NCBI GenBank assembly: GCA_035527155.1
Contig: DATLBB010000074.1
Location: 1,029-65,028 of the forward strand
Reading direction: 5' to 3'
Source of the DNA: Sedimentisphaerales bacterium
GTDB lineage: Bacteria; Planctomycetota; Phycisphaerae; Sedimentisphaerales; Anaerobacaceae
Length of the DNA stretch: 64,000 nucleotides
This document shows, piece by piece, positions 1 to 64,000 of this stretch. The notes beneath the pieces are model-generated. The model saw only the letters and a program-made list of their open reading frames with translations, ran no database searches and was not told the origin of the DNA. The translations under genes were made by a program, and so were the position numbers. Within the stretch, counting starts at the first letter, position 1. Every line of letters starts with the position of its first letter.

Positions 1-779
1 GGCTCTTGCGGTTTAGATTTTTCCATTCCCCCACTGACGTTTGGGGCTTTGCCTTCGGCCTCTTCCACGGCCTCACTGACGTTCGGGGCTTCGCTTTCGG
101 CTTCTTCTATCCCCTCTCTTACGGTCGGGGCTCTGTTTTCGGTTTCTTTCTCCCCCTCACTGACGTTCGGGGCTTCGCTTTCGGACACAGATGTTCCGGC
201 AAGGATTGCTTTTGGGAAAATGATGCCGCACTTGAAGGTTGGATAGGAGCCGACTGTCATCTCGATGGGAACAAACATCAATTTTTCATTGCCGGCCAGG
301 CCTATCTTTTTATTAGAATCATCCCAGGGACTTCCGATAAAAGTATTGGCCTGTACGAACCGTCCATGGCCATCAAATGCTTTTTGGAAGACCCTATCCC
401 ACGCCCCGACCAGTGCATCACCTACTTCTTTTAATATGTTACTGACTTCGTCGACCTTTTCAAGTGAGCCGAATTTTACGTTTTCCAGTATCAAGTGCTC
501 GGGATGCATAGCAACAACACCGGCCAGAATAAATAGTCCCTGGCGGTCGAAGACTAAATGGAAAGTTCCGTCCAGCTCACCTTCAGCTTTGACTAAGTAG
601 ACGACTACGAATTCCTTAAAACGTCTCTTTAGACCGCTGACAGTTTCCGGGCCCACTTGCTGCTGGCTACAGACCATATCCACGCCGAACATGCCGGAAA
701 TGTCGCCACAAAAGGTCTTAAATGATTTCTCTGCTAATTCTATGACTCGTGATTCAATTTCTGTTTGAGAGGGCGCCAT
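1..779 (-). CDS. CheX/CheC-like domain protein, partial (3' end runs off the window), with an acidic tandem-repeat tail
   Basis: Absent from the ORF track because no stop lies inside the window. My reverse-strand translation from ATG 779-777 stays open to position 3: MAPSQTEIESRVIELAEKSFKTFCGDISGMFGVDMVCSQQQVGPETVSGLKRRFKEFVVVYLVKAEGELDGTFHLVFDRQGLFILAGVV...KEVGDALVGAWDRVF... The layout resembles CheX/CheC phosphatase-fold proteins. Family call is by eye only. Confidence 0.45.
   Translation of the reverse strand, partial: MAPSQTEIESRVIELAEKSFKTFCGDISGMFGVDMVCSQQQVGPETVSGLKRRFKEFVVVYLVKAEGELDGTFHLVFDRQGLFILAGVVAMHPEHLILENVKFGSLEKVDEVSNILKEVGDALVGAWDRVFQKAFDGHGRFVQANTFIGSPWDDSNKKIGLAGNEKLMFVPIEMTVGSYPTFKCGIIFPKAILAGTSVSESEAPNVSEGEKETENRAPTVREGIEEAESEAPNVSEAVEEAEGKAPNVSGGMEKSKPQE
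28..188. repeat. Imperfect tandem repeat of about 42 nt (14 aa) inside the CheX-like CDS
   Basis: The exact 30-mer CCTCACTGACGTTCGGGGCTTCGCTTTCGG occurs at 71-100 and 155-184, with diverged units between and before. It encodes E(S/G)(E/K)APNVSE-type units on the minus strand. Confidence 0.8.
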
Positions 780-1143
780 TTAGGAAGCCTAATTATTTAG
801 CCTGTTTTTTGAGGGTTCCCAAACGCATCTTATCGCGTTTGAGGTCTCCGAACACTATTTGGAACTTGCTATGTATAATAACAATACGCCTGTAACACAT
901 TCGTCTTCAATATTACTGTCCCGTATTATTCTCGATATCTTTTGTCGGCACTTTAAGACTTTTTTCTATATATTTAGATTCCTTTTGTCAGCAAATGCGT
1001 GAAAAGCCCATTTTATTGAAGCTCGCAAGGTTTTTTTTACTACAAAATCGGCTTTTTTTTCTAATCTTTGATATTGAAGCCGGCTTCTGCCGATAAATGA
1101 AAGAAGTTCTGCCGCCGAATGCGGGCAGAAAGGAGAAAATCTG

Positions 1144-1563
1144 ATGAGAAGCAAGAATTTATTGGCCGTTGCCGCAGGCCTGGTTGCCTGTGTACTGGTG
1201 GTCTGGTCTTCCAAGTCAATTCAAGGGGGCCAAAAAAAATATGAGCTCCGACCGCAAGTTACCATACCAGAATACAGAACCGATACAGCGCGTGCTATAG
1301 ATGCCTATGAGCGTCTGATGAATCGGTATATGAGCCTGACCGAAAGGAATTTAATCAGGATTGAAACAAAGTTGGGGAATATTGTTAAACAATTAGATTC
1401 CATCGACTATAAATTAACCGAGCTTTCCGCAAGAATGACAAAAATCGAAAAGGCGCTTGTCACCAGTCAGGCCAAACCATCTGTCGAGGGGGTGCCCCAA
1501 CACAAACAAGAGCGTTTGGCGCCCCAGAAAAAACGCCAAGAGAAACTTTCGCCATCTTCGTAG
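1144..1563 (+). CDS. Hypothetical membrane-anchored coiled-coil protein
   Basis: AGGAGA lies 8 nt upstream of the ATG. N-terminal hydrophobic segment LLAVAAGLVACVLVVW, then a heptad-like helical region and a basic tail. No family recognised. Confidence 0.55.
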   Translation: MRSKNLLAVAAGLVACVLVVWSSKSIQGGQKKYELRPQVTIPEYRTDTARAIDAYERLMNRYMSLTERNLIRIETKLGNIVKQLDSIDYKLTELSARMTKIEKALVTSQAKPSVEGVPQHKQERLAPQKKRQEKLSPSS

Positions 1564-1612
1564 GATATTTTTAATGTCCATAAAACAGGCTGCTAAAAAG
1601 GGGGAAAACACG

Positions 1613-2020
1613 ATGCTCAAGGCAAAAGACGTTATGACAAAAGATGTAATCCGCGTAAGAAAAGAGACCCCGATATATGAGGCGATGGAGCTTCTGCTAA
1701 AAAACGAAATTACGGGTATGCCCGTCGTCGCCGATGATATGAGCTTGGTAGGGATTATTACGGAGAAGGATTGCCTGCGGTTATTCTACGCCGATGAAGA
1801 TGAAAAAAATAAAACAGTCGGGCATTTTATGACGCAACCTGCAGTTTACTATAACGAAGATGACAGCCTGCAGAGCGTTTGTGATTTTATGATGATTAAT
1901 TATTTCAGAAGGATTCCGGTCACATCAAAGAACGGACAAGTGGTCGGCATTCTCAGCAGGCCTGATGTGATTGCACATATTGTTCAGCTAAGGCGTGATG
2001 AAAAGGTCCATGCCGGCTGA
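1613..2020 (+). CDS. CBS-domain pair protein
   Basis: Two CBS motifs: VMTKDVIRVRKETPIYEAMELLLKNEITGMPVV and FMTQPAVYYNEDDSLQSVCDFMMINYFRRIPVTSKNGQVVGILSRPDV. ATG 1613 (AAGGGGGAA just upstream) is preferred over the longest-ORF start at 1457. Confidence 0.85.
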   Translation: MLKAKDVMTKDVIRVRKETPIYEAMELLLKNEITGMPVVADDMSLVGIITEKDCLRLFYADEDEKNKTVGHFMTQPAVYYNEDDSLQSVCDFMMINYFRRIPVTSKNGQVVGILSRPDVIAHIVQLRRDEKVHAG

Positions 2021-2040
2021 GAAAGCAGGATGGAAACTGC

Positions 2041-2056
2041 CGGCACACAATTTGCC
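2041..2056 (+). promoter_or_regulatory. Sigma-54 promoter-like motif (CGGCAC-ACAAT-TTGCC)
   Basis: Exact GGCAC-N5-TTGC match in intergenic DNA. It is 553 nt upstream of the next plus-strand gene (2609), so function is doubtful. Confidence 0.3.
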
Positions 2057-2608
2057 TGCCCGCCAACTAAAAATCAACCCGGATATTTCACGGCTTTTTT
2101 TGCCACGAAAAAGCACAAAAATTAACCGCAGAGCACGTTGAGAGCGCAGAGAAAAATTAGCCACGAATTAGCACAAATATATTTACCACCAAGGCACAAA
2201 GGCATGAAGGTGAACGGCAAAATCCTAAGCACGATCCGCCTACGTCAAGACTACTGCGGACAAGAATACTAAACAAATTCAAATCACCGAAATACAAAGG
2301 TTCAAAAGTAACCGTGGATTAACGCCCCATTAGAAAAAGAAGGCACGTTTCTAACGGGGTAAACAGATTGACGCTGACCTGCTTGAAAAGAAGTGAAAAA
2401 AAAATTTCAAATATCCGTATTTAGCACGATTGACGAATCTGCTGAGATATGATATGTATGTTTTTACATACATTTGGAGATTTTCTTTGCTGTTATGTGC
2501 AAGTGTGGGCCGTGTTTTTTGGCGAAAATCGGCTGGAAAAATGGGATGTGGGGGGAGGAGGCATAAAGACAGAGGACAGAGGGCAGAAGATATGATAAGG
2601 AGAACAAA

Positions 2609-5600
2609 ATGGATAGGTGGGTAGTTCTAATAGTTACTGTAGTTTTGGTTGTGGGGGTAGTCGGTAGTACGGCCCAGGGCAAATACGGCGGGGGAACTGG
2701 AGAGCCGAATGATCCGTATCTGATTTACACTGCTGAGCAGATAAATGAGATTGGCTTAAATGAGGATGATTGGAACAAATGCTTTAAGCTGATGGCCGAT
2801 ATAGACCTGAGCGGCTTTACGGGAACAAGTTTCAATATCATCGGATACTGTGTTGATTCGTGGGAGGATGACAAACCGTTTACCGGCGTCTTTGACGGCA
2901 ACGGCCATACAATTTCAAACTTCAGCTACACTTCCACAGATATAGATTACATAGGAATTTTCGCCTACGTCAATGACTTCGAGGCAGCAATCAAAGATCT
3001 GGGTTTGATTGACCCTGATGTTGATGCGGGAACAGGATGTTTTGTTGGTTCGCTTGTTGGCTGGTTCAGAGGTGGCACAATAACCGATTGTTACGTTGAC
3101 GGCGCCGCCGTTGCAGGTACTGAAGGCGTTGGCGGCCTGGTGGGACAAAATGGTATTTGTTATCACGCAGATGAGTGCCACGGAGGTAAGATGTCAAATT
3201 GCTATTCGACAGGTACCATTTCGGGATATTCGGCTGTCGGCGGACTTGTGGGAAAGAGTAATGGTGGCACAATATACAACTGCTATTCAGATAGCATCGT
3301 TTCGGGAACAACTGGTATCGGCGGATTGCTGGGAGATAATGAAGAGGGCGCAATCTTCAACTCCTACTCGCACAGCGGCGTATCAGGCAATGATCAAGTC
3401 GGCGGTCTGCTGGGTTCAAACCATTGGGGTACAGTCTCCAGCAGCTATTCAACCGGCGGCGTTTCGGGGGATGACCAGGTAGGCGGACTGGCAGGATACA
3501 ATAGTGGAGGAGGGGTTGCGAGTTCTTTCTGGGACATCCAGACCAGTGGACAGGCTACCAGTGCCGGCGGAACGGGCAAGACCACAGCCGAGATGCAGGA
3601 TCCGAGTACTTTTATGGATGCCGGGTGGGATTTCGTAGGTAAGGTGGACGGCCCGCATGATGTTTGGGCGGAACCTGCCGGCGGGGGCTATCCCATTCTC
3701 TGCTGGCAACTGCCGCATTTCTTTGGATTGCCCGGCTTTTCGGGTGGTTTGGGAACCAACGATGAACCATACCTTATATCAACAGCTAATGAATTGAACA
3801 GTATCGGCCATAATCCGAGACTTATGGTCGCACATTTTAAGTTGATCGATGATATTGATTTAACCGGAACGGACTTATTTCTCATTGGCAGCGAACTATT
3901 TCCTTTCAGAGGTGTATTTGACGGCAATGGCAGGAAAATCTCAAACTTCACCTATAGTTCCACTGATGCAGACCAGATAGGACTGTTCAAGTACGTTTAT
4001 GGAGAAAATGCGCTAATCAAAGATTTGGGAGTGATTGCCCCTGATGTTGACGTGGGGAGAGGATACTATGTTGGTTCGCTGGTTGGCCGCTTGTTTGAGG
4101 GAAAAGTCACGAACTGTTACGTCCAGGGCGGTAGCGTTTCGGGAAATTTTTGTGTCGGCAGCCTGGTGGGAGATAATAATCGTGGTACGTTAACCAACTG
4201 CCATGCCACCGGAGAAGTGTCGGGGTATTTCTATGTCGGCGGGCTGCTCGGACAGAGTTATTATGGCACAATCAATAACTGTGATTCAGAAGCCGACGTC
4301 TACGGGGGTCACTATGCCGGTGGGCTGCTGGGATATAATGATTGGGGTAGCACAATCAACAACTGCCATACCACAGGCACCGTTTCGGGGGATGGTTACG
4401 TCGGAGGGCTCGTGGGAGACAATTTCGCAACAATCTCCAACTGCAATACCACAGGCACCGTTTCGGGAAATGGTTCCGTTGGCGGCTTGGCCGGTGAGAG
4501 TTCTTATGGCAAAATCACAAATTGCTATGCCGTAGGAGAAGTTAGAGGTGGTGATTTCGCCGGCGGCCTCGTAGGAGACAATTCGTCAACAATGACCAAT
4601 TGCTATGCTGATGGGGACGTTAGCGGCGAGTATAATGTCGGCGGACTCGCCGGAAGACATTCTTATCGCACAATGACCAACTGCTATGCCACCGGCGACG
4701 CTTCGGGGACCGGATGGAGTGTTGGCGGCCTGGTGGGGCATAACTATTCTGGCACAATCTCCAACTGCTATGCCAAAGGTACCGCTTCGGGAAATATGTA
4801 CGTCGGCGGACTGGCGGGATGGAATCAGAAAGGTACAATCAGCCACTGCTATTCTACCGGCGGCGCTTCGGGGACCAGATCTAATGTCGGCGGACTCGTG
4901 GGAAGCAATTATGGCGGTGCCACAATCAACAACTGCTATTCTACGGGTAGTGCTGCCGGGAATGAAGACGTCGGCGGCTTCGCTGGAAGTAATAATAGCA
5001 CTATCACCAATTGCTATTCGACAGGCGGCGTTTCGGGACATTCCGACGTCGGCGGTCTTGTGGGGGAAAATTATAAAGGTAAGATCGCCAACTCCTATTC
5101 GATCGGCAGCGTTACGGGACATTCCGATGCCGGCGGACTGGTGGGATGGAATTATCGCGGTGAGATTTCCGCTTCTTTCTGGGATGTCAACACCAGCGGC
5201 CAAACAACAAGCGATGGGGGAACAGGACTTGTTACTAACGAGATGCAGATACGCTCTACATTTGAAGGTGCCGGCTGGGATTTCAACACACCTGTCTGGA
5301 CTATTGACGAGGGCGTCGATTATCCCCGGCTATGGTGGGAGCTGACACCAGTGCTGCATACCGAACCCGAGGTAACTTTAGAGACCAGCAACACTATTTA
5401 CTGGGAACCTGTACCTGGTGCCAATGAGTATTACGCTGAGTGTGCCGAGGATGCGAACTTTACCAGTATTCTTTACAACACCGGCTGGATTACCGAAACC
5501 AGCTACGAGTTCACCGGCCTGGAGTTAGGACAGCAATACTGGTATAGCGTAAAGGCCAGAAACGCAGAAGGAACCGAGACAAACTGGTCTAATGTGGAAT

Positions 5601-5902
5601 CGTCACTGCAGGGGACACTTGCCGATGCGGTAGAGGTGTTGCTTGAGCCGGAGAGCTTAAAGAATGAGAACATGAAAAACGCTCTATTGAAAAAGATAGA
5701 TGCAGCGCTGAAGATGATTGAGGAAGGAAACTACACCGGTGCTCTGAGTAAACTCCGAAATGACATTTTAGCAAAGATGAACGGATGCGGCGAGAAGGGT
5801 GAGCCTGACAAAAACGACTGGATAATAACGTGTGAAGAACAAAGCGAGCAATATCGGCTTGTTATGGAGACTATCGAATATGTAAAAAGCCTTATGGAGT
5901 AA
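2609..5902 (+). CDS. Secreted or surface GLUG-motif repeat protein with an FN3-like domain
   Basis: AAGGAG upstream; signal-peptide-like N-terminus. About 20 copies of the NCY(S/A)TG.VSG...VGGL(V/L/A)G unit. Two FWD(I/V).TSGQ..S.GGTG....EMQ...F..AGWDF modules. FN3-like segment EPEVTLETSNTIYWEPVPGANEYY...WYSVKARN. Confidence 0.85.
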   Translation: MDRWVVLIVTVVLVVGVVGSTAQGKYGGGTGEPNDPYLIYTAEQINEIGLNEDDWNKCFKLMADIDLSGFTGTSFNIIGYCVDSWEDDKPFTGVFDGNGHTISNFSYTSTDIDYIGIFAYVNDFEAAIKDLGLIDPDVDAGTGCFVGSLVGWFRGGTITDCYVDGAAVAGTEGVGGLVGQNGICYHADECHGGKMSNCYSTGTISGYSAVGGLVGKSNGGTIYNCYSDSIVSGTTGIGGLLGDNEEGAIFNSYSHSGVSGNDQVGGLLGSNHWGTVSSSYSTGGVSGDDQVGGLAGYNSGGGVASSFWDIQTSGQATSAGGTGKTTAEMQDPSTFMDAGWDFVGKVDGPHDVWAEPAGGGYPILCWQLPHFFGLPGFSGGLGTNDEPYLISTANELNSIGHNPRLMVAHFKLIDDIDLTGTDLFLIGSELFPFRGVFDGNGRKISNFTYSSTDADQIGLFKYVYGENALIKDLGVIAPDVDVGRGYYVGSLVGRLFEGKVTNCYVQGGSVSGNFCVGSLVGDNNRGTLTNCHATGEVSGYFYVGGLLGQSYYGTINNCDSEADVYGGHYAGGLLGYNDWGSTINNCHTTGTVSGDGYVGGLVGDNFATISNCNTTGTVSGNGSVGGLAGESSYGKITNCYAVGEVRGGDFAGGLVGDNSSTMTNCYADGDVSGEYNVGGLAGRHSYRTMTNCYATGDASGTGWSVGGLVGHNYSGTISNCYAKGTASGNMYVGGLAGWNQKGTISHCYSTGGASGTRSNVGGLVGSNYGGATINNCYSTGSAAGNEDVGGFAGSNNSTITNCYSTGGVSGHSDVGGLVGENYKGKIANSYSIGSVTGHSDAGGLVGWNYRGEISASFWDVNTSGQTTSDGGTGLVTNEMQIRSTFEGAGWDFNTPVWTIDEGVDYPRLWWELTPVLHTEPEVTLETSNTIYWEPVPGANEYYAECAEDANFTSILYNTGWITETSYEFTGLELGQQYWYSVKARNAEGTETNWSNVESSLQGTLADAVEVLLEPESLKNENMKNALLKKIDAALKMIEEGNYTGALSKLRNDILAKMNGCGEKGEPDKNDWIITCEEQSEQYRLVMETIEYVKSLME

Positions 5903-5971
5903 AGGCTGGATTAAAATAGCAACGGAGAATCGCAGCAATAATCGCCTCGTAACATTGGTAATCGGTCGGCA

Positions 5972-6172
5972 TTAGCCGTAGGTTTTGCCGGCTTCATCCA
6001 CGTAAGTAGTGCTCTTTGCGTGCTTTATCACCTTGACCGCTTTCGGCACTTCGTCGAGCTTCGGGACTTTGAACAGCTTGTGGCACTTGCGGCATCTTAT
6101 GCGACGGTCGGCGGCGCTGCCGTCGAGTAACCAGACGCAGCCACAGGCCGGGCATTGGGCAATAATCTGCAT
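5972..6172 (-). CDS. Small zinc-ribbon protein (MJ0042-type CxxC...CxxC)
   Basis: MQIIAQCPACGCVWLLDGSAADRRIRCRKCHKLFKVP: two CxxC pairs with typical zinc-ribbon spacing. Confidence 0.55.
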   Translation of the reverse strand: MQIIAQCPACGCVWLLDGSAADRRIRCRKCHKLFKVPKLDEVPKAVKVIKHAKSTTYVDEAGKTYG

Positions 6173-6747
6173 CAGTAAAGACCTTTGTCAAAAGCCAGGT
6201 ACTGAAATTCGAGACCTACTTAGACACACAGTATTTTAGCCACAGACCCGATGTGCATCCATTATAAATTTCCCCGCCCCCAAACACATCTTTTGGCGTT
6301 TGGAGAAGTCCTTTCTCCTTGTCCTATAATATCACTTTATCGCAAGCAGTTTCATCGTTACTACGAAAAGTCTGAGGCCTGTGGGCCAGGCTGATGCTAT
6401 TTTCCTTGATTTAGCTGTTTGAATGTGCTAACATAGCCTTCACAGGGAGTGTGATGATATGGTAAAGAGAATCCCGTGTAGAGTTGTTAGAACCAAGGCT
6501 CTCGGCAAAAGCAGTAACGCAGTGCGGCAAGTGAGCACGTCAATTAATGCTTACCATAAGAGTGGCGATGTTGTTACCAGGCCCCCCAAATCCTATAAGT
6601 CGGCTTCGGGAACCCTTACCTATACAGAGCTGCTGGAGATAACAAGAGTGTCCATAGACGACGGCCTAACGGGACAGATTCTTGATTGTTACGTTTGAGG
6701 CCCAGCTTTTTGATTTACAGGCGAAGGGCCTTGAAGAGCAGGTCAGC

Positions 6748-7242
6748 TTAGAGCAAATCTTTTAAGTAGTTTCTGAGGAAATAGCGGCATTGAGACAATA
6801 CCAACGCGCTTATCATTATGATGACAAAAGCGTCGATGGGGGAGACTTCATTTATTGCGACGGCCAAAGCTGTGCCCGCGGCCGGTGGGTGCTCAACGTC
6901 CAAAGCTACCATAACGAAGATAGCAATTCCAACTGCAAGGGCATATTCAAGGGAATAATACGGCAGGGGAGTATAATAGAATATAGCTCCAGAGGCCAAT
7001 CCGACCAGATGGCCGCCGATGACATTTCTTGTTTGTGCGGAGTAGTCTTTGGGTACTGCGAATACGATAAAAGCAGTGGCCCCCATTGCGCTGATTACGA
7101 CCATTTTGTCTTTGCCCAGGACAAGGACGAGGATAAACAGAGCAGCGGCAGCCAATAAGCTTTGCAGCAGGTAATATTTCCAAAGCTTTTTGAACTTTCC
7201 CCTGATTGAAGTTTCCGATTTCATATTTTGCGTAGCCATCAT
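6748..7242 (-). CDS. HPP-family integral membrane protein
   Basis: Four hydrophobic segments and the family signature DVEHPPAAGTALAV. Confidence 0.8.
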   Translation of the reverse strand: MMATQNMKSETSIRGKFKKLWKYYLLQSLLAAAALFILVLVLGKDKMVVISAMGATAFIVFAVPKDYSAQTRNVIGGHLVGLASGAIFYYTPLPYYSLEYALAVGIAIFVMVALDVEHPPAAGTALAVAINEVSPIDAFVIIMISALVLSQCRYFLRNYLKDLL

Positions 7243-7412
7243 ATTTTTTCAATATGCGGCCCGGAATGTAAACAAAAGGACGGCGAGGAATGAGTAACCT
7301 TCGTGGTGCCAAGTTTACACATTTCCTCGCCGAGTTTCTGAAATCCGTTCGGGCTTCTGATTCGACCGTCCGTGGTCGGCCCTGCGATTTAACTCTTTCT
7401 CAGTTAAGGTTT

Positions 7413-7682
7413 TTATATACCGAATTTTATGATGTTTTTTGCGGCTGCTCGGAAGTTTTTCGGACTTTCAAGCCGGCCTGACAGTAAAAGCTTTCGTGCC
7501 GCGCCTACGGCATCGGCATCCGTTTGCGAGGCCTGCATTGCCTGGTCAATTAAAGAAGCATAATTAACCTGCACGGATACATCCATATCACTATTTGGAA
7601 CGGCACCGCCGGAGTTGGGCTGCCTGGAAGATAATTCTTCCAAAGAATCACGAATTTGATTGGTATTTATTTTCTCTATCAT
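7413..7682 (-). CDS. flgM: Anti-sigma-28 factor FlgM (putative)
   Basis: 89 aa with a disordered Ser/Asn/Gln-rich N-terminal half and a helical C-terminal half (AVGAARKLLLSGRLESPKNFRAAAKNIIKFG) typical of FlgM. Lies in a flagellar context downstream of fliA. Confidence 0.6.
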   Translation of the reverse strand: MIEKINTNQIRDSLEELSSRQPNSGGAVPNSDMDVSVQVNYASLIDQAMQASQTDADAVGAARKLLLSGRLESPKNFRAAAKNIIKFGI

Positions 7683-7722
7683 TGCATTACTTTTCTCTCA
7701 GGACTTCTAATCCCACAATTTT

Positions 7723-7749
7723 TCTCGCACAATTTTGACAAAACTTTAG
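7723..7749 (-). promoter_or_regulatory. Sigma-28 (FliA) promoter-like motif upstream of flgM
   Basis: Minus strand reads TAAAGTTT-N11-TGCGAGAA against the consensus TAAAGTTT-N11-GCCGATAA. About 40 nt upstream of the flgM ATG. Confidence 0.35.
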
Positions 7750-7834
7750 GATTTTTTGCCGGATTCTCATTTTTTTTCTAAAGTTGACGTTTTTTTCGGT
7801 CGAAAACACGTGTTTTCGAGCTTTCGTTTTTGCT

Positions 7835-8587
7835 CTATAGTGTTGCTGCCACCTCATAAACTACAAACTTGATAAACTCAATTGGACTCACAGCTACTAA
7901 CTGTTCACGCAAAGGTTCAAAACCAGAGCGTATCTGATATTGAAAATAGCTTTTTATCCGAAGCTCAGTCGTTTTATCGGCTGTGTCCCAAATTTGCTCA
8001 AAAGCCCACAGTAACTGCCCATCCCTCAGGTCCACAAGCTTCAGGCGAAGACCAATGGCCATATGAGGATAAGGCTTGAACTGGGTAATAGTTCCGAGCA
8101 ATATCGCATCGCACTTTAATGTCTTGTGGAATGCGACCAACTGGTCAAGGGTATATGCCGACGACCCCGCCGCCGCAGTACTTTGCGTTTGGGGAACCGA
8201 GTTTAAGCCAAGCTGCAAGCTGCGCCAGGCAGGGTCACTCCGGCGGATAACAGCTAATCCGAAAAGCTGTTTCTTCTGCAATGCCTGGAAAAGGGATTCG
8301 GTTACATCAGCGGAAATTTGGGGATAACTCGAATTGTTTTCCAGCTCGACTAAAGCAGTCCTGCCAACGGTGGACAAATCCTTATTCGGATTTCGATAAT
8401 AGTACTCCGCCATTGGAGCAGCGACTGTATAGAACTGGCAGCCTGAAGCTGATAAAAGAACCGGCAACAACAACAATATTGTGAATCGAGTATCGTAAAT
8501 CGCATTGCGTATCCCATATAAGATGTAAGATACGAACAACGTGATACGAACACCAAGAAGCGATAATTCTGTTTTGAAGGTATTCAT
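7835..8587 (-). CDS. Hypothetical lipoprotein in the fliA-flgM operon region
   Basis: Lipobox LLSASGC. The C-terminal pattern DAILLGTITQFKPYPHMAIGLRLKLVDLRDGQLLWAFEQIWD recalls LpoB/FlgO/TolB-N-type lipoproteins; this is by eye and unverified. Confidence 0.55.
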   Translation of the reverse strand: MNTFKTELSLLGVRITLFVSYILYGIRNAIYDTRFTILLLLPVLLSASGCQFYTVAAPMAEYYYRNPNKDLSTVGRTALVELENNSSYPQISADVTESLFQALQKKQLFGLAVIRRSDPAWRSLQLGLNSVPQTQSTAAAGSSAYTLDQLVAFHKTLKCDAILLGTITQFKPYPHMAIGLRLKLVDLRDGQLLWAFEQIWDTADKTTELRIKSYFQYQIRSGFEPLREQLVAVSPIEFIKFVVYEVAATL

Positions 8588-8609
8588 TTTCCTGCCCTAA
8601 AGTTTTGAT

Positions 8610-9209
8610 TTAGTTCCGTTTAGATTGGCTGGTTTCACTCATCGATACGGCTGCTGAGCTTTTGTTCTCTCCCTTAACTAATTCTGCCTTGACCTCTCCG
8701 CCGAGGATTGTAAGTATCCTTAGCAACGTTTCCAGTTGGGCTGTATCGGCGTCGCGCATCTCCTCACGAAAACCGAGGATGTCGGTCTTCCAATTATTCA
8801 ATTCAATACGCATTTCAATCATAAAGTCATTTGCCTCGGTTAATTCCTTTTGCGTCTGCTGCAATTGAGTCTCAAGAGCGCCGACCTGATCTTTAAGCCG
8901 CTGGCTTTTGGTGATAAGGTCCTGTTTTTCCTGCCGGAGGGCAGACGCTTCTACGGAGAGCTCAGCGTATTTTTCCGACAATTCTATCGCGGACTCCACT
9001 ACGGTTGGGCCTTGCGTGGTGGATTCCTGGAACCTTTTCGCAACAGAACCGCTCGGCAACTGCGTGGCGTTTTGTTGCGGTTGCTGTTGCTGAAGTGAGA
9101 TAGGCTCAACAGAGAGCTTCCCCGGCTCTTTAGTAACCGTACAGCCCGACGACAAAACAATCAGCAGTGATGAAGTTAGTGAAATCATAATTTTTTGGTT
9201 AGTTTGCAT
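8610..9209 (-). CDS. Hypothetical coiled-coil lipoprotein
   Basis: Internal ATG at 9209 is preceded by GGAGAAAAAC. Lipobox LIVLSSGC, a Gln-rich linker, then a long heptad coiled coil (LRQEKQDLITKSQRLKDQVGALETQLQQTQKELTEAN). The longest-ORF start at 9269 would overlap the upstream gene by 70 nt. Confidence 0.55.
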   Translation of the reverse strand: MQTNQKIMISLTSSLLIVLSSGCTVTKEPGKLSVEPISLQQQQPQQNATQLPSGSVAKRFQESTTQGPTVVESAIELSEKYAELSVEASALRQEKQDLITKSQRLKDQVGALETQLQQTQKELTEANDFMIEMRIELNNWKTDILGFREEMRDADTAQLETLLRILTILGGEVKAELVKGENKSSAAVSMSETSQSKRN

Positions 9210-9483
9210 TTTGTTTTTCTCCATTAATTTTTGTTTCGTTAGGCGCCTGTTCAGCGCCGGCATATTCACATCTTAAATCCGTTCTTTTACCACAAGAACA
9301 GGTTATTTCTATGACTGCAAACCCAGGTTGGCTTTCCATAATACGCGCCTTGGGCGTGACCAGGGCTGCTGTTGTTTTTTGGGGCCCACCTATTGAAGAC
9401 TGCACTTGCGCCACATCGAGACGGAATTGACCTTCGATTTTTACATCGCTTCCCTTTATAATGTGTCCCACTGTTTTTGGCAT
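9199..9483 (-). CDS. Hypothetical 94-aa protein
   Basis: ORF in an operon-like array with 11-nt spacing logic relative to neighbours. No family recognised. Contains a CSCG...C motif. Confidence 0.45.
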   Translation of the reverse strand: MPKTVGHIIKGSDVKIEGQFRLDVAQVQSSIGGPQKTTAALVTPKARIMESQPGFAVIEITCSCGKRTDLRCEYAGAEQAPNETKINGEKQNAN

Positions 9484-9531
9484 TTACTATCCCAACCTTT
9501 CATTGCTTCCTGTAAGATGAGAATTATTGAA

Positions 9532-9750
9532 TCACGCGCAATAGTCGATAGTATTCCGGTCATCTTCGCTTTCATCAAGCTCGCTTTGCAGGTCCTGCTC
9601 GTCGGCTGAGCTGTTTTGCTCTTGTTCGGAATATTCCTTATTTTCCTTTTGCGGCTGCTGACGGCGCTTTCTGTTCTCGCGTCGTCCGGCGGCTGGAATA
9701 TTTTGCAAACTATCGACCGGCTTAATTATATTTGAATCACTATCTGCCAT
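9532..9750 (-). CDS. Hypothetical 72-aa highly charged protein
   Basis: The ATG overlaps the fliA stop by 11 nt, suggesting translational coupling. Basic centre (RRENRKRRQQPQKENK) and acidic tail. Low-complexity sequence, so uncertain. Confidence 0.35.
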   Translation of the reverse strand: MADSDSNIIKPVDSLQNIPAAGRRENRKRRQQPQKENKEYSEQEQNSSADEQDLQSELDESEDDRNTIDYCA

Positions 9751-10660
9751 CTTTCCACTGCCTCAATTCTACGGACAGGTTAAATAGAGCACTTGCGTGC
9801 AGTTGACTGACGCGCGGCTCGGTAATTTCAAAAACCTCTGCAATCTGCTTCATCGTCAGGTGCCGCTGATAATAAAACAGAACAATTTGTCTCTGCCTGG
9901 CTGGTAACTGTTGTATCGCCTCGGCCAACTTATCTATAAGCTCGGCCTGTTCGATCTGCTGGACAGGAGTAGCGGTGTTTGGCGCCGTCAAGAGGTCGCC
10001 CAGTGCAGGCGTGTCCTCTCCAAATCCATCGATGGAGACAAAATGCCGGGCACGAGCACTTTTTAATGTTTCATAAAGTTTATCAACTGTTATTCCAAGC
10101 TCTTCAGCCAACTGGGCGTCAGTGGGTGCGGCGCCTGTCCGCTCGGTGATTTTCTGTGCCAACTGCATTGCATTGCGAATCTGCTTGTTGAGATTTGCAG
10201 GCAGCAAAGATGAGCCTCTGAGTTCATCCAAAATAGCTCCCTTGACCTTAGTATAAGCATACGTTTTGAACTCGGTATTGTGAGACGGGTCGAAATCGCG
10301 TGCGGCCTTGACCAGTCCAACAGCTCCTGCGGATACTAAATCTTCAAAAGATAACGGAGGCTTCAGATACACTACGACCTTGTAGACTATTTTACGAACC
10401 ATAGGCAAAAATTCAGTTATCCGTTCATTCCTGAGCGATTGTGTTTTCTGGCCGGCGTATGCGCGCAATGCGGCGGTATTCAGATGCTTCCTGCTATCTT
10501 TAAGGGCTTCGACGCTCAGTTCAGCCGGAGCAGTCCCCAAGGCCGATTTATCAGCGGTCCGACTGGGTGGTTCGGCTGAGCTCACCATCGAAGACTCACC
10601 GCATTCCTTTTGCCCCCCAATAAACCGACGCACAGGAATGTTTTCAGCCTTTATCGGCAT
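9740..10660 (-). CDS. fliA: Flagellar sigma factor FliA (sigma-28, FliA/WhiG family)
   Basis: Region 2: FEDLVSAGAVGLVKAARDFDPSHNTEFKTYAYTKVKGAILDELR. Region 4: LPARQRQIVLFYYQRHLTMKQIAEVFEITEPRVSQLHASAL. The start is uncertain; an alternative ATG lies at 10588. Confidence 0.9.
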   Translation of the reverse strand: MPIKAENIPVRRFIGGQKECGESSMVSSAEPPSRTADKSALGTAPAELSVEALKDSRKHLNTAALRAYAGQKTQSLRNERITEFLPMVRKIVYKVVVYLKPPLSFEDLVSAGAVGLVKAARDFDPSHNTEFKTYAYTKVKGAILDELRGSSLLPANLNKQIRNAMQLAQKITERTGAAPTDAQLAEELGITVDKLYETLKSARARHFVSIDGFGEDTPALGDLLTAPNTATPVQQIEQAELIDKLAEAIQQLPARQRQIVLFYYQRHLTMKQIAEVFEITEPRVSQLHASALFNLSVELRQWKDGR

Positions 10661-10943
10661 TTTCTTTTTCCTCTTGGCGCTTCATCCAGCTTGTAACTAT
10701 CGCGTTCATCAAAATAGCGTTTATCGCTTTTACAGCCCAGGCTCCTGCTATATACGCAACCGCCGCCCCGGCGAGAGCCCTCTTACAGCAGGTAAACGGT
10801 GACAGAGCACTGGCCCAGCCGATTAAGCTCAGGCCGAAAAAACATATCACCGCAACGCTTACTGCAATTGACCGAACGTGTAACGGCATAATTTTGTGCC
10901 CCGTATTTTGTGTCGCCGCTGCTTTTCTTCGCAAAGCGAACAA
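10644..10943 (-). CDS. Hypothetical small two-TM membrane protein
   Basis: Two hydrophobic segments (IAVSVAVICFFGLSLIGWA; AGAAVAYIAGAWAVKAINAIL). Sits between flhA and fliA. An alternative start lies at 10889. Confidence 0.4.
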   Translation of the reverse strand: MFALRRKAAATQNTGHKIMPLHVRSIAVSVAVICFFGLSLIGWASALSPFTCCKRALAGAAVAYIAGAWAVKAINAILMNAIVTSWMKRQEEKENADKG

Positions 10944-10964
10944 GCTGGGCGACGAATTACATTA

Positions 10965-13130
10965 TCACTTTAAGACTCCAGCAAGTTCCTGCTCCTGCTG
11001 CTGTGTCAATTCAGTCTGCTGGATAGATATAGCTTCTATTGGTTCTACTTCGGTTCCGAGCACGATTTCATCATAGGCGGCGACCGGCAACAGCGGCACC
11101 GTTCGTGATAACATTGCCGACAGAGGCGCACGCAGTCTCGAATCGCACAGCAAAACTAACTTGTCCCTGCCTTTGTCGCACGCCTGCTTCCAGGCTTGTG
11201 CAATTTTTCGGCTTATATCCATTACCATTTCGGTCGGCAATGCGAGGTTTATTGTCTCCGCTTCCTGCCGCAAAGTTGAAGTCATCTGATGTTCGAGGGC
11301 GGGGTCGAGGGTTATGGCTGAGATTTTGCCGGCCTCGTCTTTTAACTGGTCGGTAATGGTCCTGCTTAACGACTTTCGAACCATCTCTGTTAAAGCAACA
11401 GGGTTTTTGGTCTTTGAGGCGTGTTCTCCCAGCGATTCAAGTATTGTTGTTAAATCACGAATTGGTATTCCATCCTTCAGAAGGCTTTTAAGCACACGCT
11501 GAAGCAGTCCAATAGATACTTCTCTGTCATCGCCAACGATTTGGCCCACCAATGACGGTTGAGTCTTGCGGAGACGGTCAACAAGAAGCTGTACGTCTTC
11601 ACGTGTCAACAACTCGTCAGCATGTTTTCGCAGTGTTTCGGACAGATGCGTAATAAAGACGGATTCAGGGTCGATGACGGTATATCCGTTTAATTCGGCC
11701 TTTTCCTTGTTTGCCGGTTTAATCCAGAGAGCGGGCAAGCCATACACAGGTTCGGTAGTTTCTATACCCTCGACTTTGGTTTGGACAGCACCGGAATCCA
11801 TAGCAAGGAACATGTCGGGCTCCAATCGTCCCTTTGCTACGGGCAGCTCTGATAGTCGAATCTCGTAGGCAGTCGGTTCGAGGCTGATATTGTCCCGCAG
11901 TCGCACGAGAGGTATAACAATACCAAGCTCCTGTGCGAATTTTCTCCGCAATGCTCCGATACGCTCAAAAATGGCGCTGTCTTTACGAGGGTCAACCATG
12001 CTAATCAATCGGACGCCGACCTGTACAGAAACCCTATCGACTTCGAGCAGGTCCTCAACCGGCTGTTTTTCAGCCTTTGCCTTCGGAGGAGCCTCGCGTT
12101 TGCTGCGGCCCTTTTCAGATTTAGCCGCTACTCGACCAAACATGGCGGCGCCGGTAGCCAACAGTAGAAAAGGAATTTTGGGCAGGCCGGGCACAAGCGC
12201 CAGCGAACCAATGACAACAGCCGCTATAATCAGCGGCTGGCTGGCCTTAAGAAACTGTCTGGACAGGTCCTGTCCAACGCTATAGCGTGACGAGATTTTT
12301 GTTACCAAAAAGCCTGAACTGACGGAGATTATTACCGATGGTATCTGTGTTACGAGTCCATCGCCGATGGAAAGGATAGAATAAGTCCTTACAGCATCGG
12401 CAAGGGGCATAGCGCGTGAATAACCCATAGCTATCCCGCCGATTATGTTGACCGCGGTGATTAGCAGCCCTGCCTTGGCATCTCCCCGAATGAATTTGCT
12501 GGCACCGTCCATCGCGCCATAAAACTCACTTTCCTTGACAATTTTTGCTCTGCGCTCGTTGGCCTGCTCCTCGGTGATAGTTCCAGCGTTAAGGTCGGCA
12601 TCAATTGCCATTTGCTTGCCGGGCATAGCATCAAGTGTGAAACGTGCAGAAACTTCGCTTATTCGCTCGGCACCTTTTGTGATTACTATAAACTGGATGA
12701 CAACAAGGATTAAAAAGATTACGAGCCCGACGACGAAACTGCCTCCGGCAACGAAGCCGCCGAAGGTCTCGATAATCCTGCCTGCGTTGCCATGTAGAAG
12801 TATCAATCTGGTTGAGGCGACATTAAGAGAAAGTCTAAACAGCGTTACAAAAAGCAGCAGTGAAGGGAAAGTAGATAATTCGAGTGCTTCTTTTGACGAT
12901 AGTGTAACTATCAAGACAGCCACAGCCAGGGATATACTACAAGCGAGAAACATATCCAACACTGGGGTGGGCAGAGGGATTATAATTGTGGCAAGGACCG
13001 CCACCAGTCCAACAGCCAAGATAATATTGCTGTGGGACGCAAGCGGCATATTGATGGGATTCGGCTCCGCTGTTTTGCGCAAACGGGGTCCCACCAATCC
13101 TGATGAGCTTTGTTGTGCCGCGTCTGCCAT
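10965..13130 (-). CDS. flhA: Flagellar export gate protein FlhA
   Basis: FLILVVIQFIVITKGAERISEVSARFTLDAMPGKQMAIDADLNAG plus the full cytoplasmic domain. ATG 13130 (GAAGGAACC upstream) is preferred over the track start at 13190. Confidence 0.95.
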   Translation of the reverse strand: MADAAQQSSSGLVGPRLRKTAEPNPINMPLASHSNIILAVGLVAVLATIIIPLPTPVLDMFLACSISLAVAVLIVTLSSKEALELSTFPSLLLFVTLFRLSLNVASTRLILLHGNAGRIIETFGGFVAGGSFVVGLVIFLILVVIQFIVITKGAERISEVSARFTLDAMPGKQMAIDADLNAGTITEEQANERRAKIVKESEFYGAMDGASKFIRGDAKAGLLITAVNIIGGIAMGYSRAMPLADAVRTYSILSIGDGLVTQIPSVIISVSSGFLVTKISSRYSVGQDLSRQFLKASQPLIIAAVVIGSLALVPGLPKIPFLLLATGAAMFGRVAAKSEKGRSKREAPPKAKAEKQPVEDLLEVDRVSVQVGVRLISMVDPRKDSAIFERIGALRRKFAQELGIVIPLVRLRDNISLEPTAYEIRLSELPVAKGRLEPDMFLAMDSGAVQTKVEGIETTEPVYGLPALWIKPANKEKAELNGYTVIDPESVFITHLSETLRKHADELLTREDVQLLVDRLRKTQPSLVGQIVGDDREVSIGLLQRVLKSLLKDGIPIRDLTTILESLGEHASKTKNPVALTEMVRKSLSRTITDQLKDEAGKISAITLDPALEHQMTSTLRQEAETINLALPTEMVMDISRKIAQAWKQACDKGRDKLVLLCDSRLRAPLSAMLSRTVPLLPVAAYDEIVLGTEVEPIEAISIQQTELTQQQEQELAGVLK

Positions 13131-13208
13131 TATGGTTCCTTCTACCCCGCTGCTTTCTGCCGAGAGGCATCCTGTGGATTGCGAAAGCAAGAAGCGGGTG
13201 ATTCTGAT

Positions 13209-13616
13209 TTACGCATCGAGAGCAGAATCATCAAGGCCAAGAATCTGCTTTATCTTGATGGCGAACCGGCCGTCCACCACCACTATAGTTCCCGTGGCAA
13301 ACTTAGTGTCCCTCAGGTACAAGTCTGCCGGTTCATCAATAGATTTATCAAGCTCCAACACCGAGCCAGGTCCAAGCTGCAAGAGTCTGCGAACAGGTAT
13401 CTCTGTCTGTCCAATAGCAACAGTAATAAAAATGCCCACGTCCAGTAAGACGTCAATACTTCCGCCGGCACCTGTGTCCCCTGCTGCAGGAACCTCGGAA
13501 AATTCAACAGGTTGTACCTGCGTTTTTGGGTCTTCCTGTGCTTCAGCCTCTGACGGATTTTCCTGGTCCTGCTTTTCTTCGGTCTTTTCTTCTGTGGCTT
13601 CAGTTGTTTCCGCCAT
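13209..13616 (-). CDS. fliN: Flagellar motor switch protein FliN
   Basis: C-terminal SpoA domain: IDVLLDVGIFITVAIGQTEIPVRRLLQLGPGSVLELDKSIDEPADLYLRDTKFATGTIVVVDGRFAIKI. Confidence 0.9.
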   Translation of the reverse strand: MAETTEATEEKTEEKQDQENPSEAEAQEDPKTQVQPVEFSEVPAAGDTGAGGSIDVLLDVGIFITVAIGQTEIPVRRLLQLGPGSVLELDKSIDEPADLYLRDTKFATGTIVVVDGRFAIKIKQILGLDDSALDA

Positions 13617-13666
13617 ATTTTGATTTCCTTTTCTTTATTAAGTACCTGTAATTGGATTTATATCTT

Positions 13667-14632
13667 TTATGTATTACAAGCCAGTTCCGTAATCAGCACA
13701 GCGTGCTTTCCGGCTGATTTTGCGGGCCTGGCCAGAAAGGCCCTTTGTCCGTTTACTATCAATTCAATCGGCTCATCAATTCTCTTATCAAGTAAGAGTA
13801 TATCATTGGGTCGAAGACTCACTATTTCTCCAAAGGGGAGCACGGCAGAAGCCACTTGAGCCACAACAGAAACGGGCATTTCCTGCATACGGCCAAGGAT
13901 TGCTTTTGAAATCTCCTCGGGCGAGAATTTGGCAACAGCTTCCACGGTTTTTCCCACCATATGTTGGAGTTTGTTTGAGAGTATTAAGATGTAAGCTTCG
14001 GAGCTGTCCTCCTGGTCGTTTTTCTTGACTTGAAAAGTAAATTTGCAGAGTTCTTCTGTGCCTTTGAGGTCAAGAGGCAAGAGCCTTCTGACAATATTCT
14101 CAGCCGGCTGGAAATTGTAAGTTTTAGAAGGGCTGGAAAACGCGTCAACGATGGCAGAGGTGATGTCTAATAAAAGCGACTCTTCCAACAGCGATAAATC
14201 CACCCTCGAATCCCCTTCGGATTCAGTATCCCCAAGCAATTGTGTCGCCCAGATGGATGCAGTTTGTGTAGGTACACAAATAAGTCCACATGAAGTCTCC
14301 TGGTTGTTGCCGAAAGCCAGGTAATAATCATTCTGCTTGCTCTCCAGGGCCAGGTCAACAAGCTCAGCAGCAAAATGCTGGGTGATGGAGACAACCGCTA
14401 CATCGAACTCGTTGTTGCAAAAGTCAGTGAATTTTTCAGCGATTGTCCTGGCCACTTTTTTTGTGAAATCTTCGAGTTTATTGAGCTGGCTTCTATCAAA
14501 GTAGTGAGGTTGATGCCAACTGTATTCTGTAGCCTTTATCTGCGTGGTATCCTCCATCGGCCCCGAACCGATAGCCATAAGGAGCTGTTGCATCATTTCT
14601 TTAGTTAAATTGTGAGCTGCTCTGGTACTCAT
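13667..14632 (-). CDS. fliM: Flagellar motor switch protein FliM
   Basis: 321 aa with a FliM-type middle domain and a C-terminal SpoA domain (FGEIVSLRPNDILLLDKRIDEPIELIVNGQRAFLARP). N-terminal LTKEMMQQLL occupies the position of the LSQxEIDxLL motif. Confidence 0.9.
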   Translation of the reverse strand: MSTRAAHNLTKEMMQQLLMAIGSGPMEDTTQIKATEYSWHQPHYFDRSQLNKLEDFTKKVARTIAEKFTDFCNNEFDVAVVSITQHFAAELVDLALESKQNDYYLAFGNNQETSCGLICVPTQTASIWATQLLGDTESEGDSRVDLSLLEESLLLDITSAIVDAFSSPSKTYNFQPAENIVRRLLPLDLKGTEELCKFTFQVKKNDQEDSSEAYILILSNKLQHMVGKTVEAVAKFSPEEISKAILGRMQEMPVSVVAQVASAVLPFGEIVSLRPNDILLLDKRIDEPIELIVNGQRAFLARPAKSAGKHAVLITELACNT

Positions 14633-15240
14633 TGTACGGCAAATTCCTTAAACAGAACGCGTCTGATTCGAGGTTTGGAATCAGGAAAAAGCTTTTCGTT
14701 AAAAGCATCAAGTACCTGGGATTGAATACTCTTGAGGTTCCTGTCCCCTCTTATATCTTCAAGGCTTAAACCTGCAAGGTAGATGGTAAGCCAGTTTGTC
14801 AGGAGTGGTTTTTTCTCCTCAATAAAAACGACTCCTTTCTTCTGCTCGACTTGAGGGTCTATTTCCAGTGTCAGAGTCAGCCGAACGTAGCGTGTTACGC
14901 CGGGTGCATCAAGATTTGCCACAACAGGCTCCAAATCATAGTACCAGGTTCCCTGAGATTCGTCGCCGGTCAAATCCGGGGTATTCACTTTTATGCCCTC
15001 CGGCAGAGTCGGTCCGCCTTCGGTGGCCTGGGCGGTCTCGGTTGTGCCGGAACCACCAAATATTCGACCGAGTCCAAAGCCTGCACCGGCACCAACTATT
15101 ATAACAACAGCCATTATTATCCACTGCAAGCGGCCCCCAAAGGCCTTCTTATCGCTCGGTTCCGCCTTTACCTGCTCCCGTTCTTTTTGCTCTTGCTTTT
15201 GCTCCTGCTGTTGCTCTTTTGTCTCATCTGTATCCGCCAT
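14629..15240 (-). CDS. fliL: Flagellar basal-body-associated protein FliL
   Basis: Single TM segment, then YYDLEPVVANLDAPGVTRYVRLTLTLEI...LEDIRGDRNLKSIQSQVLDAFN...VLFKEFAVQ. ATG 15240 is preceded by GGAGGAAAGG. Confidence 0.85.
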   Translation of the reverse strand: MADTDETKEQQQEQKQEQKEREQVKAEPSDKKAFGGRLQWIIMAVVIIVGAGAGFGLGRIFGGSGTTETAQATEGGPTLPEGIKVNTPDLTGDESQGTWYYDLEPVVANLDAPGVTRYVRLTLTLEIDPQVEQKKGVVFIEEKKPLLTNWLTIYLAGLSLEDIRGDRNLKSIQSQVLDAFNEKLFPDSKPRIRRVLFKEFAVQ

Positions 15241-15313
15241 TTTCGTCTTTCCTTTCCTCCACACATTTATATGTGTGGTATCCTTCTATTTCCCCACACG
15301 TAAGTGTGGGGTC

Positions 15314-17107
15314 TTAAGCGTTCGACTGAGCGCTCGCGCCGAAGGCCGGCTGCAAGCACCCGGTTCGGCTAAGCTCACCATCGAAGCCTTCTCTGCGATA
15401 TCGGTGTATTCTGTCCCGCAACGTTCGGTCGCTAATTCCCAATACCTTTGCGGCCCTGGTCCGGTTGCCTCCGGTCTGCTGTAAAGTATCCAGGATAGCT
15501 CTTCGCTCAATCTGCTCAAGGGGTACTCCGCCAAGTCCGCTCTCGCTCCTGCTTTCACAAGAAGGAGTGGGTGCATACGCATCTATTGCGCACGACGAAT
15601 TATGACCGTTTTCTTTTTCCTGTGGCAGCGGTTGTAATTCGTCAAAGAGCCAGGAGACATCGGCCAGTGACAGGGCTTCGCCAAGACCCAAAATCAGCGA
15701 TGTCCGCACGACATTGCGCAATTGCCGCACATTGCCGGGCCAGTGGTATTTGGCGAAAATGTCCATCATCACCGCGTCGAGCTCAGTGATACGACGCTGG
15801 GCTTCGCGGGCATAAAGATTGACAAAATACCATACGAGGTCAGACAAATCATCCTTTCGTTTCCTCAGAGGGCAAATGACTAATCTTATGCCGTTTAGTC
15901 GATAGTAAAGGTCCTGACGGAATCGTCCCTGCTGCACCGCCTGCAATAAATCCTTATTTGTAGTGCTTATTATTCGAACATCGACCCTAATGTTTTCGTT
16001 TCCTCCGACACGTTCAAAATCCTGCTGATCGAGAACCCGCAGCAGCTTTGCCTGAAATTTTATTGGTGTTTCGGCAATTTCGTCCAGGAGCAGTGTCCCT
16101 CCATGAGCCATTTCGAATCGACCTTTGTGCCGATTATAGGCTCCGGTGAACGCGCCCTTCTCATGACCAAACAACTCGCTTTCAAGAAGGGAGTCACTTA
16201 AGGCGGCACAATTAACCTTAATGTATGCACCTTGTGCTCTTCTGCTTCTGTGGTGGATAAGATAAGAGAGCAATTCTTTGCCTGTTCCACTTTCGCCACT
16301 TATTAAAACCGGTGCTGACGTTGGAGCTACTTTTTTAGCCAAATTGACGGTCTGAACCATGTTTGCATTTCTGCCCACGATTCGATACAGACAGTTGGTA
16401 CCCTCGTAGGCAGAAGCTATCGTTGAGACGCCGTGGTTGGGCAGGAAAGTATCCAGTAATCTCCCAATTTTTTCACGGTCTAACGGCTTGATTAGGAAAT
16501 CATAAGAGCCGAGGCGGACGGCCTTAACTGCCGTCTCAATCAGTTCGTATGTTGCTCGTGGTGTTTTACCTGCCGTTTTGCTTCGCAAAGACGAAGCATC
16601 AGAGGCTTTTTGCCATTCACTGTTTGCTATCATAACGACCGGCAGCTCCGGCGAAATTGCCCTGATTTTCTCAAGCAATTCGAGACCATCCTGCGTCTGG
16701 CCCTGCCTTGTGGCGGATGGGCTTATCCTGTCACTGGTAAATACGAGGTCGCAACTTCCCCTGTCAAGGAAGTCGATGGCATCTTTTATATCACCGGCCA
16801 AGTGACCCCGAATCCCCTTTTGAGCTAAAATTTCAAGCATAAATCGAGCCAGCTCAGTGTCGCCATCAACTATCAAGACATTCGCAATATCTTCGGGGTC
16901 TCCAAACGCACATCCGCTGCCGGGTGTGCAGGCCCGTCCCTGCCCCTGCTTCCGCAGGGGTAAACTTGTCCCCGCAACAGCGGGGATCAGGGATTGGGTT
17001 TGTTGGTCCGGCCCACTGTGCCGGTCTTGGCTTATGGTTTTTACTGTGTTGTTACTCACTTCAAAGATACTCCACTTTCCACCGCCTGCACCTGTGGTTG
17101 CCTGCAC
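15314..17107 (-). CDS. Sigma-54-dependent response regulator (NtrC/FleR/FlrC-like: REC + AAA+ + Fis-type HTH)
   Basis: Receiver segment VLIVDGD...DLVFTSD...FLIKP. Walker A GESGTGKE. GAFTGA loop in GHEKGAFTGA. C-terminal HTH GGNRTRAAKVLGISDRTLRDRI. The roughly 70 aa before the receiver have no recognised domain, so the start is uncertain. Confidence 0.9.
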   Translation of the reverse strand: MQATTGAGGGKWSIFEVSNNTVKTISQDRHSGPDQQTQSLIPAVAGTSLPLRKQGQGRACTPGSGCAFGDPEDIANVLIVDGDTELARFMLEILAQKGIRGHLAGDIKDAIDFLDRGSCDLVFTSDRISPSATRQGQTQDGLELLEKIRAISPELPVVMIANSEWQKASDASSLRSKTAGKTPRATYELIETAVKAVRLGSYDFLIKPLDREKIGRLLDTFLPNHGVSTIASAYEGTNCLYRIVGRNANMVQTVNLAKKVAPTSAPVLISGESGTGKELLSYLIHHRSRRAQGAYIKVNCAALSDSLLESELFGHEKGAFTGAYNRHKGRFEMAHGGTLLLDEIAETPIKFQAKLLRVLDQQDFERVGGNENIRVDVRIISTTNKDLLQAVQQGRFRQDLYYRLNGIRLVICPLRKRKDDLSDLVWYFVNLYAREAQRRITELDAVMMDIFAKYHWPGNVRQLRNVVRTSLILGLGEALSLADVSWLFDELQPLPQEKENGHNSSCAIDAYAPTPSCESRSESGLGGVPLEQIERRAILDTLQQTGGNRTRAAKVLGISDRTLRDRIHRYRREGFDGELSRTGCLQPAFGASAQSNA

Positions 17108-17146
17108 AGTTTACGCAGGCACAGGTGAGAATGTGGTCCCAACAAT

Positions 17147-18133
17147 CTACAATTGAGATTCTGCTGCAATCAAGGTCCTGGGTTTGTCTTTCTGCTGCCA
17201 ATCAATTAATCCTTCCCTTGCCTTGGCCAGGTCGACCCAGGGTGAATCGGAATATTCTGCTATTAGTAGTCCGTACATTTTCTTTGCCGTTGGCGGGTCA
17301 TCACCCCTCAGACAGTTGCCCATCTGGAATAAAATCCAGGCCCTATCCTGGTCGGAGCCGGCCTTGTCCGAGCTTTTTCGTTTAAGAGCTTCCTGATAAA
17401 ACACCGCTGCTTCTTTTAGACGTCCGCTGTAGTACAAAACCTCGCCCAACGCAAAAGGATTGTCCGACCGGTCAGGATGTTGTGCCAGATTGCCGACCAA
17501 CTGCAATGTCCGGCCGGTTAGAAGCCCATATGGCAGTTTGGGCTCAATAGCCTTTTTCACAGTTTCTTCTTTGGCCTCTGCGTTGGATGAAGTTTCATTT
17601 GGTTCCACTGTTTTTACCACCGGCTCGACAATAATAACAGGTTCGACAGTCTTCTTCGGCCGCGCAAACTCGATAGAGCGAATTTGTTCGATTATTCGCC
17701 TGAGTTTACTTTTGCTTTTAGCTTCCTTTTCGCCTTCATAAGCACTAATCCCGGCACGCCATAATTGACGTCCGAGGCTATTACCTTGTTTTTCCGGAAC
17801 AGTAAAACCTCTCCGTGGCATTTTCTGATTAGCCTCCGTCGCAGAACTTACAGCATCGACGTTGCTGATTTGCGACTGTTGCTGTGTGGTTGAGTGAGAC
17901 TTAACAGGCTGCATCAGATGAACAGGTGGAATATTCACATCAAATAGAGTCTGCGTTAAATAAGGCACTAAAGAATTAGTTGGGTCAAGCTGCTCTGATG
18001 ATATTTGAGCATCGACAAGAGATGTTAAGAAACAAATAGACAAAAGGGTGTAAAGCGATGCTCGGCGCCCGATGTCCGATGCTCGATGCCCGATGCCTGA
18101 GTTTGGCTCTACGTTTTTGGTTTCCGTCTTCAT
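17147..18133 (-). CDS. Hypothetical secreted protein with C-terminal TPR-like repeats
   Basis: Hydrophobic signal-like segment LYTLLSICFLTSLVDAQ. C-terminal FALGEVLYYSGRLKEAAVFYQEALKRK...AWILFQMGNCLRG...AKKMYGLLIAEYSDSPW. Confidence 0.6.
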   Translation of the reverse strand: MKTETKNVEPNSGIGHRASDIGRRASLYTLLSICFLTSLVDAQISSEQLDPTNSLVPYLTQTLFDVNIPPVHLMQPVKSHSTTQQQSQISNVDAVSSATEANQKMPRRGFTVPEKQGNSLGRQLWRAGISAYEGEKEAKSKSKLRRIIEQIRSIEFARPKKTVEPVIIVEPVVKTVEPNETSSNAEAKEETVKKAIEPKLPYGLLTGRTLQLVGNLAQHPDRSDNPFALGEVLYYSGRLKEAAVFYQEALKRKSSDKAGSDQDRAWILFQMGNCLRGDDPPTAKKMYGLLIAEYSDSPWVDLAKAREGLIDWQQKDKPRTLIAAESQL

Positions 18134-18137
18134 TGTG

Positions 18138-20765
18138 TTAACTGTCCTGTTCTATAGTGTTCTGTTTGGCTTCCGGGAGCAATTGGTCTGTGGCGGGTGA
18201 GTTATCAGGTGTTTCTTTTTCGTGTTGGCCCTGGTTCTTATTCCACTGGCCCAAAAGGGCCAATGCCGACCTGTCATAATTTTTCTGCTGATTATATGCT
18301 TCCGCCAGGATGTTCAATGCCTTTTGCTTTATCTGTTCCGATGGTCCCAAATCCAGTAGCTGTGAGCAAATCGAGACGGTTTGAGAACTTTGGCCAAGTT
18401 TCAAACAAACATCAGCCAATTCGAGAGCGATTTCGCGCGCCAAAGGCCCCGGTTCAACAATGACAAGGATTTGTGCCAGGTCTCCACGGGCAAGTCCCAG
18501 ATTTCCTTCAGCGATGGAGCATTTAGCTAATTCGAAAGAAATTCCGGCTTTTACCTGTGGGTCGCGAACATATTGCGCTTTGTCACCAATCACGACCATA
18601 GCTTCTTCAACCAGGCCCATAGTCCGGAGGACTTTGCTCTTGAGCAGCAATATCTCGATAGAATCCTTCGACGAGAACCGGCGAGAAGGTATGTTTTCTA
18701 ATAGTGCAAGCGCCTCGATAAACTGCTCCTGCTGTATTTGAGCTTCGACTAAAGCCGAGACGGCCTCTACGTATTCTTCTCCTGTCAATTGCCCTGCCGG
18801 TCCGCTGAGGGCGTATTGAAAAGCCTCGCAGGCTTGTTGGGTCTTTGTTAGAGCCAGGTAGCTTTTACCTAACAGAAAGTATGCCCGATACAGGTTTCTG
18901 CTTGCGCTTTCTCCAGCGAGTTTGATGTGTCGAGTCAGCCATTGGGCCGCGGATTCATAGTCTTTTTCCTCGTAGAAGCATCCGGCCGCCCCGAAGGCAG
19001 AGTCAGCCTGTGATTCGATAGACAGACCAAGGTGGTACACTTTGGAGTAGAGTCGTTGGGCTTCATTCAAAAGTCCGGCTTTCATCGTGGCATCCGCAAG
19101 ATAGAGACAGGCCTGGACGGAAAGCTCGCTGTCCGGATACTGCTCGACAAGCTGCTTCAAATCCTCCCTGGCACCAGAATAGTCACGAAGATTAGTTTTG
19201 AGCTTGCTCGAACGTAACAAAGCAAACGGCGCCAGGGATGACAGCTCGTAGCGATTGGCCACCAATCTATATTCCGCAATGGCATCGGTGACATGGTCTA
19301 TCCGGGCCTGCAGAAGCCCCAGAGCAAAATGAGCATTGGGGACACGTTTGTTACTGTGGAACATGGACAAATATCTTTTCCAGAGCGAAATAGTCTCCTC
19401 GGTAAGCAAAGAAATGTGTTCTGATAATGAGGAATAATCGGCTGGATTGAAAATATTTACGTTCCCTATCTGCTCCATACGGGCCAACAATCCAACGTGC
19501 CCCACCGCGGCTGTGATAAATTGCTGCGTCGTTGCTGTTGGCAGATACACACTGACCGGTCTTTTGCGGATGGCATCTTTTGTTGTTTCTGTGTCCGGCG
19601 CCTTGCAGAAATCCCAGGTAATATTAAGGCCGGCATTGGCGGCAAATCTCGCCAGCAACTCGTCAATCGCCGCCCCGTGGCAAACAACAGACCAGCGAGA
19701 TAAGGCGCCTTTGTGCTCGATGTTTTCAATTTGCGGGCCCAGCAGACCTTTGGTTAACTGTTCTGAGCCGGAATTCAAAAGCAAACGCAGCTCTGCCTCG
19801 TTTAGGTTTATGAAAGGGTCGGTCTCCGCAACAGTGCTCCACAACCGGCCTGGAAGGTCTTTGTCGGCATCGCAGAGTGAAAGGATATGTCTGGTCATCG
19901 ACTCAGCAACGAGGAATTGACAATCCGGCAGCAGCGACGAAGCCCAGGGTTCGTCGAAATCCACCGCATCCAATAAGACAATTGTCTGATAAGCTCTGGT
20001 TCGTACTTTTAAGTATTGTTCTCTCTTCAGTTCAATAAAGGCCAGGTGATAATTTGCCAGCACCCTGACAACAGGTGACGGACTTCGTAAAAGAGTCCTG
20101 AATAAATTATTTGCCTGGTCGGACACACCCGCCTTTTTGATACACAGAGCCATCTTTAGCTGAAGAAAATCTCTGAGCAATGCCCCTTCGGCAGTGTCCG
20201 GAAGGCTTTGGTGAAGCTGCTCATAGGCGGTATAAGCCTGCTCGTAATCTTTCTGCAGATAGAAATCTCGCGCAACTTTGAGAGACAGAGCTTTTGTCGA
20301 CGGAAACAAAGATTTTGGTTTTTGTATTTGCTCCGGGCCTATTTGTGTGGAATCCGTGTCCGGCGGTTTAGTGGAAGGTGCCTGTTTAGCGATACGTAGG
20401 CGGTACCAGTCGGTGAGAAACGCTAAACGAGGTTTCAACAACGTGTATAACAATGTTAGGGCAACGACGGCAATACCTGCAGCAAGGAGCTTCTGTAGTT
20501 TCGAAAAACGTTTTCGCCGAATCGGCACCTGCGGTGGTTCACCTGGCTCGCTTAGGTCAATCTCGGCGGGCGGAGGTTGGGTTTGTGTCGCATCGGTTTG
20601 GGGCCAGCCCTGGCCGGCCAGACGTCTATAGAACTCTTCGTCCCCAGTAAATACTTCACGCTCCAAGAGTCCCTCGTGGACCTCATCTGCAAATAATTCA
20701 CTATCCGATGGTCCCGAGTTCTCGGCATTCTCTTCGAGAATATCTTGTCGGTTCTCTGTGGCCAT
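18138..20765 (-). CDS. Large single-pass membrane TPR protein
   Basis: TM segment LLAAGIAVVALTLLYTLL, then many TPR-like helical pairs and a central non-TPR segment. ATG 20765 (MATENRQD) is preferred over the TTG at 20786. Confidence 0.7.
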   Translation of the reverse strand: MATENRQDILEENAENSGPSDSELFADEVHEGLLEREVFTGDEEFYRRLAGQGWPQTDATQTQPPPAEIDLSEPGEPPQVPIRRKRFSKLQKLLAAGIAVVALTLLYTLLKPRLAFLTDWYRLRIAKQAPSTKPPDTDSTQIGPEQIQKPKSLFPSTKALSLKVARDFYLQKDYEQAYTAYEQLHQSLPDTAEGALLRDFLQLKMALCIKKAGVSDQANNLFRTLLRSPSPVVRVLANYHLAFIELKREQYLKVRTRAYQTIVLLDAVDFDEPWASSLLPDCQFLVAESMTRHILSLCDADKDLPGRLWSTVAETDPFINLNEAELRLLLNSGSEQLTKGLLGPQIENIEHKGALSRWSVVCHGAAIDELLARFAANAGLNITWDFCKAPDTETTKDAIRKRPVSVYLPTATTQQFITAAVGHVGLLARMEQIGNVNIFNPADYSSLSEHISLLTEETISLWKRYLSMFHSNKRVPNAHFALGLLQARIDHVTDAIAEYRLVANRYELSSLAPFALLRSSKLKTNLRDYSGAREDLKQLVEQYPDSELSVQACLYLADATMKAGLLNEAQRLYSKVYHLGLSIESQADSAFGAAGCFYEEKDYESAAQWLTRHIKLAGESASRNLYRAYFLLGKSYLALTKTQQACEAFQYALSGPAGQLTGEEYVEAVSALVEAQIQQEQFIEALALLENIPSRRFSSKDSIEILLLKSKVLRTMGLVEEAMVVIGDKAQYVRDPQVKAGISFELAKCSIAEGNLGLARGDLAQILVIVEPGPLAREIALELADVCLKLGQSSQTVSICSQLLDLGPSEQIKQKALNILAEAYNQQKNYDRSALALLGQWNKNQGQHEKETPDNSPATDQLLPEAKQNTIEQDS

Positions 20766-20857
20766 AATTTCTAACTCTGCTCTCAATGTGAGCCCGTTAA
20801 ATCCGGGCTCATTGAGTAAAGAGCCTGAGAGCGCATTTCATAACCTCTTCTATGAAT

Positions 20858-20873
20858 AGCAATAATTGTGCCA
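20858..20873 (-). promoter_or_regulatory. Sigma-54 promoter (TGGCAC-AATTA-TTGCT)
   Basis: Perfect -24/-12 elements on the minus strand, 93 nt upstream of the TPR gene start. Differs by 1 nt from the flgB promoter 16-mer. Confidence 0.7.
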
Positions 20874-21174
20874 GGTTAACTACCAATGCCGGTCCAGGTG
20901 CGTTTAGGACCCTTTTGACCGGGAAATCGACTTATCGTCCCACATCAGTCCGTCGGTATTGCAAAAGGATGTCAGGATTTTAGACGAGCCGATAGATTTT
21001 CTGACAGAAACCGGCTCGTGCTTCCAAAGAGGCGCCATCCCCAAGGACATTCGGCTGAGTTCAGTCGAAGCCCTGCGATTGAGGCTGCCACGCGCCTATG
21101 GCGGACCGGGGAATTTGTGTGGGATTAAAAATTAGGAGGCACCATTCTGTCAGGGCAGCCCAAATCCTTGATTA

Positions 21175-22650
21175 TCAAGAAGTTACGTGCTGAGGAAAGG
21201 ATGGTGATGAGAGTGAATCTCGCGTTTCTCCTGCCTGTACCTGCGGCTGCGCAGGCACAGGGTGGTCGCCTGCAAGCAACGAACCTTTTTCGATATTGTA
21301 CTGCTTGACCTTGGCATAAAGAGTTGCCCTGGTTATGCCGAGAAGGGCGGCGGCCCTTGTCTTTTGCCAGCCTGTTTCCTGCAAAGCCCTGGCAATAAGC
21401 TCCCGTTCGGCCTTTTCCAGTGAAAAATCCTTGATGTAACCAGTTGCTGAGTAAGTTGACTCACCGCACTCGGCCGGGTCAATTATAATGCTGCTCAGGC
21501 CGATTTTGTCCGTTGTCTCCAGCAGTATCGCCCTGTCAATAACATTACAGAGTTCACGGACATTGCCGGGCCAATCGTGTTTCATCAAAGCTTCGACAGC
21601 TAAATTAGTCAGAGAGGTTATCTTATTGCTTTTTTCCGGACAAATAGTGGATGTCTTGAGGAAATATTCAGCCAGCAGTGGAATATCTTTTTTTCGGTCA
21701 GGCGATTTCAGAAGCACAATAATAACAGGGCAGATGTTGAGACGATAATACAGGTCCCTTCGGAAGCGATGAGCTTTAGTTTCCCTATATAGATTGCGAT
21801 TGCTCGATGCTATTATCGTAGCGTTGCAGGTGATATTTTTGACGCCGCCGACCTTTCTGAAAGTTTTTTCCTGAAGGACTCTTAGCAACTTACTCTGCAG
21901 GTCTATCGGCATTTCACTTATTTCGTCAAGGAACATTGTGCCGGCCCCAGCGAGTTCTAAAAGCCCTATTTTCTCACGGTCGGCGCCGGTGAAAGAGCCC
22001 TTCTCATGGCCAAAAAGCTCACTTTCGAGCAGATTTGCCGTCAGGGTCGCACAATTGACAGGTACAAAAGGCTCTTTCGGATGCCTAAGCGTGTGGATTG
22101 CCTTTGCAGCCAGCTCTTTGCCGGTGCCGGTTTCGCCGACTATCAAAACCGGATTGCACTGGCTGGCAGCGACGAGTCTAATCATCCCAAGGGTTTTGAT
22201 GAACGCCCTGCTCCGGCCGACCATAGAAACAGAGGCAGCAAAGTCGTCAGCAAAAAAATCGCTCGCATTTTTTTCAAAATCAACAACCTTTGTTTCATTT
22301 TTAACCCGGCTTACAATTTCCTCCAGCCGGATGTAATCCCGACTTCCCCGCAGATAGTCATATGCACCAGTCCGCTTAAACTCTACAGAGAGGTCGCTGT
22401 CTTGCTCGTCATTACCAACTGCTACGATGGGTGGGATCTCTATCGAATTTTTAGAGGCCACATCTTGGAATTCGTGGATATGAGCCGGGGTAAACCTGTG
22501 GTCAAAAAGAATTAAATTCGGATTGACTGTTTCAACGATATCCAGGGCCTCAACCGGGTCATCAGCCACAAATATTTCCTGGCCCACCCGCTGCGCTAAT
22601 TGCGTGACCTGCGCTTCCCTGCTTACAACAACAATCCTGCGTAGACTCAT
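21175..22650 (-). CDS. Sigma-54-dependent activator with a degenerate receiver (FleQ/FlrA-like)
   Basis: Walker A GETGTGKE. GSFTGA variant in GHEKGSFTGA. C-terminal HTH GWQKTRAAALLGITRATLYAKV. The N-terminal REC-like domain reads IVVVSRE where the acidic pair normally sits and YLRG where the conserved Lys motif sits. Confidence 0.9.
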   Translation of the reverse strand: MSLRRIVVVSREAQVTQLAQRVGQEIFVADDPVEALDIVETVNPNLILFDHRFTPAHIHEFQDVASKNSIEIPPIVAVGNDEQDSDLSVEFKRTGAYDYLRGSRDYIRLEEIVSRVKNETKVVDFEKNASDFFADDFAASVSMVGRSRAFIKTLGMIRLVAASQCNPVLIVGETGTGKELAAKAIHTLRHPKEPFVPVNCATLTANLLESELFGHEKGSFTGADREKIGLLELAGAGTMFLDEISEMPIDLQSKLLRVLQEKTFRKVGGVKNITCNATIIASSNRNLYRETKAHRFRRDLYYRLNICPVIIVLLKSPDRKKDIPLLAEYFLKTSTICPEKSNKITSLTNLAVEALMKHDWPGNVRELCNVIDRAILLETTDKIGLSSIIIDPAECGESTYSATGYIKDFSLEKAERELIARALQETGWQKTRAAALLGITRATLYAKVKQYNIEKGSLLAGDHPVPAQPQVQAGETRDSLSSPSFPQHVTS

Positions 22651-23141
22651 CTTGTTACAAAACCATAAGCTTTATCCCCCCTCATACAGACATTTCTGTT
22701 TCACAGATACCGTATACCCCATACCTATAGGCCAACAGACAACTAAATCGACAGTTAAGCAGAAACAACTTTAATTTTTTATGGGACGGGCCAATAATGT
22801 CGCCGATTTGTCAAGGTCAAAAAGGCATCGATGTTATGCGACAATCTTATCGGACACTTTATGAAAACAAAAAGGCGAAAACAAAAAGCCAAATTTACAG
22901 CGAGACGGTGTTGTTTCTTATAGGACGTCTTAGTGTCACCTGTTAGTATATGGCACACAATAAATACTTTCGGCACATCCTTCAGGTTAGAACCGGCAAA
23001 ATTTTCCGGGGCGCAGGAAAATTTATCCTCTTAGAGAATTCTCAATAAACCTGAGTTCGACATGTGCCCAATTTTCTCAGTCCGCCTAATCCTTTATGCA
23101 GCAGGGAGATATGTGCCACAGAGCCAGATCTGATTTTAATG

Positions 23142-23157
23142 TGGCATACCAATTGCT
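23142..23157 (+). promoter_or_regulatory. Sigma-54 promoter (TGGCAT-ACCAA-TTGCT)
   Basis: GG and GC dinucleotides at the correct spacing, 91 nt upstream of the flgD ATG. Confidence 0.6.
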
Positions 23158-23247
23158 TCTTAAAAGTCAGGTACGTGTGTCTGTACAGCCTTGAGCAGTG
23201 TCTTTGAAAAAAAAAATTGTTTAACTATTTATTGAAGGTGGAAAATT

Positions 23248-23667
23248 ATGCCAGTATCAGCAATAGCATCAGCAACTGACATCCAGATGGATTATATGAA
23301 ACTTCTGATAACCCAACTTCAAAACCAGGACCCGCTGGAACCTTTGAACAACAACGAAATGTCTTCCCAGCTGGCGCAATTCTCACAACTGCAGCAGCTC
23401 GAATCAATGAACTCCAACTTTGCAGAAGTTCTTGAGATTACCAACCGCAGCTATGCAAATTCGCTCCGCAGCTATGCCAATTCACTAATAGGTCAGAAAG
23501 TCACATTTTTCACACAAGATACAGTGACGGGCAATTTGGTTCAGAAGGAAGGCATAGTTAATGAAGTTTACAATGACCCCAATTCGGGAGAGAATCTTTT
23601 GAGGGCAACGGTTGAAGATAAGGAATATACGCTTGGATTAGACGCCGTAATATCGGTCAAAAACTAA
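23248..23667 (+). CDS. flgD: Hook capping/assembly protein FlgD
   Basis: MDYMKLLITQLQNQDPLEPLNNNEMSSQLAQFSQLQQLESMN signature. Contains a small tandem duplication, NRSYANSLRSYANSL. Confidence 0.9.
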   Translation: MPVSAIASATDIQMDYMKLLITQLQNQDPLEPLNNNEMSSQLAQFSQLQQLESMNSNFAEVLEITNRSYANSLRSYANSLIGQKVTFFTQDTVTGNLVQKEGIVNEVYNDPNSGENLLRATVEDKEYTLGLDAVISVKN

Positions 23668-23710
23668 AATCAATTGAGATTCCAAGAACAAGGTATAAGG
23701 AGACAGGAAG

Positions 23711-25339
23711 TTGAGTTTTGAATTACCAGGGCGAATTACGGGATTGCAGGCCCATCAAAAGATAGCGGATATTGACGACAACAAGCCGGCCAATGTCAAT
23801 TCGACCGCTTCTGGGTCCGGCAGAATTACTTTCTCGGAGCTGCTGAGCAAGACGATTGAAAAGGCGTCACAGCCGACAGCCAACAAGTCGCAAGGCAATA
23901 TCATAAATACAGGCAATCCTCTCGACCTGGCGATAGAAGGAGAAGGCTATCTCGTGTTGAGTGACGGGCAACAAAACATTTACACCCGCTCAGGTGCGTT
24001 CACAGTCGATGCGAACTCGAATTTGATTGACCCTGTCACGGGCTATACAATCCAGCGTATCGGTTCGGAAGGCGAAAGTGATGGTTTTCAGACTCCCGGT
24101 GATAGTAATGTTCGTATCCCCTACAATGTTTCGATGCCGGCAAATAAGAGCACAGAGATAAAAGTATCCGGCAATCTAAGTGGCGATGCGACGCTTGCCG
24201 GCGGACCACAAACACAACAGATAACCTCGAATATGGCTTATACTACCAATGGCGGCACAGTCGCCACGACGGCAACAGAAATTGGCCGGCTTGACCAATT
24301 TAGCGGTGGTTCAGGCACAGGTGGCGAGCTCGCGGCCGGCGAGCCAGGAACACTTACTATTTCCGGTTATAATCCGGACGGTACTGCATTTAGCAGCGGC
24401 CAGACGTTTACCATCAATCCAACCACCACGCTCGGAGAGGTTGTCCGCCATCTAAATACCAATATTCTCAGCGGTGCAACCGCTTCCTTGGTCAACGGCA
24501 AAATCCAAATAACAGACGATACCGGCGGCTACAGCAGGACGGACATAAGACTGTCGTACTCCGGTAACGGTTCGCTGGCAACGCCGGGCTATTTTGAAAT
24601 ATCGACCGTCGGTGGCACAGAAGTCAAAAACGTCGGTATCACGATTTACGACTCCCAAGGCGGTAAACATGTTCTCACCGGCGCATTTGTTCGAGCGAAC
24701 ACGCCCAATACATGGGACATGGTGCTTAGCTCGGTCAGCGGCGATGTCCGTGAGATAACTACGGAAAATCGGCGCATCACAAACATAAGTTTTAATGCAA
24801 GCGACGGTTCCTGCAGTGGTTTAAGTGGCTCGGATTTGCCCCAATTCGTAGTAACGTTTGCACATGATACGGCAAAGCCCCAAACCATCGGGATACAAAT
24901 GGGCACCGTGGGCAAGCTGGATGGCCTGACACAATTCAAAGGAAGCTCCACCGCAGCAGCAAGAGAACAGGATGGATATGAAGCAGGCAGACTTTCAACC
25001 GTTTCGGTTAATAAAGAAGGTATAATTAGCGGCGTCTTCACCAACGGCATCAAGAAGAACATCGCCACCTTGCAGGCAGCATTATTTGAAAATACATCCG
25101 GTCTGAAACATATTGGCAGTGGATATTTCATTCCTTCAGCCAGCTCCGGCAAGGCGGCTGCCGGCGCTATGACTGGCGTAGCCGGTACCATTCACGGCGG
25201 GGCATTGGAAAAATCCAACGCCGACGTGGCAACAGAGTTCGTTAATATGCTTGGCACCCAGAACGGTTTCCAGGCCAATGCGAGGACCATCAGAGCCGCC
25301 AATGAAATACTACGCGAACTGAGCAATCTTATTAGATAG
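23711..25339 (+). CDS. flgE: Flagellar hook protein FlgE
   Basis: TTG start with AAGGAGA upstream. DLAIEGEGYLVLSDGQQNIYTRSGAFTVDANSNLIDPVTGYTIQ, and C-terminal LEKSNADVATEFVNMLGTQNGFQANARTIRAANEILRELSNLIR. The N-terminal rod motif is diverged. Confidence 0.9.
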   Translation: MSFELPGRITGLQAHQKIADIDDNKPANVNSTASGSGRITFSELLSKTIEKASQPTANKSQGNIINTGNPLDLAIEGEGYLVLSDGQQNIYTRSGAFTVDANSNLIDPVTGYTIQRIGSEGESDGFQTPGDSNVRIPYNVSMPANKSTEIKVSGNLSGDATLAGGPQTQQITSNMAYTTNGGTVATTATEIGRLDQFSGGSGTGGELAAGEPGTLTISGYNPDGTAFSSGQTFTINPTTTLGEVVRHLNTNILSGATASLVNGKIQITDDTGGYSRTDIRLSYSGNGSLATPGYFEISTVGGTEVKNVGITIYDSQGGKHVLTGAFVRANTPNTWDMVLSSVSGDVREITTENRRITNISFNASDGSCSGLSGSDLPQFVVTFAHDTAKPQTIGIQMGTVGKLDGLTQFKGSSTAAAREQDGYEAGRLSTVSVNKEGIISGVFTNGIKKNIATLQAALFENTSGLKHIGSGYFIPSASSGKAAAGAMTGVAGTIHGGALEKSNADVATEFVNMLGTQNGFQANARTIRAANEILRELSNLIR

Positions 25340-25374
25340 TCCCGCTTCTTGCTTCGGCAAAAAGGCAGCGGGAC
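25339..25374 (+). terminator. Stem-loop immediately 3' of flgE (possible attenuator or mRNA stabiliser)
   Basis: GTCCCGCT...AGCGGGAC forms an 8-bp outer stem enclosing TTGC-TTCG-GCAA. A TTTT run follows 11 nt downstream. Confidence 0.3.
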
Positions 25375-25389
25375 GGACGCCATTTTAAG

Positions 25390-26754
25390 ATGATAACAGG
25401 ACGAATAATAACCGAATTTTTAAACGCCATTATTTTTGTCCCCTCCCTGCTTACGCAAGTGAGGGGACTGGCCCTTACACCCGAACAACGGTGGAAGGCC
25501 GCAAGCGAACCCTTCAGCACAAGCTTTATAGTTGAGCATTGGTTTATGCTAACTTCGGTGGCTGCTTTAATCACATTAACCGTGCTGTTTATAGTGGTCA
25601 GCCGCCATCGTATCATTCAGGAACGCAGAATGGGTAATCAGCTTTTTGTTGAGTATGCTGATAAAAGCGGCCTGAGCGAACGCGAACGTCAGTTTCTGCT
25701 GGATATAGCCATAAAAGCAGACCTGAAGCAAAGCGAGGCGATTTTCACGATGGGCAGCGCTTTTGAGCGGGGAGCTGCCGTAATGATAAAAGAAAGCGTC
25801 GCCAAGAAGCAAACAGCCCGGCAAATCGAGCGGCTGAGAATCGAGCTGTCTTTCCTACGTGAAAAGCTTGGCTTCCAAAAACGACCTCTGGACTCAATAG
25901 GCTCGTCAACGAAACCTAAGAAACTGAGCAGCCGGCAAATTCCCGTAGGTAAGAAAGTTCATATGACACGCGGAACAGACCAGGTTTCAGGCAGTATTGA
26001 GTCAACTGTAATAGAGAATACCGAGATAGAACTGGTGGTTAAATTGATAAGGCCGGTAAACATCATCTTCGGCGAGGTTTGGCGTGTGCATTATTATTTC
26101 GGCGTGTCGATTTGGGAGTTTGATACTTCGGTGATTAGCTGCAATGGTGACATATTGGTCTTAAATCACAGTGATGACCTGCGTTTCGTTAATCGTCGGC
26201 GTTTTTTGCGTGTTCCGGTAAACAAACCAGCCTTTATCGCACACTTTCCATTCGCAAGAACGCACGCCGCAGACGGTCCCAAAAATATGAAGAGTTTCCG
26301 AATGTACCGAAGTTCGACAAGCGCTGCCGGCAGCGTTTGGGCGCCGCCGGAATTTATACCTGCGGTCGTTACCGAGCTTGCCGGTCCCGGCCTGCGTATA
26401 GAGGCCCCGCTGAAAGTAGAAGTGGGCGACAGAGTGTTGGTAGTGCTCAGACTGGATGAAGAAGAGAAGCAGGCTTCCGCCGAAAGGCGTCCTGTGGAGG
26501 CCCCGGAGCCTGAGGATGACAAACCGTCAACATTAAAAATAGTAGAAGATATCGGCGAGGTCAGACACACCAAAATCATACCAAATGGTTTTTCGATAGC
26601 GGTTGAATTGACAGGCTTAAGCGACTCAGACGTTAATGAGCTGATTCGCGCTACCAACGCAGCTTCGCTAAGGACCAGGATTGAAAGTCAAGATATTGGT
26701 GTTTTGGAAAACGCTGCGGAGCCTGTAGCTGTGCAAGGAGCTCAAAATGGCTGA
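25390..26754 (+). CDS. Membrane-anchored YcgR-like PilZ-domain protein
   Basis: TM segment FMLTSVAALITLTVLFIVV. A PilZN-like beta region is followed by the RxxxR motif VNRRRFLRVPV, then VTELAGPGLRI where (D/N)xSxxG is expected. C-terminal GFSIAVELTGLSDSDVNELI. Confidence 0.65.
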   Translation: MITGRIITEFLNAIIFVPSLLTQVRGLALTPEQRWKAASEPFSTSFIVEHWFMLTSVAALITLTVLFIVVSRHRIIQERRMGNQLFVEYADKSGLSERERQFLLDIAIKADLKQSEAIFTMGSAFERGAAVMIKESVAKKQTARQIERLRIELSFLREKLGFQKRPLDSIGSSTKPKKLSSRQIPVGKKVHMTRGTDQVSGSIESTVIENTEIELVVKLIRPVNIIFGEVWRVHYYFGVSIWEFDTSVISCNGDILVLNHSDDLRFVNRRRFLRVPVNKPAFIAHFPFARTHAADGPKNMKSFRMYRSSTSAAGSVWAPPEFIPAVVTELAGPGLRIEAPLKVEVGDRVLVVLRLDEEEKQASAERRPVEAPEPEDDKPSTLKIVEDIGEVRHTKIIPNGFSIAVELTGLSDSDVNELIRATNAASLRTRIESQDIGVLENAAEPVAVQGAQNG

Positions 26755-27481
26755 AATTACAACCCAGGTTAGTACAACCATTGACGCGCTGACGCGGGAA
26801 TTTGATATAATTGCGCACAATCTGGCCAACGTCAGCACGGTCGGATACAAGCGTAGATGCAACGCTTTTTCAAAATCCCTCGAGGCACAAGGGACGGGGG
26901 TGCAAACTTATTCTCCCGGCAGCCTTGACCTGGATTCGGTATTTGATTTTTCCCAGGGCAATATTGTAGAGACAGGTCGGCCACTGGACTTTGCGCTGTA
27001 TGGCAAAGGTTTCTTTGTGATAGAGACACCCGAAGGTCCGCTTTATACCCGCAACGGCGTATTCCATGCGAATCAAAATGGGCAAATAGTGGATTCAGTG
27101 GGAAGGATTGTATCAGGCGAAGCCGGGCCAATCACGATACCGAGCGGTGTGGCTCCGGCACAACTGAATGTCGCAAGCGACGGCAACATCAGCTCCGGCG
27201 GTATAAGCATAGGAAAATTCAGATTTGTTGATTTCCCAGACAACGAAGACACACTTGTACCGGCCGGCGATAACTGCTACCAGATGCCGGAGCAGGATAT
27301 AACACCGGTTGCAGCCGAAAATATAGTTGTAAAACAAGGCTACCAGGAGGCATCCAACGTTAAGATGATAGACGAATTAGTGGACATGCTGATGGTATCC
27401 AGACTCTACGAAGCGAATATGAAGTTCGTCACAGCGCAGGGGGAAGCCACCGACAGTATTATGAGTGTAGCTATGGCTTAA
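26747..27481 (+). CDS. flgF: Flagellar proximal rod protein FlgF
   Basis: IIAHNLANVSTVGYKR...LDFALYGKGFFVIETPEGPLYTRNGVFHANQNGQIV...QGYQEASNVKMIDELVDMLMVSRLYEANMK. Confidence 0.9.
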   Translation: MAEITTQVSTTIDALTREFDIIAHNLANVSTVGYKRRCNAFSKSLEAQGTGVQTYSPGSLDLDSVFDFSQGNIVETGRPLDFALYGKGFFVIETPEGPLYTRNGVFHANQNGQIVDSVGRIVSGEAGPITIPSGVAPAQLNVASDGNISSGGISIGKFRFVDFPDNEDTLVPAGDNCYQMPEQDITPVAAENIVVKQGYQEASNVKMIDELVDMLMVSRLYEANMKFVTAQGEATDSIMSVAMA

Positions 27482-27536
27482 AGAAACAAGGCGTACTTTT
27501 GAATTTGTGAACTATCAAAATAAGGAGAACAAAATT

Positions 27537-28322
27537 ATGTTAAGAGCATTTTCCACTGCGGCGACGGGTATGAGCGCCCAGCAGATGATGGTTGATGTAA
27601 TCGCCAATAATCTTGCCAACATTAACACGACCGGTTTCAAGCGAAGCCAGATTAATTTTGGGGATTTGCTCTACATCACGCTGCAAGAACCCGGCACGGA
27701 AGTGGCATCGGGCATAAACTCTCCCGGTGGTATTGAAATAGGCAGTGGTGTCCGAACTATATCTACAATCAAAGTGCATACCGCCGGTGAGCTTCAGAAT
27801 ACCGGCCGAGCTCTTGATATTGCTATTACGGGCGAGGGCTTCCTTCAGGTAACTTTGCCGAATGGCGATCTAAGGTATACCCGCGACGGATCACTGCAAA
27901 TTAATGCCAACGGTGAGTTAGTTACTACCACCGGATACACCTTAGAGCCGGCGATTACTATTCCAGCAGACGCTACCTCTGTAAGTATCGAAAAAGATGG
28001 AGGTGTTAATATTACCGATTCCGGGGGAACGCAATCAGTTGTAGGTACTCTTGATTTGGCCCGATTTCCTAATCCGTCGGGTCTTGCGAGTGAAGGAGAC
28101 AATCTGCTGGCAGAGACCCCGGCAAGCGGCACCGCTACAACCGGCACTGCAGGAGATGCGGGTTTCGGCACTATTCAATCGAGATTTCTGGAAAAAGCCA
28201 ATGTCCAGATGGTTACTGAACTGGTCAGCCTTATAACCGCCCAGCGAGCATACGAAATAAACTCGCGTACAATAAGGGCAGGCGACGATATGCTTCGAAC
28301 GGCAAATGAAATTGTTAGATAA
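27537..28322 (+). CDS. flgG: Flagellar distal rod protein FlgG
   Basis: MLRAFSTAATGMSAQQMMVDVIANNLANINTTGFKRS...LEKANVQMVTELVSLITAQRAYEINSRTIRAGDDML. ATG 27537 is preceded by AAGGAG. Confidence 0.95.
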   Translation: MLRAFSTAATGMSAQQMMVDVIANNLANINTTGFKRSQINFGDLLYITLQEPGTEVASGINSPGGIEIGSGVRTISTIKVHTAGELQNTGRALDIAITGEGFLQVTLPNGDLRYTRDGSLQINANGELVTTTGYTLEPAITIPADATSVSIEKDGGVNITDSGGTQSVVGTLDLARFPNPSGLASEGDNLLAETPASGTATTGTAGDAGFGTIQSRFLEKANVQMVTELVSLITAQRAYEINSRTIRAGDDMLRTANEIVR

Positions 28323-28331
28323 GGAACCATT

Positions 28332-29369
28332 ATGAGCAGAAGAAAGAGCACAAGAGCACAAGAACATAAGAGCACAACCATACTTGTAACCTGTGTACTT
28401 ATGACCTGCACACTTTTTTGCAGTACCTCAGCGAAGACCAAAGCCAATGACTTACAGAAGGATTCTACTCTACATCTTTACCTGCCGAGAGAGGTCATAA
28501 TCAAGGACGATACTGTCAGGCTGGGTCAAGTCAGCATAATACGCGGCAATCCACACGAAGGCGGACTTTTAGCCAAGGCAAGCAAAATTGCCTTAGGTCG
28601 GATTTCATTGCCGGGCCAGGAAATCGTCATCGACAGGCCAATGGTCCTGAGCAGATTGGCCTGCAACGGAATCCCGGCGTCAAAAGTAACATTAACGGGT
28701 GCGGAAAAAATAACGGTAAAACGACAGCAGAAAATTGTCAAAGGCAGCGAACTCGTTGAGCTGGCGAGCGCGTTTCTGAAAAAAAATCCACCTGCCGGTT
28801 CTGTTTGCCAATGGGAGCCGATACGGACACCGAAAGATTTGACCGTATCTGAAGAAAGCAAAGATATAAAATTTTCCCCTCGTTCGGTCAAAAGCAACGT
28901 AAGAAACCAGGCTAAAGTCCGGATTGCCGTGATGCAGAACGGCAAACAGACAGGGGAGCGTGAAGTAACTTTCCGCTTAAAATACAATTGCCGCAGAGCA
29001 GTGACGCTGGTCGACATTCCCGCAGGTGCGATTATCAGCTCTGAGAATGTCAAGATAGAAAGCAGCGCATCAAGTGAGCCTGAGCCTGCTAATTGGAAGC
29101 CACCTTACGGCCTTATCACCAAACGCCGGGTGCCTGCAAAGACCGTGCTTGAGCCGCATATGTTTGGCCCTGTCAAGCCCGCAGTTATTGTCGGGCGAAA
29201 TCAGAATGTTGTTATTCGAATTAAAAGACCGCTGCTTCTGGTTACGGCCATCGGCAAAGCTATACAAGAGGGCCGGGCCGGTGAATATATAAAGGTGCGA
29301 AACCTGAACTCACAACGAATAATCTTAGTCAGGATCAATGAAGACGGGACCGTGGAACCGGTCATCTGA
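28332..29369 (+). CDS. flgA: P-ring assembly chaperone FlgA
   Basis: SAF-like region plus the C-terminal signature VKPAVIVGRNQNVVIRIKRPLLLVTAIGKAIQEGRAGEYIKVRNLNSQRIILVRINEDGTVEPV. Confidence 0.8.
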   Translation: MSRRKSTRAQEHKSTTILVTCVLMTCTLFCSTSAKTKANDLQKDSTLHLYLPREVIIKDDTVRLGQVSIIRGNPHEGGLLAKASKIALGRISLPGQEIVIDRPMVLSRLACNGIPASKVTLTGAEKITVKRQQKIVKGSELVELASAFLKKNPPAGSVCQWEPIRTPKDLTVSEESKDIKFSPRSVKSNVRNQAKVRIAVMQNGKQTGEREVTFRLKYNCRRAVTLVDIPAGAIISSENVKIESSASSEPEPANWKPPYGLITKRRVPAKTVLEPHMFGPVKPAVIVGRNQNVVIRIKRPLLLVTAIGKAIQEGRAGEYIKVRNLNSQRIILVRINEDGTVEPVI

Positions 29370-29381
29370 AAGGAGAAAAAA

Positions 29382-30020
29382 ATGGACAATAGAACAAGCT
29401 TGGTATTTATCTTAACGGTTTTTTTGCTGTGCCCGGTCCTGCCGATGGCTGACTCACAAGCGGATTCTATCTGGGCCAAAAGAGACAAGGTTATGGGGGA
29501 TTTATACGCCGACGATGTGGCCCGCAACATAGGCGACGTCCTGACAATTATGATTAGTGAAGACAGCAAGGTAGATAACAAAGCAAAAAGAGATTTGAAA
29601 AAGGAGGTTGACAAATCAACCACCTTTAATGGAGAGCTTGGTATCACCACACCAAATAATAATCTTCTACCGCGTATCCCCGGTTTTACCATGGCTGCTG
29701 AATCCACGAATGAGCTAAAAAGCAAGGCTGACTTCAAAGACGAGCGCAAGTTTATCGACCGTGTCACGGTGGTTGTTGTGGATATCCTGCCGAATCACAA
29801 CCTTGTGGTTATTGGAGCGCGTCGCCGTAATATTGCAGGCGACATACAAAACATTGAGGTAAGCGGGATAGTGAGGCCAAGCGATATTGCGTTTGATAAC
29901 ACAGTCAAGAGCGAACAGGTTGCAGACTTTCGCATTGTAACCAAGAACACGGGTATCTCTGCACCATATACCAGGCCAGGCTGGCTCGGCAGAATATTCG
30001 ATATTATCTGGCCGTTTTAA
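29382..30020 (+). CDS. flgH: L-ring protein FlgH
   Basis: SIWAKRDKVMGDLYADDVARNIGDVLTIMISE...VVVDILPNHNLVVIGARRRNIAGDIQNIEVSGIVRPSDI. Confidence 0.9.
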   Translation: MDNRTSLVFILTVFLLCPVLPMADSQADSIWAKRDKVMGDLYADDVARNIGDVLTIMISEDSKVDNKAKRDLKKEVDKSTTFNGELGITTPNNNLLPRIPGFTMAAESTNELKSKADFKDERKFIDRVTVVVVDILPNHNLVVIGARRRNIAGDIQNIEVSGIVRPSDIAFDNTVKSEQVADFRIVTKNTGISAPYTRPGWLGRIFDIIWPF

Positions 30021-30059
30021 TTACGTCATTTGCACAATTTTTTTTGAAGGTAAAAGCTT

Positions 30060-31190
30060 ATGAAATCTCGTCTAATACTTTTGTTTTTAATCCTGCTAAG
30101 TACGGTTGATGCCGGACAATGTGAGCGAATCAAGGACATTGTTGATATTCAGGGGATTCGCAGCAACCCGCTCAGAGGTATCGGATTAGTTGTTGGTCTG
30201 GCCGGAACCGGCGACAGCACATTGCTGTCGCGACAAATGCTGACGAATATACTAAGGGATTCGGGACTGGTTCTTACTCCAACGGACTTGAAAAGCGGCA
30301 ATATTGCCGTGGTTATGGTTACAGCAGAGCTGGGACCTTTTGCCCGCGAAGGCTCACGAATTGACGTCGATGTCTCTGCTATAGGAGATGCTAAAAGCCT
30401 TCAGGGTGCAATGCTGCTGCCGACACCGTTAAAAGGTCTTGACGGCCAGGTTTATGCCGTGGCCCAGGGTGGAGTCTCGATTGGCGGCTGGACGGCAGCA
30501 GGCGAGAAGGCTTCCATCACAAAGAACCACCAGACGGTCGGGCGAATTCCCGACGGTGCAACAGTCGAAAAGGAAGAAATTGCCACCTTTGTGGAATACA
30601 TCGCGGGCCAAGCCAAGGGGCATCCCTCTCGGGACAGGCTTATCACGCTTAATCTTAGAAACAGCGATTTTACAACTGCAGAGCGAATCAGCAGGGCCAT
30701 CAACCAGACTTATGCAGACAGTGCAGCAGTAGTTGACGCCGGCACCATCAAAGTTAAAGTCCCCAATGAAATTAGACGGACGGGTATAGCCGGCTTTATC
30801 GACGATATTACAAAGGACGATGTCAAGGTCGATATTCCCGCGGTAGTAGTTATTAACGAGCGTACCGGCACGATTGTGGTCGGGGAAAATGTGGGCATAT
30901 CAGCAGTGGCGATTTCCCAGGGCAGCCTCGTTGTGAAAATCAAAGAAACCGAAGTTGTTTCTCAGCCGACCGCTCCTTTCTCCGACTCGGGCACAACAGA
31001 AAGAGTTCTGGAGACGATAATAGGAGTCGAAGAGAAAGAGGGACATCTGATTCCTGTACCCAGGACAGTAACCGTCTCTGAGCTGGCCCATACGCTCAAC
31101 GCCATAGGGGCATCACCAACAGACCTGATAACGATATTTAACGCTTTGAAAAAGGCCGGCGCCCTTCAAGCCAGACTGGTGATAATGTAG
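30060..31190 (+). CDS. flgI: P-ring protein FlgI
   Basis: RIKDIVDIQGIRSNPLRGIGLVVGLAGTGD...LQGAMLLPTPLKGLDGQVYAVAQG...ELAHTLNAIGASPTDLITIFNALKKAGALQARLVIM. Confidence 0.95.
   Translation: MKSRLILLFLILLSTVDAGQCERIKDIVDIQGIRSNPLRGIGLVVGLAGTGDSTLLSRQMLTNILRDSGLVLTPTDLKSGNIAVVMVTAELGPFAREGSRIDVDVSAIGDAKSLQGAMLLPTPLKGLDGQVYAVAQGGVSIGGWTAAGEKASITKNHQTVGRIPDGATVEKEEIATFVEYIAGQAKGHPSRDRLITLNLRNSDFTTAERISRAINQTYADSAAVVDAGTIKVKVPNEIRRTGIAGFIDDITKDDVKVDIPAVVVINERTGTIVVGENVGISAVAISQGSLVVKIKETEVVSQPTAPFSDSGTTERVLETIIGVEEKEGHLIPVPRTVTVSELAHTLNAIGASPTDLITIFNALKKAGALQARLVIM
30613..30635. repeat. Short hairpin word CCAAGGGGCATCCCTCTCGGGAC (copy inside flgI)
   Basis: Identical 23-mer at 31302-31324. Near-identical copies at 31272-31292 and, reverse-complemented, at 62794-62817. 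Confidence 0.85.
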
Positions 31191-31224
31191 TCCGCTTGGG
31201 GACGCCTAACGGCGGAGTAATTTA

Positions 31225-31617
31225 ATGGACAGCGCCAATTTGATATTAACCGGACCCGCATCACTTCTGCCGGGGGGCATCCCTCTCGGGACTGCGCTAT
31301 GCCAAGGGGCATCCCTCTCGGGACTGAGGAATTTAGACAATGCCGATGGCATTGCAAAACAGAAAAAGGAACAAGCAGCCAAGGATTTTGAATCAGTTTT
31401 ACTCGGTAAGCTGTTAGACGAAATGAAAAATTCCATCGGCGACTGGGGCTTTGAGGAAGATGGGGCTTCTAAACAGATTGAGGGAATATTCTGGCTATAC
31501 CTGGCCCGTCATCTCGCAGACAACGGCGGCCTGGGGCTCTGGAAGGACATTTACCAAACTTTAACTAATCCGGACCAGACTAACAAAACTACGCAGTCGC
31601 TGGATAAGAACGTATGA
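31225..31617 (+). CDS. flgJ: FlgJ-like rod-binding protein (no muramidase domain)
   Basis: Rod-binding motif AAKDFESVLLGKLLDEMKNS...GIFWLYLARHLADNGGLGLWKDIY. Only 130 aa, with no glycoside hydrolase region. Confidence 0.75.
   Translation: MDSANLILTGPASLLPGGIPLGTALCQGASLSGLRNLDNADGIAKQKKEQAAKDFESVLLGKLLDEMKNSIGDWGFEEDGASKQIEGIFWLYLARHLADNGGLGLWKDIYQTLTNPDQTNKTTQSLDKNV
31272..31324. repeat. Two copies of the GGGGCATCCCTCTCGGGAC word inside the flgJ 5' coding region
   Basis: Copies at 31272-31292 and 31302-31324. They read as GGIPLGT and QGASLSG, i.e. in two different frames of the same word. Confidence 0.85.
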
Positions 31618-32135
31618 AAACAACAGCAATCAAAATAGAAGAAAAAGTCGAGGAGCTGCTGGTTATTCTCGACGAAGATATTGAGCATATACAGCAAAAT
31701 CTATCGCGGCTAAACGAGCTGCGCAGCCTGGTTATCAAGCACGACGACGTCGCTCTGAGCACCCTGCTTGAGCACATCCAAGCCGAGTCGGACAGAAACC
31801 TTAGCCACGAATTAAAAAGGCATTCGGTACGAAAAGAATTGGCGAATGCCCTCGGCTATGATATCGAACAAATGACCCTGTCTACACTCGAAGCCATCCT
31901 GCCAAAAGAAAAACAAGTACAGGTGACCAGGAGGAAGGCAAAACTAACATCATTGATTAAAGAGCTTAAGAAAGAACATTTGAGCACAGCGCTGCTTTTG
32001 TCAGACTGTGCCAGATTTAACAGAATGCTTTTGAAAAGCGTCTTCAATCTTGGGAATACAGGGACAGTTTACTACGGTTCCAATGGTGCAACCAAAGAGC
32101 AACCCGATATGGCTTTTGTTAATCTGCAGTTTTGA
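31614..32135 (+). CDS. flgN: FlgN-like export chaperone (putative)
   Basis: ATGA overlap with flgJ and positioned directly upstream of flgK. Helical LLVILDEDIEHIQQNLSRLNELRSLVIKHDDVALSTLLEHIQ pattern typical of FlgN. Confidence 0.55.
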   Translation: MKTTAIKIEEKVEELLVILDEDIEHIQQNLSRLNELRSLVIKHDDVALSTLLEHIQAESDRNLSHELKRHSVRKELANALGYDIEQMTLSTLEAILPKEKQVQVTRRKAKLTSLIKELKKEHLSTALLLSDCARFNRMLLKSVFNLGNTGTVYYGSNGATKEQPDMAFVNLQF

Positions 32136-32189
32136 GCAAAATACTGTAAATGGTAAGGGTACAAATAGCGGCCCGAACGGAGTGCAAAA

Positions 32190-34166
32190 ATGGATAGTTT
32201 CTCCATAGGTCTTAGCGGCTTTGAGGCGGCGCAGAAGGCCCTTGATACAATCGGCAACAATATTGCCAATGCGGCAACTGAGGGCTACCACCGCCAGAGA
32301 ATAAATCTGACTCCAGCATACTCGTCGCAAGTCGGCTCGCTTCAAGTGGGGGGAGGCGTCGATGTTGCCGGCGTCACGAGAATGGTCGACCGCTTTTTGG
32401 AGCAGGAGCTGCTCCGACAGCAGTCGTCATTAGGTCAGGTCTCGCAGGAATTTTCTAAGCTGCGCACAGTCGAGAGTGCATTCGGAGAGCTTTCAGCCAG
32501 TGGCGGCTTGAGCACAGTTATAGATGATTTTTTCAACGCGTTACAAGACCTTAGCGCTCATCCAGCAGAGATTATTTATCAAAACCAGGCTGTAACCAAA
32601 GCAGAAACTTTAGCTTACCGATTCAGAGCATTAGGAGAATTTCTGACCACCCTGGAAACCAATATCAGGTTAGAAGCTGAAAATACCGTCGAGCAGATTA
32701 ATTTGCTGATAGACAGAATAGCCGAGCTAAATGGTGACATAGGAAAGATAGAAATAACCGGTGGGCAGGCCAACAACTTATGTGACCAAAGAGACCAAAG
32801 CATAACAGAACTGTCTGAATTGATTAATATCGAGACTCAGAACAGAGAATATGGTGTGGTTGATGTCAGTGCTGCGGGAATACCCGTGGTAACAAGCACC
32901 TCTGCCAGCGGATTCGAGGTGGGTTTAAACGAAGACGGGGAGCTGGGTATTTCCATCGCCGGGATGACCGATTATAATATAATCGTCGAGGGCGGCGAGC
33001 TTGGCGGATTATTGTCGCTAAGAAACACACTTGTCTCTGATGTTCACGATGACCTAAACGATTTAGCAAGCGGGATAATCCAACAGATAAATCAATACCA
33101 TGTGCAGGGAGCAGGTTCGGAAGGGTCGTTTTCCCAACTTACCGGCTGGGCGAATACAAGTGGAGATTTATCCGATTTCAGCACGGTATCTGCCGGCTAC
33201 GTGTACATCAGGGTCATCAATACAAGCAGTGAGGCAGTAGTGCGAACTGCGATTCCGGTCTCACAGGGCGCTTCGTCTGATACGTTGACCGAGATAGCCA
33301 GCTATATTACAAGCAATGTTGCTAATGTGACTGCTTCGGTGAATTCATCAAATCAGCTGAGCATGACAGCCGTCACGGGCTATAAATTCGATTTTCTCCC
33401 CTATGTCTTGTCTGCGCCTACAGCCAGCACTCTTACCGGAGCATCGCCGCCAACTATATCGGTATCAGGCATCTACACAGGCACAGCTAACGACACTTTC
33501 AGGTTTACGGTATCAGGCGCCGGCTCGGTAGGCAACGGTACCTTGACGCTTGAAGTGAAGGATGACAGCGGTGCCGGAGATGTGATTGCCACCCTTAACA
33601 TTGGTTCCGGTTATGACGCCAGTCCGCTCGATATCGGCAACGGGATTAAAATATCTCTCAGCACCGGCGGTGATTTCGGTGCAGGTGACAACTTCGATGT
33701 CGATGCGTTTGCAGACACCGATACTTCAGAACTACTGTCAGCGGTTGGAATAAATACGTTTTTTTCCGGCAGCAGTGCTTCAGATATGGCAGTTTGTTCG
33801 GACATATCTGCTACACCCAGGCGAATAGCGACATCTTTAGGGGCGGATATGACCGATAACGCCAATGCCCTGCGAATGGCAGGTTTGAAGGACGTGGCGC
33901 TAAGCAGCCTGAACAGTATGACACCCGGAGAGTTTTATCGCCGGCTGGTTTCAAACACAGGTCAGGAAATTTCCATTAGACAAATACGAGAGGACAACAT
34001 CGAGCTTATAATCCAAAACTTTGCCAATCAAAAAAGCGAGATAAGCGACGTCGACATCAACGAGGAAGCAGCTCAAATGTTGGTCTTCGAACAAATGTAC
34101 CACGCAATGGCGAAATATATGAGCGTAGTTCAGTCTACGATATCAAACCTTATGGACATAATGTAA
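32190..34166 (+). CDS. flgK: Hook-associated protein 1, FlgK
   Basis: N-terminus FSIGLSGFEAAQKALDTIGNNIANAATEGYHRQRINL. C-terminus ISDVDINEEAAQMLVFEQMYHAMAKYMSVVQSTISNLMDI. Confidence 0.9.
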   Translation: MDSFSIGLSGFEAAQKALDTIGNNIANAATEGYHRQRINLTPAYSSQVGSLQVGGGVDVAGVTRMVDRFLEQELLRQQSSLGQVSQEFSKLRTVESAFGELSASGGLSTVIDDFFNALQDLSAHPAEIIYQNQAVTKAETLAYRFRALGEFLTTLETNIRLEAENTVEQINLLIDRIAELNGDIGKIEITGGQANNLCDQRDQSITELSELINIETQNREYGVVDVSAAGIPVVTSTSASGFEVGLNEDGELGISIAGMTDYNIIVEGGELGGLLSLRNTLVSDVHDDLNDLASGIIQQINQYHVQGAGSEGSFSQLTGWANTSGDLSDFSTVSAGYVYIRVINTSSEAVVRTAIPVSQGASSDTLTEIASYITSNVANVTASVNSSNQLSMTAVTGYKFDFLPYVLSAPTASTLTGASPPTISVSGIYTGTANDTFRFTVSGAGSVGNGTLTLEVKDDSGAGDVIATLNIGSGYDASPLDIGNGIKISLSTGGDFGAGDNFDVDAFADTDTSELLSAVGINTFFSGSSASDMAVCSDISATPRRIATSLGADMTDNANALRMAGLKDVALSSLNSMTPGEFYRRLVSNTGQEISIRQIREDNIELIIQNFANQKSEISDVDINEEAAQMLVFEQMYHAMAKYMSVVQSTISNLMDIM

Positions 34167-34214
34167 AGGGCAGGATTTGATTGAAAGGTTTCTCCGTAAG
34201 GAGTCCCAAGGACA

Positions 34215-35717
34215 ATGAGCGGAACATTAGGCAATACTTACAATAATATTAACTTTGCACTGAATTTGCACTCCGAGGCAATGGCCCGCCTGCAGGAACA
34301 AGTATCTACGGGCGCCCGGATAAATCGAGCCTCTGACGGCCCATCCGCCGCGTACCGGATTTTAGGGCTCAACTCAGAGGAAAGATTACTGGGCAATTAC
34401 ATAAAAAACCTCTCGGATGTTATTGGAACTGTGGAGCTTTCCTCGAACATAATTGGGGATATGTTATCAGGGTTTACAGGACCTCAGGGAGTGATATCAC
34501 GTCTAACTCAAATTACCAGCGGCACCTATAGCGCAGAGAGCAGAAAAACCACCGCAGAGGGAATCAACGAACAATTGGAACAGATGCTTATGCTGGCCAA
34601 TACCAAACGTATGGGCCAATACCTGTTTGGGGGCGGTAAGACAAGCTCTGCACCCTATGTCGCAACACGTGTCGATGGAAAAATCACAAAAGTAACTTAC
34701 CAGGGCAGCCTTGAGGACCGGGATATAGAGGTGGCTCCGGGTGTCGAATCATCAGCTCTTTATGTGGGCGATAATATCTTTCGTTCGAATGATCGCAGTA
34801 CACCGGAATTTACTCTTGGCAATACCGGCGTTACAGCCGGAACAGGGACATCGAGTGTTACAGGTTTTACCTGGCTGACCGTGGCCGCCGCGGTAAACGA
34901 AAAGCAAACCATTACAATCACGGGAGGGACGCCTACGTCCGGCAATATTAACATAGCCTTCGGTGCTGCGGCGCCGCTGTCAGTTGATGTTGGCTACCAT
35001 GCTACTGCTGCTGAAGTTGAAACTGCGTTGGAAACTCTGGGTAGCATTGGCAGTGGTGATGTAACTTGTACCGGCAATTTTCTTGATGATGCCAATGGTA
35101 TTACCATTGAATTTACCGGTGCACTGGCACTGACCAACGTTGCAGAGATGGTAGTTACTGATGTCGACCTGGATGCCGGAGCGCCGGCAATTTCAACAGA
35201 CCGGGATGGAGGGATGCAACTTTCCATTGACGGCGGAACGGCAGTTGCTATCCCCATCGGCGATAAGACCAACGTGGCTATAACAAATCCGGACGGCAAA
35301 GTCCTGTATGTCAATGCCGCGGGAACAATCAGTACCGGTGTTGAGCTGGTAGAGGTACCCGGGACCCATGATATATTCAACACACTCATTACTATTCGGG
35401 ACGTGCTGAAAAATGTAAAAGGACATACCGATACTCAAGCACGGGAACTGCTGAATAATTCATTTGATTCGCTGGATGAGCTAAAAAACCTTTTTGCTCA
35501 GACTCAAGCTACCGTAGGGTCAAGAATAAACTTTCTGGACACTCTCGAGGACAATCTAACAAATATGAAGTACAACACTGAGGATGAAACGACACGCCTG
35601 GAGGAAGCCGATATCGCGCAACTTGCGATTGATCTCTCTCGCCGTGAGGTTCTATACCAAATGTCGTTGGCGATGGCTGCAAAACTTCTGTCTATGTCGC
35701 TGCTGGATTTCCTCTGA
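34215..35717 (+). CDS. flgL: Hook-associated protein 3, FlgL
   Basis: N-terminus LQEQVSTGARINRASDGPSAAYRILGL. C-terminus EEADIAQLAIDLSRREVLYQMSLAMAAKLLSMSLLDFL. Confidence 0.85.
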   Translation: MSGTLGNTYNNINFALNLHSEAMARLQEQVSTGARINRASDGPSAAYRILGLNSEERLLGNYIKNLSDVIGTVELSSNIIGDMLSGFTGPQGVISRLTQITSGTYSAESRKTTAEGINEQLEQMLMLANTKRMGQYLFGGGKTSSAPYVATRVDGKITKVTYQGSLEDRDIEVAPGVESSALYVGDNIFRSNDRSTPEFTLGNTGVTAGTGTSSVTGFTWLTVAAAVNEKQTITITGGTPTSGNINIAFGAAAPLSVDVGYHATAAEVETALETLGSIGSGDVTCTGNFLDDANGITIEFTGALALTNVAEMVVTDVDLDAGAPAISTDRDGGMQLSIDGGTAVAIPIGDKTNVAITNPDGKVLYVNAAGTISTGVELVEVPGTHDIFNTLITIRDVLKNVKGHTDTQARELLNNSFDSLDELKNLFAQTQATVGSRINFLDTLEDNLTNMKYNTEDETTRLEEADIAQLAIDLSRREVLYQMSLAMAAKLLSMSLLDFL

Positions 35718-35877
35718 CCGACGTCAGTTAGCCGTTGGACTTACGGGGCTGATGGCTGCTGAGAACAACGGTTAAAAACCAAAGGATGATTCTTAGAATG
35801 ACATACATGTTTGATATTCATACAAATTGTGCGTTTGGAACCGCAGAATTTCCCGTGGATACCCATCTTGTGGTTAA

Positions 35878-35893
35878 CGGCACGGGATTTGCA
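35878..35893 (+). promoter_or_regulatory. Sigma-54 promoter (CGGCAC-GGGAT-TTGCA)
   Basis: Exact GGCAC-N5-TTGC match, 106 nt upstream of ATG 35999. Identical at 15 of 16 positions to the fliO promoter motif. Confidence 0.55.
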
Positions 35894-35998
35894 CGATGAC
35901 TATGATGTGGCTATTAGGCCAGAGGTTTATAAATATATCCTGGGGTTCCAACCACAAAATAGTGGGTTTGAGAACCGCATAAATATGGAGCAAAGCAG

Positions 35999-37516
35999 AT
36001 GACAGTGGCAACGAATTCGAATCCTTACCAGAGGAGTGTGGAATTAGCCGAACACGGCGATTATCCGGAAGCTCTCGCTTGTGCTCAAGAACATCTTCGT
36101 ACAGCACCGGAGGATGTGCAGGCGCTGAACGACGCAGGAGCAATTCTGTATTGCCTGGGCCGCCCCGATGAAGCCATCGACCATTTCGTCAAAGCCAGGA
36201 GTTTGCATGGCGGCTCTGCCGAGATATTGCGGAACCTGGTAGAAGCATATCTTGCCGTCGGCAAAGCAAACGAAGTTATACAGCTTTTTGATGATATGGA
36301 GCAGATGGGCATATTGAACACGGACATACTTAACAGAATCGCCAACGCACTCCTGGACCAGGATAATAAGGGCGGCGCTATCGAAATTCTGCAACAGTCA
36401 CTCCAAATCGCCCCCGACCAGAAAATCCTCGAACCGATGATAGAAGTAATCCGTTCTAAAATGCCGAAGGTGTCTTTTTTCTGCGGCGGCGATGGTATGA
36501 GGTCTCTTAACGAAATTACCAAATTTATAAAACGGCGCTTTGAAGTACATCTTTTTGAGGACCAGACAGAAAAAGAACTGTATGAATCGATGAAATCCAG
36601 CGACATCTGCTGGTTTGAGCAGTGCGCCAATCTCGCAGTAACAGCCTCGAAGATGCCGAAAGTTTGCTCTGAAATTATAAGACTGCAGCACCACGAAGCC
36701 TATAAGCAGTGGCCCAAAGAAGTTAACTGGGCCAATATCGACATCCTTGTTACTGTCGGCAACAGCTTTTTCAGGGACGCTCTTACCCAAACGGTCCCTA
36801 AGCTCGATGAGTCAACGTCGATAGTTACTGTTCCCAACGGTGTAAATCTCGAAAAATTTGCATTTACAAATCGCCAACGCGGCAAAAATATTGCCTTCTT
36901 GGGCAATCTGGGAATGGTAACGAATCCCGCTTTTGTCCTGCAGTGTATGCAAAAGCTGCACTACATCGACCCGGAGTACCGTTTGTTCTTTGGCGAACAA
37001 TTTGCGGATGCGGCTCTCGAACAATATCTAAGGTATATGGTTGATGCTCTTGGGCTTCGTGATGTAGTGTTCTTTGCCCCCCCTGCTTTCCTGCGAAAGC
37101 AAGAAGGCGGCGCCGAAGATGTGGACTGCTGGCTTGAGGACAAACACTACATCGTTTCCACCAGCATCATTGAAGGCGATGGTATGGGGCTGCTGGAAGG
37201 TATGGCTTGCGGCCTGAAACCGGTTATCCATAACTTTCCAGGCGCCGAGCAGGCGTTTCCATCCGAATTCCTGTTTAACATCTCCGAAGAATTCTGCGAG
37301 CAGATTCTTTCCGATAAGTACGAACCACAATGGTATCGCAGATTTGTTGAGGAAAACTATCCGCTGGAAAACCAGTTGATAAATATCAACGACATTTTCA
37401 CACAGCTTGAACCTGAAAGCGTGACCGGCGACTCGTGGTCCGGGTCGCAGTCCCAGGGGGGACACCTCTCGGTGGATGCAGAACACAGGATACCAGTCAT
37501 GAGTTACCAGTCATAA
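35999..37516 (+). CDS. TPR + GT-B (GT1/GT4-type) glycosyltransferase
   Basis: N-terminal TPR helices (AEHGDYPEALACAQEHLRTAPEDVQALNDAGAILYCLGRPDEAIDHFVKA). C-terminal glycosyltransferase signature STSIIEGDGMGLLEGMACGLKPVIHNFPGA. Confidence 0.8.
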   Translation: MTVATNSNPYQRSVELAEHGDYPEALACAQEHLRTAPEDVQALNDAGAILYCLGRPDEAIDHFVKARSLHGGSAEILRNLVEAYLAVGKANEVIQLFDDMEQMGILNTDILNRIANALLDQDNKGGAIEILQQSLQIAPDQKILEPMIEVIRSKMPKVSFFCGGDGMRSLNEITKFIKRRFEVHLFEDQTEKELYESMKSSDICWFEQCANLAVTASKMPKVCSEIIRLQHHEAYKQWPKEVNWANIDILVTVGNSFFRDALTQTVPKLDESTSIVTVPNGVNLEKFAFTNRQRGKNIAFLGNLGMVTNPAFVLQCMQKLHYIDPEYRLFFGEQFADAALEQYLRYMVDALGLRDVVFFAPPAFLRKQEGGAEDVDCWLEDKHYIVSTSIIEGDGMGLLEGMACGLKPVIHNFPGAEQAFPSEFLFNISEEFCEQILSDKYEPQWYRRFVEENYPLENQLININDIFTQLEPESVTGDSWSGSQSQGGHLSVDAEHRIPVMSYQS

Positions 37517-37627
37517 ATCAATGAGCGTGAAGTTAGAGGCGAAGGTCAAGCGTGAAAAAAAGGGTTTTAATTCGGCGATAGAATTACTCGAAAGAGCAGA
37601 GCAAATACCTGAAGGAAAAGAACTGAT

Positions 37628-38290
37628 ATGGACATAACACAAGGCGATACCGGCCAACAGCGTGATTCAACTCAGCGTTACGAAGTTCTGCAGGAACTTG
37701 GTGACTGTTACACCTCTGTCGGAAACTACGAAGAGGCACAACACTACTATGACAAAGCAGCCGTCTTGGGCCCTGATGAGCCAGGTCCTTATGTTGGGCT
37801 CGGAGCAGTGGCCCTGCAAAAGAATCTTCTTGATGACGCCGAAACAGCCTTTAGGGTAGCCTGTCGGCTGGACGCCAATTGCGCCAAGGCCTATGCCGGA
37901 CTCGCTATGGTCGCACAGCAAAGAGCCGACTACAAGCTGGCCTTTGAGATGTATCTTAAATGCCTCGAGCTGGACACCGACAACCTTATAGCTCTTTTGG
38001 GGCTCTTTCAGACCTCCTGCCAGATGGGCTCATTCGCCAAGGTCACCCACTATCTGGAGCTGTATTTGAATATGCACCCGGGCGATGCCTCCGTTATGTT
38101 CCCTCTGGCGGCGTTGTATATGAAAGATGGCAGGCTTGAGCAGTCCAAAAAAATCCTCCTGGACATGTTAACTCTGGACCGAGACAACCAGGATGCAGCT
38201 AATCTGCTGGAAGAAGTCGAACACGGTTTGGCCCAGGCAAAACAGGCAGTCCACTCGGGGACGCCTTACGGCGGAGTCCAAACCAGATGA
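37628..38290 (+). CDS. TPR-repeat protein
   Basis: Consecutive TPR units (LGDCYTSVGNYEEAQHYYDKAAVLGPDEP..., AKAYAGLAMVAQQRADYKLAFEMYLKCLELDTDN...). Confidence 0.75.
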   Translation: MDITQGDTGQQRDSTQRYEVLQELGDCYTSVGNYEEAQHYYDKAAVLGPDEPGPYVGLGAVALQKNLLDDAETAFRVACRLDANCAKAYAGLAMVAQQRADYKLAFEMYLKCLELDTDNLIALLGLFQTSCQMGSFAKVTHYLELYLNMHPGDASVMFPLAALYMKDGRLEQSKKILLDMLTLDRDNQDAANLLEEVEHGLAQAKQAVHSGTPYGGVQTR

Positions 38291-38634
38291 TTACCGGTAA
38301 AACTGAGGTAATTGGCGATAAACAAATACATCTGCTGGATGAGCTGCAAAGTCTGTTGGAAAAGCAGATAGAGCTGGCGCGGCAGGGCAACGCGGCCGGC
38401 AGACGGATTGAGGTTTTAAGCAAGCAAGCCGATTCTCTCGCAGGGAAAATCGTACAGTCAGGAATTCTTGAGTCAACTGAATTTGAAAATCGGCGGGAGC
38501 ATTTGAAGAAACTATACGACACACTACGCCTGGCCATCGAAACTCAGAAAGCCGACGTTTCCGAGAAGCTAAATCAGGTCCGCAAAGGCAAAAAGACCGT
38601 ACAGACTTACCATAGTCATATTAGATATATTTGA
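38287..38634 (+). CDS. Hypothetical helical protein, possibly a FlgN/FliT-like chaperone
   Basis: ATGA overlap with the TPR gene and positioned directly upstream of fliD. The LLDELQSLLEKQIELARQGNAAGRRIEVLSKQADSLAGKI pattern is chaperone-like. Not FliS-like. Confidence 0.4.
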   Translation: MITGKTEVIGDKQIHLLDELQSLLEKQIELARQGNAAGRRIEVLSKQADSLAGKIVQSGILESTEFENRREHLKKLYDTLRLAIETQKADVSEKLNQVRKGKKTVQTYHSHIRYI

Positions 38635-38641
38635 TTGCGAG

Positions 38642-38668
38642 TTAAGTGAACGTGTCTTTTGCCGAAAA
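38642..38668 (+). promoter_or_regulatory. Sigma-28 promoter-like motif upstream of fliD
   Basis: TTAAGTGA-N11-GCCGAAAA against TAAAGTTT-N11-GCCGATAA. 80 nt upstream of the fliD ATG. Confidence 0.5.
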
Positions 38669-38747
38669 TAGAGTTTGGAATAGTACACATGTAATGTGTG
38701 TTCGGAGACCTTTGTAAGACCGTTAGAGAGCAAAAAGGCAGACAAAA

Positions 38748-41153
38748 ATGGGAATTATACGTCTTCCAGGGCTGTTAACAGGCCTGGACACAAACACACT
38801 CATCGCTCAACTAATGGCAATTAAGCGCCGTCAGCTCAATAAATTAGAAGAAAGCAAAAGCCGGTACGAGCAAAAAACAAACGCTCTGAACCTCCTGGAA
38901 GGCAAGCTCAGCAGCTTAAGAAGCTCAGTTCGATCACTTTCGGACGCAGATGAACTTCGTGCTTTTTCAGCCTCCTCCAGCGACACCGACATATTGACCG
39001 CTCAAGCGTCCTATAACGCTTTTGAAGGCAATCACACGGTTGAAATCAACCAATTGGCCACTGCCGAGCGTTGGGTTCACACGAACGGCCTTGAATACGT
39101 CGAAGATTTAGTCGAAGCAGGAACTTTTATTTACTCATATAACCACAAGGAAACGGTTCTGACGACCACATCTGATACGACACTGGAGGATTTCGTCGGC
39201 TTAATCAATAACGATGCGAACAATCCCGGCGTTACTGCAAGTCTGCTGCACTACAACGACGCCTACCATCTGGTACTGAATGGCAATGAGGCCGGCACGG
39301 ATTACAAAATCTTCATAAATGCAGGCAGTACCGAAGTCTGGCAAGCTAAATCGGCTCTTACTAAGGATTCTGATAACGCCACTCTGAGCACAAAGATAAC
39401 AGAGCTTGACCAGTTTACTGTGAACAACGGTCTGCAGGGAGACGAACAGATTCAAATAACTGGTACAGACCATAACGGCGCTGATATAACCCAGGTAGAC
39501 CCCTTCTATATTACGGAAAACACCACAGTTGGCCATCTTCTTTCAGAGATTAATGATGTTTTTGACGGCATCGCTAAAGCGGTTCTTGAGAATGGCGAAA
39601 TTATTTTGACAGATAATACCTCCGGCACGAGCAGTCTTTCAATTCTTTTGACTTACGACCCGGGCTCAGGTGACACAGATCTGACGTTGCCTGATGAAGT
39701 TGGAAATTGGGACGTAACAGAAGGCGGCGGCACAACAGCATCGGGCCTTAACGACGATTTTCAACCAGCAGACTTTACTCTAAGCCAGGCTGCTCAGGAC
39801 TCGAAGATCAAGGTGGACGGCTTTCCTTCAACTTCAGCAGTTGCCGAGGTGCAGCATCTGGACTTTATCAGCAAGGCAACCAGTGGCACGTGGACCTTGA
39901 CGTATGATGGGCAAACAACTGCTGCCATCGCCTACAACGCTACCACAGCCGAGGTTCAGGCGGCACTTGAGCTGTTACCGAACGTCTCTACCGATGATAT
40001 AACAGTAGGTGGTGATGAATTGACAGCGAATAACGGTACGATGACATTTGAATTCACCAATATACCAGGTGACGTTAATATGCTCGTTATCGACTCGAGC
40101 AGCCTCACTCCTTCGGACCCTTCGAATTGGGTTTTCACAGAAGAGGAAAAAGGACAGGATGGTTACATCAACAGAAGCTCAAATACGGTCGATGATGTGA
40201 TTAGCGGCGTTACACTGCACCTCCACGATACAACCGAGGCCGGTGGAGAGGAGATAACTCTGACAAGAAATATCAAATCGGTCACAGCAAAAATCAATAG
40301 TATGATTACGGCCTACAATGCCGTCGTCGTCTATCTTCAGGAAAAGACCGGCTACAATGATGAGCTAAAAACCGCCGGCGTGCTAATGGGAGATTACATC
40401 GTTTCAACCATAAGGAACAACATTCGCACGCCCATTATTTCCCAAACCAGTGGATTTATAGAAGACATCGACACCTTCCTGTTACCCCTCCACCTCGGCC
40501 TTGAGATTGACCGTGACGGTCTGTTGAGTTTGGACTCAAACGTTTTTGATGAAGCTATAGCTGAAGATTATCTGGGCGCTCTTGCCATAATAGGGGCCGA
40601 TAAAACGGGAAGCTCGGACAGCAATACCCTCGAGTTTTACAGCGCCAGTAGTAATTATACCACAGCGGGCAGCTACGACGTTAGGGTCATGATTAACGCC
40701 AGCGAACAAATCACCAGCGCCGAAATCAAACTCTCAACAGAAGAGACCTACCGCACTGCAACATACAGCGGCAATATTGTCACGGGCGACAGCACATTCG
40801 ACGATAACGGCAACCCAGTGTATCCTGAGAACGGCCTCCAGGTCAGCGTCGACGTAAGCCAGGGCGAAGGCACTTACACTGCTACGGTCCGTGTAAAGCA
40901 GGGCTTTACCGGCGTTATTCAAGAGGCCATCGATAAAATGATAATGACGGCAACCGGCTCTATCCCGATAAGCAGAGAACATACCGAAGATATAATTGAG
41001 GAAATCGAAAACAGTATCGAGCTCGAAGAACGCCGCCTTACTCGAAGTGAGGAAAGATTGATACAACAATTTACCCGCCTCGAGAAAACCTTAACCTTGC
41101 TCCAAAACCAGATGACATCCCTCGGTCTTATGATGCAAGTGAGTTATGATTAG
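38748..41153 (+). CDS. fliD: Filament cap protein FliD (enlarged, 801 aa)
   Basis: N-terminus GLLTGLDTNTLIAQLMAIKRRQLNKLE. Central DSKIKVDGFP...NTVDDVISGVTLHL. C-terminal RLIQQFTRLEKTLTLLQNQMTSL. Confidence 0.9.
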   Translation: MGIIRLPGLLTGLDTNTLIAQLMAIKRRQLNKLEESKSRYEQKTNALNLLEGKLSSLRSSVRSLSDADELRAFSASSSDTDILTAQASYNAFEGNHTVEINQLATAERWVHTNGLEYVEDLVEAGTFIYSYNHKETVLTTTSDTTLEDFVGLINNDANNPGVTASLLHYNDAYHLVLNGNEAGTDYKIFINAGSTEVWQAKSALTKDSDNATLSTKITELDQFTVNNGLQGDEQIQITGTDHNGADITQVDPFYITENTTVGHLLSEINDVFDGIAKAVLENGEIILTDNTSGTSSLSILLTYDPGSGDTDLTLPDEVGNWDVTEGGGTTASGLNDDFQPADFTLSQAAQDSKIKVDGFPSTSAVAEVQHLDFISKATSGTWTLTYDGQTTAAIAYNATTAEVQAALELLPNVSTDDITVGGDELTANNGTMTFEFTNIPGDVNMLVIDSSSLTPSDPSNWVFTEEEKGQDGYINRSSNTVDDVISGVTLHLHDTTEAGGEEITLTRNIKSVTAKINSMITAYNAVVVYLQEKTGYNDELKTAGVLMGDYIVSTIRNNIRTPIISQTSGFIEDIDTFLLPLHLGLEIDRDGLLSLDSNVFDEAIAEDYLGALAIIGADKTGSSDSNTLEFYSASSNYTTAGSYDVRVMINASEQITSAEIKLSTEETYRTATYSGNIVTGDSTFDDNGNPVYPENGLQVSVDVSQGEGTYTATVRVKQGFTGVIQEAIDKMIMTATGSIPISREHTEDIIEEIENSIELEERRLTRSEERLIQQFTRLEKTLTLLQNQMTSLGLMMQVSYD

Positions 41154-41177
41154 TGACCGATTACTACCGGCCCCTGT

Positions 41178-42242
41178 CTATTTCCTACGCCGCAGCCGAT
41201 AAATCATAGCCAACACCTCTGCTACGGCCACGTATAAGGTCTGGGGGATAGGACCGCCGAGCTTCACTGTCGAATATATTGTTCTTGCCAGGTCCGGCTT
41301 TCTTATTACAGGCACACCGTAAGCCCGCGCGATTTCTCTGATTTTTTCCGCTAACTGGTCTGCCCCTTTGGCCACCAGAAGGGGCGATTCCATTGTCTTG
41401 GCATCGTAGCGGAGCGCAACAGCTACGTGTGTCGGGTTGACGAGGACGACACTCGCCTTGGGCACTTCCTGCAGCATGCGCTTCCTGGCCATCTCGAACT
41501 GAACCCTCCGGATTCGACTTCTGAGCTCCGGGGAACCTTCCATGTCTTTGCGCTCTTGTTTTACTTCCTGCCGCGTCATTTTCAGGTCCTGGGTGTATTT
41601 CCACTTCTGATAAAAGGCGTCGGCAAGACCTATTGCCAATAGCGCAATGCCAACGCGTATCAAAAGGCCAAGTATTATCTTCGCGATAACTGCAAGTATC
41701 TGTACCGACCAGGCCCATCGAAGGCTGGCGAGCATATTGAGCCTGCTCTGAAGATAGAACCAGACGATGAATGAGACAAAAATCAATTTAAATATGGAAA
41801 CCAGGAGTTTAACCATAGACCGGGCGTTTACGAGCTTGGCAAATCCTGTTACCGGATTTAGCTGACTGAATTTCAAGCTTATGGCTTCCGGTGCGAAATT
41901 CAGGCCGCTGATAGCAACGCAAGCTAAAACAGAGCCTGCAAAAAGAGCTGCAAGAACGGGGCAGACAACAAGTATCGAATCGACAATTTTTGCGTTGAAA
42001 AAATTCAAAAATGATTTGCTGTCAGCGAAAACATCAATTTCACATGACATGCCATGCTTGACCTGCACAATGAACCACCGCAGCAGACTCGGACTCAATA
42101 GAGCTATCACCGCTATCAGTGCCAGAAGCGTCACAATCGACGTTAATTCCTGGCTCTGCGGCACCTGCCCTTTTTTCCTGGCTTTCTCTAACTTCTTTTG
42201 TGTTGGCTGTTCTGTCCTTTCGGCAGCCGGCTTCTCTGGCAT
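41178..42242 (-). CDS. flhB: Flagellar export switch protein FlhB
   Basis: AAERTEQPTQKKLEKARKKGQVPQSQEL N-terminus and the NPTH autocleavage site in VVLVNPTHVAVALRY. Confidence 0.95.
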   Translation of the reverse strand: MPEKPAAERTEQPTQKKLEKARKKGQVPQSQELTSIVTLLALIAVIALLSPSLLRWFIVQVKHGMSCEIDVFADSKSFLNFFNAKIVDSILVVCPVLAALFAGSVLACVAISGLNFAPEAISLKFSQLNPVTGFAKLVNARSMVKLLVSIFKLIFVSFIVWFYLQSRLNMLASLRWAWSVQILAVIAKIILGLLIRVGIALLAIGLADAFYQKWKYTQDLKMTRQEVKQERKDMEGSPELRSRIRRVQFEMARKRMLQEVPKASVVLVNPTHVAVALRYDAKTMESPLLVAKGADQLAEKIREIARAYGVPVIRKPDLARTIYSTVKLGGPIPQTLYVAVAEVLAMIYRLRRRK

Positions 42243-42318
42243 CCTCTATCCTCTATCTTTGGTTATCGGTAAACGGTTATTGGTTAAATAATCACCAGTT
42301 ACCAATCACCAATCACAC

Positions 42319-43071
42319 TCACAAGGGCAGCAGTTTGCCCACCCAATCGGCGAATTCAGCCACGAATCCGTTAAGAAAAGGCAAGAATATCGTCACGGTT
42401 AAGAGGCCGAGGCCTACACGCAATGGGAGACTTATGAAGAGGATATTCATCTCCGGCACTATGCGGGCCAACACGGCTAATACGACCATCAACACCAGGA
42501 ACGCCGCCAAAATTGGTGCGGCCAATTTTAGGCCGGCAATGAACATTGCCGAGCCGGCTTTTACTACCCCTGCGGTCAAGACCGCTACTGTCGGGGTGCT
42601 GCCAGCAGGAAATGCCTCGTAACTTCTGGAGATAATCAGCAAAAGCAAATGGTGACCATTGGCACTTAGAAACAGGATTATAAATATCATTTCCAACAAG
42701 CTGCTCAGCGGCTGGACACTCTCACCGGTCAATGGGTCTAAAATCTCGGCCATGGCCAAACCCATCTGCCGTTCGATAATCCGCCCGCTGAGCTTGACGG
42801 CAGAAAAAACAACAGCAGCAACTAATCCTAAAGCTAAACCGTAGGATGCTTCATTGGCTATCAGCAAAATCGCCTCCAATGTAGAAACGCGCTTGAGCTC
42901 GATGGCCAAAGGGGTTATTGCGGAGAAGAAAATCGCCACCATGACGGTGAGCCCGACTTTTATCCTGACGGGAATAGCCCTCCAACCGAAGACAGGAAGC
43001 ACGAGGAAAAACGCTGAAATCCTTGTCAAGACCATTACAAAGCCAAGCATTTTTTCGAAGATCAGCGTCAT
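42319..43071 (-). CDS. fliR: Flagellar export protein FliR
   Basis: 250 aa, polytopic, FliR-type sequence (FLVLPVFGWRAIPVRIKVGLTV...), positioned between fliQ and flhB. Confidence 0.9.
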   Translation of the reverse strand: MTLIFEKMLGFVMVLTRISAFFLVLPVFGWRAIPVRIKVGLTVMVAIFFSAITPLAIELKRVSTLEAILLIANEASYGLALGLVAAVVFSAVKLSGRIIERQMGLAMAEILDPLTGESVQPLSSLLEMIFIILFLSANGHHLLLLIISRSYEAFPAGSTPTVAVLTAGVVKAGSAMFIAGLKLAAPILAAFLVLMVVLAVLARIVPEMNILFISLPLRVGLGLLTVTIFLPFLNGFVAEFADWVGKLLPL

Positions 43072-43074
43072 AAG

Positions 43075-43347
43075 TCAGTGCCCGATATTCTGGATATGGC
43101 CAAAAATTTCGTTTGTAAATCTAAGTACCACCTGAAGCATCCAGCCGCCGCAAAACAGCGTAACGATACCAACAGCCAGGAGCTTGGGCACTACTGTTAA
43201 AGTCATATCGCGTATGGAAGTAACTGCCTGTAGTAATGTTACGACTACGCCGACCACTATACAGGTCAACAATATTGGTGCAGCTAAAAACAAGGCCGTC
43301 TCGAGAGTACGACGACCCAAAAAAAGAATAAAATTACTATCCATCAA
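43075..43347 (-). CDS. fliQ: Flagellar export protein FliQ
   Basis: 90 aa. LLQAVTSIRDMTLTVVPKLLAVGIV matches the FliQ core. Confidence 0.9.
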   Translation of the reverse strand: MMDSNFILFLGRRTLETALFLAAPILLTCIVVGVVVTLLQAVTSIRDMTLTVVPKLLAVGIVTLFCGGWMLQVVLRFTNEIFGHIQNIGH

Positions 43348-43408
43348 CTAAGCCTCTGCCACAATTGGTTAAATGGTGATTGGTTAAACGTTATGAATTA
43401 CCAGCCCT

Positions 43409-44254
43409 TTATCTGAAACCCAAGCTAAGACTCTTCGCCAGCAAACCCCATCCGTCAACAAGAATGAACAGCATCAGCTTGAAAGGCAGGGAAATCATCA
43501 TAGGCGGCAGCATCATCATACCCGCACTGAGCAAGACACTTGCTATTACCACATCTATCAGCAAAAAAGGAATAAACAAAAGGCAGCCTATCTCAAATGC
43601 GGTACGAAATTCACTGATAATAAATGCCGGGATTACTATATGCATTCCGATATCCATCGCATTAGCAGGAGGCTTCATCTTGGCCATCTGCACAAAAAGA
43701 GCCAAATCAGATTCTCTGCTCTGGCGAAGCATAAATTCCTTCATACAATTGCCTGCCCTGGCTCCGGCCGTTTGAAAATCAATCTGGTCTGCAATATAAG
43801 GCTGAATTGATTCCGTGTTGACCCTGGCAAATGTTGGTGCCATTGTATACATGGTCAGAAATAAGGCCAGCCCTATGACAGCAATGGTGGGTGGTATGGT
43901 TTGTGTGGTCAAAGCGCGACGAACAAAGGCCAAAACGATAACTATTCTCGTAAACGATGTCATCATCATCAGAAGACTTGGTAAAATCGCCAGAACGGTA
44001 AAGATGATTACAAGTTTGACAGGTGTCGACCAATCTTTGTCTTTATCTTCGCTGGTGGTTGCCTTGTCTATAACAGTCATCAAATCGCCGATGCTCGGGA
44101 CTCCGGCAACGGGCGCACTTTCTTCCGATATACTGCCAGGCATTGTCGGCAGCGGTAATTGACGGGCCGTATTAACACCCCTGCCAAATGAGAAACGGCC
44201 CGGTAACAAAACAACAAACAACAGAAACGATATTCTAATAAGCTTATCAGCCAT
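43409..44254 (-). CDS. fliP: Flagellar export protein FliP
   Basis: MMTSFTRIVIVLAFVRRALTTQTIPPTIAVIGLALFLTMYTMAP and FIISEFRTAFEIGCLLFIPFLLIDVVIASVLLSAGMMMLPP. Confidence 0.95.
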   Translation of the reverse strand: MADKLIRISFLLFVVLLPGRFSFGRGVNTARQLPLPTMPGSISEESAPVAGVPSIGDLMTVIDKATTSEDKDKDWSTPVKLVIIFTVLAILPSLLMMMTSFTRIVIVLAFVRRALTTQTIPPTIAVIGLALFLTMYTMAPTFARVNTESIQPYIADQIDFQTAGARAGNCMKEFMLRQSRESDLALFVQMAKMKPPANAMDIGMHIVIPAFIISEFRTAFEIGCLLFIPFLLIDVVIASVLLSAGMMMLPPMMISLPFKLMLFILVDGWGLLAKSLSLGFR

Positions 44255-44794
44255 TTATACCCTCACAGTATCCCTCTCCTGCTCCTGCGGAGATAGAGCC
44301 GCCAGCGCATCCGTTACGTCAGCCAATTTTGTGATATTTTCATTTGTACTGCCTATAAGAATCCATTGGTGACCTATTCTGAGCAGATGTACCGTTTTGC
44401 GTGGTCCAAGGTGGACTGTTTCGACGACGCGAATTTCTTTGCCCGGCAGGTTAGTAATCCTTGGCAGAAGCTTTTTTGAAACGTAAATCGCTGCTGCTCC
44501 CAGAACAGCAACGAGCACAACCATAAACATCGTTTTGAAGAACAGCTCCCGGCCACCAAAACCCTCATCCGCTCTCGCAGGCACATTTGGGTCGCTTGCG
44601 AACAGAGAGCCGGCTACAAATTTCGACCCGCCACCGGCGGGTACCGACCCAAACGCAGCTTTGCCGGGTCCTGATTCCGGCCCATCAGCGGTGAATTGCC
44701 CCAGGCAGACCACGAGCAAACCGCCGACTATCGCAGCCGTTACCAGAAACGCAACGTTTTTTTGTCTTTTTCCCGTCACGCTAAAGCACACCAA
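44255..44794 (-). CDS. fliO: FliO-like protein
   Basis: Immediately upstream of fliP. TM segment plus IRVVETVHLGPRKTVHLLRIGHQWILIGSTNENITKL, typical of FliO. TTG or GTG start; the exact start is uncertain. Confidence 0.6.
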   Translation of the reverse strand: MVCFSVTGKRQKNVAFLVTAAIVGGLLVVCLGQFTADGPESGPGKAAFGSVPAGGGSKFVAGSLFASDPNVPARADEGFGGRELFFKTMFMVVLVAVLGAAAIYVSKKLLPRITNLPGKEIRVVETVHLGPRKTVHLLRIGHQWILIGSTNENITKLADVTDALAALSPQEQERDTVRV

Positions 44795-44813
44795 ATATAT
44801 CTTTTAGTTTCAC

Positions 44814-44857
44814 TCCCACACCAATTGAGCTTAGGCTTGCACCTAATTGGTGCGGGA
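44814..44857. repeat. 44-nt hairpin element (13-bp stem)
   Basis: TCCCACACCAATT-GAGCTTAGGCTTGCACCT-AATTGGTGCGGGA. A related copy lies at 45827-45870 and a shortened copy at 44996-45027. Confidence 0.8.
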
Positions 44858-44873
44858 TTATACTTGTCTGGTA

Positions 44874-44889
44874 TGCAAATACCGTGCCG
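44874..44889 (-). promoter_or_regulatory. Sigma-54 promoter (CGGCAC-GGTAT-TTGCA)
   Basis: Exact GGCAC-N5-TTGC match on the minus strand, 80 nt upstream of the fliO start, inside the 247-bp motB-fliO gap. Confidence 0.5.
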
Positions 44890-45040
44890 AAACGCCAAAA
44901 TGGGTATTACTATGGTGTTAGCAGCAATTTGAACGCGAAGGCGGGTGGATAATCGAACAAATTGTCGAAAAACTTGACAAGCACACAGCTTCGCATCCCA
45001 CACATATAGAGCCTAATAGGTGCGGGATGTTGCCAGAGAA

Positions 45041-45072
45041 ATTAATCGCCTGCCCTCAGAACGGCGATTAAT
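45041..45072 (-). terminator. 10-bp perfect hairpin overlapping the stop codon of the distal motB paralogue (possible terminator)
   Basis: ATTAATCGCC-N12-GGCGATTAAT, followed on the minus strand by TTTCTCT. The T-tract is weak. Confidence 0.3.
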
Positions 45073-45776
45073 ATCTGTGTCTGTTTGGAAATCGGGCTAT
45101 CTTGCCCTACCCAGTCGCCGCCGGGTCCCGCCCCCCACGAATAAACAGGCCAATTGGAGGCTGAAGGCAAAGTATCCCGCAGGAAGTCAGCCACTACCTG
45201 GGCCCGCCCTGCTGACAGTATCCACTGCTGTTTCTCAGCAGCTTCATCGCGAGCCAAGCCAAGCACGTAGAGCTTGATGGCCTCATCACTCCGGTCATGC
45301 TGTAAATCCAGGCAAAATTCGGTCAAAAACCTCTTTGCCGGCCCATTCAAGGTTGCTTCGCCCGGAGGAAAGCGAACATTGGTTACTGAAAAATTGGTTT
45401 TTTTTGCCACTATTTGTGAAGGCATAGTCTCCATAGACCGCTGTACTTCTTTAAAAAGTCGACGAATCTCTTCTTCTTTTGCGTGTATGGTCCTGCCGGG
45501 GAATTGCTTATCAGGAGTTTCTATGAAGTATTTGATTTTAACACTGCCGAATTCAGGCGCTCGCTTTCTGCTGTAAAGCATGCCAAGTCCGAGCTCTTTC
45601 ATAGATTGCATAAATGAACCCCGGCCTTTGTAAAATAATTCCGGGTCCATCACATTCGCCAGACCCAGCAGCATCACAAAGAATGTCAGCAACAGCGTCG
45701 TTATATCTGAAAATGTAACGATATAGGCCGGGACTTTTGGGCCTTCTGACTCGGCTGACTTCTTCTGAGGGCTCAA
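45042..45776 (-). CDS. motB: MotB-family stator protein, distal paralogue
   Basis: PAYIVTFSDITTLLLTFFVMLL (TM segment with conserved Asp). OmpA-like C-terminus with WILSAGRAQVVADFL. Confidence 0.8.
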   Translation of the reverse strand: MSPQKKSAESEGPKVPAYIVTFSDITTLLLTFFVMLLGLANVMDPELFYKGRGSFMQSMKELGLGMLYSRKRAPEFGSVKIKYFIETPDKQFPGRTIHAKEEEIRRLFKEVQRSMETMPSQIVAKKTNFSVTNVRFPPGEATLNGPAKRFLTEFCLDLQHDRSDEAIKLYVLGLARDEAAEKQQWILSAGRAQVVADFLRDTLPSASNWPVYSWGAGPGGDWVGQDSPISKQTQILIAVLRAGD

Positions 45777-46468
45777 TTGTAAATACTCCGTTCTAATAAA
45801 ACTATCTCGAGCATGTGTTCCGGTTCCCCCGCAGCAATTGAGCTTATGCTCGCGCCTAACTGGTGCGGGGCAAGAGTGCTTTCTGCTGAGATGCTGAACC
45901 GTTTCCTGTCAAGGTTTTGTTCTGTTGTAAGATACTTTAACACCGCCCATGCCCTGGGCAGACCAAACTGCCCACGGCCCCGGTCGTCGTCCGGCCCATT
46001 TTCGCTGATTACTACGCGGTTAGGCATCTCTTTTAAGAATGATGCCAGGATGGACATAATATTGCGACCTTCAGCCGAAATTGCTGTGCCTTTAGCCCAA
46101 AAAATTCTTTTAGATTCGATTAAGAATACCTTCTGACGTTGGAAATCCACAGGGTCTGTTTCTTGTTTTGTTCTCTCCTTAGTTCCCCTGACTAAAGTAG
46201 GTTTTTCGCTGCCTTCGTCCAGCTTATCCAGTTCCTGGATTCGCTTTATAGGCACAAAAGCATCCGTATCCTTTTTGGCTTTCGGAGTCGCCGCAGGCAG
46301 AGCATCGGCGAAAATTACTTTTAATTGCTGAAAGATTGCCTTATCGAAGGATGAAAAACTCAAAAGAAGTACAAAAAACGTCAGCAGAAGCGTCATACAA
46401 TCACTAAAAGTGACCATCCATTCCGGTGCACCCGGAGTATCATCGTCCTCGGACTGTCTTTTCCTCAT
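45773..46468 (-). CDS. motB: MotB-family stator protein, proximal paralogue
   Basis: PEWMVTFSDCMTLLLTFFVLLL (conserved Asp). The OmpA-like C-terminus is more degenerate (FGLPRAWAVLKYL). The ATG overlaps the motA stop (TAATG). Confidence 0.8.
   Translation of the reverse strand: MRKRQSEDDDTPGAPEWMVTFSDCMTLLLTFFVLLLSFSSFDKAIFQQLKVIFADALPAATPKAKKDTDAFVPIKRIQELDKLDEGSEKPTLVRGTKERTKQETDPVDFQRQKVFLIESKRIFWAKGTAISAEGRNIMSILASFLKEMPNRVVISENGPDDDRGRGQFGLPRAWAVLKYLTTEQNLDRKRFSISAESTLAPHQLGASISSIAAGEPEHMLEIVLLERSIYN
45827..45870. repeat. Copy of the 44-nt hairpin element inside the proximal motB 3' coding region
   Basis: CCCCGCAGCAATTGAGCTTATGCTCGCGCCTAACTGGTGCGGGG aligns with 44814-44857. It encodes APHQLGASISSIAAG. 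Confidence 0.75.
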
Positions 46469-47238
46469 TATACGGTAGCCTTGACTTCTTCCCGCCTGCC
46501 CTGAGAAACAAATATCTGTATTTTTTCTCGAACAGTAGTGGGGTTATCACCTCGTGAAATAGCGATGATACCTTCAACAATCATTTCCATTGCGGTGGAC
46601 TCCGCTTTGGAATAAAGCCCCAATTTTCCAGCTAATGGGATAAATATCAAATTAGCACTTAATGCACCGTAGAAAGTGGTAATCAAAGCTACCGCCATTC
46701 CTCCACCAATCGATTCAGGTGAGTCCAGGCTTCTAAGCATCTGGATGAGACCGATAAGTGTGCCTATCATCCCAAAAGCAGGAGCAGCCGAACCCATAAA
46801 CTCTAATATCTTCTTACCGGTTGAATGGCGCTCCTGGAGGTGTTGGATTTCCATAGACAATAATTCCTGAATGTCCTCGGCATTCTGTCCATCCACGAGC
46901 ATCTGCAGACCCTTAGCGAAAAACAAATTGTCTATGTTTTGAATCTCCTGGTCCAGAGCCAGTGGACCATCACGCCTGCTTATGGCCGCGTAGTTGACCA
47001 TCTTTTGAATCAGCTCCGACTGAGGCGGTATCTTTGCAATAATTGTCTTCCTGATAACCGAAAATATGCCCAAAAACTGGGGCAGCGAAAAATGTATGAG
47101 GGTCGCACAAAGCATTCCTCCCATAGTGATGGCCAACGAGGGGATATGTATAAATATTTGCCAGCCACCGCCAGCGACAATGGCGGTCGTAATGACCACA
47201 AAACCAAGAAGTATTCCTATTATCGTTGCAATGTCCAT
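46468..47238 (-). CDS. motA: Stator protein MotA/PomA
   Basis: 256 aa with four TM segments, MDIATIIGILLGFVVITTAIV..., and C-terminal GGMAVALITTFYGALSANLIFIPLAGKL. Confidence 0.9.
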   Translation of the reverse strand: MDIATIIGILLGFVVITTAIVAGGGWQIFIHIPSLAITMGGMLCATLIHFSLPQFLGIFSVIRKTIIAKIPPQSELIQKMVNYAAISRRDGPLALDQEIQNIDNLFFAKGLQMLVDGQNAEDIQELLSMEIQHLQERHSTGKKILEFMGSAAPAFGMIGTLIGLIQMLRSLDSPESIGGGMAVALITTFYGALSANLIFIPLAGKLGLYSKAESTAMEMIVEGIIAISRGDNPTTVREKIQIFVSQGRREEVKATV

Positions 47239-47242
47239 AGAA

Positions 47243-47959
47243 CTACTGTACCTCGGTTATTTGTTTCAATCTCCGGCACAAAAGAGCTGCAAGTGTGGGC
47301 TCAGAAGTGACTAACTCAGCTAATACCTTGGCTTTTGTCCTTTCGGTCATATAGTGCAGAATCTTCACGGAGTCATCGAGGCTGGCGGCCGCCCATACAA
47401 CATCAGTACCTTGTACTTGTTTTGTACACATATTCGTCAATATTTTACCGGCACTGCTGGAGTCCATCTTGTCATAAGTGGCGGCTATTTTTACCAGGTT
47501 GGTCTTTTCGTCACGGGCAACCCCAACTCTGGTCTGAAGCAGCTTATCGCGCTGCTCCTTGAGACTTGCAACGATTGAAGCAAGCTCAATTCGCAGATTA
47601 TTGAGGTCCTCGATGTCCTTTTTTAACGTATCCTGAGCGATTCGCAGTCTCTGCTCTCGTTGCTCAAAGGTCTGCAGCTTATTGTCATACTCCTGCATCT
47701 TTTGGCGGACCTCAAAGACAAGACTCTTGAGCCGTTTTTCCGTCATAGTTTTCCTTGTCACGTCATCCACAGTACCAACGGTGCCTATCGGCTGCGGCAG
47801 CCCCGGCTTGGCAACGGAATCGGAGGCAGTAAGTTCGGGCTGACTCGAGTCATCGCTCGCCCTTACCGGCGCTGCTTTAGTAAGCCATGCCAGGAGGAAC
47901 GCTCCAACAAAGCTTACCAGCCCCGCTGCCGCTATCATTATTATTAGTTTCTTACTCAC
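47243..47959 (-). CDS. YlxF/MotE-like protein (TM segment + coiled coil + MgtE-N-like C-terminus)
   Basis: TM segment LIIMIAAAGLVSFVGAFLLAWL, coiled coil, then KIAATYDKMDSSSAGKILTNM...SVKILHYMTERTKAKVLAEL. It holds the same post-fliJ position as B. subtilis ylxF. Confidence 0.55.
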   Translation of the reverse strand: MSKKLIIMIAAAGLVSFVGAFLLAWLTKAAPVRASDDSSQPELTASDSVAKPGLPQPIGTVGTVDDVTRKTMTEKRLKSLVFEVRQKMQEYDNKLQTFEQREQRLRIAQDTLKKDIEDLNNLRIELASIVASLKEQRDKLLQTRVGVARDEKTNLVKIAATYDKMDSSSAGKILTNMCTKQVQGTDVVWAAASLDDSVKILHYMTERTKAKVLAELVTSEPTLAALLCRRLKQITEVQ

Positions 47960-48013
47960 TGGTTTTCTCCTTTTTTCTGCGCGTCATCCCGAACTTATCG
48001 GGACCGCAAAATC

Positions 48014-48487
48014 TCAACTCTTGTTATTGCTTACTCTTTCCCGCTGTATCATATTTCGAGCGAATGAAACTGAAGCCGTCTCGTCTAATTCTTTCTGTTC
48101 AAGTTTCTCCTGTTCCTTTATAAATTGCATTTTTGCTTCGGCCCTTAACCTTTCCAAACCTTCTTTAAACTTTCTGACCTTTAAAAGCTCGGCAATCTTC
48201 TCTCTCTGTCGTGATTCCAGCTCGCTCGTTTTTTCTTTGAGTTTTTTAACCTGCTCATCACTTGTCCCAGAATATCTCAAGAAGAATTCCTGCCTTCCTA
48301 ATCGCTTCTTAGGATTTTCCTCTGCCAAACCAGCGATTACATCCTCCAATATTCTCTGCTGCATGAGCAGCCGGCCTCGTGTCTCAGCGAGCATTTCGGT
48401 CAGCTCAAGCAGTTCTGCTCTCATTTTTTGCTCCTTCTTTGTCTTTATGTCGAGGACGCGCTGCAAACGCCAAACAAATCGCTTCAT
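48014..48487 (-). CDS. fliJ: Flagellar export stalk protein FliJ
   Basis: 157 aa, all coiled coil. FVWRLQRVLDIKTKKEQKMRAELLEL N-terminus. Positioned after fliI. Confidence 0.75.
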   Translation of the reverse strand: MKRFVWRLQRVLDIKTKKEQKMRAELLELTEMLAETRGRLLMQQRILEDVIAGLAEENPKKRLGRQEFFLRYSGTSDEQVKKLKEKTSELESRQREKIAELLKVRKFKEGLERLRAEAKMQFIKEQEKLEQKELDETASVSFARNMIQRERVSNNKS

Positions 48488-48501
48488 TTAACTTCCAATT
48501 C

Positions 48502-49863
48502 TCAACTCTCGGTATTTAACAGTTGGTCCCACGATTGTGTAATAGCAGTCAACCGGCTGACAGTTTCTTCGAAATCGGTTCTCTCTCGAACAGGCTGAAT
48601 GAGAAAGGTGTTTATCCTTTCAATCAGGGCTATCGCCCCATCGATACGCCGATTGCTGCCCGCTGAAAACGCACCAATGTTTATTAAATCTTCAGCGTCA
48701 ATATAAATGGCATATATTTCTTTGAGCTTCTGTGCAGCAAGCTGGTGTTTTTTGCTCGTCACCGCCGGCATGAGTCGGCTGATGCTTTGTAAAATATCGA
48801 CAGCAGGATAATGTCCCCTGTCAGCCAATTTTCTTGACAGCACTATATGGCCATCCAGCAGACTCTTGGCACTATCAGCCACAGGGTCAGTCAAATCATC
48901 GTTTTCAACCAGGACTGTCAGAATACCTGTGATGCTGCCGGTCTCGGCACAGCCCAGACGTTCGATAAGTCTCGGCATCACCGAAAAAACGCTCGGACAG
49001 TAGCCCTTTGTGGCCGGCGGCTCACCCGCTGCAAGGCCTATTTCCCGTTGTGCCTGTGCAAACCGCGTAAGTGAGTCCATCATAAATAAAACGCTCATGC
49101 CCCTGTCCCTGAAGTACTCGGCTATTGTAACAGCTACGAATGCCGCCTTTACCCGCTGAATGGGAGGCGAATCCGATGCGGCAACGACGACAACACTGCG
49201 TGCCAGGCCCTCTGCACCAAGGTCGGCCTCGAGAAATTCGCGGACCTCTCGCCCACGCTCGCCTATCAACGCCACAACATTGACGGCAGCATCGCTCGAA
49301 TTGGCAATATCGCCGAGCAGAACACTCTTGCCCACTCCGCTGCCCGAGAAGATGCCTATTCGCTGCCCCCTGCCGCAGGTCAATACCCCGTCCATTGACC
49401 TGATGCCTAAAGCCAAAGGACGTGTAATCTTTTCGCGACTCAAAGGTGGCGGACTGCCTGCATCCAATAGCTTCTTGTCCGTCCCTGCTAACGGTCCCTT
49501 ACCATCGATAGGCTCTCCTAACCCATTTACGACTCTACCGAGAATGCTTTCGTTTAGACTAATATAGCGTGGGGTAGTTCTTGCAGTTACCGTATCGCCC
49601 GGTGATATGCCCTCTATATGCTCTAAAGGCAGCAGGATAAAGTGGTCGTTCTGGAAACCTACGACCTCAGCGAGCACTCGCCGGCCATCGCGAAGATGGA
49701 TACCGCAAAGCTCACCTAAGCCCACTACCGGACCATTAGATTCAATCGTCAGACCTGTGACCCGCACAACCGAACCGCGGCAATCTAACAGATTCACATC
49801 CTGCAGTGCCGAGTGAAATTTCTCAAAATCAATTGAGCATTTACTAAGCTGATTCGCAGTCAT
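48502..49863 (-). CDS. fliI: Flagellum-specific ATPase FliI
   Basis: Walker A GIFSGSGVGKSVLLG, Walker B VLFMMDSLTRFA, and an F1-beta-like sequence throughout. Confidence 0.95.
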   Translation of the reverse strand: MTANQLSKCSIDFEKFHSALQDVNLLDCRGSVVRVTGLTIESNGPVVGLGELCGIHLRDGRRVLAEVVGFQNDHFILLPLEHIEGISPGDTVTARTTPRYISLNESILGRVVNGLGEPIDGKGPLAGTDKKLLDAGSPPPLSREKITRPLALGIRSMDGVLTCGRGQRIGIFSGSGVGKSVLLGDIANSSDAAVNVVALIGERGREVREFLEADLGAEGLARSVVVVAASDSPPIQRVKAAFVAVTIAEYFRDRGMSVLFMMDSLTRFAQAQREIGLAAGEPPATKGYCPSVFSVMPRLIERLGCAETGSITGILTVLVENDDLTDPVADSAKSLLDGHIVLSRKLADRGHYPAVDILQSISRLMPAVTSKKHQLAAQKLKEIYAIYIDAEDLINIGAFSAGSNRRIDGAIALIERINTFLIQPVRERTDFEETVSRLTAITQSWDQLLNTES

Positions 49864-49866
49864 AAA

Positions 49867-50403
49867 TTATTCCGCCGTCTTAAGCGCTTTGCCGATTCGT
49901 TCCAGATGCTCCTCAATCAACGATTCGATTATTCCTTTTGGAGTCTCCAGCAAACATTCCGCCCGCCCAATATTTTGGTCCGAAACAAACTTAATACCGG
50001 CAAAGCTGCCATTCGGCTCATCTTGCTGCGCTTTCTGGCACAGAAGATGGTCTTCAGAATTCAAATGCACGACCACATCCTGACGTGTGGGAGCATTTTC
50101 AAGTGCTTCTTTGACAATAGCTTCTATTTCATAATCTCCATTCTGAACTTTTTGCACTAAAATCTTTCTGGCGATTTCCACGGAAAGTCTGGCAATTTCC
50201 TCTTTGTGCTCGGCAAATAATCGGTCGTAAAATTGATTGAGCTTGGCAACCACGTTCTTAATCGCAGATTTCGCTGATTCCAAGGATTTTAATTCTTCAT
50301 TATTTTCTGCGTAATCCGTGATTAATGATTTCTTTGCCGAATCGTCTAAGATTCTCACCGACACAATTGGCTTCTCAAGATGGACCGTAAGATTCTGCGA
50401 CAT
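49867..50403 (-). CDS. fliH: Flagellar export regulator FliH
   Basis: EEIARLSVEIARKILVQKVQNGDYEIEAIVKEALENAP...VVVHLNSED...IGRAECLLETPKGIIESLIEEHLERI. ATG 50403 lies 4 nt after the fliG stop. Confidence 0.75.
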   Translation of the reverse strand: MSQNLTVHLEKPIVSVRILDDSAKKSLITDYAENNEELKSLESAKSAIKNVVAKLNQFYDRLFAEHKEEIARLSVEIARKILVQKVQNGDYEIEAIVKEALENAPTRQDVVVHLNSEDHLLCQKAQQDEPNGSFAGIKFVSDQNIGRAECLLETPKGIIESLIEEHLERIGKALKTAE

Positions 50404-50407
50404 TGTG

Positions 50408-51409
50408 CTATCGCCCCACCATTCTAAGTTTGCCCTGCTCATTGGCTTCCCGCAGCGGCACGACAACTTCCTCTCTCGCATCAAGAACTTCTTTTTCCAG
50501 CGGCTCCTGCATCAGTGAAGCTTCTTCATCAAGCATAGCCGCAGCCCGCTCAGATATATTTGAGCGTATCTTTTGCGCGATCTCATCATCCGCCCCATAA
50601 AGCGCAACCGCCAATTTGCCTGAATCCACGGTTCGCAGCGCTTCCTGCAGAGACCTGTCAGCTACTGACCGAATATCTTCCCAGGTTACCATCAAATTCC
50701 TCACCGTCTTACCGGTTTCCTCATCGTGTTTGCCTATCTCACCAACCAATTGGTCTCGCAGGTCTCTCTCCAGACCACTTAGCATAATAGCAAGTTTTCG
50801 CAGATTTTGTTCCCGTCTTCCAGGTCTTATGACAAGGGTCTCTCCTTTGAGATCCCTCAGCCGCTCGTTAACCATAGTTGCCATCCGCTGCCTCACTTCA
50901 GCTCCCAGCACATCCGGATTGGTCATTTTGCAGACGGCTTTTAGACGAACTTCTTCACCCAAAAGTGACAGAACCTCCTGGCTTTTCTGGGGAGACAGCT
51001 CCGACAGTACGACAGCAACGGTCTGTGGGTGTTCACCCTCCAGTGCAAGAACCAATTCGTCGGTGCTGGCCGAACGAATATTCATAAACAGGTCTTTGTT
51101 TACCATAACTTTTTTAATCTGAGATTGAATTTGCTTCGCCTGCTCTTTGCCAAGGATGCTTACAAGCATCTCGCCGAGAAAAGTTTTTATGTTAAATGCC
51201 TGAGTCTGACTATCCTGAAGTGATTTACAGAACTCCTGGATGACCCTTGCTTGTTCCCTGGTATCGTGCTGCTCCGCTGCATCAATTCGCGCAAGCTCTA
51301 TGGCAATCTCCTGAATCTCTTCGGGTTCGAGCCCCTTGAGCAGCTCGGCAGCAGTCGGGGTATCCAGACTCATCAACAGCATCGCAGCTTTTTGCCTACC
51401 CGTCAGCAT
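50408..51409 (-). CDS. fliG: Rotor/switch protein FliG (canonical-looking copy)
   Basis: GRQKAAMLLMSLDTPTAAELLKGL, EHPQ motif, MVTWEDI, and the charged torque helix ISERAAAMLDEEASL. Confidence 0.9.
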   Translation of the reverse strand: MLTGRQKAAMLLMSLDTPTAAELLKGLEPEEIQEIAIELARIDAAEQHDTREQARVIQEFCKSLQDSQTQAFNIKTFLGEMLVSILGKEQAKQIQSQIKKVMVNKDLFMNIRSASTDELVLALEGEHPQTVAVVLSELSPQKSQEVLSLLGEEVRLKAVCKMTNPDVLGAEVRQRMATMVNERLRDLKGETLVIRPGRREQNLRKLAIMLSGLERDLRDQLVGEIGKHDEETGKTVRNLMVTWEDIRSVADRSLQEALRTVDSGKLAVALYGADDEIAQKIRSNISERAAAMLDEEASLMQEPLEKEVLDAREEVVVPLREANEQGKLRMVGR

Positions 51410-51416
51410 TACTTAC

Positions 51417-52487
51417 TTAATCCCTCTCATTCATCTCGCGCAAAACGTGGACAATTTCCTCTCTTGCTTCTTCAACATCTTTGTTCCCGCCGGCTGATAC
51501 ACACGATACTTCCTCATCCGGTAGGGTGGGTTTTAGCCCACAAATTATCGCAGTCGCTCGCTCGGAGATATTAGACATTATCTTTTGCACGAGCGAATAG
51601 TCGGCCCCGACCAATGCCAAGGCTAATTTCCTTTCATCAACTCGACTCAAGGCCCTTTGCAGCAATCTGTCAGCCACTTGCGGTATATCTTCCCAGAGTA
51701 TCGTAGGGGCGGTTCGTGAACTGCCCGTACTCCTCCTTTCACGACTCGACGACTCGACTGAGCTCGCCGAAGTTTGAGCTCGCCGAAGTCCGGCTTTGTC
51801 GTCTTTTCGCTGCACTGCACCAAGCAGACAATCTCGAAGCTCTCCGCCCAGGTTTCGCAAAATCACGGCGACCTTCCTTAAAGACCGTTCAAGGCGAGTT
51901 GGTAAAGCTTCACTTGTGTTATCGACCGTAACGGCATCGAGACGCTCGCACACCGTCTCTGCCATCCTCGCCTTTGCTTGCGCCGTCATATTCTCACAAG
52001 TGGTCATCCTGCTGACGACACTGAGCCGGATACCCTCGCCTAAAAGGTTGAGTACATCGGAGCTTTTCTTTGCCGGCAGTCCTGATAAAACGGCAGCAGC
52101 AGCCCGAGGGTGCTCTCTCTTCAGGACCGAGGCGAGCGTTCGCGAATCAACGAAGCGAATACGTGTAAAAGGGTCGCGTATCTGTAGCAAATTCCGTATC
52201 TGTGTCTGGATGTGCTCTGCTTTCTCATCGCCGACCGTACTTTTCAGCATTTCCTTCAAGAAGCTCTTATGTTGAAATCCTTCTTCGGCCTGAAGCGAAT
52301 TGCAAAACTGCCGGGCAACTTGGGTACTCTGCTTATCTCTGCGATAACCGGCGGCATCCAGATATGCCAATTCCATTGCCACTTCCTGAACAAGGTCGGG
52401 TTTAACACCTTTGAGCAGTTCAGCGGCAGTAGCAGCATCGAGGCTCATCAATAGCATCGCAGCTTTCTGTTTACCCGTCAATGCCAC
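51417..52487 (-). CDS. fliG: FliG paralogue (divergent C-terminal helix, internal insertion)
   Basis: GKQKAAMLLMSLDAATAAELLKGV, EHPR, ILWEDI. The torque-helix region reads ISERATAIICGLKPTL. There is an extra segment of roughly 22 aa within AGLRRAQTSASSVESSSRERRSTGSSRTAP. Confidence 0.85.
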   Translation of the reverse strand: MALTGKQKAAMLLMSLDAATAAELLKGVKPDLVQEVAMELAYLDAAGYRRDKQSTQVARQFCNSLQAEEGFQHKSFLKEMLKSTVGDEKAEHIQTQIRNLLQIRDPFTRIRFVDSRTLASVLKREHPRAAAAVLSGLPAKKSSDVLNLLGEGIRLSVVSRMTTCENMTAQAKARMAETVCERLDAVTVDNTSEALPTRLERSLRKVAVILRNLGGELRDCLLGAVQRKDDKAGLRRAQTSASSVESSSRERRSTGSSRTAPTILWEDIPQVADRLLQRALSRVDERKLALALVGADYSLVQKIMSNISERATAIICGLKPTLPDEEVSCVSAGGNKDVEEAREEIVHVLREMNERD

Positions 52488-52491
52488 TTAC

Positions 52492-53997
52492 TTAAGCCTC
52501 CCTTTCTTCGATCCAACTGGCAAACACTTGCCTGACCTGGCCAGGTTTACTCCGCAAGGCATCAGCTATTTGTCTACGCAACACTAATGACTCAGGTTTC
52601 TCACCTCCAGATGGAAGAAGGCCACCAGGTCCGGCAGCCCCGGGCAATTGCCCTGCCTCCGATGTAACCTTTCTCCTGGCACCTCTGAACATCCGAAGAA
52701 CAAGCAGCGCACAAACGGCCATAATCCCCAAAGATGTATGGCGAGCAATTGCCATATAACGAGGCCAATTGGACGGTTCCTGGTCAACGAGCGCATCAAC
52801 ATCAGGGCGATGAAACTTGACGTTAACCACTTTCAGCGAGGCATTCTCCTTAAGACCAAGTGCATTTCTAATAATCTGTTCCACATCAGATAACTCCATT
52901 ATCATTGCGCTACCGCCGCCGGCCCCTCCTTCATTGGCATCGGCCACCGATAAGTCAACAAAAGCAGCAACGGAAAGAGACCTTATTTCGCCAGGCAGAA
53001 CAATCTCCTGCTTCACAGTTCTTCCAACCTCGTATTCTGTAATAATTGTTTCGTCCTTCTTTGTGCTGCCGGTTGCAGCCGGCGAGCCGGACGCTGACGC
53101 AGTCCCGGGCTCTGTCTCCGAACCAGTTGTAATCTCTTCCTTCGAGGCTACTTTTGCGATTGGGTCGTAAGTTTCCGTTGCTATATTGACGCTGTTCATA
53201 TCAATAACGGCACTGACCCTCACGGTTGCCCGGCCAGGGCCTAAAACAGCGGTGAGCATATCTTCGACCTTGTTGGCCAAATTCTGCTCCACCCTCTCCC
53301 TGTAATCCTGAACGGTCCCCGCCCCGCTGGCCAGAGTTTGGTCCGACTGACTCGAAAGAAGACGTCCCTGACCGTCTATCACGGTTACATTTTCAAATGT
53401 CAGTCCCTCAACACTGCCGGACACTAAATGTGTAATTGCCGCAATGTTCAAGGAGCTTAATCTGTAACCCGGCTTTAGTCGAAGAACCACTGAAGCAGTG
53501 GTCTTACCGGCCTCAGGTGTAAAAAGCGTCTGCTCAGAGGTTACAATATGGACTCGCGAGTGAACAACCCCATCTATCATTTGGATACTCTTGGCAAGTT
53601 CTTCCTGCAGTGCCCGCTTGAGGTTAACGTTTTGAACGAATGGGCTGACGCCGATTTTTTCATTATCAAATATTTTGTAACCACCCTGCTCACCTACAGG
53701 AAGTCCCTCTCTTGCCATATCCAGACGAAGCTGGTAGACCTTTTCTTTCGGAACGTAGATACTTGTCCCGCCATTTCGCAATTCGTAAACGATAGACTTG
53801 TCATTGATTTTTTCCGTAATCTTGGACGCTTCTTCCGGGGACAGTTGCTGATAGAGCATTCTCAGGTCCGGTCGTCGTGCCCAGTTAGTGAGCAGCGCAC
53901 CAATCACAATAAAGGTCAGAACAATGGCAATCAACAAAGCCCGCTGAACAAGGCTTACCTTTTGCCAAACTGCTGCTATCTTCTGAAAAAAGTTCAT
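52492..53997 (-). CDS. fliF: MS-ring protein FliF
   Basis: N-terminal TM segment, LRMLYQQLSPEEASKITEKINDKSIVYELRNGGTSIYVPKEKVYQLRLDMAREGLP, and a second TM segment near the C-terminus. Confidence 0.9.
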   Translation of the reverse strand: MNFFQKIAAVWQKVSLVQRALLIAIVLTFIVIGALLTNWARRPDLRMLYQQLSPEEASKITEKINDKSIVYELRNGGTSIYVPKEKVYQLRLDMAREGLPVGEQGGYKIFDNEKIGVSPFVQNVNLKRALQEELAKSIQMIDGVVHSRVHIVTSEQTLFTPEAGKTTASVVLRLKPGYRLSSLNIAAITHLVSGSVEGLTFENVTVIDGQGRLLSSQSDQTLASGAGTVQDYRERVEQNLANKVEDMLTAVLGPGRATVRVSAVIDMNSVNIATETYDPIAKVASKEEITTGSETEPGTASASGSPAATGSTKKDETIITEYEVGRTVKQEIVLPGEIRSLSVAAFVDLSVADANEGGAGGGSAMIMELSDVEQIIRNALGLKENASLKVVNVKFHRPDVDALVDQEPSNWPRYMAIARHTSLGIMAVCALLVLRMFRGARRKVTSEAGQLPGAAGPGGLLPSGGEKPESLVLRRQIADALRSKPGQVRQVFASWIEEREA

Positions 53998-54078
53998 TAA
54001 AACCCTTTGGTTATTGTTCAGCCATTACAAAAAGTCCGCAGGAAAATCCGACTCGTATGCAGGCACAACGGGAATCCA

Positions 54079-54441
54079 TCATAACTGCATGTTCATAGTT
54101 TGCTTGTAGGCCTCAATTAATTTGTTTCTAACGCCCACAAGAAGCTTAAAACTCATGTCAGCTTTAGCCGCCGCTGAGACCACCGAGATAATATCCTCAT
54201 TTTTGCCGGACAATAAATCCTTTATGGACATATCTGAAGACTGTTGAATTTCGTCAACCCTGGATATGTATTTCTCAATAGCCTTAACGGTATTATCAAA
54301 ATTCAACTTCTTTGTATTGGCATTGTCCGCCTTTGTCATCCCGATGGAACCGGGAGTGTTCCTTTGCAAAACCGAGTTTTGTCCCCAAAGGTCCTTTATC
54401 GCTTTTGGGGCCCCACTTATATTGGCGTTTGGATTAATCAT
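54079..54441 (-). CDS. fliE: Basal-body protein FliE
   Basis: C-terminus DIISVVSAAAKADMSFKLLVGVRNKLIEAYKQTMNMQL. Confidence 0.85.
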   Translation of the reverse strand: MINPNANISGAPKAIKDLWGQNSVLQRNTPGSIGMTKADNANTKKLNFDNTVKAIEKYISRVDEIQQSSDMSIKDLLSGKNEDIISVVSAAAKADMSFKLLVGVRNKLIEAYKQTMNMQL

Positions 54442-54456
54442 TGCTTACTCCCCGGC

Positions 54457-54861
54457 TTATCTAAGTAATTCCAGTGTAGTTTCTACCATTTGCTGATAGC
54501 GTTTGAGAATCGCCGCGTTGGCCTTATACGCCCGTGTTGCAATAGTCAAATTCATCATCTCTATGGGCAAATTAACATTGGGCATCGCAACATAACCATA
54601 TTGGTCTGCCTTCGGGTTACCGGGGTCGAAAATCCTCTGAAAATCGCTCATATCCATAAGTATCTCGCCCAGGCTAACGCCCCCGATACCACCGTCCTCT
54701 GCTTCAAACACCGCCTCAAGCCTGCGGTAAGGCTGGCCGTTGCCGACGTCGGTTGTACGAGCGTTGGCAACGTTTGATGAAATCACTTCTATCTGTTTGC
54801 TCTGGGCCCGCAAGCCGGAAATCGCTATATCTACAGGACCGAAGGTATTATTAACTTCCAT
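54457..54861 (-). CDS. flgC: Proximal rod protein FlgC
   Basis: ISGLRAQSKQIEVISSNVANARTTD...YVAMPNVNLPIEMMNLTIATRAYKANAAILK. ATG 54861 (GAAGGA upstream) is preferred over 54945. Confidence 0.9.
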   Translation of the reverse strand: MEVNNTFGPVDIAISGLRAQSKQIEVISSNVANARTTDVGNGQPYRRLEAVFEAEDGGIGGVSLGEILMDMSDFQRIFDPGNPKADQYGYVAMPNVNLPIEMMNLTIATRAYKANAAILKRYQQMVETTLELLR

Positions 54862-54986
54862 CTGCTTTATCCTTCCCATTTTCGCAATGATTATTGATAA
54901 ATGATTGTTTGGTCCTGCCTTTTCACCCCGTGAGATAAGCTTCACTATCTAACGGGCTTCACTAATCAATAATCCTTTATCCTTAA

Positions 54987-55346
54987 TCATTTTACGCCTA
55001 TTGCCAATTCTATTTGGCTGTACTTCTTGTTTAGCAGCCGAATATACGCCTTGTAACGAAGGGTATTTTTGACCATTTGTCCCACTTCACCTTCCAAACT
55101 AACATCATTGCCGTTTGATTTTATCGGCGTTTGTTTGGGCTGATGAATCTGCGGCTCAACTTCACTCATATCAACGACACCAGGCGAATTCAGAGCCTTT
55201 GCAAGTAACTCTTCGAACTTGACATCGATTCTGCGGTATCCCGGAGTCTCAAGATTGGCAATATTATTGGCGATGGCCCTCTGACGAAGGCTTTCGGCCC
55301 TTATGCCGGCCTCAATTAAATCGACTATACTGCTCGTTTTAGACAT
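54987..55346 (-). CDS. flgB: Proximal rod protein FlgB
   Basis: RQRAIANNIANLETPGYRRIDVKFEE...VSLEGEVGQMVKNTLRYKAYIRLL. Confidence 0.9.
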   Translation of the reverse strand: MSKTSSIVDLIEAGIRAESLRQRAIANNIANLETPGYRRIDVKFEELLAKALNSPGVVDMSEVEPQIHQPKQTPIKSNGNDVSLEGEVGQMVKNTLRYKAYIRLLNKKYSQIELAIGVK

Positions 55347-55367
55347 CCTTGTTCCCTGATATCCCTG

Positions 55368-55410
55368 CCCGTCTTGGCTCGGCCCGTCTTGGCTCGGCTC
55401 GTCTTAGCGC
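55368..55410. repeat. 15-nt tandem repeat in the flgB leader
   Basis: CCCGTCTTGGCTCGG at 55368-55382 and 55383-55397, then the partial unit CTCGTCTTAGCGC. Confidence 0.8.
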
Positions 55411-55480
55411 AAGAAACCACAGCCATACCAAGCCGAGACAGGCACAAACCTTCACTTTTCAAGAAATATCAGCAATAATC

Positions 55481-55496
55481 GTGCCAGGTACTTACA
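55481..55496 (-). promoter_or_regulatory. Sigma-54 promoter (TGGCAC-GATTA-TTGCT) for the flgB operon
   Basis: Perfect consensus on the minus strand, 135 nt upstream of the flgB ATG. Confidence 0.7.
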
Positions 55497-55816
55497 GCCG
55501 GCCGTTTTCAATCCGTTAACCGGCTTAACTTTGCTAAAAACCGCCTAAAACTCAAATAACCGCCTATTTACTGCTTCACACAGACGTCCGGTTTCTATAC
55601 AAGCGCGTGGTTTTTTTAACAGGCCCACACCCGCCCGCCGTAACGCCTTTTCCCTGCACCTCAATTGAGCCGGAAATTCTTTCCCTTCCTAAGGAATATT
55701 TCTCCGCAACAACAGCTAACAGCCGGTCATTTAGGACCAATCGTTATCTTTTCAATTTCCATAAATCCTTTATTATTAGGCAGTTATCATCTAACAAAAG
55801 CCTTTTTTGCGACTAC

Positions 55817-55832
55817 TGGCACGCCGCTTGCT
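55817..55832 (+). promoter_or_regulatory. Sigma-54 promoter (TGGCAC-GCCGC-TTGCT) for fliK
   Basis: Perfect consensus, 34 nt upstream of ATG 55866 and divergent from the flgB promoter. Confidence 0.7.
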
Positions 55833-55865
55833 CAAAATACATTGGTTTTTTATAGGGATTGCTGT

Positions 55866-57581
55866 ATGAACAGCCACTTGTTGGCAATTGATAATATGTT
55901 CGCAAAAACAAGCGCTGCCGGTCCAGTTCCGTCAAAGCCCGCAGCAGTCAACAAAAGCGAGCAATTTTCCCCAAATCCACTTGATAATGCACCTTTCAGT
56001 AATGACCGTGGAACAATAACGGTCGACAATACCTTTGTTACTCCCCAAAACGGGCTCAAGAATGAACCTTCGCGACAGTTTAGCCATACGCTTCGCAAGG
56101 AAATTACGACTAAAGTGCCCCAGAAAGCTAATGATAGCCGAAATGCAAAAGGGCAAAACCAGGCCGTCCAGCCAGGCATAGCCCAGCTTTGGTTGGCTCA
56201 ATACTCCTTAAACACGGAGCAAGGCAAAGAAGGAATTGCCAGAAAAGTAGGGCCTAAGGCCGGATATGAACTTGCCCAAATGCTGACCAACTTAAGACCG
56301 GACATAATTCCTTCCGGAGCCGGAAAAACTGCCAAACTACACAAAAACGAAGCCCTTTTAACCATAGACCAAGGCCAAATCGGGTTCAAAGCCACTTCAC
56401 ATATGACTTCCAATCAAGGTGGAAACACGAGCACAATACAGTCATCCAACAGAACATTACTTATGACAAAAGGCCTTAACAGCCAGGAAAACGGCAAAGA
56501 ATTGATCCCTGAAACTCTTGTTGAAGCCGGCAACAAAATAACCACTGCCAGTAACAAACCTGCCATCGCAGGCAAGCCAGTCGTTGGCGACGGCCAGAAA
56601 GTATCGACATTGAATCCCAACTCCCCACCGGTTCAGGACAAATCCTCTGATCTTCAGTCCCAACTTGTCGGGCTTGGTCCGGAAAAATCGCCACTAATGG
56701 CCGAAAAGGCAGTATTGAATCCCAACTCCCCGCCGGTTCAGGACAAATCCTCCGGTCTTCAGTCTCAACTTGTCGGGCTTGGTCCGGAAAAATCGCCACT
56801 AATGGCCGAAAAAGCAGTTGACATCAAAATCAATCCCGTTCTGCAAGATCAAGTAGTCTCCGACGATGGCGTAAAGCAGGGCGACAAATCCCCAGCGAAC
56901 CATGCCTTCCAGATGCTGCATCGTCCGCAACTCCAGGTATCCACCGGCCAAATAAAAGACCGCGGCAGCTCGACCTCCAATAATAGCTCCAATTCAGGTT
57001 TCGAGCAGATGCTCTCTGCTAATAACGCCCAGAGTGCCATTGCAGAGCAATCATCCGCGTTTCCCGAGGCCGCAAAGGCCGATAATCTGCCATCTCAGAC
57101 TTCGCCCAGCACTGACTCTGCGAGCATTACCGACCAGATTCTGGAATCTATTCACAGCTCTTTACGCCAAGGCGACCAGCAAATCAGCATCCGGCTCAAT
57201 CCACCTGAGTTGGGGAAGGTATTGATAGAATTCAAGCAGCAGGAACACGAAATCACCGGCTTATTGGAAGTCAGCAAGATACAAACCAAATATGAGGTTG
57301 AGCAGGCACTGCCGCAGATAATCCAAAACCTTGCAGATTGCGGCATCGAGATAAAGCGGCTGGAAGTCATGCTATCTGATGGGGAACAATCAGAGCAACA
57401 GGCCCTTAAAGACCAATCGCTACAAGACGGCTGGGCCCAGCAACAAGACCCGGCGAATCAAAGTGCGGGGGCAAACAACACACCTGCCAACGAAAGGCTG
57501 ACAAACGACAATAGTTACGCCGGATTAAACGAACTACAGGAGATGTTTGTCACCAATCATTCAATAAACATACTGATATAA
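55866..57581 (+). CDS. fliK: Hook-length control protein FliK
   Basis: C-terminal Flg_hook-type domain QQISIRLNPPELGKVLIEFKQQEHEITGLLEVSKIQTKYEVEQALPQIIQNLADCGIEIKRLEV, with a long Pro/Gln/Ser-rich ruler region. ATG 55866 was chosen because the sigma-54 promoter lies inside the longer ORF that starts at 55665. Confidence 0.75.
   Translation: MNSHLLAIDNMFAKTSAAGPVPSKPAAVNKSEQFSPNPLDNAPFSNDRGTITVDNTFVTPQNGLKNEPSRQFSHTLRKEITTKVPQKANDSRNAKGQNQAVQPGIAQLWLAQYSLNTEQGKEGIARKVGPKAGYELAQMLTNLRPDIIPSGAGKTAKLHKNEALLTIDQGQIGFKATSHMTSNQGGNTSTIQSSNRTLLMTKGLNSQENGKELIPETLVEAGNKITTASNKPAIAGKPVVGDGQKVSTLNPNSPPVQDKSSDLQSQLVGLGPEKSPLMAEKAVLNPNSPPVQDKSSGLQSQLVGLGPEKSPLMAEKAVDIKINPVLQDQVVSDDGVKQGDKSPANHAFQMLHRPQLQVSTGQIKDRGSSTSNNSSNSGFEQMLSANNAQSAIAEQSSAFPEAAKADNLPSQTSPSTDSASITDQILESIHSSLRQGDQQISIRLNPPELGKVLIEFKQQEHEITGLLEVSKIQTKYEVEQALPQIIQNLADCGIEIKRLEVMLSDGEQSEQQALKDQSLQDGWAQQQDPANQSAGANNTPANERLTNDNSYAGLNELQEMFVTNHSINILI
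56610..56819 (+). repeat. 2 x 105-bp in-frame tandem duplication in the fliK ruler region
   Basis: Units at 56610-56714 and 56715-56819 differ at about 5 positions. They encode LNPNSPPVQDKSS(D/G)LQSQLVGLGPEKSPLMAEKAV twice. Confidence 0.95.
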
Positions 57582-57675
57582 ACAAATCTAAAAAACTTTC
57601 CGTCTATCACGAGCAACTTTATAGCAGATAGACAGAGATTTTGATTAAGCTGGCTTTTTTGTAAGAAAGGTCCGG

Positions 57676-60543
57676 ATGGGTCGAAATACAAAATTAAAGC
57701 GTTCGCACCGCCAAAAGAAGAAAAAGAAGAAACAAATGATGAGACAGTCCCCCAGCTCCAGGAGAGGCTGTTTAGATAATGACGAAGTGCAATTTACCAT
57801 TTCCAAAGACGGTCAGATACACGTTAGAGCATCTGAAGGCAAACTGCCGAAATTTTTAGTCAAAGCGCAGGATGCCGTGAAGTCCGGTCGAATCGAAGAA
57901 GCTCGCGCTCTTATCACTGATGACAATATCGAAATTGTTCGTAAGATGATAAAGAAGGACCCCTCAAACATCGGTGCAATGTATATGCTTCCAGTGATTT
58001 TAGTTGCTCTCAGAAAGTTTAAAAAGGCAGAGGAATGGTACGAGAATATTCTAAAAATTAAGCCGAATTGGGCCGTGTATAATGAGCTGGCAAATATCAA
58101 CCGAAAGAAACAGCAATATGCAAAGGAATTGGAATATCGCCAGAAAGCCCTCGAGGAAAATCCTGATAGCGGTATTTTGCTCAATAACTATGGAATGCAC
58201 CTGCTCCGAATAGGTCGTACCGAAGAGGCCAAAGAAATATTGATAAAAGCAGTCGAAAAAACCGCTTTCAACCCCCTAGTTCATTCTAATCTGATATTGT
58301 ATATGCATTACCTGCCGGAAATAAACCGCAGCGAGCTTTTTGAAGAGCACAAGCACTGGGCCCGGGTTCAGGCTCCTGTAACTTTGGCAAGAACATCTCA
58401 CGACAATGTCCCCGACCCCGACCGCCGGCTTCAAATCGGTTACATCTCACCTGATTTTAATTCACATCCGGTCCCACATTTCTTTGAAATACTACTCGAC
58501 GAGCAGAATCACCAGGGGATAGAGATCTTTGGATATAGCAACGTTGACTACCCTGACGCAGTTACCGAACGTCTAAAATCAAAGCTCGACCACTTCCGAA
58601 ACATCTGGGGTGTTGACGACCAGAAGGTCGTCGATATGATTCAAAAGGACAAAATCGATATTTTGGTGGACCTTGCCGGCCACACGGGCAACAATCGTCT
58701 GCCTGTGCTGGCACACAAGCCGGCTCCAATCCAGGTTACTTACCTCGGATTTCCCGATACGACCGGAATGGAGCAGGTCGATTATCGTTTTACAGACGAA
58801 TTGGCCGACCCGCCTGAATCACAAAAATTTCACACTGAGGAACTTATCTATCTACCGGATGGCTTTCTCTGCTACAAACCTGTCGATTTTGCACCGCCGG
58901 TAGGACCTCTACCGGCACTCAAGAATGGTTATATCACCTTCGGCTCTTTTAATAATAACTGTAAGATAAACCCGCTTATTATAGCAATCTGGGCTGAAGT
59001 TCTAAAAGTAAATGAAAATTCCCGCTTTATAATCAAGTTCAGAGGTGGACAAGACAAAATGCTGCAGAATCATTATTACAGCGAGTTCGAAAAGCTTGGT
59101 ATCGACTCTGATAGGATAGAAATCCATGGCGGAAAAAAGCCTGTTGAACATCTGAATATGTACAACCAGATTGACATTGCCCTGGATACCTATCCTTACA
59201 ATGGTACGACAACAACTTTCGAGGCCTTATGGATGGGCGTACCCCTAATCTCGCTGGTCGGGCAGCATCACATGTCCAGAGTCGGGTTGACGATATTGAC
59301 CCGTTTTGGTATGGGGTTCCTGGCGACCTCGACGCCTCAGGAGTATGTTATCAGGGCCACTGCGCTTGCAGCGAAACGAGAGACCCTTGCAGAAATGCGC
59401 GCTATAATGCGAAGGACAATAGCCGGCGCTTCATTGTGCAATACAAACAGGTTCGTTAGAAATGTGGAAGCTGCCTATCGAGAAATGTGGCACCGATGGT
59501 GTCGAGGCCGCGGCGTTGAGGTTGCTGCTAAGCAAGTTACTTCGGATGACCAAAGCGGCAGTGCCGATGCAGAAATCCATTCTGTAACCTCCGTTGAGCC
59601 GGCCCCTGAACAGTTGGAGCAGAGGACACCGAGAAACTCATTAGAAAAGCCCCCTGTCCGTATCTTTCACAACCTTGCCCGCGCTGGGGGAACACTTGTC
59701 TGCAAGTGCCTGGGCTGTATGAACAACATAGTACTTTTGAGCGAAATTCATCCACTCGGCAGCGCATACTTCAATCCTGTAACGCAGGCCCACAAGTGGC
59801 ACAATCTTCTGACGACGGAGGATATCCACACCCTCAGCGAGAAGAAAAACGTCGATTTCGTTGAAGCTATCAGCCTCATTGAGAGCCGCTGCGCCGAGAC
59901 CGGACGGAGCCTCGTAATTCGCGACTGGGGACATCTTGACTTTATAGCCGTGCCCTTCCTCAAGCAGCCGGGATATAAAATGATGTTGGCCGATGCGATT
60001 AAACCTGCTTTTGAAGTCCTACAGCTCGCACTCGTGCGGCATCCCCTGGACCAGTGGCTCAGCTTGAGCAAGCTTGCGCTTATGCACGGGAAATTAACCG
60101 TTGAGATGTTCTTGCGGGGATACCTGAGGTTTGCCGAACACAGCGCCAGGATTGGGTTTGCCCGTTACGAAGACTTTACTTCCGAGCCTGCCTGGCAGAT
60201 GAAAATCATTTGTGAAAAACTGCAGCTTGATTTCGATGAGGACTTTATCAATAAATGGTACGATTATGAAAAAATCACCGGCGATACAGGGAAACAATCC
60301 CGCGGCGCAAAACTTGGTCTGATTCAACCGCTTCCACGGCTGCCGGTGCCGCCGGAGCTTCTAAAACATTTCCACAAAAACGACGACTACTGGCAGGCGA
60401 TAGAACTGCTTGGTTATCCGGACGCCGAACAAGGCATATCCTCTGCCCCACACACAACGATTTCAATAAGTGCACCGGCAGTCAGCTCTGCCGAGAAGAC
60501 AGCGGATAGGAACTCTCCGAGGAACAAAAGCAGCACCTTATGA
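57676..60543 (+). CDS. TPR + GT41 (SPY/OGT-like) glycosyltransferase + C-terminal sulfotransferase-like domain fusion
   Basis: TPR units at residues ~60-220. GT41-like IGYISPDFNSHPVPHFF...DILVDLAGHTGNNRLPVLAHKPAPIQVTYLGFPDTTGM...FGSFNNNCKINP...ALDTYPYNGTTTTFEALWMGVPLISL. The C-terminal ~300 aa carry PAPS-binding-like motifs HNLARAGGTLVCKCL (5'-PSB) and VRHPLDQWLS (RxPxDxxxS, 3'-PB). Confidence 0.8.
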   Translation: MGRNTKLKRSHRQKKKKKKQMMRQSPSSRRGCLDNDEVQFTISKDGQIHVRASEGKLPKFLVKAQDAVKSGRIEEARALITDDNIEIVRKMIKKDPSNIGAMYMLPVILVALRKFKKAEEWYENILKIKPNWAVYNELANINRKKQQYAKELEYRQKALEENPDSGILLNNYGMHLLRIGRTEEAKEILIKAVEKTAFNPLVHSNLILYMHYLPEINRSELFEEHKHWARVQAPVTLARTSHDNVPDPDRRLQIGYISPDFNSHPVPHFFEILLDEQNHQGIEIFGYSNVDYPDAVTERLKSKLDHFRNIWGVDDQKVVDMIQKDKIDILVDLAGHTGNNRLPVLAHKPAPIQVTYLGFPDTTGMEQVDYRFTDELADPPESQKFHTEELIYLPDGFLCYKPVDFAPPVGPLPALKNGYITFGSFNNNCKINPLIIAIWAEVLKVNENSRFIIKFRGGQDKMLQNHYYSEFEKLGIDSDRIEIHGGKKPVEHLNMYNQIDIALDTYPYNGTTTTFEALWMGVPLISLVGQHHMSRVGLTILTRFGMGFLATSTPQEYVIRATALAAKRETLAEMRAIMRRTIAGASLCNTNRFVRNVEAAYREMWHRWCRGRGVEVAAKQVTSDDQSGSADAEIHSVTSVEPAPEQLEQRTPRNSLEKPPVRIFHNLARAGGTLVCKCLGCMNNIVLLSEIHPLGSAYFNPVTQAHKWHNLLTTEDIHTLSEKKNVDFVEAISLIESRCAETGRSLVIRDWGHLDFIAVPFLKQPGYKMMLADAIKPAFEVLQLALVRHPLDQWLSLSKLALMHGKLTVEMFLRGYLRFAEHSARIGFARYEDFTSEPAWQMKIICEKLQLDFDEDFINKWYDYEKITGDTGKQSRGAKLGLIQPLPRLPVPPELLKHFHKNDDYWQAIELLGYPDAEQGISSAPHTTISISAPAVSSAEKTADRNSPRNKSSTL

Positions 60544-60674
60544 ACGAAACCGACGACTGGCTGGAAAGACACGGCTTCAAACTGTGAATTCAAAATGAGC
60601 AAAACCAGTATTCAATTATCCTATAAAACCTGCTGAAAGGAACATAAAAACAACGAAAAAGAAAGACAAAAACT

Positions 60675-61547
60675 ATGGATACAAGACAAAAGTTAAGGCA
60701 AATAATGAAAGATAACTTCGCCTATAAAAATGTAGTTGACAAGTATAAGGAAACTTTCGAGATGGATATCAAGAAATTGATAGGCCAGACTGATCCCGAC
60801 GTTGAAGGCTTCAAAGATTACGAAGAACAACGTGACTTATCGGTGAAATTTGCGTGGGGGCATAACCATGACTTTGGCAACTTTGCCCTCGAAGGCAAAA
60901 TGGCTGACAGACATATCGAAATCATTGCTGATTTTATAGACAACTTCGCCCTTCCGTACGATTTAAGCGGAAAGAAAGTCCTTGATGTCGGAGTATGGAC
61001 GGGCGGTACGAGTCTGATTCTTTCTGCATTAGGCGCAGAGGTCACAGCTCTGGAAGAAGTGGTAAAGTACTCAAATACGGTCAATTATCTTGCCTCTGCT
61101 TTTGGGATCTCAAATTTGGAATGCAAACCTCATTCCTTGTATGAACTGGATGTTAGTGACGCTTATGACTTTGTCATATATTCGGGAGTAATATATCACG
61201 TCTCAGACCCCATATTATCACTGCGTGTCTTGTTCAACTCTCTGAAGGATAACGGACGGATATTTGTTGAGACTTACGGTATGCCAGGCAATAGTGAAAA
61301 AGTACCAGTTTTACTGTTTCTCGGACCACAGTTCATAACAAAAGGCTCCAAAAAGGATTTGACTCGGAGTGGATGGAATTACTTTGTTCCATCTCCTGTC
61401 GTACTGTACCTGTGGGTGGCCACCGTTGGCTTTGATGATATAACGGTCGGTAATCTCGATTCTTTCAAGCGAATCAAGTGCGCTGCCACTCGACATCAGC
61501 ATAAGGATATGTTGCGAGCAGGATTGTCTCGACCTAACATCCGATAA
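60675..61547 (+). CDS. Class I SAM-dependent methyltransferase
   Basis: Motif I KVLDVGVWTGGTSLILSALGAEVTALE, followed by YDFVIYSGVIYHVSDP. Confidence 0.8.
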   Translation: MDTRQKLRQIMKDNFAYKNVVDKYKETFEMDIKKLIGQTDPDVEGFKDYEEQRDLSVKFAWGHNHDFGNFALEGKMADRHIEIIADFIDNFALPYDLSGKKVLDVGVWTGGTSLILSALGAEVTALEEVVKYSNTVNYLASAFGISNLECKPHSLYELDVSDAYDFVIYSGVIYHVSDPILSLRVLFNSLKDNGRIFVETYGMPGNSEKVPVLLFLGPQFITKGSKKDLTRSGWNYFVPSPVVLYLWVATVGFDDITVGNLDSFKRIKCAATRHQHKDMLRAGLSRPNIR

Positions 61548-61632
61548 TTTCACAGCGGACCAACAACCGCTTTATTTTGTCGAGATGGAAAAACTCATCC
61601 CTGACATCGACCACACCGCCGACTGCCTCCTA

Positions 61633-61780
61633 AGACACGGCTGCGAACTGTGAATTCAAAATGACAGGCCGGATTGACGGCGACGTTGAAGGCTTCAAAG
61701 ATTACGAAAAAGAACGCGACCAACCGGAGGAATTTACCCGGGGGCATAACCATAACTTTGGCGCCTTTGCCCTCGAAGGG
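61633..61780 (+). pseudogene. Truncated duplicate of the methyltransferase 5' region
   Basis: Junction AGACACGGCTGCGAACTGTGAATTCAAAATGA matches 60567-60598. The 28-nt run CGACGTTGAAGGCTTCAAAGATTACGAA is identical to 60797-60824. GGGGGCATAACCATAACTTTGGCGCCTTTGCCCTCGAAGG matches 60856-60895. The reading frame runs into the convergent GT1 gene and lacks the methyltransferase core. Confidence 0.5.
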
Positions 61781-61801
61781 GAAACGGGAGCGCACGAGAA
61801 A

Positions 61802-62860
61802 TCACCGATGAAGCTTTCTTTTCTTCCATTTCCGACGGGCGGTCTCAATGGAGCGCAGGAAAGCCTCTTTGAAACCGGTCATTGAGAAACGCTCTATAGC
61901 GGTCTTTCGGGCCTCTTTGCCCATCATTGTCGCCAAAATCCTGTCTTCGAGCAACATACCGGCATATTTGCGCAATTCAGCAGGGTCGTCGCTGAGGAAA
62001 CCACTTATGCCGTGTTTGATAGGCGAAGTGGGATGCCGGTTGCCTAAAACGGGCATCCCCGCAGCCATCGCCTCTACTGTGGCCATATTGTATCCGTCTT
62101 CAAGCTCCGGATTAGCAGTATGGATGTAAAATCGATGAGACTGCAATGTCCTTTTCAGATGGTCCCAACTATTAGCAGCTCTAACACCTCGCATATCCGG
62201 ATTGTGCCCGACTATCCGTACCGGTATCCCATCAAATGCCTTTTCGTGAAGGTCCCATAATAAATACTGTTTGCGTATCTGAATAAAATTGGAAATGCGA
62301 AGACCGCTGGCTATCTCCCCGGAATACGGCAGATAATCGTCCGGGTCACTCCCAACGGGCACGATGTCCTCGGTAAAACCCCACAATTTGCCCTTCAACA
62401 TAGAGACAGCCACTACATGGCCGCCGACTAATTTCAGGTATTTATGCAGCGTCTCTTTCAGAGTTTGCGGTGCATCATCAGAACCTTCTTCCATCGCGCA
62501 TCCCTCGAGCGTGGAGTGAACGACCATAAGCCGGGGCTCGGGTCTGTGTTTAATATCAAGCAAGTCAGTTGTGCTGTGGGTTATGATACAATAGTAGCTC
62601 GTTTGTGACTGCTGCGCTTCCTGTAAAGTGATTAACCGTGAATTGGGCGGCACCGGCCTCATCTGCTCATCCCAGGTTGGTTTGTATCGGCCTTTAAGCC
62701 CTACGATTATATCGAGGTCATATCCCAAAACCCTGAGCTGATATACCCATGCCTCATAACAATTAAATACAAGCAGCGTCCGCCGAGAGGCGTCCTCCCG
62801 AGAGGGACACCCCTTGGTGCTTTCGGGACTTTTTTGAGTTTGTGTTTCCTGTTTCCGCAT
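61802..62860 (-). CDS. GT-B (GT1/GT4-type) glycosyltransferase
   Basis: C-terminal signature RFYIHTANPELEDGYNMATVEAMAAGMPVLGNRHPTSPIKHGISGFLSDD. Confidence 0.85.
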   Translation of the reverse strand: MRKQETQTQKSPESTKGCPSREDASRRTLLVFNCYEAWVYQLRVLGYDLDIIVGLKGRYKPTWDEQMRPVPPNSRLITLQEAQQSQTSYYCIITHSTTDLLDIKHRPEPRLMVVHSTLEGCAMEEGSDDAPQTLKETLHKYLKLVGGHVVAVSMLKGKLWGFTEDIVPVGSDPDDYLPYSGEIASGLRISNFIQIRKQYLLWDLHEKAFDGIPVRIVGHNPDMRGVRAANSWDHLKRTLQSHRFYIHTANPELEDGYNMATVEAMAAGMPVLGNRHPTSPIKHGISGFLSDDPAELRKYAGMLLEDRILATMMGKEARKTAIERFSMTGFKEAFLRSIETARRKWKKRKLHR

Positions 62861-63110
62861 ATATTGCCTGGACTATACCTGCTTGGAGCGGTCTGAGCAA
62901 GAATTATCCTTAATTGTTGTCAAAAGCGGTGTATAAATAAGGAAGTATTTACGTCCGGTAAAACTATAAAATTGGGAATTTGCGAAGTCGGCTTATTTTC
63001 GTGATTTTTTGGTTTTTTTGCCATTTTTAGCAGCTTCCCTGCAAATCATCCCGATTTCATCAGGATTATAGGTCTTATGATTTTGTAGCCCTTTTCTATT
63101 AACAAATTCC

Positions 63111-63137
63111 TAAAGTCGTCTCTTTCCTGACCGATAA
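63111..63137 (+). promoter_or_regulatory. Sigma-28 promoter upstream of flagellin
   Basis: TAAA-N15-ACCGATAA against TAAA-N15-GCCGATAA. 113 nt upstream of ATG 63250. Confidence 0.7.
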
Positions 63138-63249
63138 TGGGTATTGACAGTAAAGCTTTATGGCGTGTTCGTTGCACGTTAGATGTAAGTAAATTGGGGA
63201 TTTGACAAAGCCAATAGAGTGTTAGCTATTTTTTTAAGGAGTCAGAAAT

Positions 63250-64000
63250 ATGTTAGCAATTAAGAACAACCTTATGGCGGCAAATGCTGCAAGGCACCTG
63301 GGTAGAAGCTATGATGCCCTTGCCAAATCGGTCGAAAGGCTGTCGTCAGGCTTGCGCATAAACAGTGCCAAGGACGATGCAGCCGGCCTGGCTGTGCGAG
63401 AGCTGCTTCGCGCCGACATCGCTGTGCTCAACCAGGCGGGGCGAAACGCCGCCGACGGCATCAGCATGCTTCAGACGGCCGAAGGTGCAATGTCCGAGGT
63501 CGACAGCATTCTTATTCGTATGAAGGAGCTGGCAGAGCAGGCCTCAACAGGGTCATACTCTTCACCCCAGCGGACGATTATGAACGATGAGTATGCTCAG
63601 TTGTCCCTGGAGATCACCCGGATTGCCGAGAGTACCGACTTTAATGAGAACCAACTGCTGAACTCAACCACGGGCATTGACATCCACGTCGGTAGCACCG
63701 ACATGATCACCGTCACGCCGGAGTTGATGACCGCCACTGGACTTACCGTCGGTACCACGGCGGCAATCAAGGAAACCCACACTCACAATCACAGTGTCGC
63801 CTCGGCTGATGACCTCTATATATCAATCGCCGAATTCGGTGGAACTGGAACGGATGAGTTCGAGTTCCGGTTCGGCACACTTACCACAGAGACTTCTGCG
63901 ATAATCAATATTGACCTTGATGCATATGCGGCCACAGGTATTACCCTCAACGAGTTGGTCGAGGAAATCAACGACGCGGTGGAAGCTGATGGCACGCGTT
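63250..64000 (+). CDS. fliC: Flagellin, partial (3' end runs off the window)
   Basis: Absent from the ORF track because there is no stop in the window. AAGGAG lies 8 nt upstream. MLAIKNNLMAANAARHLGRSYDALAKSVERLSSGLRINSAKDDAAGLAVRELLRADIAVLNQAGRNAADGISMLQTAEGAMSEVDSILIRMKELAEQA is a classic flagellin D0/D1 N-terminus. Confidence 0.9.
   Translation, partial: MLAIKNNLMAANAARHLGRSYDALAKSVERLSSGLRINSAKDDAAGLAVRELLRADIAVLNQAGRNAADGISMLQTAEGAMSEVDSILIRMKELAEQASTGSYSSPQRTIMNDEYAQLSLEITRIAESTDFNENQLLNSTTGIDIHVGSTDMITVTPELMTATGLTVGTTAAIKETHTHNHSVASADDLYISIAEFGGTGTDEFEFRFGTLTTETSAIINIDLDAYAATGITLNELVEEINDAVEADGTR

Follow-up and report, generated by a model that had tools for sequence, protein, structure and literature searches.

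Tandem fliG paralogues in a Sedimentisphaerales flagellar operon, the upstream copy with an insertion inside its torque helix

The window, a stretch of 64,000 nucleotides from a Sedimentisphaerales bacterium (Planctomycetota, Phycisphaerae), carries a flagellar operon on its minus strand, in which two full-length fliG open reading frames lie head to tail between fliF and fliH. The fliF gene (52492-53997) encodes an MS-ring protein of 501 aa with the Pfam domains YscJ_FliF and YscJ_FliF_C. It is followed by the upstream paralogue, fliG-A (51417-52487; 356 aa, GTG start), and, after a 7-nt spacer reading GTAAGTA from the stop codon of A to the start codon of B (51410-51416), by the downstream paralogue, fliG-B (50408-51409; 333 aa, ATG start). 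Pfam matches and gene calls place fliH downstream of fliG-B (49867-50403/50484), then fliI (48502-49863) and fliJ (48014-48487), beyond which lie a gene of 238 aa, motA, motB and a second motB. The arrangement proposed in the earlier note, two FliG reading frames of 356 and 333 aa separated by 7 nt, was thus confirmed by gene coordinates and Pfam.

Both proteins are recognised as FliG. The FliG_N, FliG_M and FliG_C profiles all match above the curated (gathering) cut-offs of Pfam, the FliG_C match being partial in A (profile positions 21-103, 50 bits) and reaching 97.5 bits in B. The two proteins are 44% identical, and their alignment bore out that they have in common the N-terminus, the EHP(R/Q) motif through which the middle domain contacts FliM (EHPR in A, EHPQ in B) and the WEDI motif. 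The three-domain architecture, the EHPQ motif and the position between fliF and fliH are those of canonical FliG (E. coli/Salmonella, T. maritima), from which the locus differs in holding two copies. A phmmer search of the PDB matched B to the FliG structures 3hjl, 1lkv and 8umd, while the best Foldseek matches of an AlphaFold2 model of A were the FliG structures 3hjl, 8wo5 and 8umd (E about 1e-10). The C-terminal domain of this model resembled 1qc7 with a target-normalised TM-score of 0.72-0.81; over the whole chain, TM-scores stayed low (about 0.25), since the placement of the domains relative to one another was not modelled. Prediction from an alignment of 24 sequences gave a mean pLDDT of 56, and extending the alignment to 147 sequences improved the folded domains only. 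The model of A is of low confidence overall, with a mean pLDDT of 66 and values below 50 at the insertions described below.

Of the rotor proteins, only FliG takes up force from the stator, and the charges on its torque helix are among the best-conserved features of bacterial motors. Three of these charges, R281, D288 and D289, reportedly contact MotA, a result associated with Lloyd and Blair and with Zhou et al. Residue equivalences come from an alignment to the FliG of E. coli K-12 (NC_000913.3), the numbering of which was verified. The torque-helix core of B (50522-50548) contains Arg288 (50546-50548), equivalent to R281, and Asp294-Glu295-Glu296 (50522-50530), in which Glu295 and Glu296 correspond to D288 and D289; the arginine and the acidic pair are therefore in register as in canonical FliG, and the assignment previously made for the downstream copy holds. 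The upstream copy had been described as lacking the acidic pair, which proved wrong. A possesses both Arg310 (51558-51560), equivalent to R281, and Asp324-Glu325-Glu326 (51510-51518), equivalent to E. coli positions 287-289, but the acidic residues are displaced by 8 residues from Arg310. The acidic residues of A thus do align, yet off-register. They are parted from Arg310 by an insertion of 24 nt, TGTGGGCTAAAACCCACCCTACCG (51519-51542), which encodes CGLKPTLP (residues 316-323), a placement on which BLASTP and MAFFT agree. Past the insertion, the spacing of 14 residues to AREE matches that of B. The inserted peptide contains Pro and Gly, and in the AlphaFold2 model the torque helix stops at residue 317, with the DEE residues lying in a low-confidence coil.

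A second length difference lies right before the M-x-x-W-E-D-I hinge. A DNA alignment of six close relatives and the lengths measured between anchors showed that residues 234-262 of A (LRRAQTSASSVESSSRERRSTGSSRTAPT; 51702-51788) stand in for 7 residues of insert-free relatives; the segment is repeat-derived and is predicted as coil with a pLDDT below 50. It includes two short tandem duplications (51741-51789), detected by Tandem Repeats Finder and an exact-copy search, with units of 8 nt repeated 2.2 times (51741-51758) and 16 nt repeated 1.9 times (51759-51789). The surplus of about 22 residues ahead of WEDI, with its short tandem repeats, was therefore correctly recognised at the outset. A palindrome scan further identified a 28-nt imperfect palindrome, GTACGGGCAGTTCACGAACCGCCCCTAC (51703-51730), which represents a degenerate version of a perfect one, GTAGGGGCGGTTCGCGAACCGCCCCTAC. 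A second palindrome, GTGGGCTAAAACCCAC followed by CCTAC (51521-51541), falls in the torque-helix insertion, which includes the hairpin GTGGG/CCCAC and then CTAC. Both the insertion and the surplus before WEDI hold CTAC-ended palindromes, like REP elements.

Among roughly 80 related genomes at species level, about 28 possess the pair, all of them Sedimentisphaerales-type metagenome-assembled genomes (MAGs), and the others have one fliG in the same place; one single-fliG genome (L080) shows a frameshift, probably an error of assembly, and was left aside. Homologues of A have 56-86% identity to it, and A copies across the ~28 species are 47-95% identical to one another, while more than 120 homologues of B, of 322-337 aa, were found at 71% identity or more. 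Every sequence derives from MAGs or metagenome contigs, and for some related contigs the binning is clearly wrong (L044 as 'Micrarchaeota', L048 as 'Aegiribacteria', L062 as 'Ignavibacteria'), as would be expected if the tandem pair or its insertions were artefacts of assembly or binning. We regard such an origin as next to impossible: an identical A protein with B adjoining was recovered in three independent assemblies (two from ENA and one from Logan), the same arrangement recurs in about 28 other species from many projects, and at 44% identity A and B have diverged too far for a repeat that was collapsed or expanded in assembly. The artefact that the earlier note had allowed for is excluded, and the pair did not arise recently either. 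No relevant report of a tandem or duplicated fliG in Planctomycetota or Phycisphaerae came up in a literature search.

In a neighbor-joining tree, the A copies nest among the single-copy FliGs, except for one outlier (L034_A), and the B copies group in a single tight clade with a long stem; the tree carries no support values, and the long branch of B near its root may be a long-branch effect. The A and B subtrees are largely congruent. Mean identity to single-copy FliGs is 57.5% for A and 47% for B, and fliG-A is, as judged from overall sequence, the orthologue of the single FliG found in neighbouring lineages. The data do not support gene conversion between the two copies, whose identity within the same genome is 36-52% per domain. 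The long branch of B, outside most single-copy FliG diversity, together with its lower identity to the singles, is also what one would expect if B had been acquired horizontally beside a resident gene that then became dispensable for torque. This scenario has little probability in our view, since those of 120 listed B homologues that have a source name are all labelled Planctomycetota, Phycisphaerae or Sedimentisphaerales, bar one Micrarchaeota. Furthermore, in a comparison of ~80 loci, the stretch preceding B (gagagggattaagtaag) is similar to the local fliF 3' end and fliF-fliG junction of single-copy genomes, and several lineage motifs are common to A, B and the singles, namely GKQKAAMLLMSLD, the Cys of (Q/E)FC(N/K)SL and LM.xWEDI.

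We then tallied individual residues over 29 A copies, 26 B copies and 49 single-copy FliGs. The R281 equivalent is conserved in 49/49 singles and 26/26 B copies but in 10/29 A copies, and the D289 equivalent in 49/49, 26/26 and 13/29, respectively; in B, the D288 equivalent is likewise invariant (26/26). The Gln of the EHPQ motif is retained in most copies of all three groups (25/29 A, 26/26 B and 48/49 singles). Loss of the contact residues is not uniform among A copies, as the close relatives L001, L090 and L091 keep an intact ERAAAxLDEE. The proposal that the upstream copy is specialised or impaired for stator contact therefore stands in part: conservation of R281 and D289 is lost across 25-29 species with B invariant, but in this genome the charges are kept and are split by 8 residues. 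Compared with canonical FliG, the triad of A is interrupted here and replaced in most relatives. Nor is B an unchanged ancestor, given its shifts relative to the singles: the R297 equivalent is Leu in 26/26 B copies and Lys or Arg in 46/49 singles, position 265 is Gly in 25/26 B copies and Lys in 31/49 singles, and the C-terminal tail has changed from F(I/V)EE to xxGR. The Leu and the basic tail also set B apart from canonical FliG.

Compared over the same genome pairs, the A:B ratio of evolutionary rates is 1.04 for the N domain, 1.6 for the M domain, 1.5 for ARM-C, 2.2 for C-alpha1-6 and 3.1 for the torque helix. That A evolves faster than B in all domains but N, that its torque-helix residues drift, that insertions accumulate in A alone and that in one genome (L029) the whole C-alpha1-6 subdomain of A is gone while B is intact would all be compatible with A being a redundant duplicate heading for loss, its insertions and lost charges reflecting decay. 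We find this unlikely. A full-length A reading frame is kept in about 28 species despite their divergence, and dN/dS over 17 pairs is 0.23-0.61 for A (0.18-0.70 in its C-alpha1-6 subdomain), compared with 0.13-0.32 for B. In six close relatives, no fewer than 13 length changes fall at four hot spots, and every one of them kept the frame; by chance, this would have a probability of about 3^-13. New torque-helix sequences of A are conserved within subclades, such as SNISEPMAVML in five genomes. With dN/dS well below 1 and the frame kept, the decay of A raised in the earlier note is excluded for the lineage overall, even though L029 lost the C-terminal subdomain.

The window has one FliF, one motA and one fliM-like gene, and FliF ends in one FliG-binding C-terminal tail (...LVLRRQIADALRSKPGQVRQVFASWIEEREA), which is alike in tandem- and single-fliG genomes; a second FliG-binding motif in FliF was rejected on this basis. 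These single genes weigh against A and B forming alternative homomeric rotors that differ by life stage, load or stator, a possibility that we rate as unlikely. The surfaces of ARM-M and ARM-C that stack between neighbouring subunits have indeed diverged strongly (36-39% identity between A and B), two MotB proteins are encoded after one MotA, and for the spirochaete paralogues FliG1 and FliG2, different roles have been reported, along with an asymmetric localisation of FliG1 (PMC7225975). Differential transcription of the two genes is unlikely, however, given that they lie 7 nt apart in one operon and that a scan for promoters and terminators between fliG-A and fliG-B gave no signal beyond chance. 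The motB pair, moreover, is also found in a genome with a single fliG (L004) and does not co-vary with the fliG pair, and a link between the two was rejected.

We consider it probable that an old tandem duplication of fliG was followed by subfunctionalisation, in which B took on torque and A retained FliF and FliM binding with a weakened stator interface. The duplication would have occurred in one Sedimentisphaerales sub-lineage and produced two paralogues that have since been co-inherited in a single flagellar operon. B, with its invariant torque-helix Arg and Asp-Glu-Glu and its slow evolution, would be the torque-receiving rotor subunit. A is as constrained as B in its FliF-binding N domain and only moderately less so in its FliM-binding middle domain, and its C-terminal domain is under weaker, lineage-specific constraint, the stator-contact residues having been replaced in most species. 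In the close clade of the window, A has taken up many in-frame insertions, several with REP-like palindromes, and in this genome one of them breaks the torque helix between Arg310 and Asp324-Glu326. As A and B would compete for one FliF C-terminal tail, A could be built into the assembling MS-ring/C-ring or nucleate its assembly. A may then be a subunit with poor or no engagement of MotA, leaving B to transmit torque. The layout of the genes, their distribution and phylogeny, the residue patterns, the selection on them and the palindromic character of the insertions are observed directly, while we infer that A and B co-assemble and that A has lost stator contact. Going further, the C-ring of Sedimentisphaerales might be obligately heteromeric, with torque-competent B and stator-blind A seated on the FliF tails of one rotor, although we hold this stronger form doubtful. 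If true, MotA would push only some rotor positions, amounting to an encoded engagement setting, a clutch or an assembly scaffold, and such a heteromeric C-ring would be without counterpart in model motors. Alternatively, the remodelled C-terminal surface of A, subclade-conserved and often with a Cys-containing tail, may recruit a different partner.

More than one fliG is found in several known systems. In spirochaetes, the fliG genes stand at separate loci. Borrelia burgdorferi and Treponema pallidum have two FliG paralogues with different roles, of which one is needed for flagellar synthesis, while the other is not and localises asymmetrically (PMC7225975, PMC1943423). FliG1 and FliG2 likewise serve one flagellar system, but belong to another phylum and have an independent origin, whereas the present paralogues adjoin between fliF and fliH. 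Bacillus thuringiensis also has fliG1 and fliG2 in one operon (PMC11511885), with the second at the far end of the operon and not adjoining the first. Bacteria with dual flagellar systems have more than one fliG as well, but each within its own complete gene set, where here there is one set. About 28 species have in one operon a second, selected FliG whose stator interface has been free to change, by replaced charges, helix-splitting in-frame palindromic insertions and even deletion of a subdomain. This uncouples the torque role of FliG from its roles as a scaffold (binding of FliF and FliM, assembly of the ring) and makes the pair a natural test of a rotor subunit that cannot engage the stator. 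It renders testable whether C-rings can be heteromeric, how many stator-competent subunits a rotor requires and how a duplicated core machine part subfunctionalises.

Finally, we compared the insertions between relatives and against other sequences. Every insertion of 8-53 aa lies in an A copy. The torque-helix insertion is missing in L001, L090 and L091, and measures 54 nt in L088 and 51 nt in L089. Cleaner copies of the palindromes are found in relatives, with a near-perfect 28-mer in L089 and GTAGGGTGTGCAAAA..TTTTGCACACCCTAC in L090, where four copies of its element lie inside fliG-A and a fifth a short way upstream. A scan of 924 kb of related loci detected such palindromes in L085-L090 only, at positions within fliG-A. 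A degenerate pattern that spans the 28-nt palindrome hit at least 120 unrelated metagenome contigs. Of 80 metagenome loci examined, none carried fliG, and the form seen most often was the perfect 28-mer. Rickettsia palindromic elements (RPEs) are said to insert in frame into protein-coding genes, as attributed to Ogata et al. 2000. The insertions resemble REP elements and RPEs in being short palindromes with GTAG/CTAC-type ends (this terminal tetranucleotide is present on the imperfect palindromes of the window) and in being in frame and translated as an extra peptide in a conserved protein; the 28-nt palindrome may also be a dispersed repeat in metagenomes. They differ in clustering in one gene of one clade; the 64-kb window held no further copies of the inserted sequences, and a scan for hairpins revealed no GTAG-type palindromes in the rest of it, so this region does not show REP elements to have flooded the genome. 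The insertions constitute a clear non-Rickettsia case of palindromic repeats translated within a conserved protein. Preservation of the frame in A could partly reflect translational coupling to B over the 7-nt gap.

On the minus strand, flgB, flgC, fliE and fliF (52492-53997) are followed by fliG-A (51417-52487, 356 aa, GTG start), the paralogue next to fliF, a spacer of 7 nt, the downstream paralogue fliG-B (50408-51409, 333 aa) and fliH. The products of both genes, A and B, share 44% identity and match FliG_N, FliG_M and FliG_C above the curated Pfam cut-offs, which bears out the earlier note's claim of two full-length FliG genes in tandem between fliF and fliH. Promoter and terminator signals in the interval between the two genes do not rise above chance, and the genes are co-transcribed. 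Downstream of fliH lie fliI, fliJ, a 238-aa gene, motA, two copies of motB, fliOPQR and flhB, while fliD, flagellin, flgK, flgI, flgA, flgF/G, flgE, fliL, flhA, one fliM-like gene, a sigma-70-family factor and two sigma-54 activators are found elsewhere in the window. This inventory corresponds to one flagellar system, doubled only for FliG and MotB. The two consecutive MotB_plug genes (231 and 244 aa; 45042-46468, minus strand) are independent of the fliG pair, since the motA-motB-motB order also occurs in single-fliG relatives; it was seen in L001, L003, L004 and L085. There is one FliF tail, and it is the same in tandem-fliG and single-fliG genomes.

The two proteins were aligned with E. 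coli K-12 FliG from NC_000913.3, whose numbering was verified at R281, D288, D289, K264 and R297. In B, R288 aligns with the stator-contact residue R281, and E295/E296 with D288/D289. The acidic pair had been thought absent from A; the alignment shows instead that both the Arg (R310) and an Asp-Glu-Glu (324-326) are kept, and since eight inserted residues, CGLKPTLP (residues 316-323; nt 51519-51542, minus strand), separate them, the pair is displaced rather than lost. The extra residues with short tandem words, previously placed before WEDI, are indeed there: a surplus segment holding those words (residues 234-262; nt 51702-51788, minus strand) immediately precedes the conserved M-x-x-W-E-D-I hinge and stands for 7 residues of insert-free relatives. 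Both genes belong to the FliG family, and A does not conform to it at the torque helix.

An AF2 model of A, built on a 147-sequence alignment, reached a mean pLDDT of 66, with 84-92 in the middle domain and 74-85 over residues 262-318. Its best Foldseek matches were FliG structures, and its C-terminal domain superposed on T. maritima FliG-C. Confidence fell below pLDDT 50 at both insertions, which were modelled as coil. The helix starting at E309 ended at residue 317, leaving the DEE in a low-confidence loop, although at this insertion the model is only suggestive.

Across relatives, the torque interface of B is fixed, whereas that of A is drifting or interrupted. The R281 equivalent is Arg in 49/49 single-copy FliGs and 26/26 B copies, against 10/29 A copies (otherwise Pro 10, Gln 4, Thr 3, Met 1, Ser 1). 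The D288 equivalent is acidic in all three groups, and the D289 equivalent is Glu in all 49 single copies, all 26 B copies and 13 of 29 A copies, with Gln in 14. Computed over identical genome pairs for both copies, the A/B rate ratio was 1.04 in the N domain, which is under equal constraint in the two, 1.6 in the middle domain, 1.5 in ARM-C, 2.2 in C-alpha1-6 and 3.1 in the torque helix. All insertions of 8-53 residues in a 105-sequence alignment fell in A copies. B is not simply ancestral either: where 46/49 singles have Lys/Arg (the R297 equivalent) it has fixed Leu, where 31/49 have Lys (position 265) it has fixed Gly, and its tail is a basic xxGR in place of the acidic F(I/V)EE. Many A copies (among them L022, L033, L048, L050, L065, L067 and L073) carry a short Cys-containing tail (ECDV, GCNA, ECNA, GCDI or WCEI) past the usual ...AFIEE end, absent from B and from true single-copy FliGs; in the window's clade A has lost it and ends in NERD.

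We propose that A and B would compete for FliF tails and that B would transmit torque, with A acting as a scaffold or assembly subunit that may engage MotA weakly or not at all. Alternative homomeric rotors, of A and of B, rank below this division of roles. So does decay of A, raised as a possible objection in the earlier note. In a relative with 76% identity (L029), A does end after about residue 233, losing the whole C-alpha1-6 subdomain next to an intact B. However, in 17 pairs drawn from five subclades, dN/dS (Nei-Gojobori) was 0.23-0.61 for A versus 0.13-0.32 for B (C-alpha1-6 alone, 0.18-0.70 versus 0.09-0.40), and the altered torque-helix sequences of A are conserved within subclades. 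Among the window's six closest relatives dN/dS was 0.17-0.30 for fliF, 0.31-0.77 for A and 0.22-0.39 for B; four hot spots in A showed at least 13 distinct length states there, all in frame and free of stops, an outcome with a chance probability of about one in 3^13. Coupled translation with B over the 7-nt gap could account for part of this frame maintenance, but would leave the C-terminal domain's dN/dS of less than 1 unexplained. A is not a pseudogene. In L029 (5001-5914, a Phycisphaerae MAG), low-complexity KTRNSKHEIRNKYE* replaces the lost subdomain, and the N domain carries a 13-residue insertion, DEPRPFEGRGEGF. The lone fliG of one genome (L080, 2274-3300) is frameshifted near residue 233, which reflects an assembly error or else a genuine pseudogene.

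DNA-level alignment of the A genes of six close relatives revealed palindromes with GTAG/CTAC-type ends in several inserted blocks. L090 (2952-3972) has five copies of a REP-like GTAGGGTGTGCAAAA(N4-5)TTTTGCACACCCTAC in about 1 kb, four in frame within fliG-A and the fifth in the fliF-fliG spacer. The fliG-A of L089 contains a near-perfect 28-mer, GTACGGGCGGTTCGCGAACCGCCCCTAC, with a degenerate copy at 51703-51730 of the window. The window's torque-helix insertion reads GTGGGCTAAAACCCAC followed by CCTAC; those of L088 and L089 are longer (54 and 51 nt). No further copies were found elsewhere in the 64-kb window, and a scan of 924 kb of related loci returned such palindromes only in L085-L090, at positions within fliG-A. 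The GGGYGGTTCNNGAACCGCCCCTAC pattern matched at least 120 metagenome contigs; in the 80 such loci examined, with GC from 0.25 to 0.72 and no FliG genes, the commonest form was a perfect 28-nt palindrome, GTAGGGGCGGTTCGCGAACCGCCCCTAC. These ends and this occurrence suggest that the inserted palindromes are copies of widely dispersed REP-like elements accepted in frame. For a REP-type element, the GC span of contigs with GTAGGGGCGGTTCGCGAACCGCCCCTAC would mean an exceptionally wide range of hosts.

The tandem arrangement is both ancient and widely distributed. A scan of genomes, one for each GTDB species, recovered 80 A-related loci, in which FliG ORFs were called: about 28 keep the pair between fliF and fliH (three with the contig ending before B), and about 50 have a single fliG there. 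That the pair is an artefact, also ranked lower, is opposed by an identical A protein with B adjoining in three independent assemblies; a Sedimentisphaerales MAG carries an annotation of this exact protein. In a neighbour-joining tree, A copies formed a clade nested among single-copy FliGs, except the outlier L034_A, and B copies a single compact clade at the end of a long stem, with largely mirrored branching orders. Mean identities were 63% (A-A), 75% (B-B), 44% (A-B), 57.5% (A-single) and 47% (B-single). In most genomes B is preceded by agagggattaagtaag, which resembles the 3' end of fliF and its junction with fliG where only one fliG is present. This resemblance and the mirrored orders, in a tree that is unrooted and carries no support values, are a better match for a single tandem duplication, with both copies inherited together thereafter, than for horizontal acquisition of B, another lower-ranked reading. 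The contigs of three Sedimentisphaerales-type fliF-fliG-A-fliG-B loci (L044, L048, L062) were submitted under Micrarchaeota, Aegiribacteria and Ignavibacteria MAGs and are probably mis-binned.

The nearest precedent is the spirochaete FliG1/FliG2 pair (PMC7225975, PMC1943423), others being the second FliGs of dual flagellar systems; fliG1/fliG2 of B. thuringiensis (PMC11511885) are non-adjacent, unlike the genes here. For Planctomycetota, the searchable literature yielded no account of neighbouring fliG paralogues flanked by fliF and fliH, nor of any FliG paralogue whose torque helix has degenerated, which is weak evidence given its incomplete coverage.

The 238-aa gene between fliJ and motA (47243-47959, minus strand) had no Pfam match; a gene of similar length (231-244 aa) holds this position in L001-L004, L085 and L086, the related loci with examined gene calls. 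In the product of a divergently transcribed Flg_hook (FliK-like) gene (55665-57581, plus strand), an internal stretch of about 37 residues is duplicated in tandem, giving NPNSPPVQDKSS(D/G)LQSQLVGLGPEKSPLMAEKAV twice. The cluster is flanked on the plus strand by a 955-aa TPR and Glyco_transf_41 (O-GlcNAc-transferase-like) protein (57676-60543) and a methyltransferase (60675-61547), and another TPR-glycosyltransferase (35999-37516) lies between flagellin and fliD, which suggests flagellin glycosylation.

What the first reader, a model, noticed from the sequence alone, without database searches (positions are those of the whole stretch)
57676..60543. TPR + GT41 (OGT/SPY-like) + sulfotransferase fusion protein next to the flagellin gene
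A single 955-aa ORF combines three parts:
- N-terminal TPR repeats.
- A GT41-type O-glycosyltransferase core (PDFNSHPVPHFF, HTGNNRLPVLAHKPAPIQVTYLGFPDTTG, YPYNGTTTTFEALWMGVP).
- A C-terminal region of about 300 aa with the two PAPS-binding signatures of sulfotransferases: LARAGGTLVCKCL around 59680, and RHPLDQWLS at about 60036-60062.

It lies between fliK and a methyltransferase / GT1 / flagellin group. The architecture suggests recognition of a protein substrate by the TPR domain, followed by O-glycosylation and sulfation by one polypeptide. I am not aware of a described flagellin modification enzyme with this domain combination.
Basis: partly seen in the sequence, partly recalled or inferred. 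Interest (0 to 1): 0.65.

Follow-up and report, generated by a model that had tools for sequence, protein, structure and literature searches.

The report
Flagellin glycosyltransferase fused to a sulfotransferase
A real 955-residue gene next to the flagellin gene of an uncultured planctomycete joins a protein-binding repeat domain, a protein O-glycosyltransferase and a sulfotransferase, so the flagellar filament probably carries sulfated sugars, a decoration my literature searches did not find described for bacterial flagella.

Summary
ORF 57676-60543 (+) is one 955-aa gene. Three independent metagenome assemblies carry it without indels, and orthologues at 59-77% identity share the architecture, so it is not a frameshift artefact.

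- **Domains.** Residues ~59-232 are TPR repeats. Residues ~233-612 are a GT41 catalytic domain, closest to Arabidopsis SPINDLY (E=3e-115), with the catalytic Lys (K430) and the Tyr "donor-size gate" (Y508) conserved. Residues ~656-915 are a sulfotransferase.
- **Sulfotransferase evidence.** Alone it scores below Pfam threshold. A family profile hits CurM sulfotransferase (E=1.4e-6), with both PAPS-binding motifs aligned. The AF2 model (pLDDT 86.6) matches only sulfotransferases in its first 45 PDB hits.
- **Synteny.** The order fliK, fusion gene, modifying genes (methyltransferase and/or GT or extra sulfotransferase), flagellin is conserved in relatives.
- **Wider pattern.** Across 80 species representatives carrying this sulfotransferase family, 50 have a GT41 gene within 10 kb (44 within 2 kb), 12 are in-frame fusions and 23 have a flagellin gene nearby.

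Best reading: a bifunctional enzyme that O-glycosylates flagellin and sulfates the sugar. This is inferred, not shown. The window copy is a trimmed derivative that lost a second sulfotransferase domain; a relic lies at 60510-60587. The architecture is common in metagenomes but unstudied. I class it as a new variant of a known kind.

The parts
55665..57581 (+). fliK (flagellar hook-length control protein), the upstream neighbour on the same strand
   Evidence: Pfam Flg_hook E=1.3e-12. It holds the same position in orthologous loci L001-L005.
57676..60543 (+). The whole ORF: a 955-aa TPR + GT41 + sulfotransferase fusion protein (stop codon included)
   Evidence: An identical protein, P0121, occurs in independent assemblies. 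Three gap-free contigs cover it, and metatranscriptome contigs lie on it.
57676..57765 (+). Lys/Arg-rich N-terminal tail (MGRNTKLKRSHRQKKKKKKQ...); function unknown
   Evidence: Conserved in orthologues P0122-P0127. Strain-level substitutions occur at 57710, 57729 and 57733.
57850..58371 (+). TPR repeat region (aa ~59-232), the presumed substrate-binding domain
   Evidence: Pfam TPR_19, TPR_17, TPR_8 and TPR_2 hits at aa 101-204. A run of paired helices spans aa 59-232 in the model. It aligns to the C-terminal TPRs of SPINDLY.
58372..59511 (+). GT41 catalytic domain (aa ~233-612). Contains D260, H264, N426, K430 (catalytic Lys, nt 58963-58965), H492, Y508 (donor-size gate, nt 59197-59199) and T511-T514.
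   Evidence: PF13844 E=3.8e-49. SPINDLY 7y4i E=2.7e-115 over aa 113-614. Residues were mapped onto the SPY residues described in PMC9715652.
59512..59640 (+). Ser/Glu/Pro-rich linker between the GT41 and sulfotransferase domains (aa 613-655)
   Evidence: No secondary structure and low pLDDT. Length and sequence vary among orthologues. An RNA contig spans 59470-59620.
59641..60420 (+). Sulfotransferase domain (aa ~656-915). Motifs: 5'-phosphosulfate loop R669-A-G-G-T673 (59680-59694); SEIHP 689-693 (59740-59754), a candidate catalytic base; 3'-phosphate motif RHPLDQWLS 788-796 (60037-60063); RYEDF 830-834.
   Evidence: - Family profile against PDB: CurM sulfotransferase E=1.4e-6, with the motifs aligned.
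- 28 of 31 family members hit PF13469.
- AF2 pLDDT 86.6.
- The first 45 Foldseek PDB hits are all sulfotransferases, the best E=3e-8.
60510..60587 (+). Out-of-frame relic (ELSEEQKQHLMNETDDWLERHGFKL*) of the C-terminus of a lost second sulfotransferase domain. It overlaps the end of the ORF.
   Evidence: 71% identity to the last 24 aa of P0124 by tblastn; DNA read. The long orthologues carry a PF00685 domain here.
60675..61547 (+). SAM-dependent methyltransferase (290 aa), a likely glycan or flagellin modifier
   Evidence: Pfam Methyltransf_9 and Methyltransf_23. 66% identical to the methyltransferase at the same position in L003.
61658..61789 (+). Relic fragment duplicating aa 34-75 of the methyltransferase
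   Evidence: tblastn 62% identity, E=6e-14.
61802..62860 (-). GT1/GT4-type glycosyltransferase (352 aa), possibly extends the glycan
   Evidence: Pfam Glycos_transf_1, Glyco_trans_1_4 and Glyco_trans_1_2. An orthologue holds the same position in L001 and L002.
63250..64000 (+). Flagellin gene (N-terminal 250 aa; runs off the window), the presumed substrate
   Evidence: Translation. NCBIfam flagellin models E=1.6e-43. The full-length orthologue in L001 is followed by fliS.

Best explanation
The gene encodes a cytoplasmic, bifunctional flagellin-modifying enzyme of a Phycisphaerae-type planctomycete. I propose these steps, all inferred unless marked otherwise:
1. The TPR repeats bind flagellin before export.
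2. The SPINDLY-like GT41 domain transfers one sugar from a nucleotide-sugar donor to Ser/Thr hydroxyls of the Thr/Ser-rich variable region of flagellin. It uses the conserved Lys430 and the T511-T514 phosphate-binding loop. Tyr508 at the donor gate favours a hexose or deoxyhexose over GlcNAc.
3. The tethered C-terminal sulfotransferase domain uses PAPS to O-sulfate the newly attached sugar.
4. The neighbouring methyltransferase and GT4-type transferase modify or extend the glycan.
5. The flagellin is then exported and polymerised, giving a filament with a sulfated, negatively charged glycan coat.

Shown by computation: the domain identities, intact cofactor-binding motifs, a real fusion, and conserved linkage to flagellin and to GT41. 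Inferred: the substrate, the donor sugar, the order of steps and the site of sulfation.
For: - **Domains.** GT41 PF13844 E=4e-49 and SPINDLY E=3e-115. The SPY catalytic and donor-binding residues K665, N661, H728, Y744, T747/748, H495 and D491 all have identical counterparts.
- **Sulfotransferase.** Profile hit to CurM sulfotransferase at E=1.4e-6, with PRSGST, VRHP....S and RYED motifs aligned. 28 of 31 relatives hit PF13469. The equivalent domains of orthologues P0126 and P0227 pass the Pfam threshold. The model (pLDDT 86.6) matches only sulfotransferases in its first 45 hits. Motif residues are invariant in the family.
- **Real gene.** Three gap-free independent assemblies plus RNA contigs.
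- **Flagellin link.** fliK, fusion gene and flagellin are syntenic in loci at 71% and 61% identity. 23 of 80 species-representative loci of this sulfotransferase family have a flagellin gene within 10 kb. In cultured Desulfosediminicola flagellatus the stand-alone sulfotransferase and a TPR-GT41 gene lie between flagellin genes, and similarly in L009.
- **GT41-sulfotransferase coupling.** 50 of 80 loci have GT41 within 10 kb, 44 of them within 2 kb, and 12 are in-frame fusions scattered over at least 5 places in an NJ tree. 8 of 10 sampled long family members carry GT41, in more than one domain order.
- **Precedents.** TPR-mediated flagellin recognition by FlmG (PMC7591256) and GT41 enzymes in flagellin glycosylation islands (PMC4875605).
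Against: - There are no biochemical or mass-spectrometric data.
- The nearest structural relatives of the sulfotransferase domain are not carbohydrate sulfotransferases. They are CurM/OLS (acyl-ACP) and tyrosylprotein sulfotransferases, so the acceptor could be a protein side chain.
- The window sequence alone fails the Pfam sulfotransferase threshold.
- SPY Ser496, important for activity, is Pro265 here, though it is Ser or Ala in orthologues.
- 57 of 80 loci with this sulfotransferase family have no flagellin within 10 kb, so the family is not flagellin-specific.
- A second TPR-glycosyltransferase (35999-37516) in the same flagellar cluster could be the main flagellin glycosyltransferase.
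- No PAPS-synthesis or sugar-nucleotide genes lie in the window.
- The full-length structure model was too poor to judge domain packing.
Confidence: 0.55

Rival explanations
1. The sulfotransferase domain sulfates flagellin side chains directly (Tyr, Ser or Thr), like tyrosylprotein sulfotransferases. Glycosylation and sulfation would then be parallel or competing marks on the same protein rather than consecutive steps on one glycan.
For: Human TPST1 and TPST2 and a tick TPST are ranks 3-15 in the fold search (E about 1e-6). The TPR domain would bring either catalytic domain to the protein.
Against: The sulfotransferase family is tightly linked to GT41 genes (50 of 80 loci) and otherwise to sugar-modifying genes (L007: epimerase, aminotransferase, GT2, acetyltransferase). 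That fits a glycan acceptor. TM-scores to TPSTs are modest (0.45-0.49) and identity is 11-15%.
Confidence: 0.12
2. The enzyme modifies a substrate other than flagellin (another flagellar or surface protein, or itself). The position next to the flagellin gene would reflect co-regulation only.
For: Most loci of the sulfotransferase family (57 of 80) have no flagellin within 10 kb although many have GT41. L006 has TPR-GT41 plus five sulfotransferase genes and no flagellin within 8 kb. SPY and OGT have many substrates and modify themselves (PMC9715652).
Against: The position between fliK and flagellin/fliS is kept in lineages down to 61% identity. The split genes sit between flagellin genes in unrelated phyla.
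Confidence: 0.12
3. The sulfotransferase acts first on the nucleotide sugar or a free sugar, and the GT41 domain then transfers an already sulfated sugar.
For: Fusion of consecutive enzymes does not fix their order. No evidence here distinguishes the orders.
Against: Tyr508 gives a small donor pocket, as argued for SPY, which would hardly take a sulfated sugar. From general knowledge, known glycan sulfation usually follows transfer.
Confidence: 0.08
4. The sulfotransferase domain is catalytically dead or decaying, in a locus that is losing sulfation. The protein would work only as a glycosyltransferase.
For: The window gene has already lost a second sulfotransferase domain by a frame-shifting deletion. 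The locus holds a methyltransferase relic. Orthologue P0123 has Gln instead of the motif Arg.
Against: All family-invariant residues are intact in the window protein (R669, G671, G672, T673, S689, E690, H692, P693, R788, P790, D792, W794, S796). The domain is 74% identical to its closest relative.
Confidence: 0.08
5. The fusion is an assembly or sequencing frameshift that joined two genes.
For: In most other taxa the sulfotransferase is a separate 255-290-aa gene.
Against: Three independent assemblies have no indel. Orthologous fusions reach down to 42% identity, and 12 in-frame fusions occur among 80 genomes.
Confidence: 0.01

Closest known systems
Arabidopsis SPINDLY (GT41 protein O-fucosyltransferase; PDB 7y4i and 8dtf) and bacterial SPY-like GT41 such as Thermobaculum TtOGT (5djs)
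   Same: TPR repeats followed by a GT41 catalytic domain, alignable over aa 113-614 (E=3e-115). The catalytic Lys, the phosphate-binding TTTT loop, the stacking His and the Tyr donor gate are all conserved.
   Different: Only about 5-6 TPRs. Pro replaces SPY Ser496. It has a basic N-terminal tail and an extra C-terminal sulfotransferase domain. It is encoded in a flagellar cluster. The donor sugar is unknown.
FlmG of Caulobacter crescentus (a TPR-containing flagellin O-glycosyltransferase; PMC7591256)
   Same: A modular cytoplasmic enzyme with an N-terminal flagellin-binding domain (TPR, from the paper's text and my own knowledge of it) and a C-terminal glycosyltransferase domain. It is encoded with flagellar genes. 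This is the functional model for step 1.
   Different: FlmG transfers pseudaminic acid, was described as a new class of cytoplasmic O-glycosyltransferase, and is not known to carry a sulfotransferase. Homology between the two was not tested here.
GT41 (SPINDLY-family, COG3914) enzymes of enterobacterial flagellin glycosylation islands, mostly fused to methyltransferase domains (PMC4875605)
   Same: A GT41 enzyme next to flagellin genes, fused to a domain that modifies the glycan further. The locus content varies between lineages.
   Different: There the fused domain is a methyltransferase; that paper does not mention sulfotransferases. Here the fused domain is a PAPS-type sulfotransferase and the methyltransferase is a separate gene. 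Relative P0184 has GT41 + FkbM methyltransferase + sulfotransferase.
CurM and OLS sulfotransferase domains of polyketide synthases (PDB 4gbm, 4gox)
   Same: The closest relatives by sequence profile and by fold. The PRSGST-type loop, VRHP....S and RYED motifs align. In both cases the sulfotransferase is embedded in a multidomain enzyme and acts on the product of the preceding domain.
   Different: 16-17% identity. CurM sulfates a beta-hydroxyacyl-ACP to create a leaving group. There is no polyketide context here.
Sulfotransferases that modify the N-linked tetrasaccharide of Halobacterium salinarum glycoproteins, including archaellins (PMC11980604)
   Same: A motility filament protein that carries sulfated glycan, made with dedicated sulfotransferases.
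   Different: Archaeal, N-linked, assembled on a lipid carrier, and the archaellum is not homologous to the bacterial flagellum. Homology of the enzymes was not tested here.

Membership tests
CAZy GT41 (OGT/SPY family) | Catalytic domain matches the GT41 profile above the curated threshold | tested here: met
   PF13844 scores 167.8 bits against a cutoff of 25, E=3.8e-49. PDB SPINDLY E=2.7e-115; human OGT E=1e-50.
CAZy GT41 (OGT/SPY family) | N-terminal TPR repeats preceding the catalytic domain | tested here: met
   TPR_19, TPR_17, TPR_8 and TPR_2 hits at aa 101-204. Helical repeats span aa 59-232.
CAZy GT41 (OGT/SPY family) | Essential catalytic Lys (SPY K665, human OGT K842) and the nucleotide-phosphate-binding Thr loop | tested here: met
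   K430 and T511-T514 align to SPY K665 and T747-T750, and are invariant in 12 orthologues.
CAZy GT41 (OGT/SPY family) | Transfers a sugar to a protein Ser/Thr | not testable with these tools
   Needs an enzyme assay or MS.
SPINDLY-type protein O-fucosyltransferase | Tyr at the position of SPY Y744 (Cys917 in human OGT), which narrows the donor pocket | tested here: met
   Y508 aligns to it and is invariant in orthologues.
SPINDLY-type protein O-fucosyltransferase | Ser at the position of SPY S496, which positions the acceptor serine | tested here: not met
   Pro265 in the window protein; Ser or Ala in orthologues.
SPINDLY-type protein O-fucosyltransferase | Uses GDP-fucose as donor | not testable with these tools
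   H492 aligns to SPY H728, which stacks on the purine. That is suggestive only. There are no fucose-synthesis genes in the window.
PAPS-dependent sulfotransferase superfamily (Pfam Sulfotransfer_3 PF13469 / Sulfotransfer_1) | Matches a sulfotransferase profile above the curated threshold | tested here: inconclusive
   The window domain itself scores 13-14.6 bits against a cutoff of 27. The equivalent domains of orthologues pass: P0126 40.4 bits, P0227 32.3 bits. 28 of 31 family members hit PF13469 at E<=0.01, the best 1e-8. There is no NCBIfam model.
PAPS-dependent sulfotransferase superfamily (Pfam Sulfotransfer_3 PF13469 / Sulfotransfer_1) | 5'-phosphosulfate-binding loop (P-K/R-x-G-T/S-T type) | tested here: met
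   LARAGGT (R669...T673) aligns to SSPRSGST of CurM and OLS sulfotransferases in the profile alignment. The Gly and Thr of the loop are invariant in 62 family members (G19, T21); the Arg is at least 90% conserved (R17) and is Gln in orthologue P0123.
PAPS-dependent sulfotransferase superfamily (Pfam Sulfotransfer_3 PF13469 / Sulfotransfer_1) | 3'-phosphate-binding motif (R-x-P-x...S) | tested here: met
   VRHPLDQWLS (R788...S796) aligns to LVRHPYSVIES of CurM sulfotransferase. R, P and S are invariant in the family.
PAPS-dependent sulfotransferase superfamily (Pfam Sulfotransfer_3 PF13469 / Sulfotransfer_1) | Sulfotransferase fold | tested here: met
   AF2 pLDDT 86.6, pTM 0.82. The first 45 Foldseek PDB hits are all sulfotransferases: 4gbm E=3e-8, TM 0.54-0.59.
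PAPS-dependent sulfotransferase superfamily (Pfam Sulfotransfer_3 PF13469 / Sulfotransfer_1) | Catalytic base and PAPS-dependent sulfate transfer | not testable with these tools
   E690 and H692 (SEIHP: S, E and P invariant in 62 family members, H invariant in the 31- and 12-sequence alignments) are candidates. I recall an E-x-H arrangement in CurM sulfotransferase, but that is from memory and was not verified here.
Flagellin glycosylation system (flagellin glycosylation island) | Glycosyltransferase gene adjacent to flagellin gene(s), conserved across relatives | tested here: met
   The order fliK, fusion gene, flagellin, fliS holds in L001-L005 and in L010 and L012-L015. The split version lies between flagellin genes in L056 and L009.
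Flagellin glycosylation system (flagellin glycosylation island) | Flagellin is actually glycosylated, and the modification depends on the gene | not testable with these tools
   Needs MS and genetics.
Tyrosylprotein sulfotransferase (TPST/RaxST type), considered | Sulfates Tyr in a bound peptide | not testable with these tools
   Fold similarity only (E about 1e-6, TM 0.45-0.49, 11-15% identity). No sequence-level hit to TPST in the PDB profile searches.

The most novel reading that the evidence does not exclude
Bacterial flagellin carries a sulfate-based post-translational modification made by a widespread GT41-sulfotransferase module. In the most unusual version, the sulfotransferase domain sulfates flagellin Ser/Thr/Tyr side chains directly, or uses sulfate as an activating or leaving group, instead of simply decorating the sugar. 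Its nearest structural relatives are tyrosylprotein sulfotransferases and the 'activating' CurM sulfotransferase. That would be a new kind of protein chemistry on a bacterial filament.
Probability: 0.12. Interest if true: 0.8.

Novelty: new variant of a known kind. Interest (0 to 1): 0.55.

Why it matters
Flagellin glycosylation is known to affect filament assembly, motility, immune recognition and phage or predator interactions. The described bacterial flagellin glycans carry methyl, acetyl, formyl, amino-acid or phosphate decorations. My nine full-text searches found no description of sulfated bacterial flagellin or of a GT41-sulfotransferase enzyme.

If the prediction holds, it adds a strongly anionic modification to the bacterial flagellum. 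It also defines a two-step protein-modifying enzyme, glycosylate then sulfate, in one chain. The sulfotransferase family has about 450 clusters at E<=1e-30 and currently has no curated NCBIfam model; relatives named in NCBI records are called 'hypothetical protein' or, when fused, 'O-GlcNAc transferase family protein'. The prediction would give this family a function.

The module occurs in Planctomycetota, Alpha-, Gamma- and Zetaproteobacteria and Thermodesulfobacteriota from sediments and soils. A cultured carrier, Desulfosediminicola flagellatus IMCC35005, makes the prediction directly testable.

Tried and rejected
- **Single-sequence searches of the C-terminal region.** Pfam, NCBIfam and PDB gave only sub-threshold or no hits. 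A family profile and a structure model were needed.
- **Full-length AF2 model.** With a 12-sequence alignment it was poor (pLDDT 56.5, pTM 0.41), so nothing can be said about how the sulfotransferase packs against GT41.
- **Frameshift or assembly-artefact hypothesis.** Rejected.
- **Literature.** Searches for sulfated flagellin, flagellin + sulfotransferase, GT41 + flagellin, OGT + sulfotransferase-domain fusions, and glycosylation island + sulfotransferase found no description of such an enzyme. They returned only archaeal N-glycan sulfotransferases and enterobacterial GT41-methyltransferase fusions.
- **Promoter and terminator scan of 55300-63400.** It found no more sites than shuffled sequence, so it gives no operon information.
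- **PAPS-synthesis or nucleotide-sugar genes.** I scanned 29 of the longer ORFs by Pfam; the stretch 42300-50400 was not scanned. Every one that hit a family was flagellar, regulatory, TPR or GLUG-motif.
- **Stand-alone homologue loci.** Two of four inspected (L007, L008) had neither GT41 nor flagellin nearby. The association is frequent but not universal.
- **Chance control.** No computed control exists for the co-occurrence numbers. The argument rests on the clustering of GT41 at under 2 kb (44 of 50) and on the rarity of flagellin loci in genomes, which is general knowledge.

Full report

The ORF listing and translation give a single ATG-to-TGA ORF at 57676-60543 (+) of 955 aa.

Three public metagenome runs from three different samples and studies each contain a 6493-nt contig that covers 57400-61700. 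None has an inserted or deleted base, and they differ by only 2-3 substitutions near the 5' end of the ORF (57710-57839). Contigs from a soil metatranscriptome lie on the ORF, including 59235-59441 and 59470-59620 at the GT41-linker border.

The protein database holds an identical sequence (P0121). It also holds same-architecture orthologues at 77% (P0122, 944 aa), 71% (P0123, 951 aa; an NCBI Planctomycetota MAG, annotated 'O-linked N-acetylglucosamine transferase family protein') and 69% (P0125) identity.

**2. The three parts**

*TPR and GT41.* Pfam finds TPR repeats (aa ~100-205) and Glyco_transf_41 at E=3.8e-49. The best solved relative is Arabidopsis SPINDLY (7y4i, E=2.7e-115, aa 113-614). 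Next come Thermobaculum TtOGT (5djs, 4e-79) and human OGT (1e-50).

I mapped the residues that Zhu et al. (PMC9715652) describe for SPY onto the alignment:

| SPY residue | Window residue |
|---|---|
| K665 (essential) | K430 |
| N661 | N426 |
| H728 (stacks on the purine) | H492 |
| Y744 (donor-size gate; Cys917 in human OGT) | Y508 |
| T747/T748 | T511/T512 |
| D491/H495 | D260/H264 |
| S496 | P265 (not conserved; Ser or Ala in orthologues) |

. The GT41 domain therefore looks catalytically competent. By the argument of that paper it is unlikely to use UDP-GlcNAc. 'OGT-like' should be read as 'SPY-like GT41 with unknown, probably small, sugar donor'.

*C-terminal domain.* On its own it gives only weak hits: PF13469 at E=0.04 and the OLS sulfotransferase 4gox at E=0.55. 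A homology search returns 524 relatives. Almost all are stand-alone proteins of 255-290 aa at 46-57% identity, and many carry a precomputed PF13469 hit.

- In a 31-sequence alignment, 28 members hit PF13469 (best E=1e-8).
- A 62-sequence profile hits CurM sulfotransferase (4gbm) at E=1.4e-6 and the OLS sulfotransferase at 3e-4.
- The HMMER alignments pair the family's 'nLArsGgTli' with 'SSPRSGSTLL' (5'-phosphosulfate loop), 'lvRhPidqwlS' with 'LVRHPYSVIES' (3'-phosphate motif) and 'vrYEDf' with 'IRYEDL'.
- An AlphaFold2 model of aa 641-955 is confident (pLDDT 86.6, pTM 0.82). Its first 45 Foldseek matches in the PDB are all sulfotransferases: CurM and OLS (3-4e-8), TPST1 and TPST2 (about 1e-6), SULT7A1, Teg12 and Stf1.
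- The equivalent domains of orthologues P0126 and P0227 pass Pfam's threshold, in P0227 over profile positions 7-216 of 216.

The residues invariant across the 31-sequence family alignment are all intact here: R669, G671, T673, S689, E690, H692, P693, R788, P790, D792, W794, S796. G672 is at least 90% conserved there and invariant among the 12 orthologues.

A profile search of 1.84 billion cluster representatives finds 1102 proteins at E<=1e-10 and 454 at E<=1e-30. No NCBIfam model covers the family.

**3. Context**

The window is largely one flagellar gene cluster. It holds flhA, a FliA-type sigma factor, two sigma-54 activators, flgE/F/G/A/I/K/L, fliD, flhB, and fliG (two copies)-fliF-fliE-flgC-flgB. 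The locus of interest reads: fliK, the fusion gene, a SAM methyltransferase, a GT4-type glycosyltransferase on the minus strand, then flagellin (63250 onward; NCBIfam flagellin E=1.6e-43).

The same order recurs in relatives:
- **P0123 locus (71% identity):** fliK, fusion, GT, flagellin, fliS.
- **P0126 locus (61% identity):** fliK, fusion with two sulfotransferase domains, methyltransferase, a third stand-alone sulfotransferase, flagellin, fliS.

The closest genome records are Phycisphaerae, Sedimentisphaerales and 'Pirellulales' MAGs (74-80% aa identity). The window most likely comes from a Phycisphaerae-type planctomycete.

**4. The GT41-sulfotransferase pairing is general**

I scanned one genome per species (GTDB) with the sulfotransferase-family alignment. 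It gave 160 relatives, and I examined the best 80 loci. By tblastn with the window's domains:
- 50 of 80 loci have a GT41 catalytic domain within 10 kb, and 44 of those are within 2 kb.
- 23 of 80 have a flagellin gene, and 20 have both.
- 12 of 80 are in-frame fusions. They occur in the Phycisphaerae group and also in Desulfobacterales, Desulfobulbaceae, Planctomycetales, two Gammaproteobacteria and a Rhodospirillaceae MAG.

In a crude NJ tree the fused forms fall in at least five separate places. Of ten long family members taken from the representative search, eight carry GT41. One of them has the sulfotransferase at the N-terminus. So the two genes have been fused or split repeatedly. That is the classic signature of two activities acting in one pathway.

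In the cultured Desulfosediminicola flagellatus IMCC35005 the order is: flagellin, sulfotransferase (263 aa), TPR-GT41 (1130 aa), flagellin, flagellin. In an alphaproteobacterial MAG the sulfotransferase, another sulfotransferase and a TPR-GT41 sit among fliW, flagellins, fliD and fliS.

The association is not universal. Two of four stand-alone loci inspected lacked both GT41 and flagellin. One of those lay among sugar-modifying genes.

**5. How it most likely works**

Shown by computation:
- domain identities;
- intact cofactor and catalytic motifs;
- a real, transcribed fusion;
- conserved linkage to flagellin and to GT41.

Inferred:
- The TPR domain recognises flagellin in the cytoplasm, as the N-terminal domain of FlmG does (PMC7591256).
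- GT41 puts a small sugar on Ser/Thr of the Thr/Ser-rich variable region.
- The tethered sulfotransferase then O-sulfates that sugar with PAPS.
- The methyltransferase and GT4-type enzyme add further decoration.
- The modified flagellin is then exported.

The flagellar cluster contains no dedicated sugar-nucleotide genes, which suggests a common housekeeping sugar as donor. I put about 0.55 on this complete statement.

Rivals:
- direct sulfation of flagellin side chains (0.12), because TPSTs are among the nearest folds;
- a non-flagellin substrate (0.12);
- sulfation of the donor before transfer (0.08);
- an inactive sulfotransferase in a decaying locus (0.08);
- artefact (0.01).

**6. The window copy is a trimmed derivative**

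Longer orthologues (P0124, P0126-P0128, P0182, P0186, P0187; 1148-1281 aa) continue after the first sulfotransferase into a second one of the PF00685 type. In the window, the tail of the ORF aligns to the linker that precedes that second domain.

Nucleotides 60510-60587, in another frame, encode ELSEEQKQHLMNETDDWLERHGFKL*. This is 71% identical to the last 24 residues of P0124. A deletion whose length is not a multiple of three therefore removed the second domain and left 11-12 frameshifted codons before the stop. P0122 and P0123 carry in-frame deletions with different end points.

A 42-codon relic of the methyltransferase gene lies at 61658-61789. The locus is being remodelled, as is usual for flagellin glycosylation islands.

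**7. Comparison with what is known, and novelty**

GT41 (SPINDLY-family) enzymes in flagellin glycosylation islands are known. In Enterobacteriaceae they are mostly fused to methyltransferase domains (PMC4875605). TPR-guided flagellin glycosyltransferases are known (FlmG). Sulfated glycans on archaeal archaellins and their sulfotransferases are known (PMC11980604).

I found no paper on sulfation of bacterial flagellin or on a GT41-sulfotransferase enzyme. The search covers open-access full text only.

The domain combination is frequent in metagenomic protein sets, so it is not rare. It is simply uncharacterised and under-annotated. I class it as a new variant of a known kind, with interest 0.55. 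The prediction is specific, widespread and directly testable in a cultured organism, but it rests on inference.

Noticed in passing
window 60510-60587 (+, frame different from the ORF): A 25-codon relic (ELSEEQKQHLMNETDDWLERHGFKL*) of the C-terminus of a second, PF00685-type sulfotransferase domain that longer orthologues still have. The window gene lost that domain by a frame-shifting deletion.
   Followed up: yes
window 61658-61789 (+): A 42-aa relic copy of the N-terminal part (aa 34-75) of the neighbouring methyltransferase, 62% identical to it. Its last bases abut the 3' end of the minus-strand glycosyltransferase gene, which begins at 61802.
   Followed up: partly
window 35999-37516 (+) and 37628-38290 (+): A second TPR + GT1/GT4-type glycosyltransferase (505 aa) lies between flgL and fliD. 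It is followed by a 220-aa all-TPR protein with SycD/LcrH-type chaperone hits. It is another candidate flagellin or hook-associated-protein glycosyltransferase in the same cluster.
   Followed up: partly
window 50408-51409 and 51417-52487 (-): Two tandem fliG paralogues (333 and 356 aa). The duplication is also present in orthologous locus L001, but L003 has a single fliG.
   Followed up: no
window 57676-57765 (+): A conserved Lys/Arg-rich N-terminal tail of the fusion protein (predicted helix, aa 5-22). Strain-level substitutions occur at 57710 (R12H), 57729 (silent) and 57733 (Q20K) in two of three assemblies. Function unknown.
   Followed up: partly
window 2609-5902 (+): A 1097-aa protein made largely of GLUG motifs (Pfam E=2.4e-69), at the edge of the flagellar cluster.
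   Followed up: no
L056 10025-14281 (Desulfosediminicola flagellatus IMCC35005, NZ_CP050698.1): A cultured isolate carries the split version. The stand-alone sulfotransferase (263 aa) and a TPR-GT41 (1130 aa; its C-terminal ~450 aa have no Pfam hit) are flanked by two identical-length 628-aa flagellin genes and one of 725 aa.
   Followed up: partly
L006 (metagenome contig, 16.8 kb): A locus with a TPR-GT41 gene, five sulfotransferase-domain genes (two of them TPR-sulfotransferase fusions), two methyltransferases and further glycosyltransferases, but no flagellin within 8 kb. It suggests the module also serves other substrates.
   Followed up: no
P0241 (2416 aa), P0184 (1319 aa): Larger relatives. 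P0241 has three stretches matching this sulfotransferase family. P0184 is TPR + GT41 + FkbM methyltransferase + Sulfotransfer_1. Together they point to a combinatorial family of GT41-based multi-enzyme chains.
   Followed up: no
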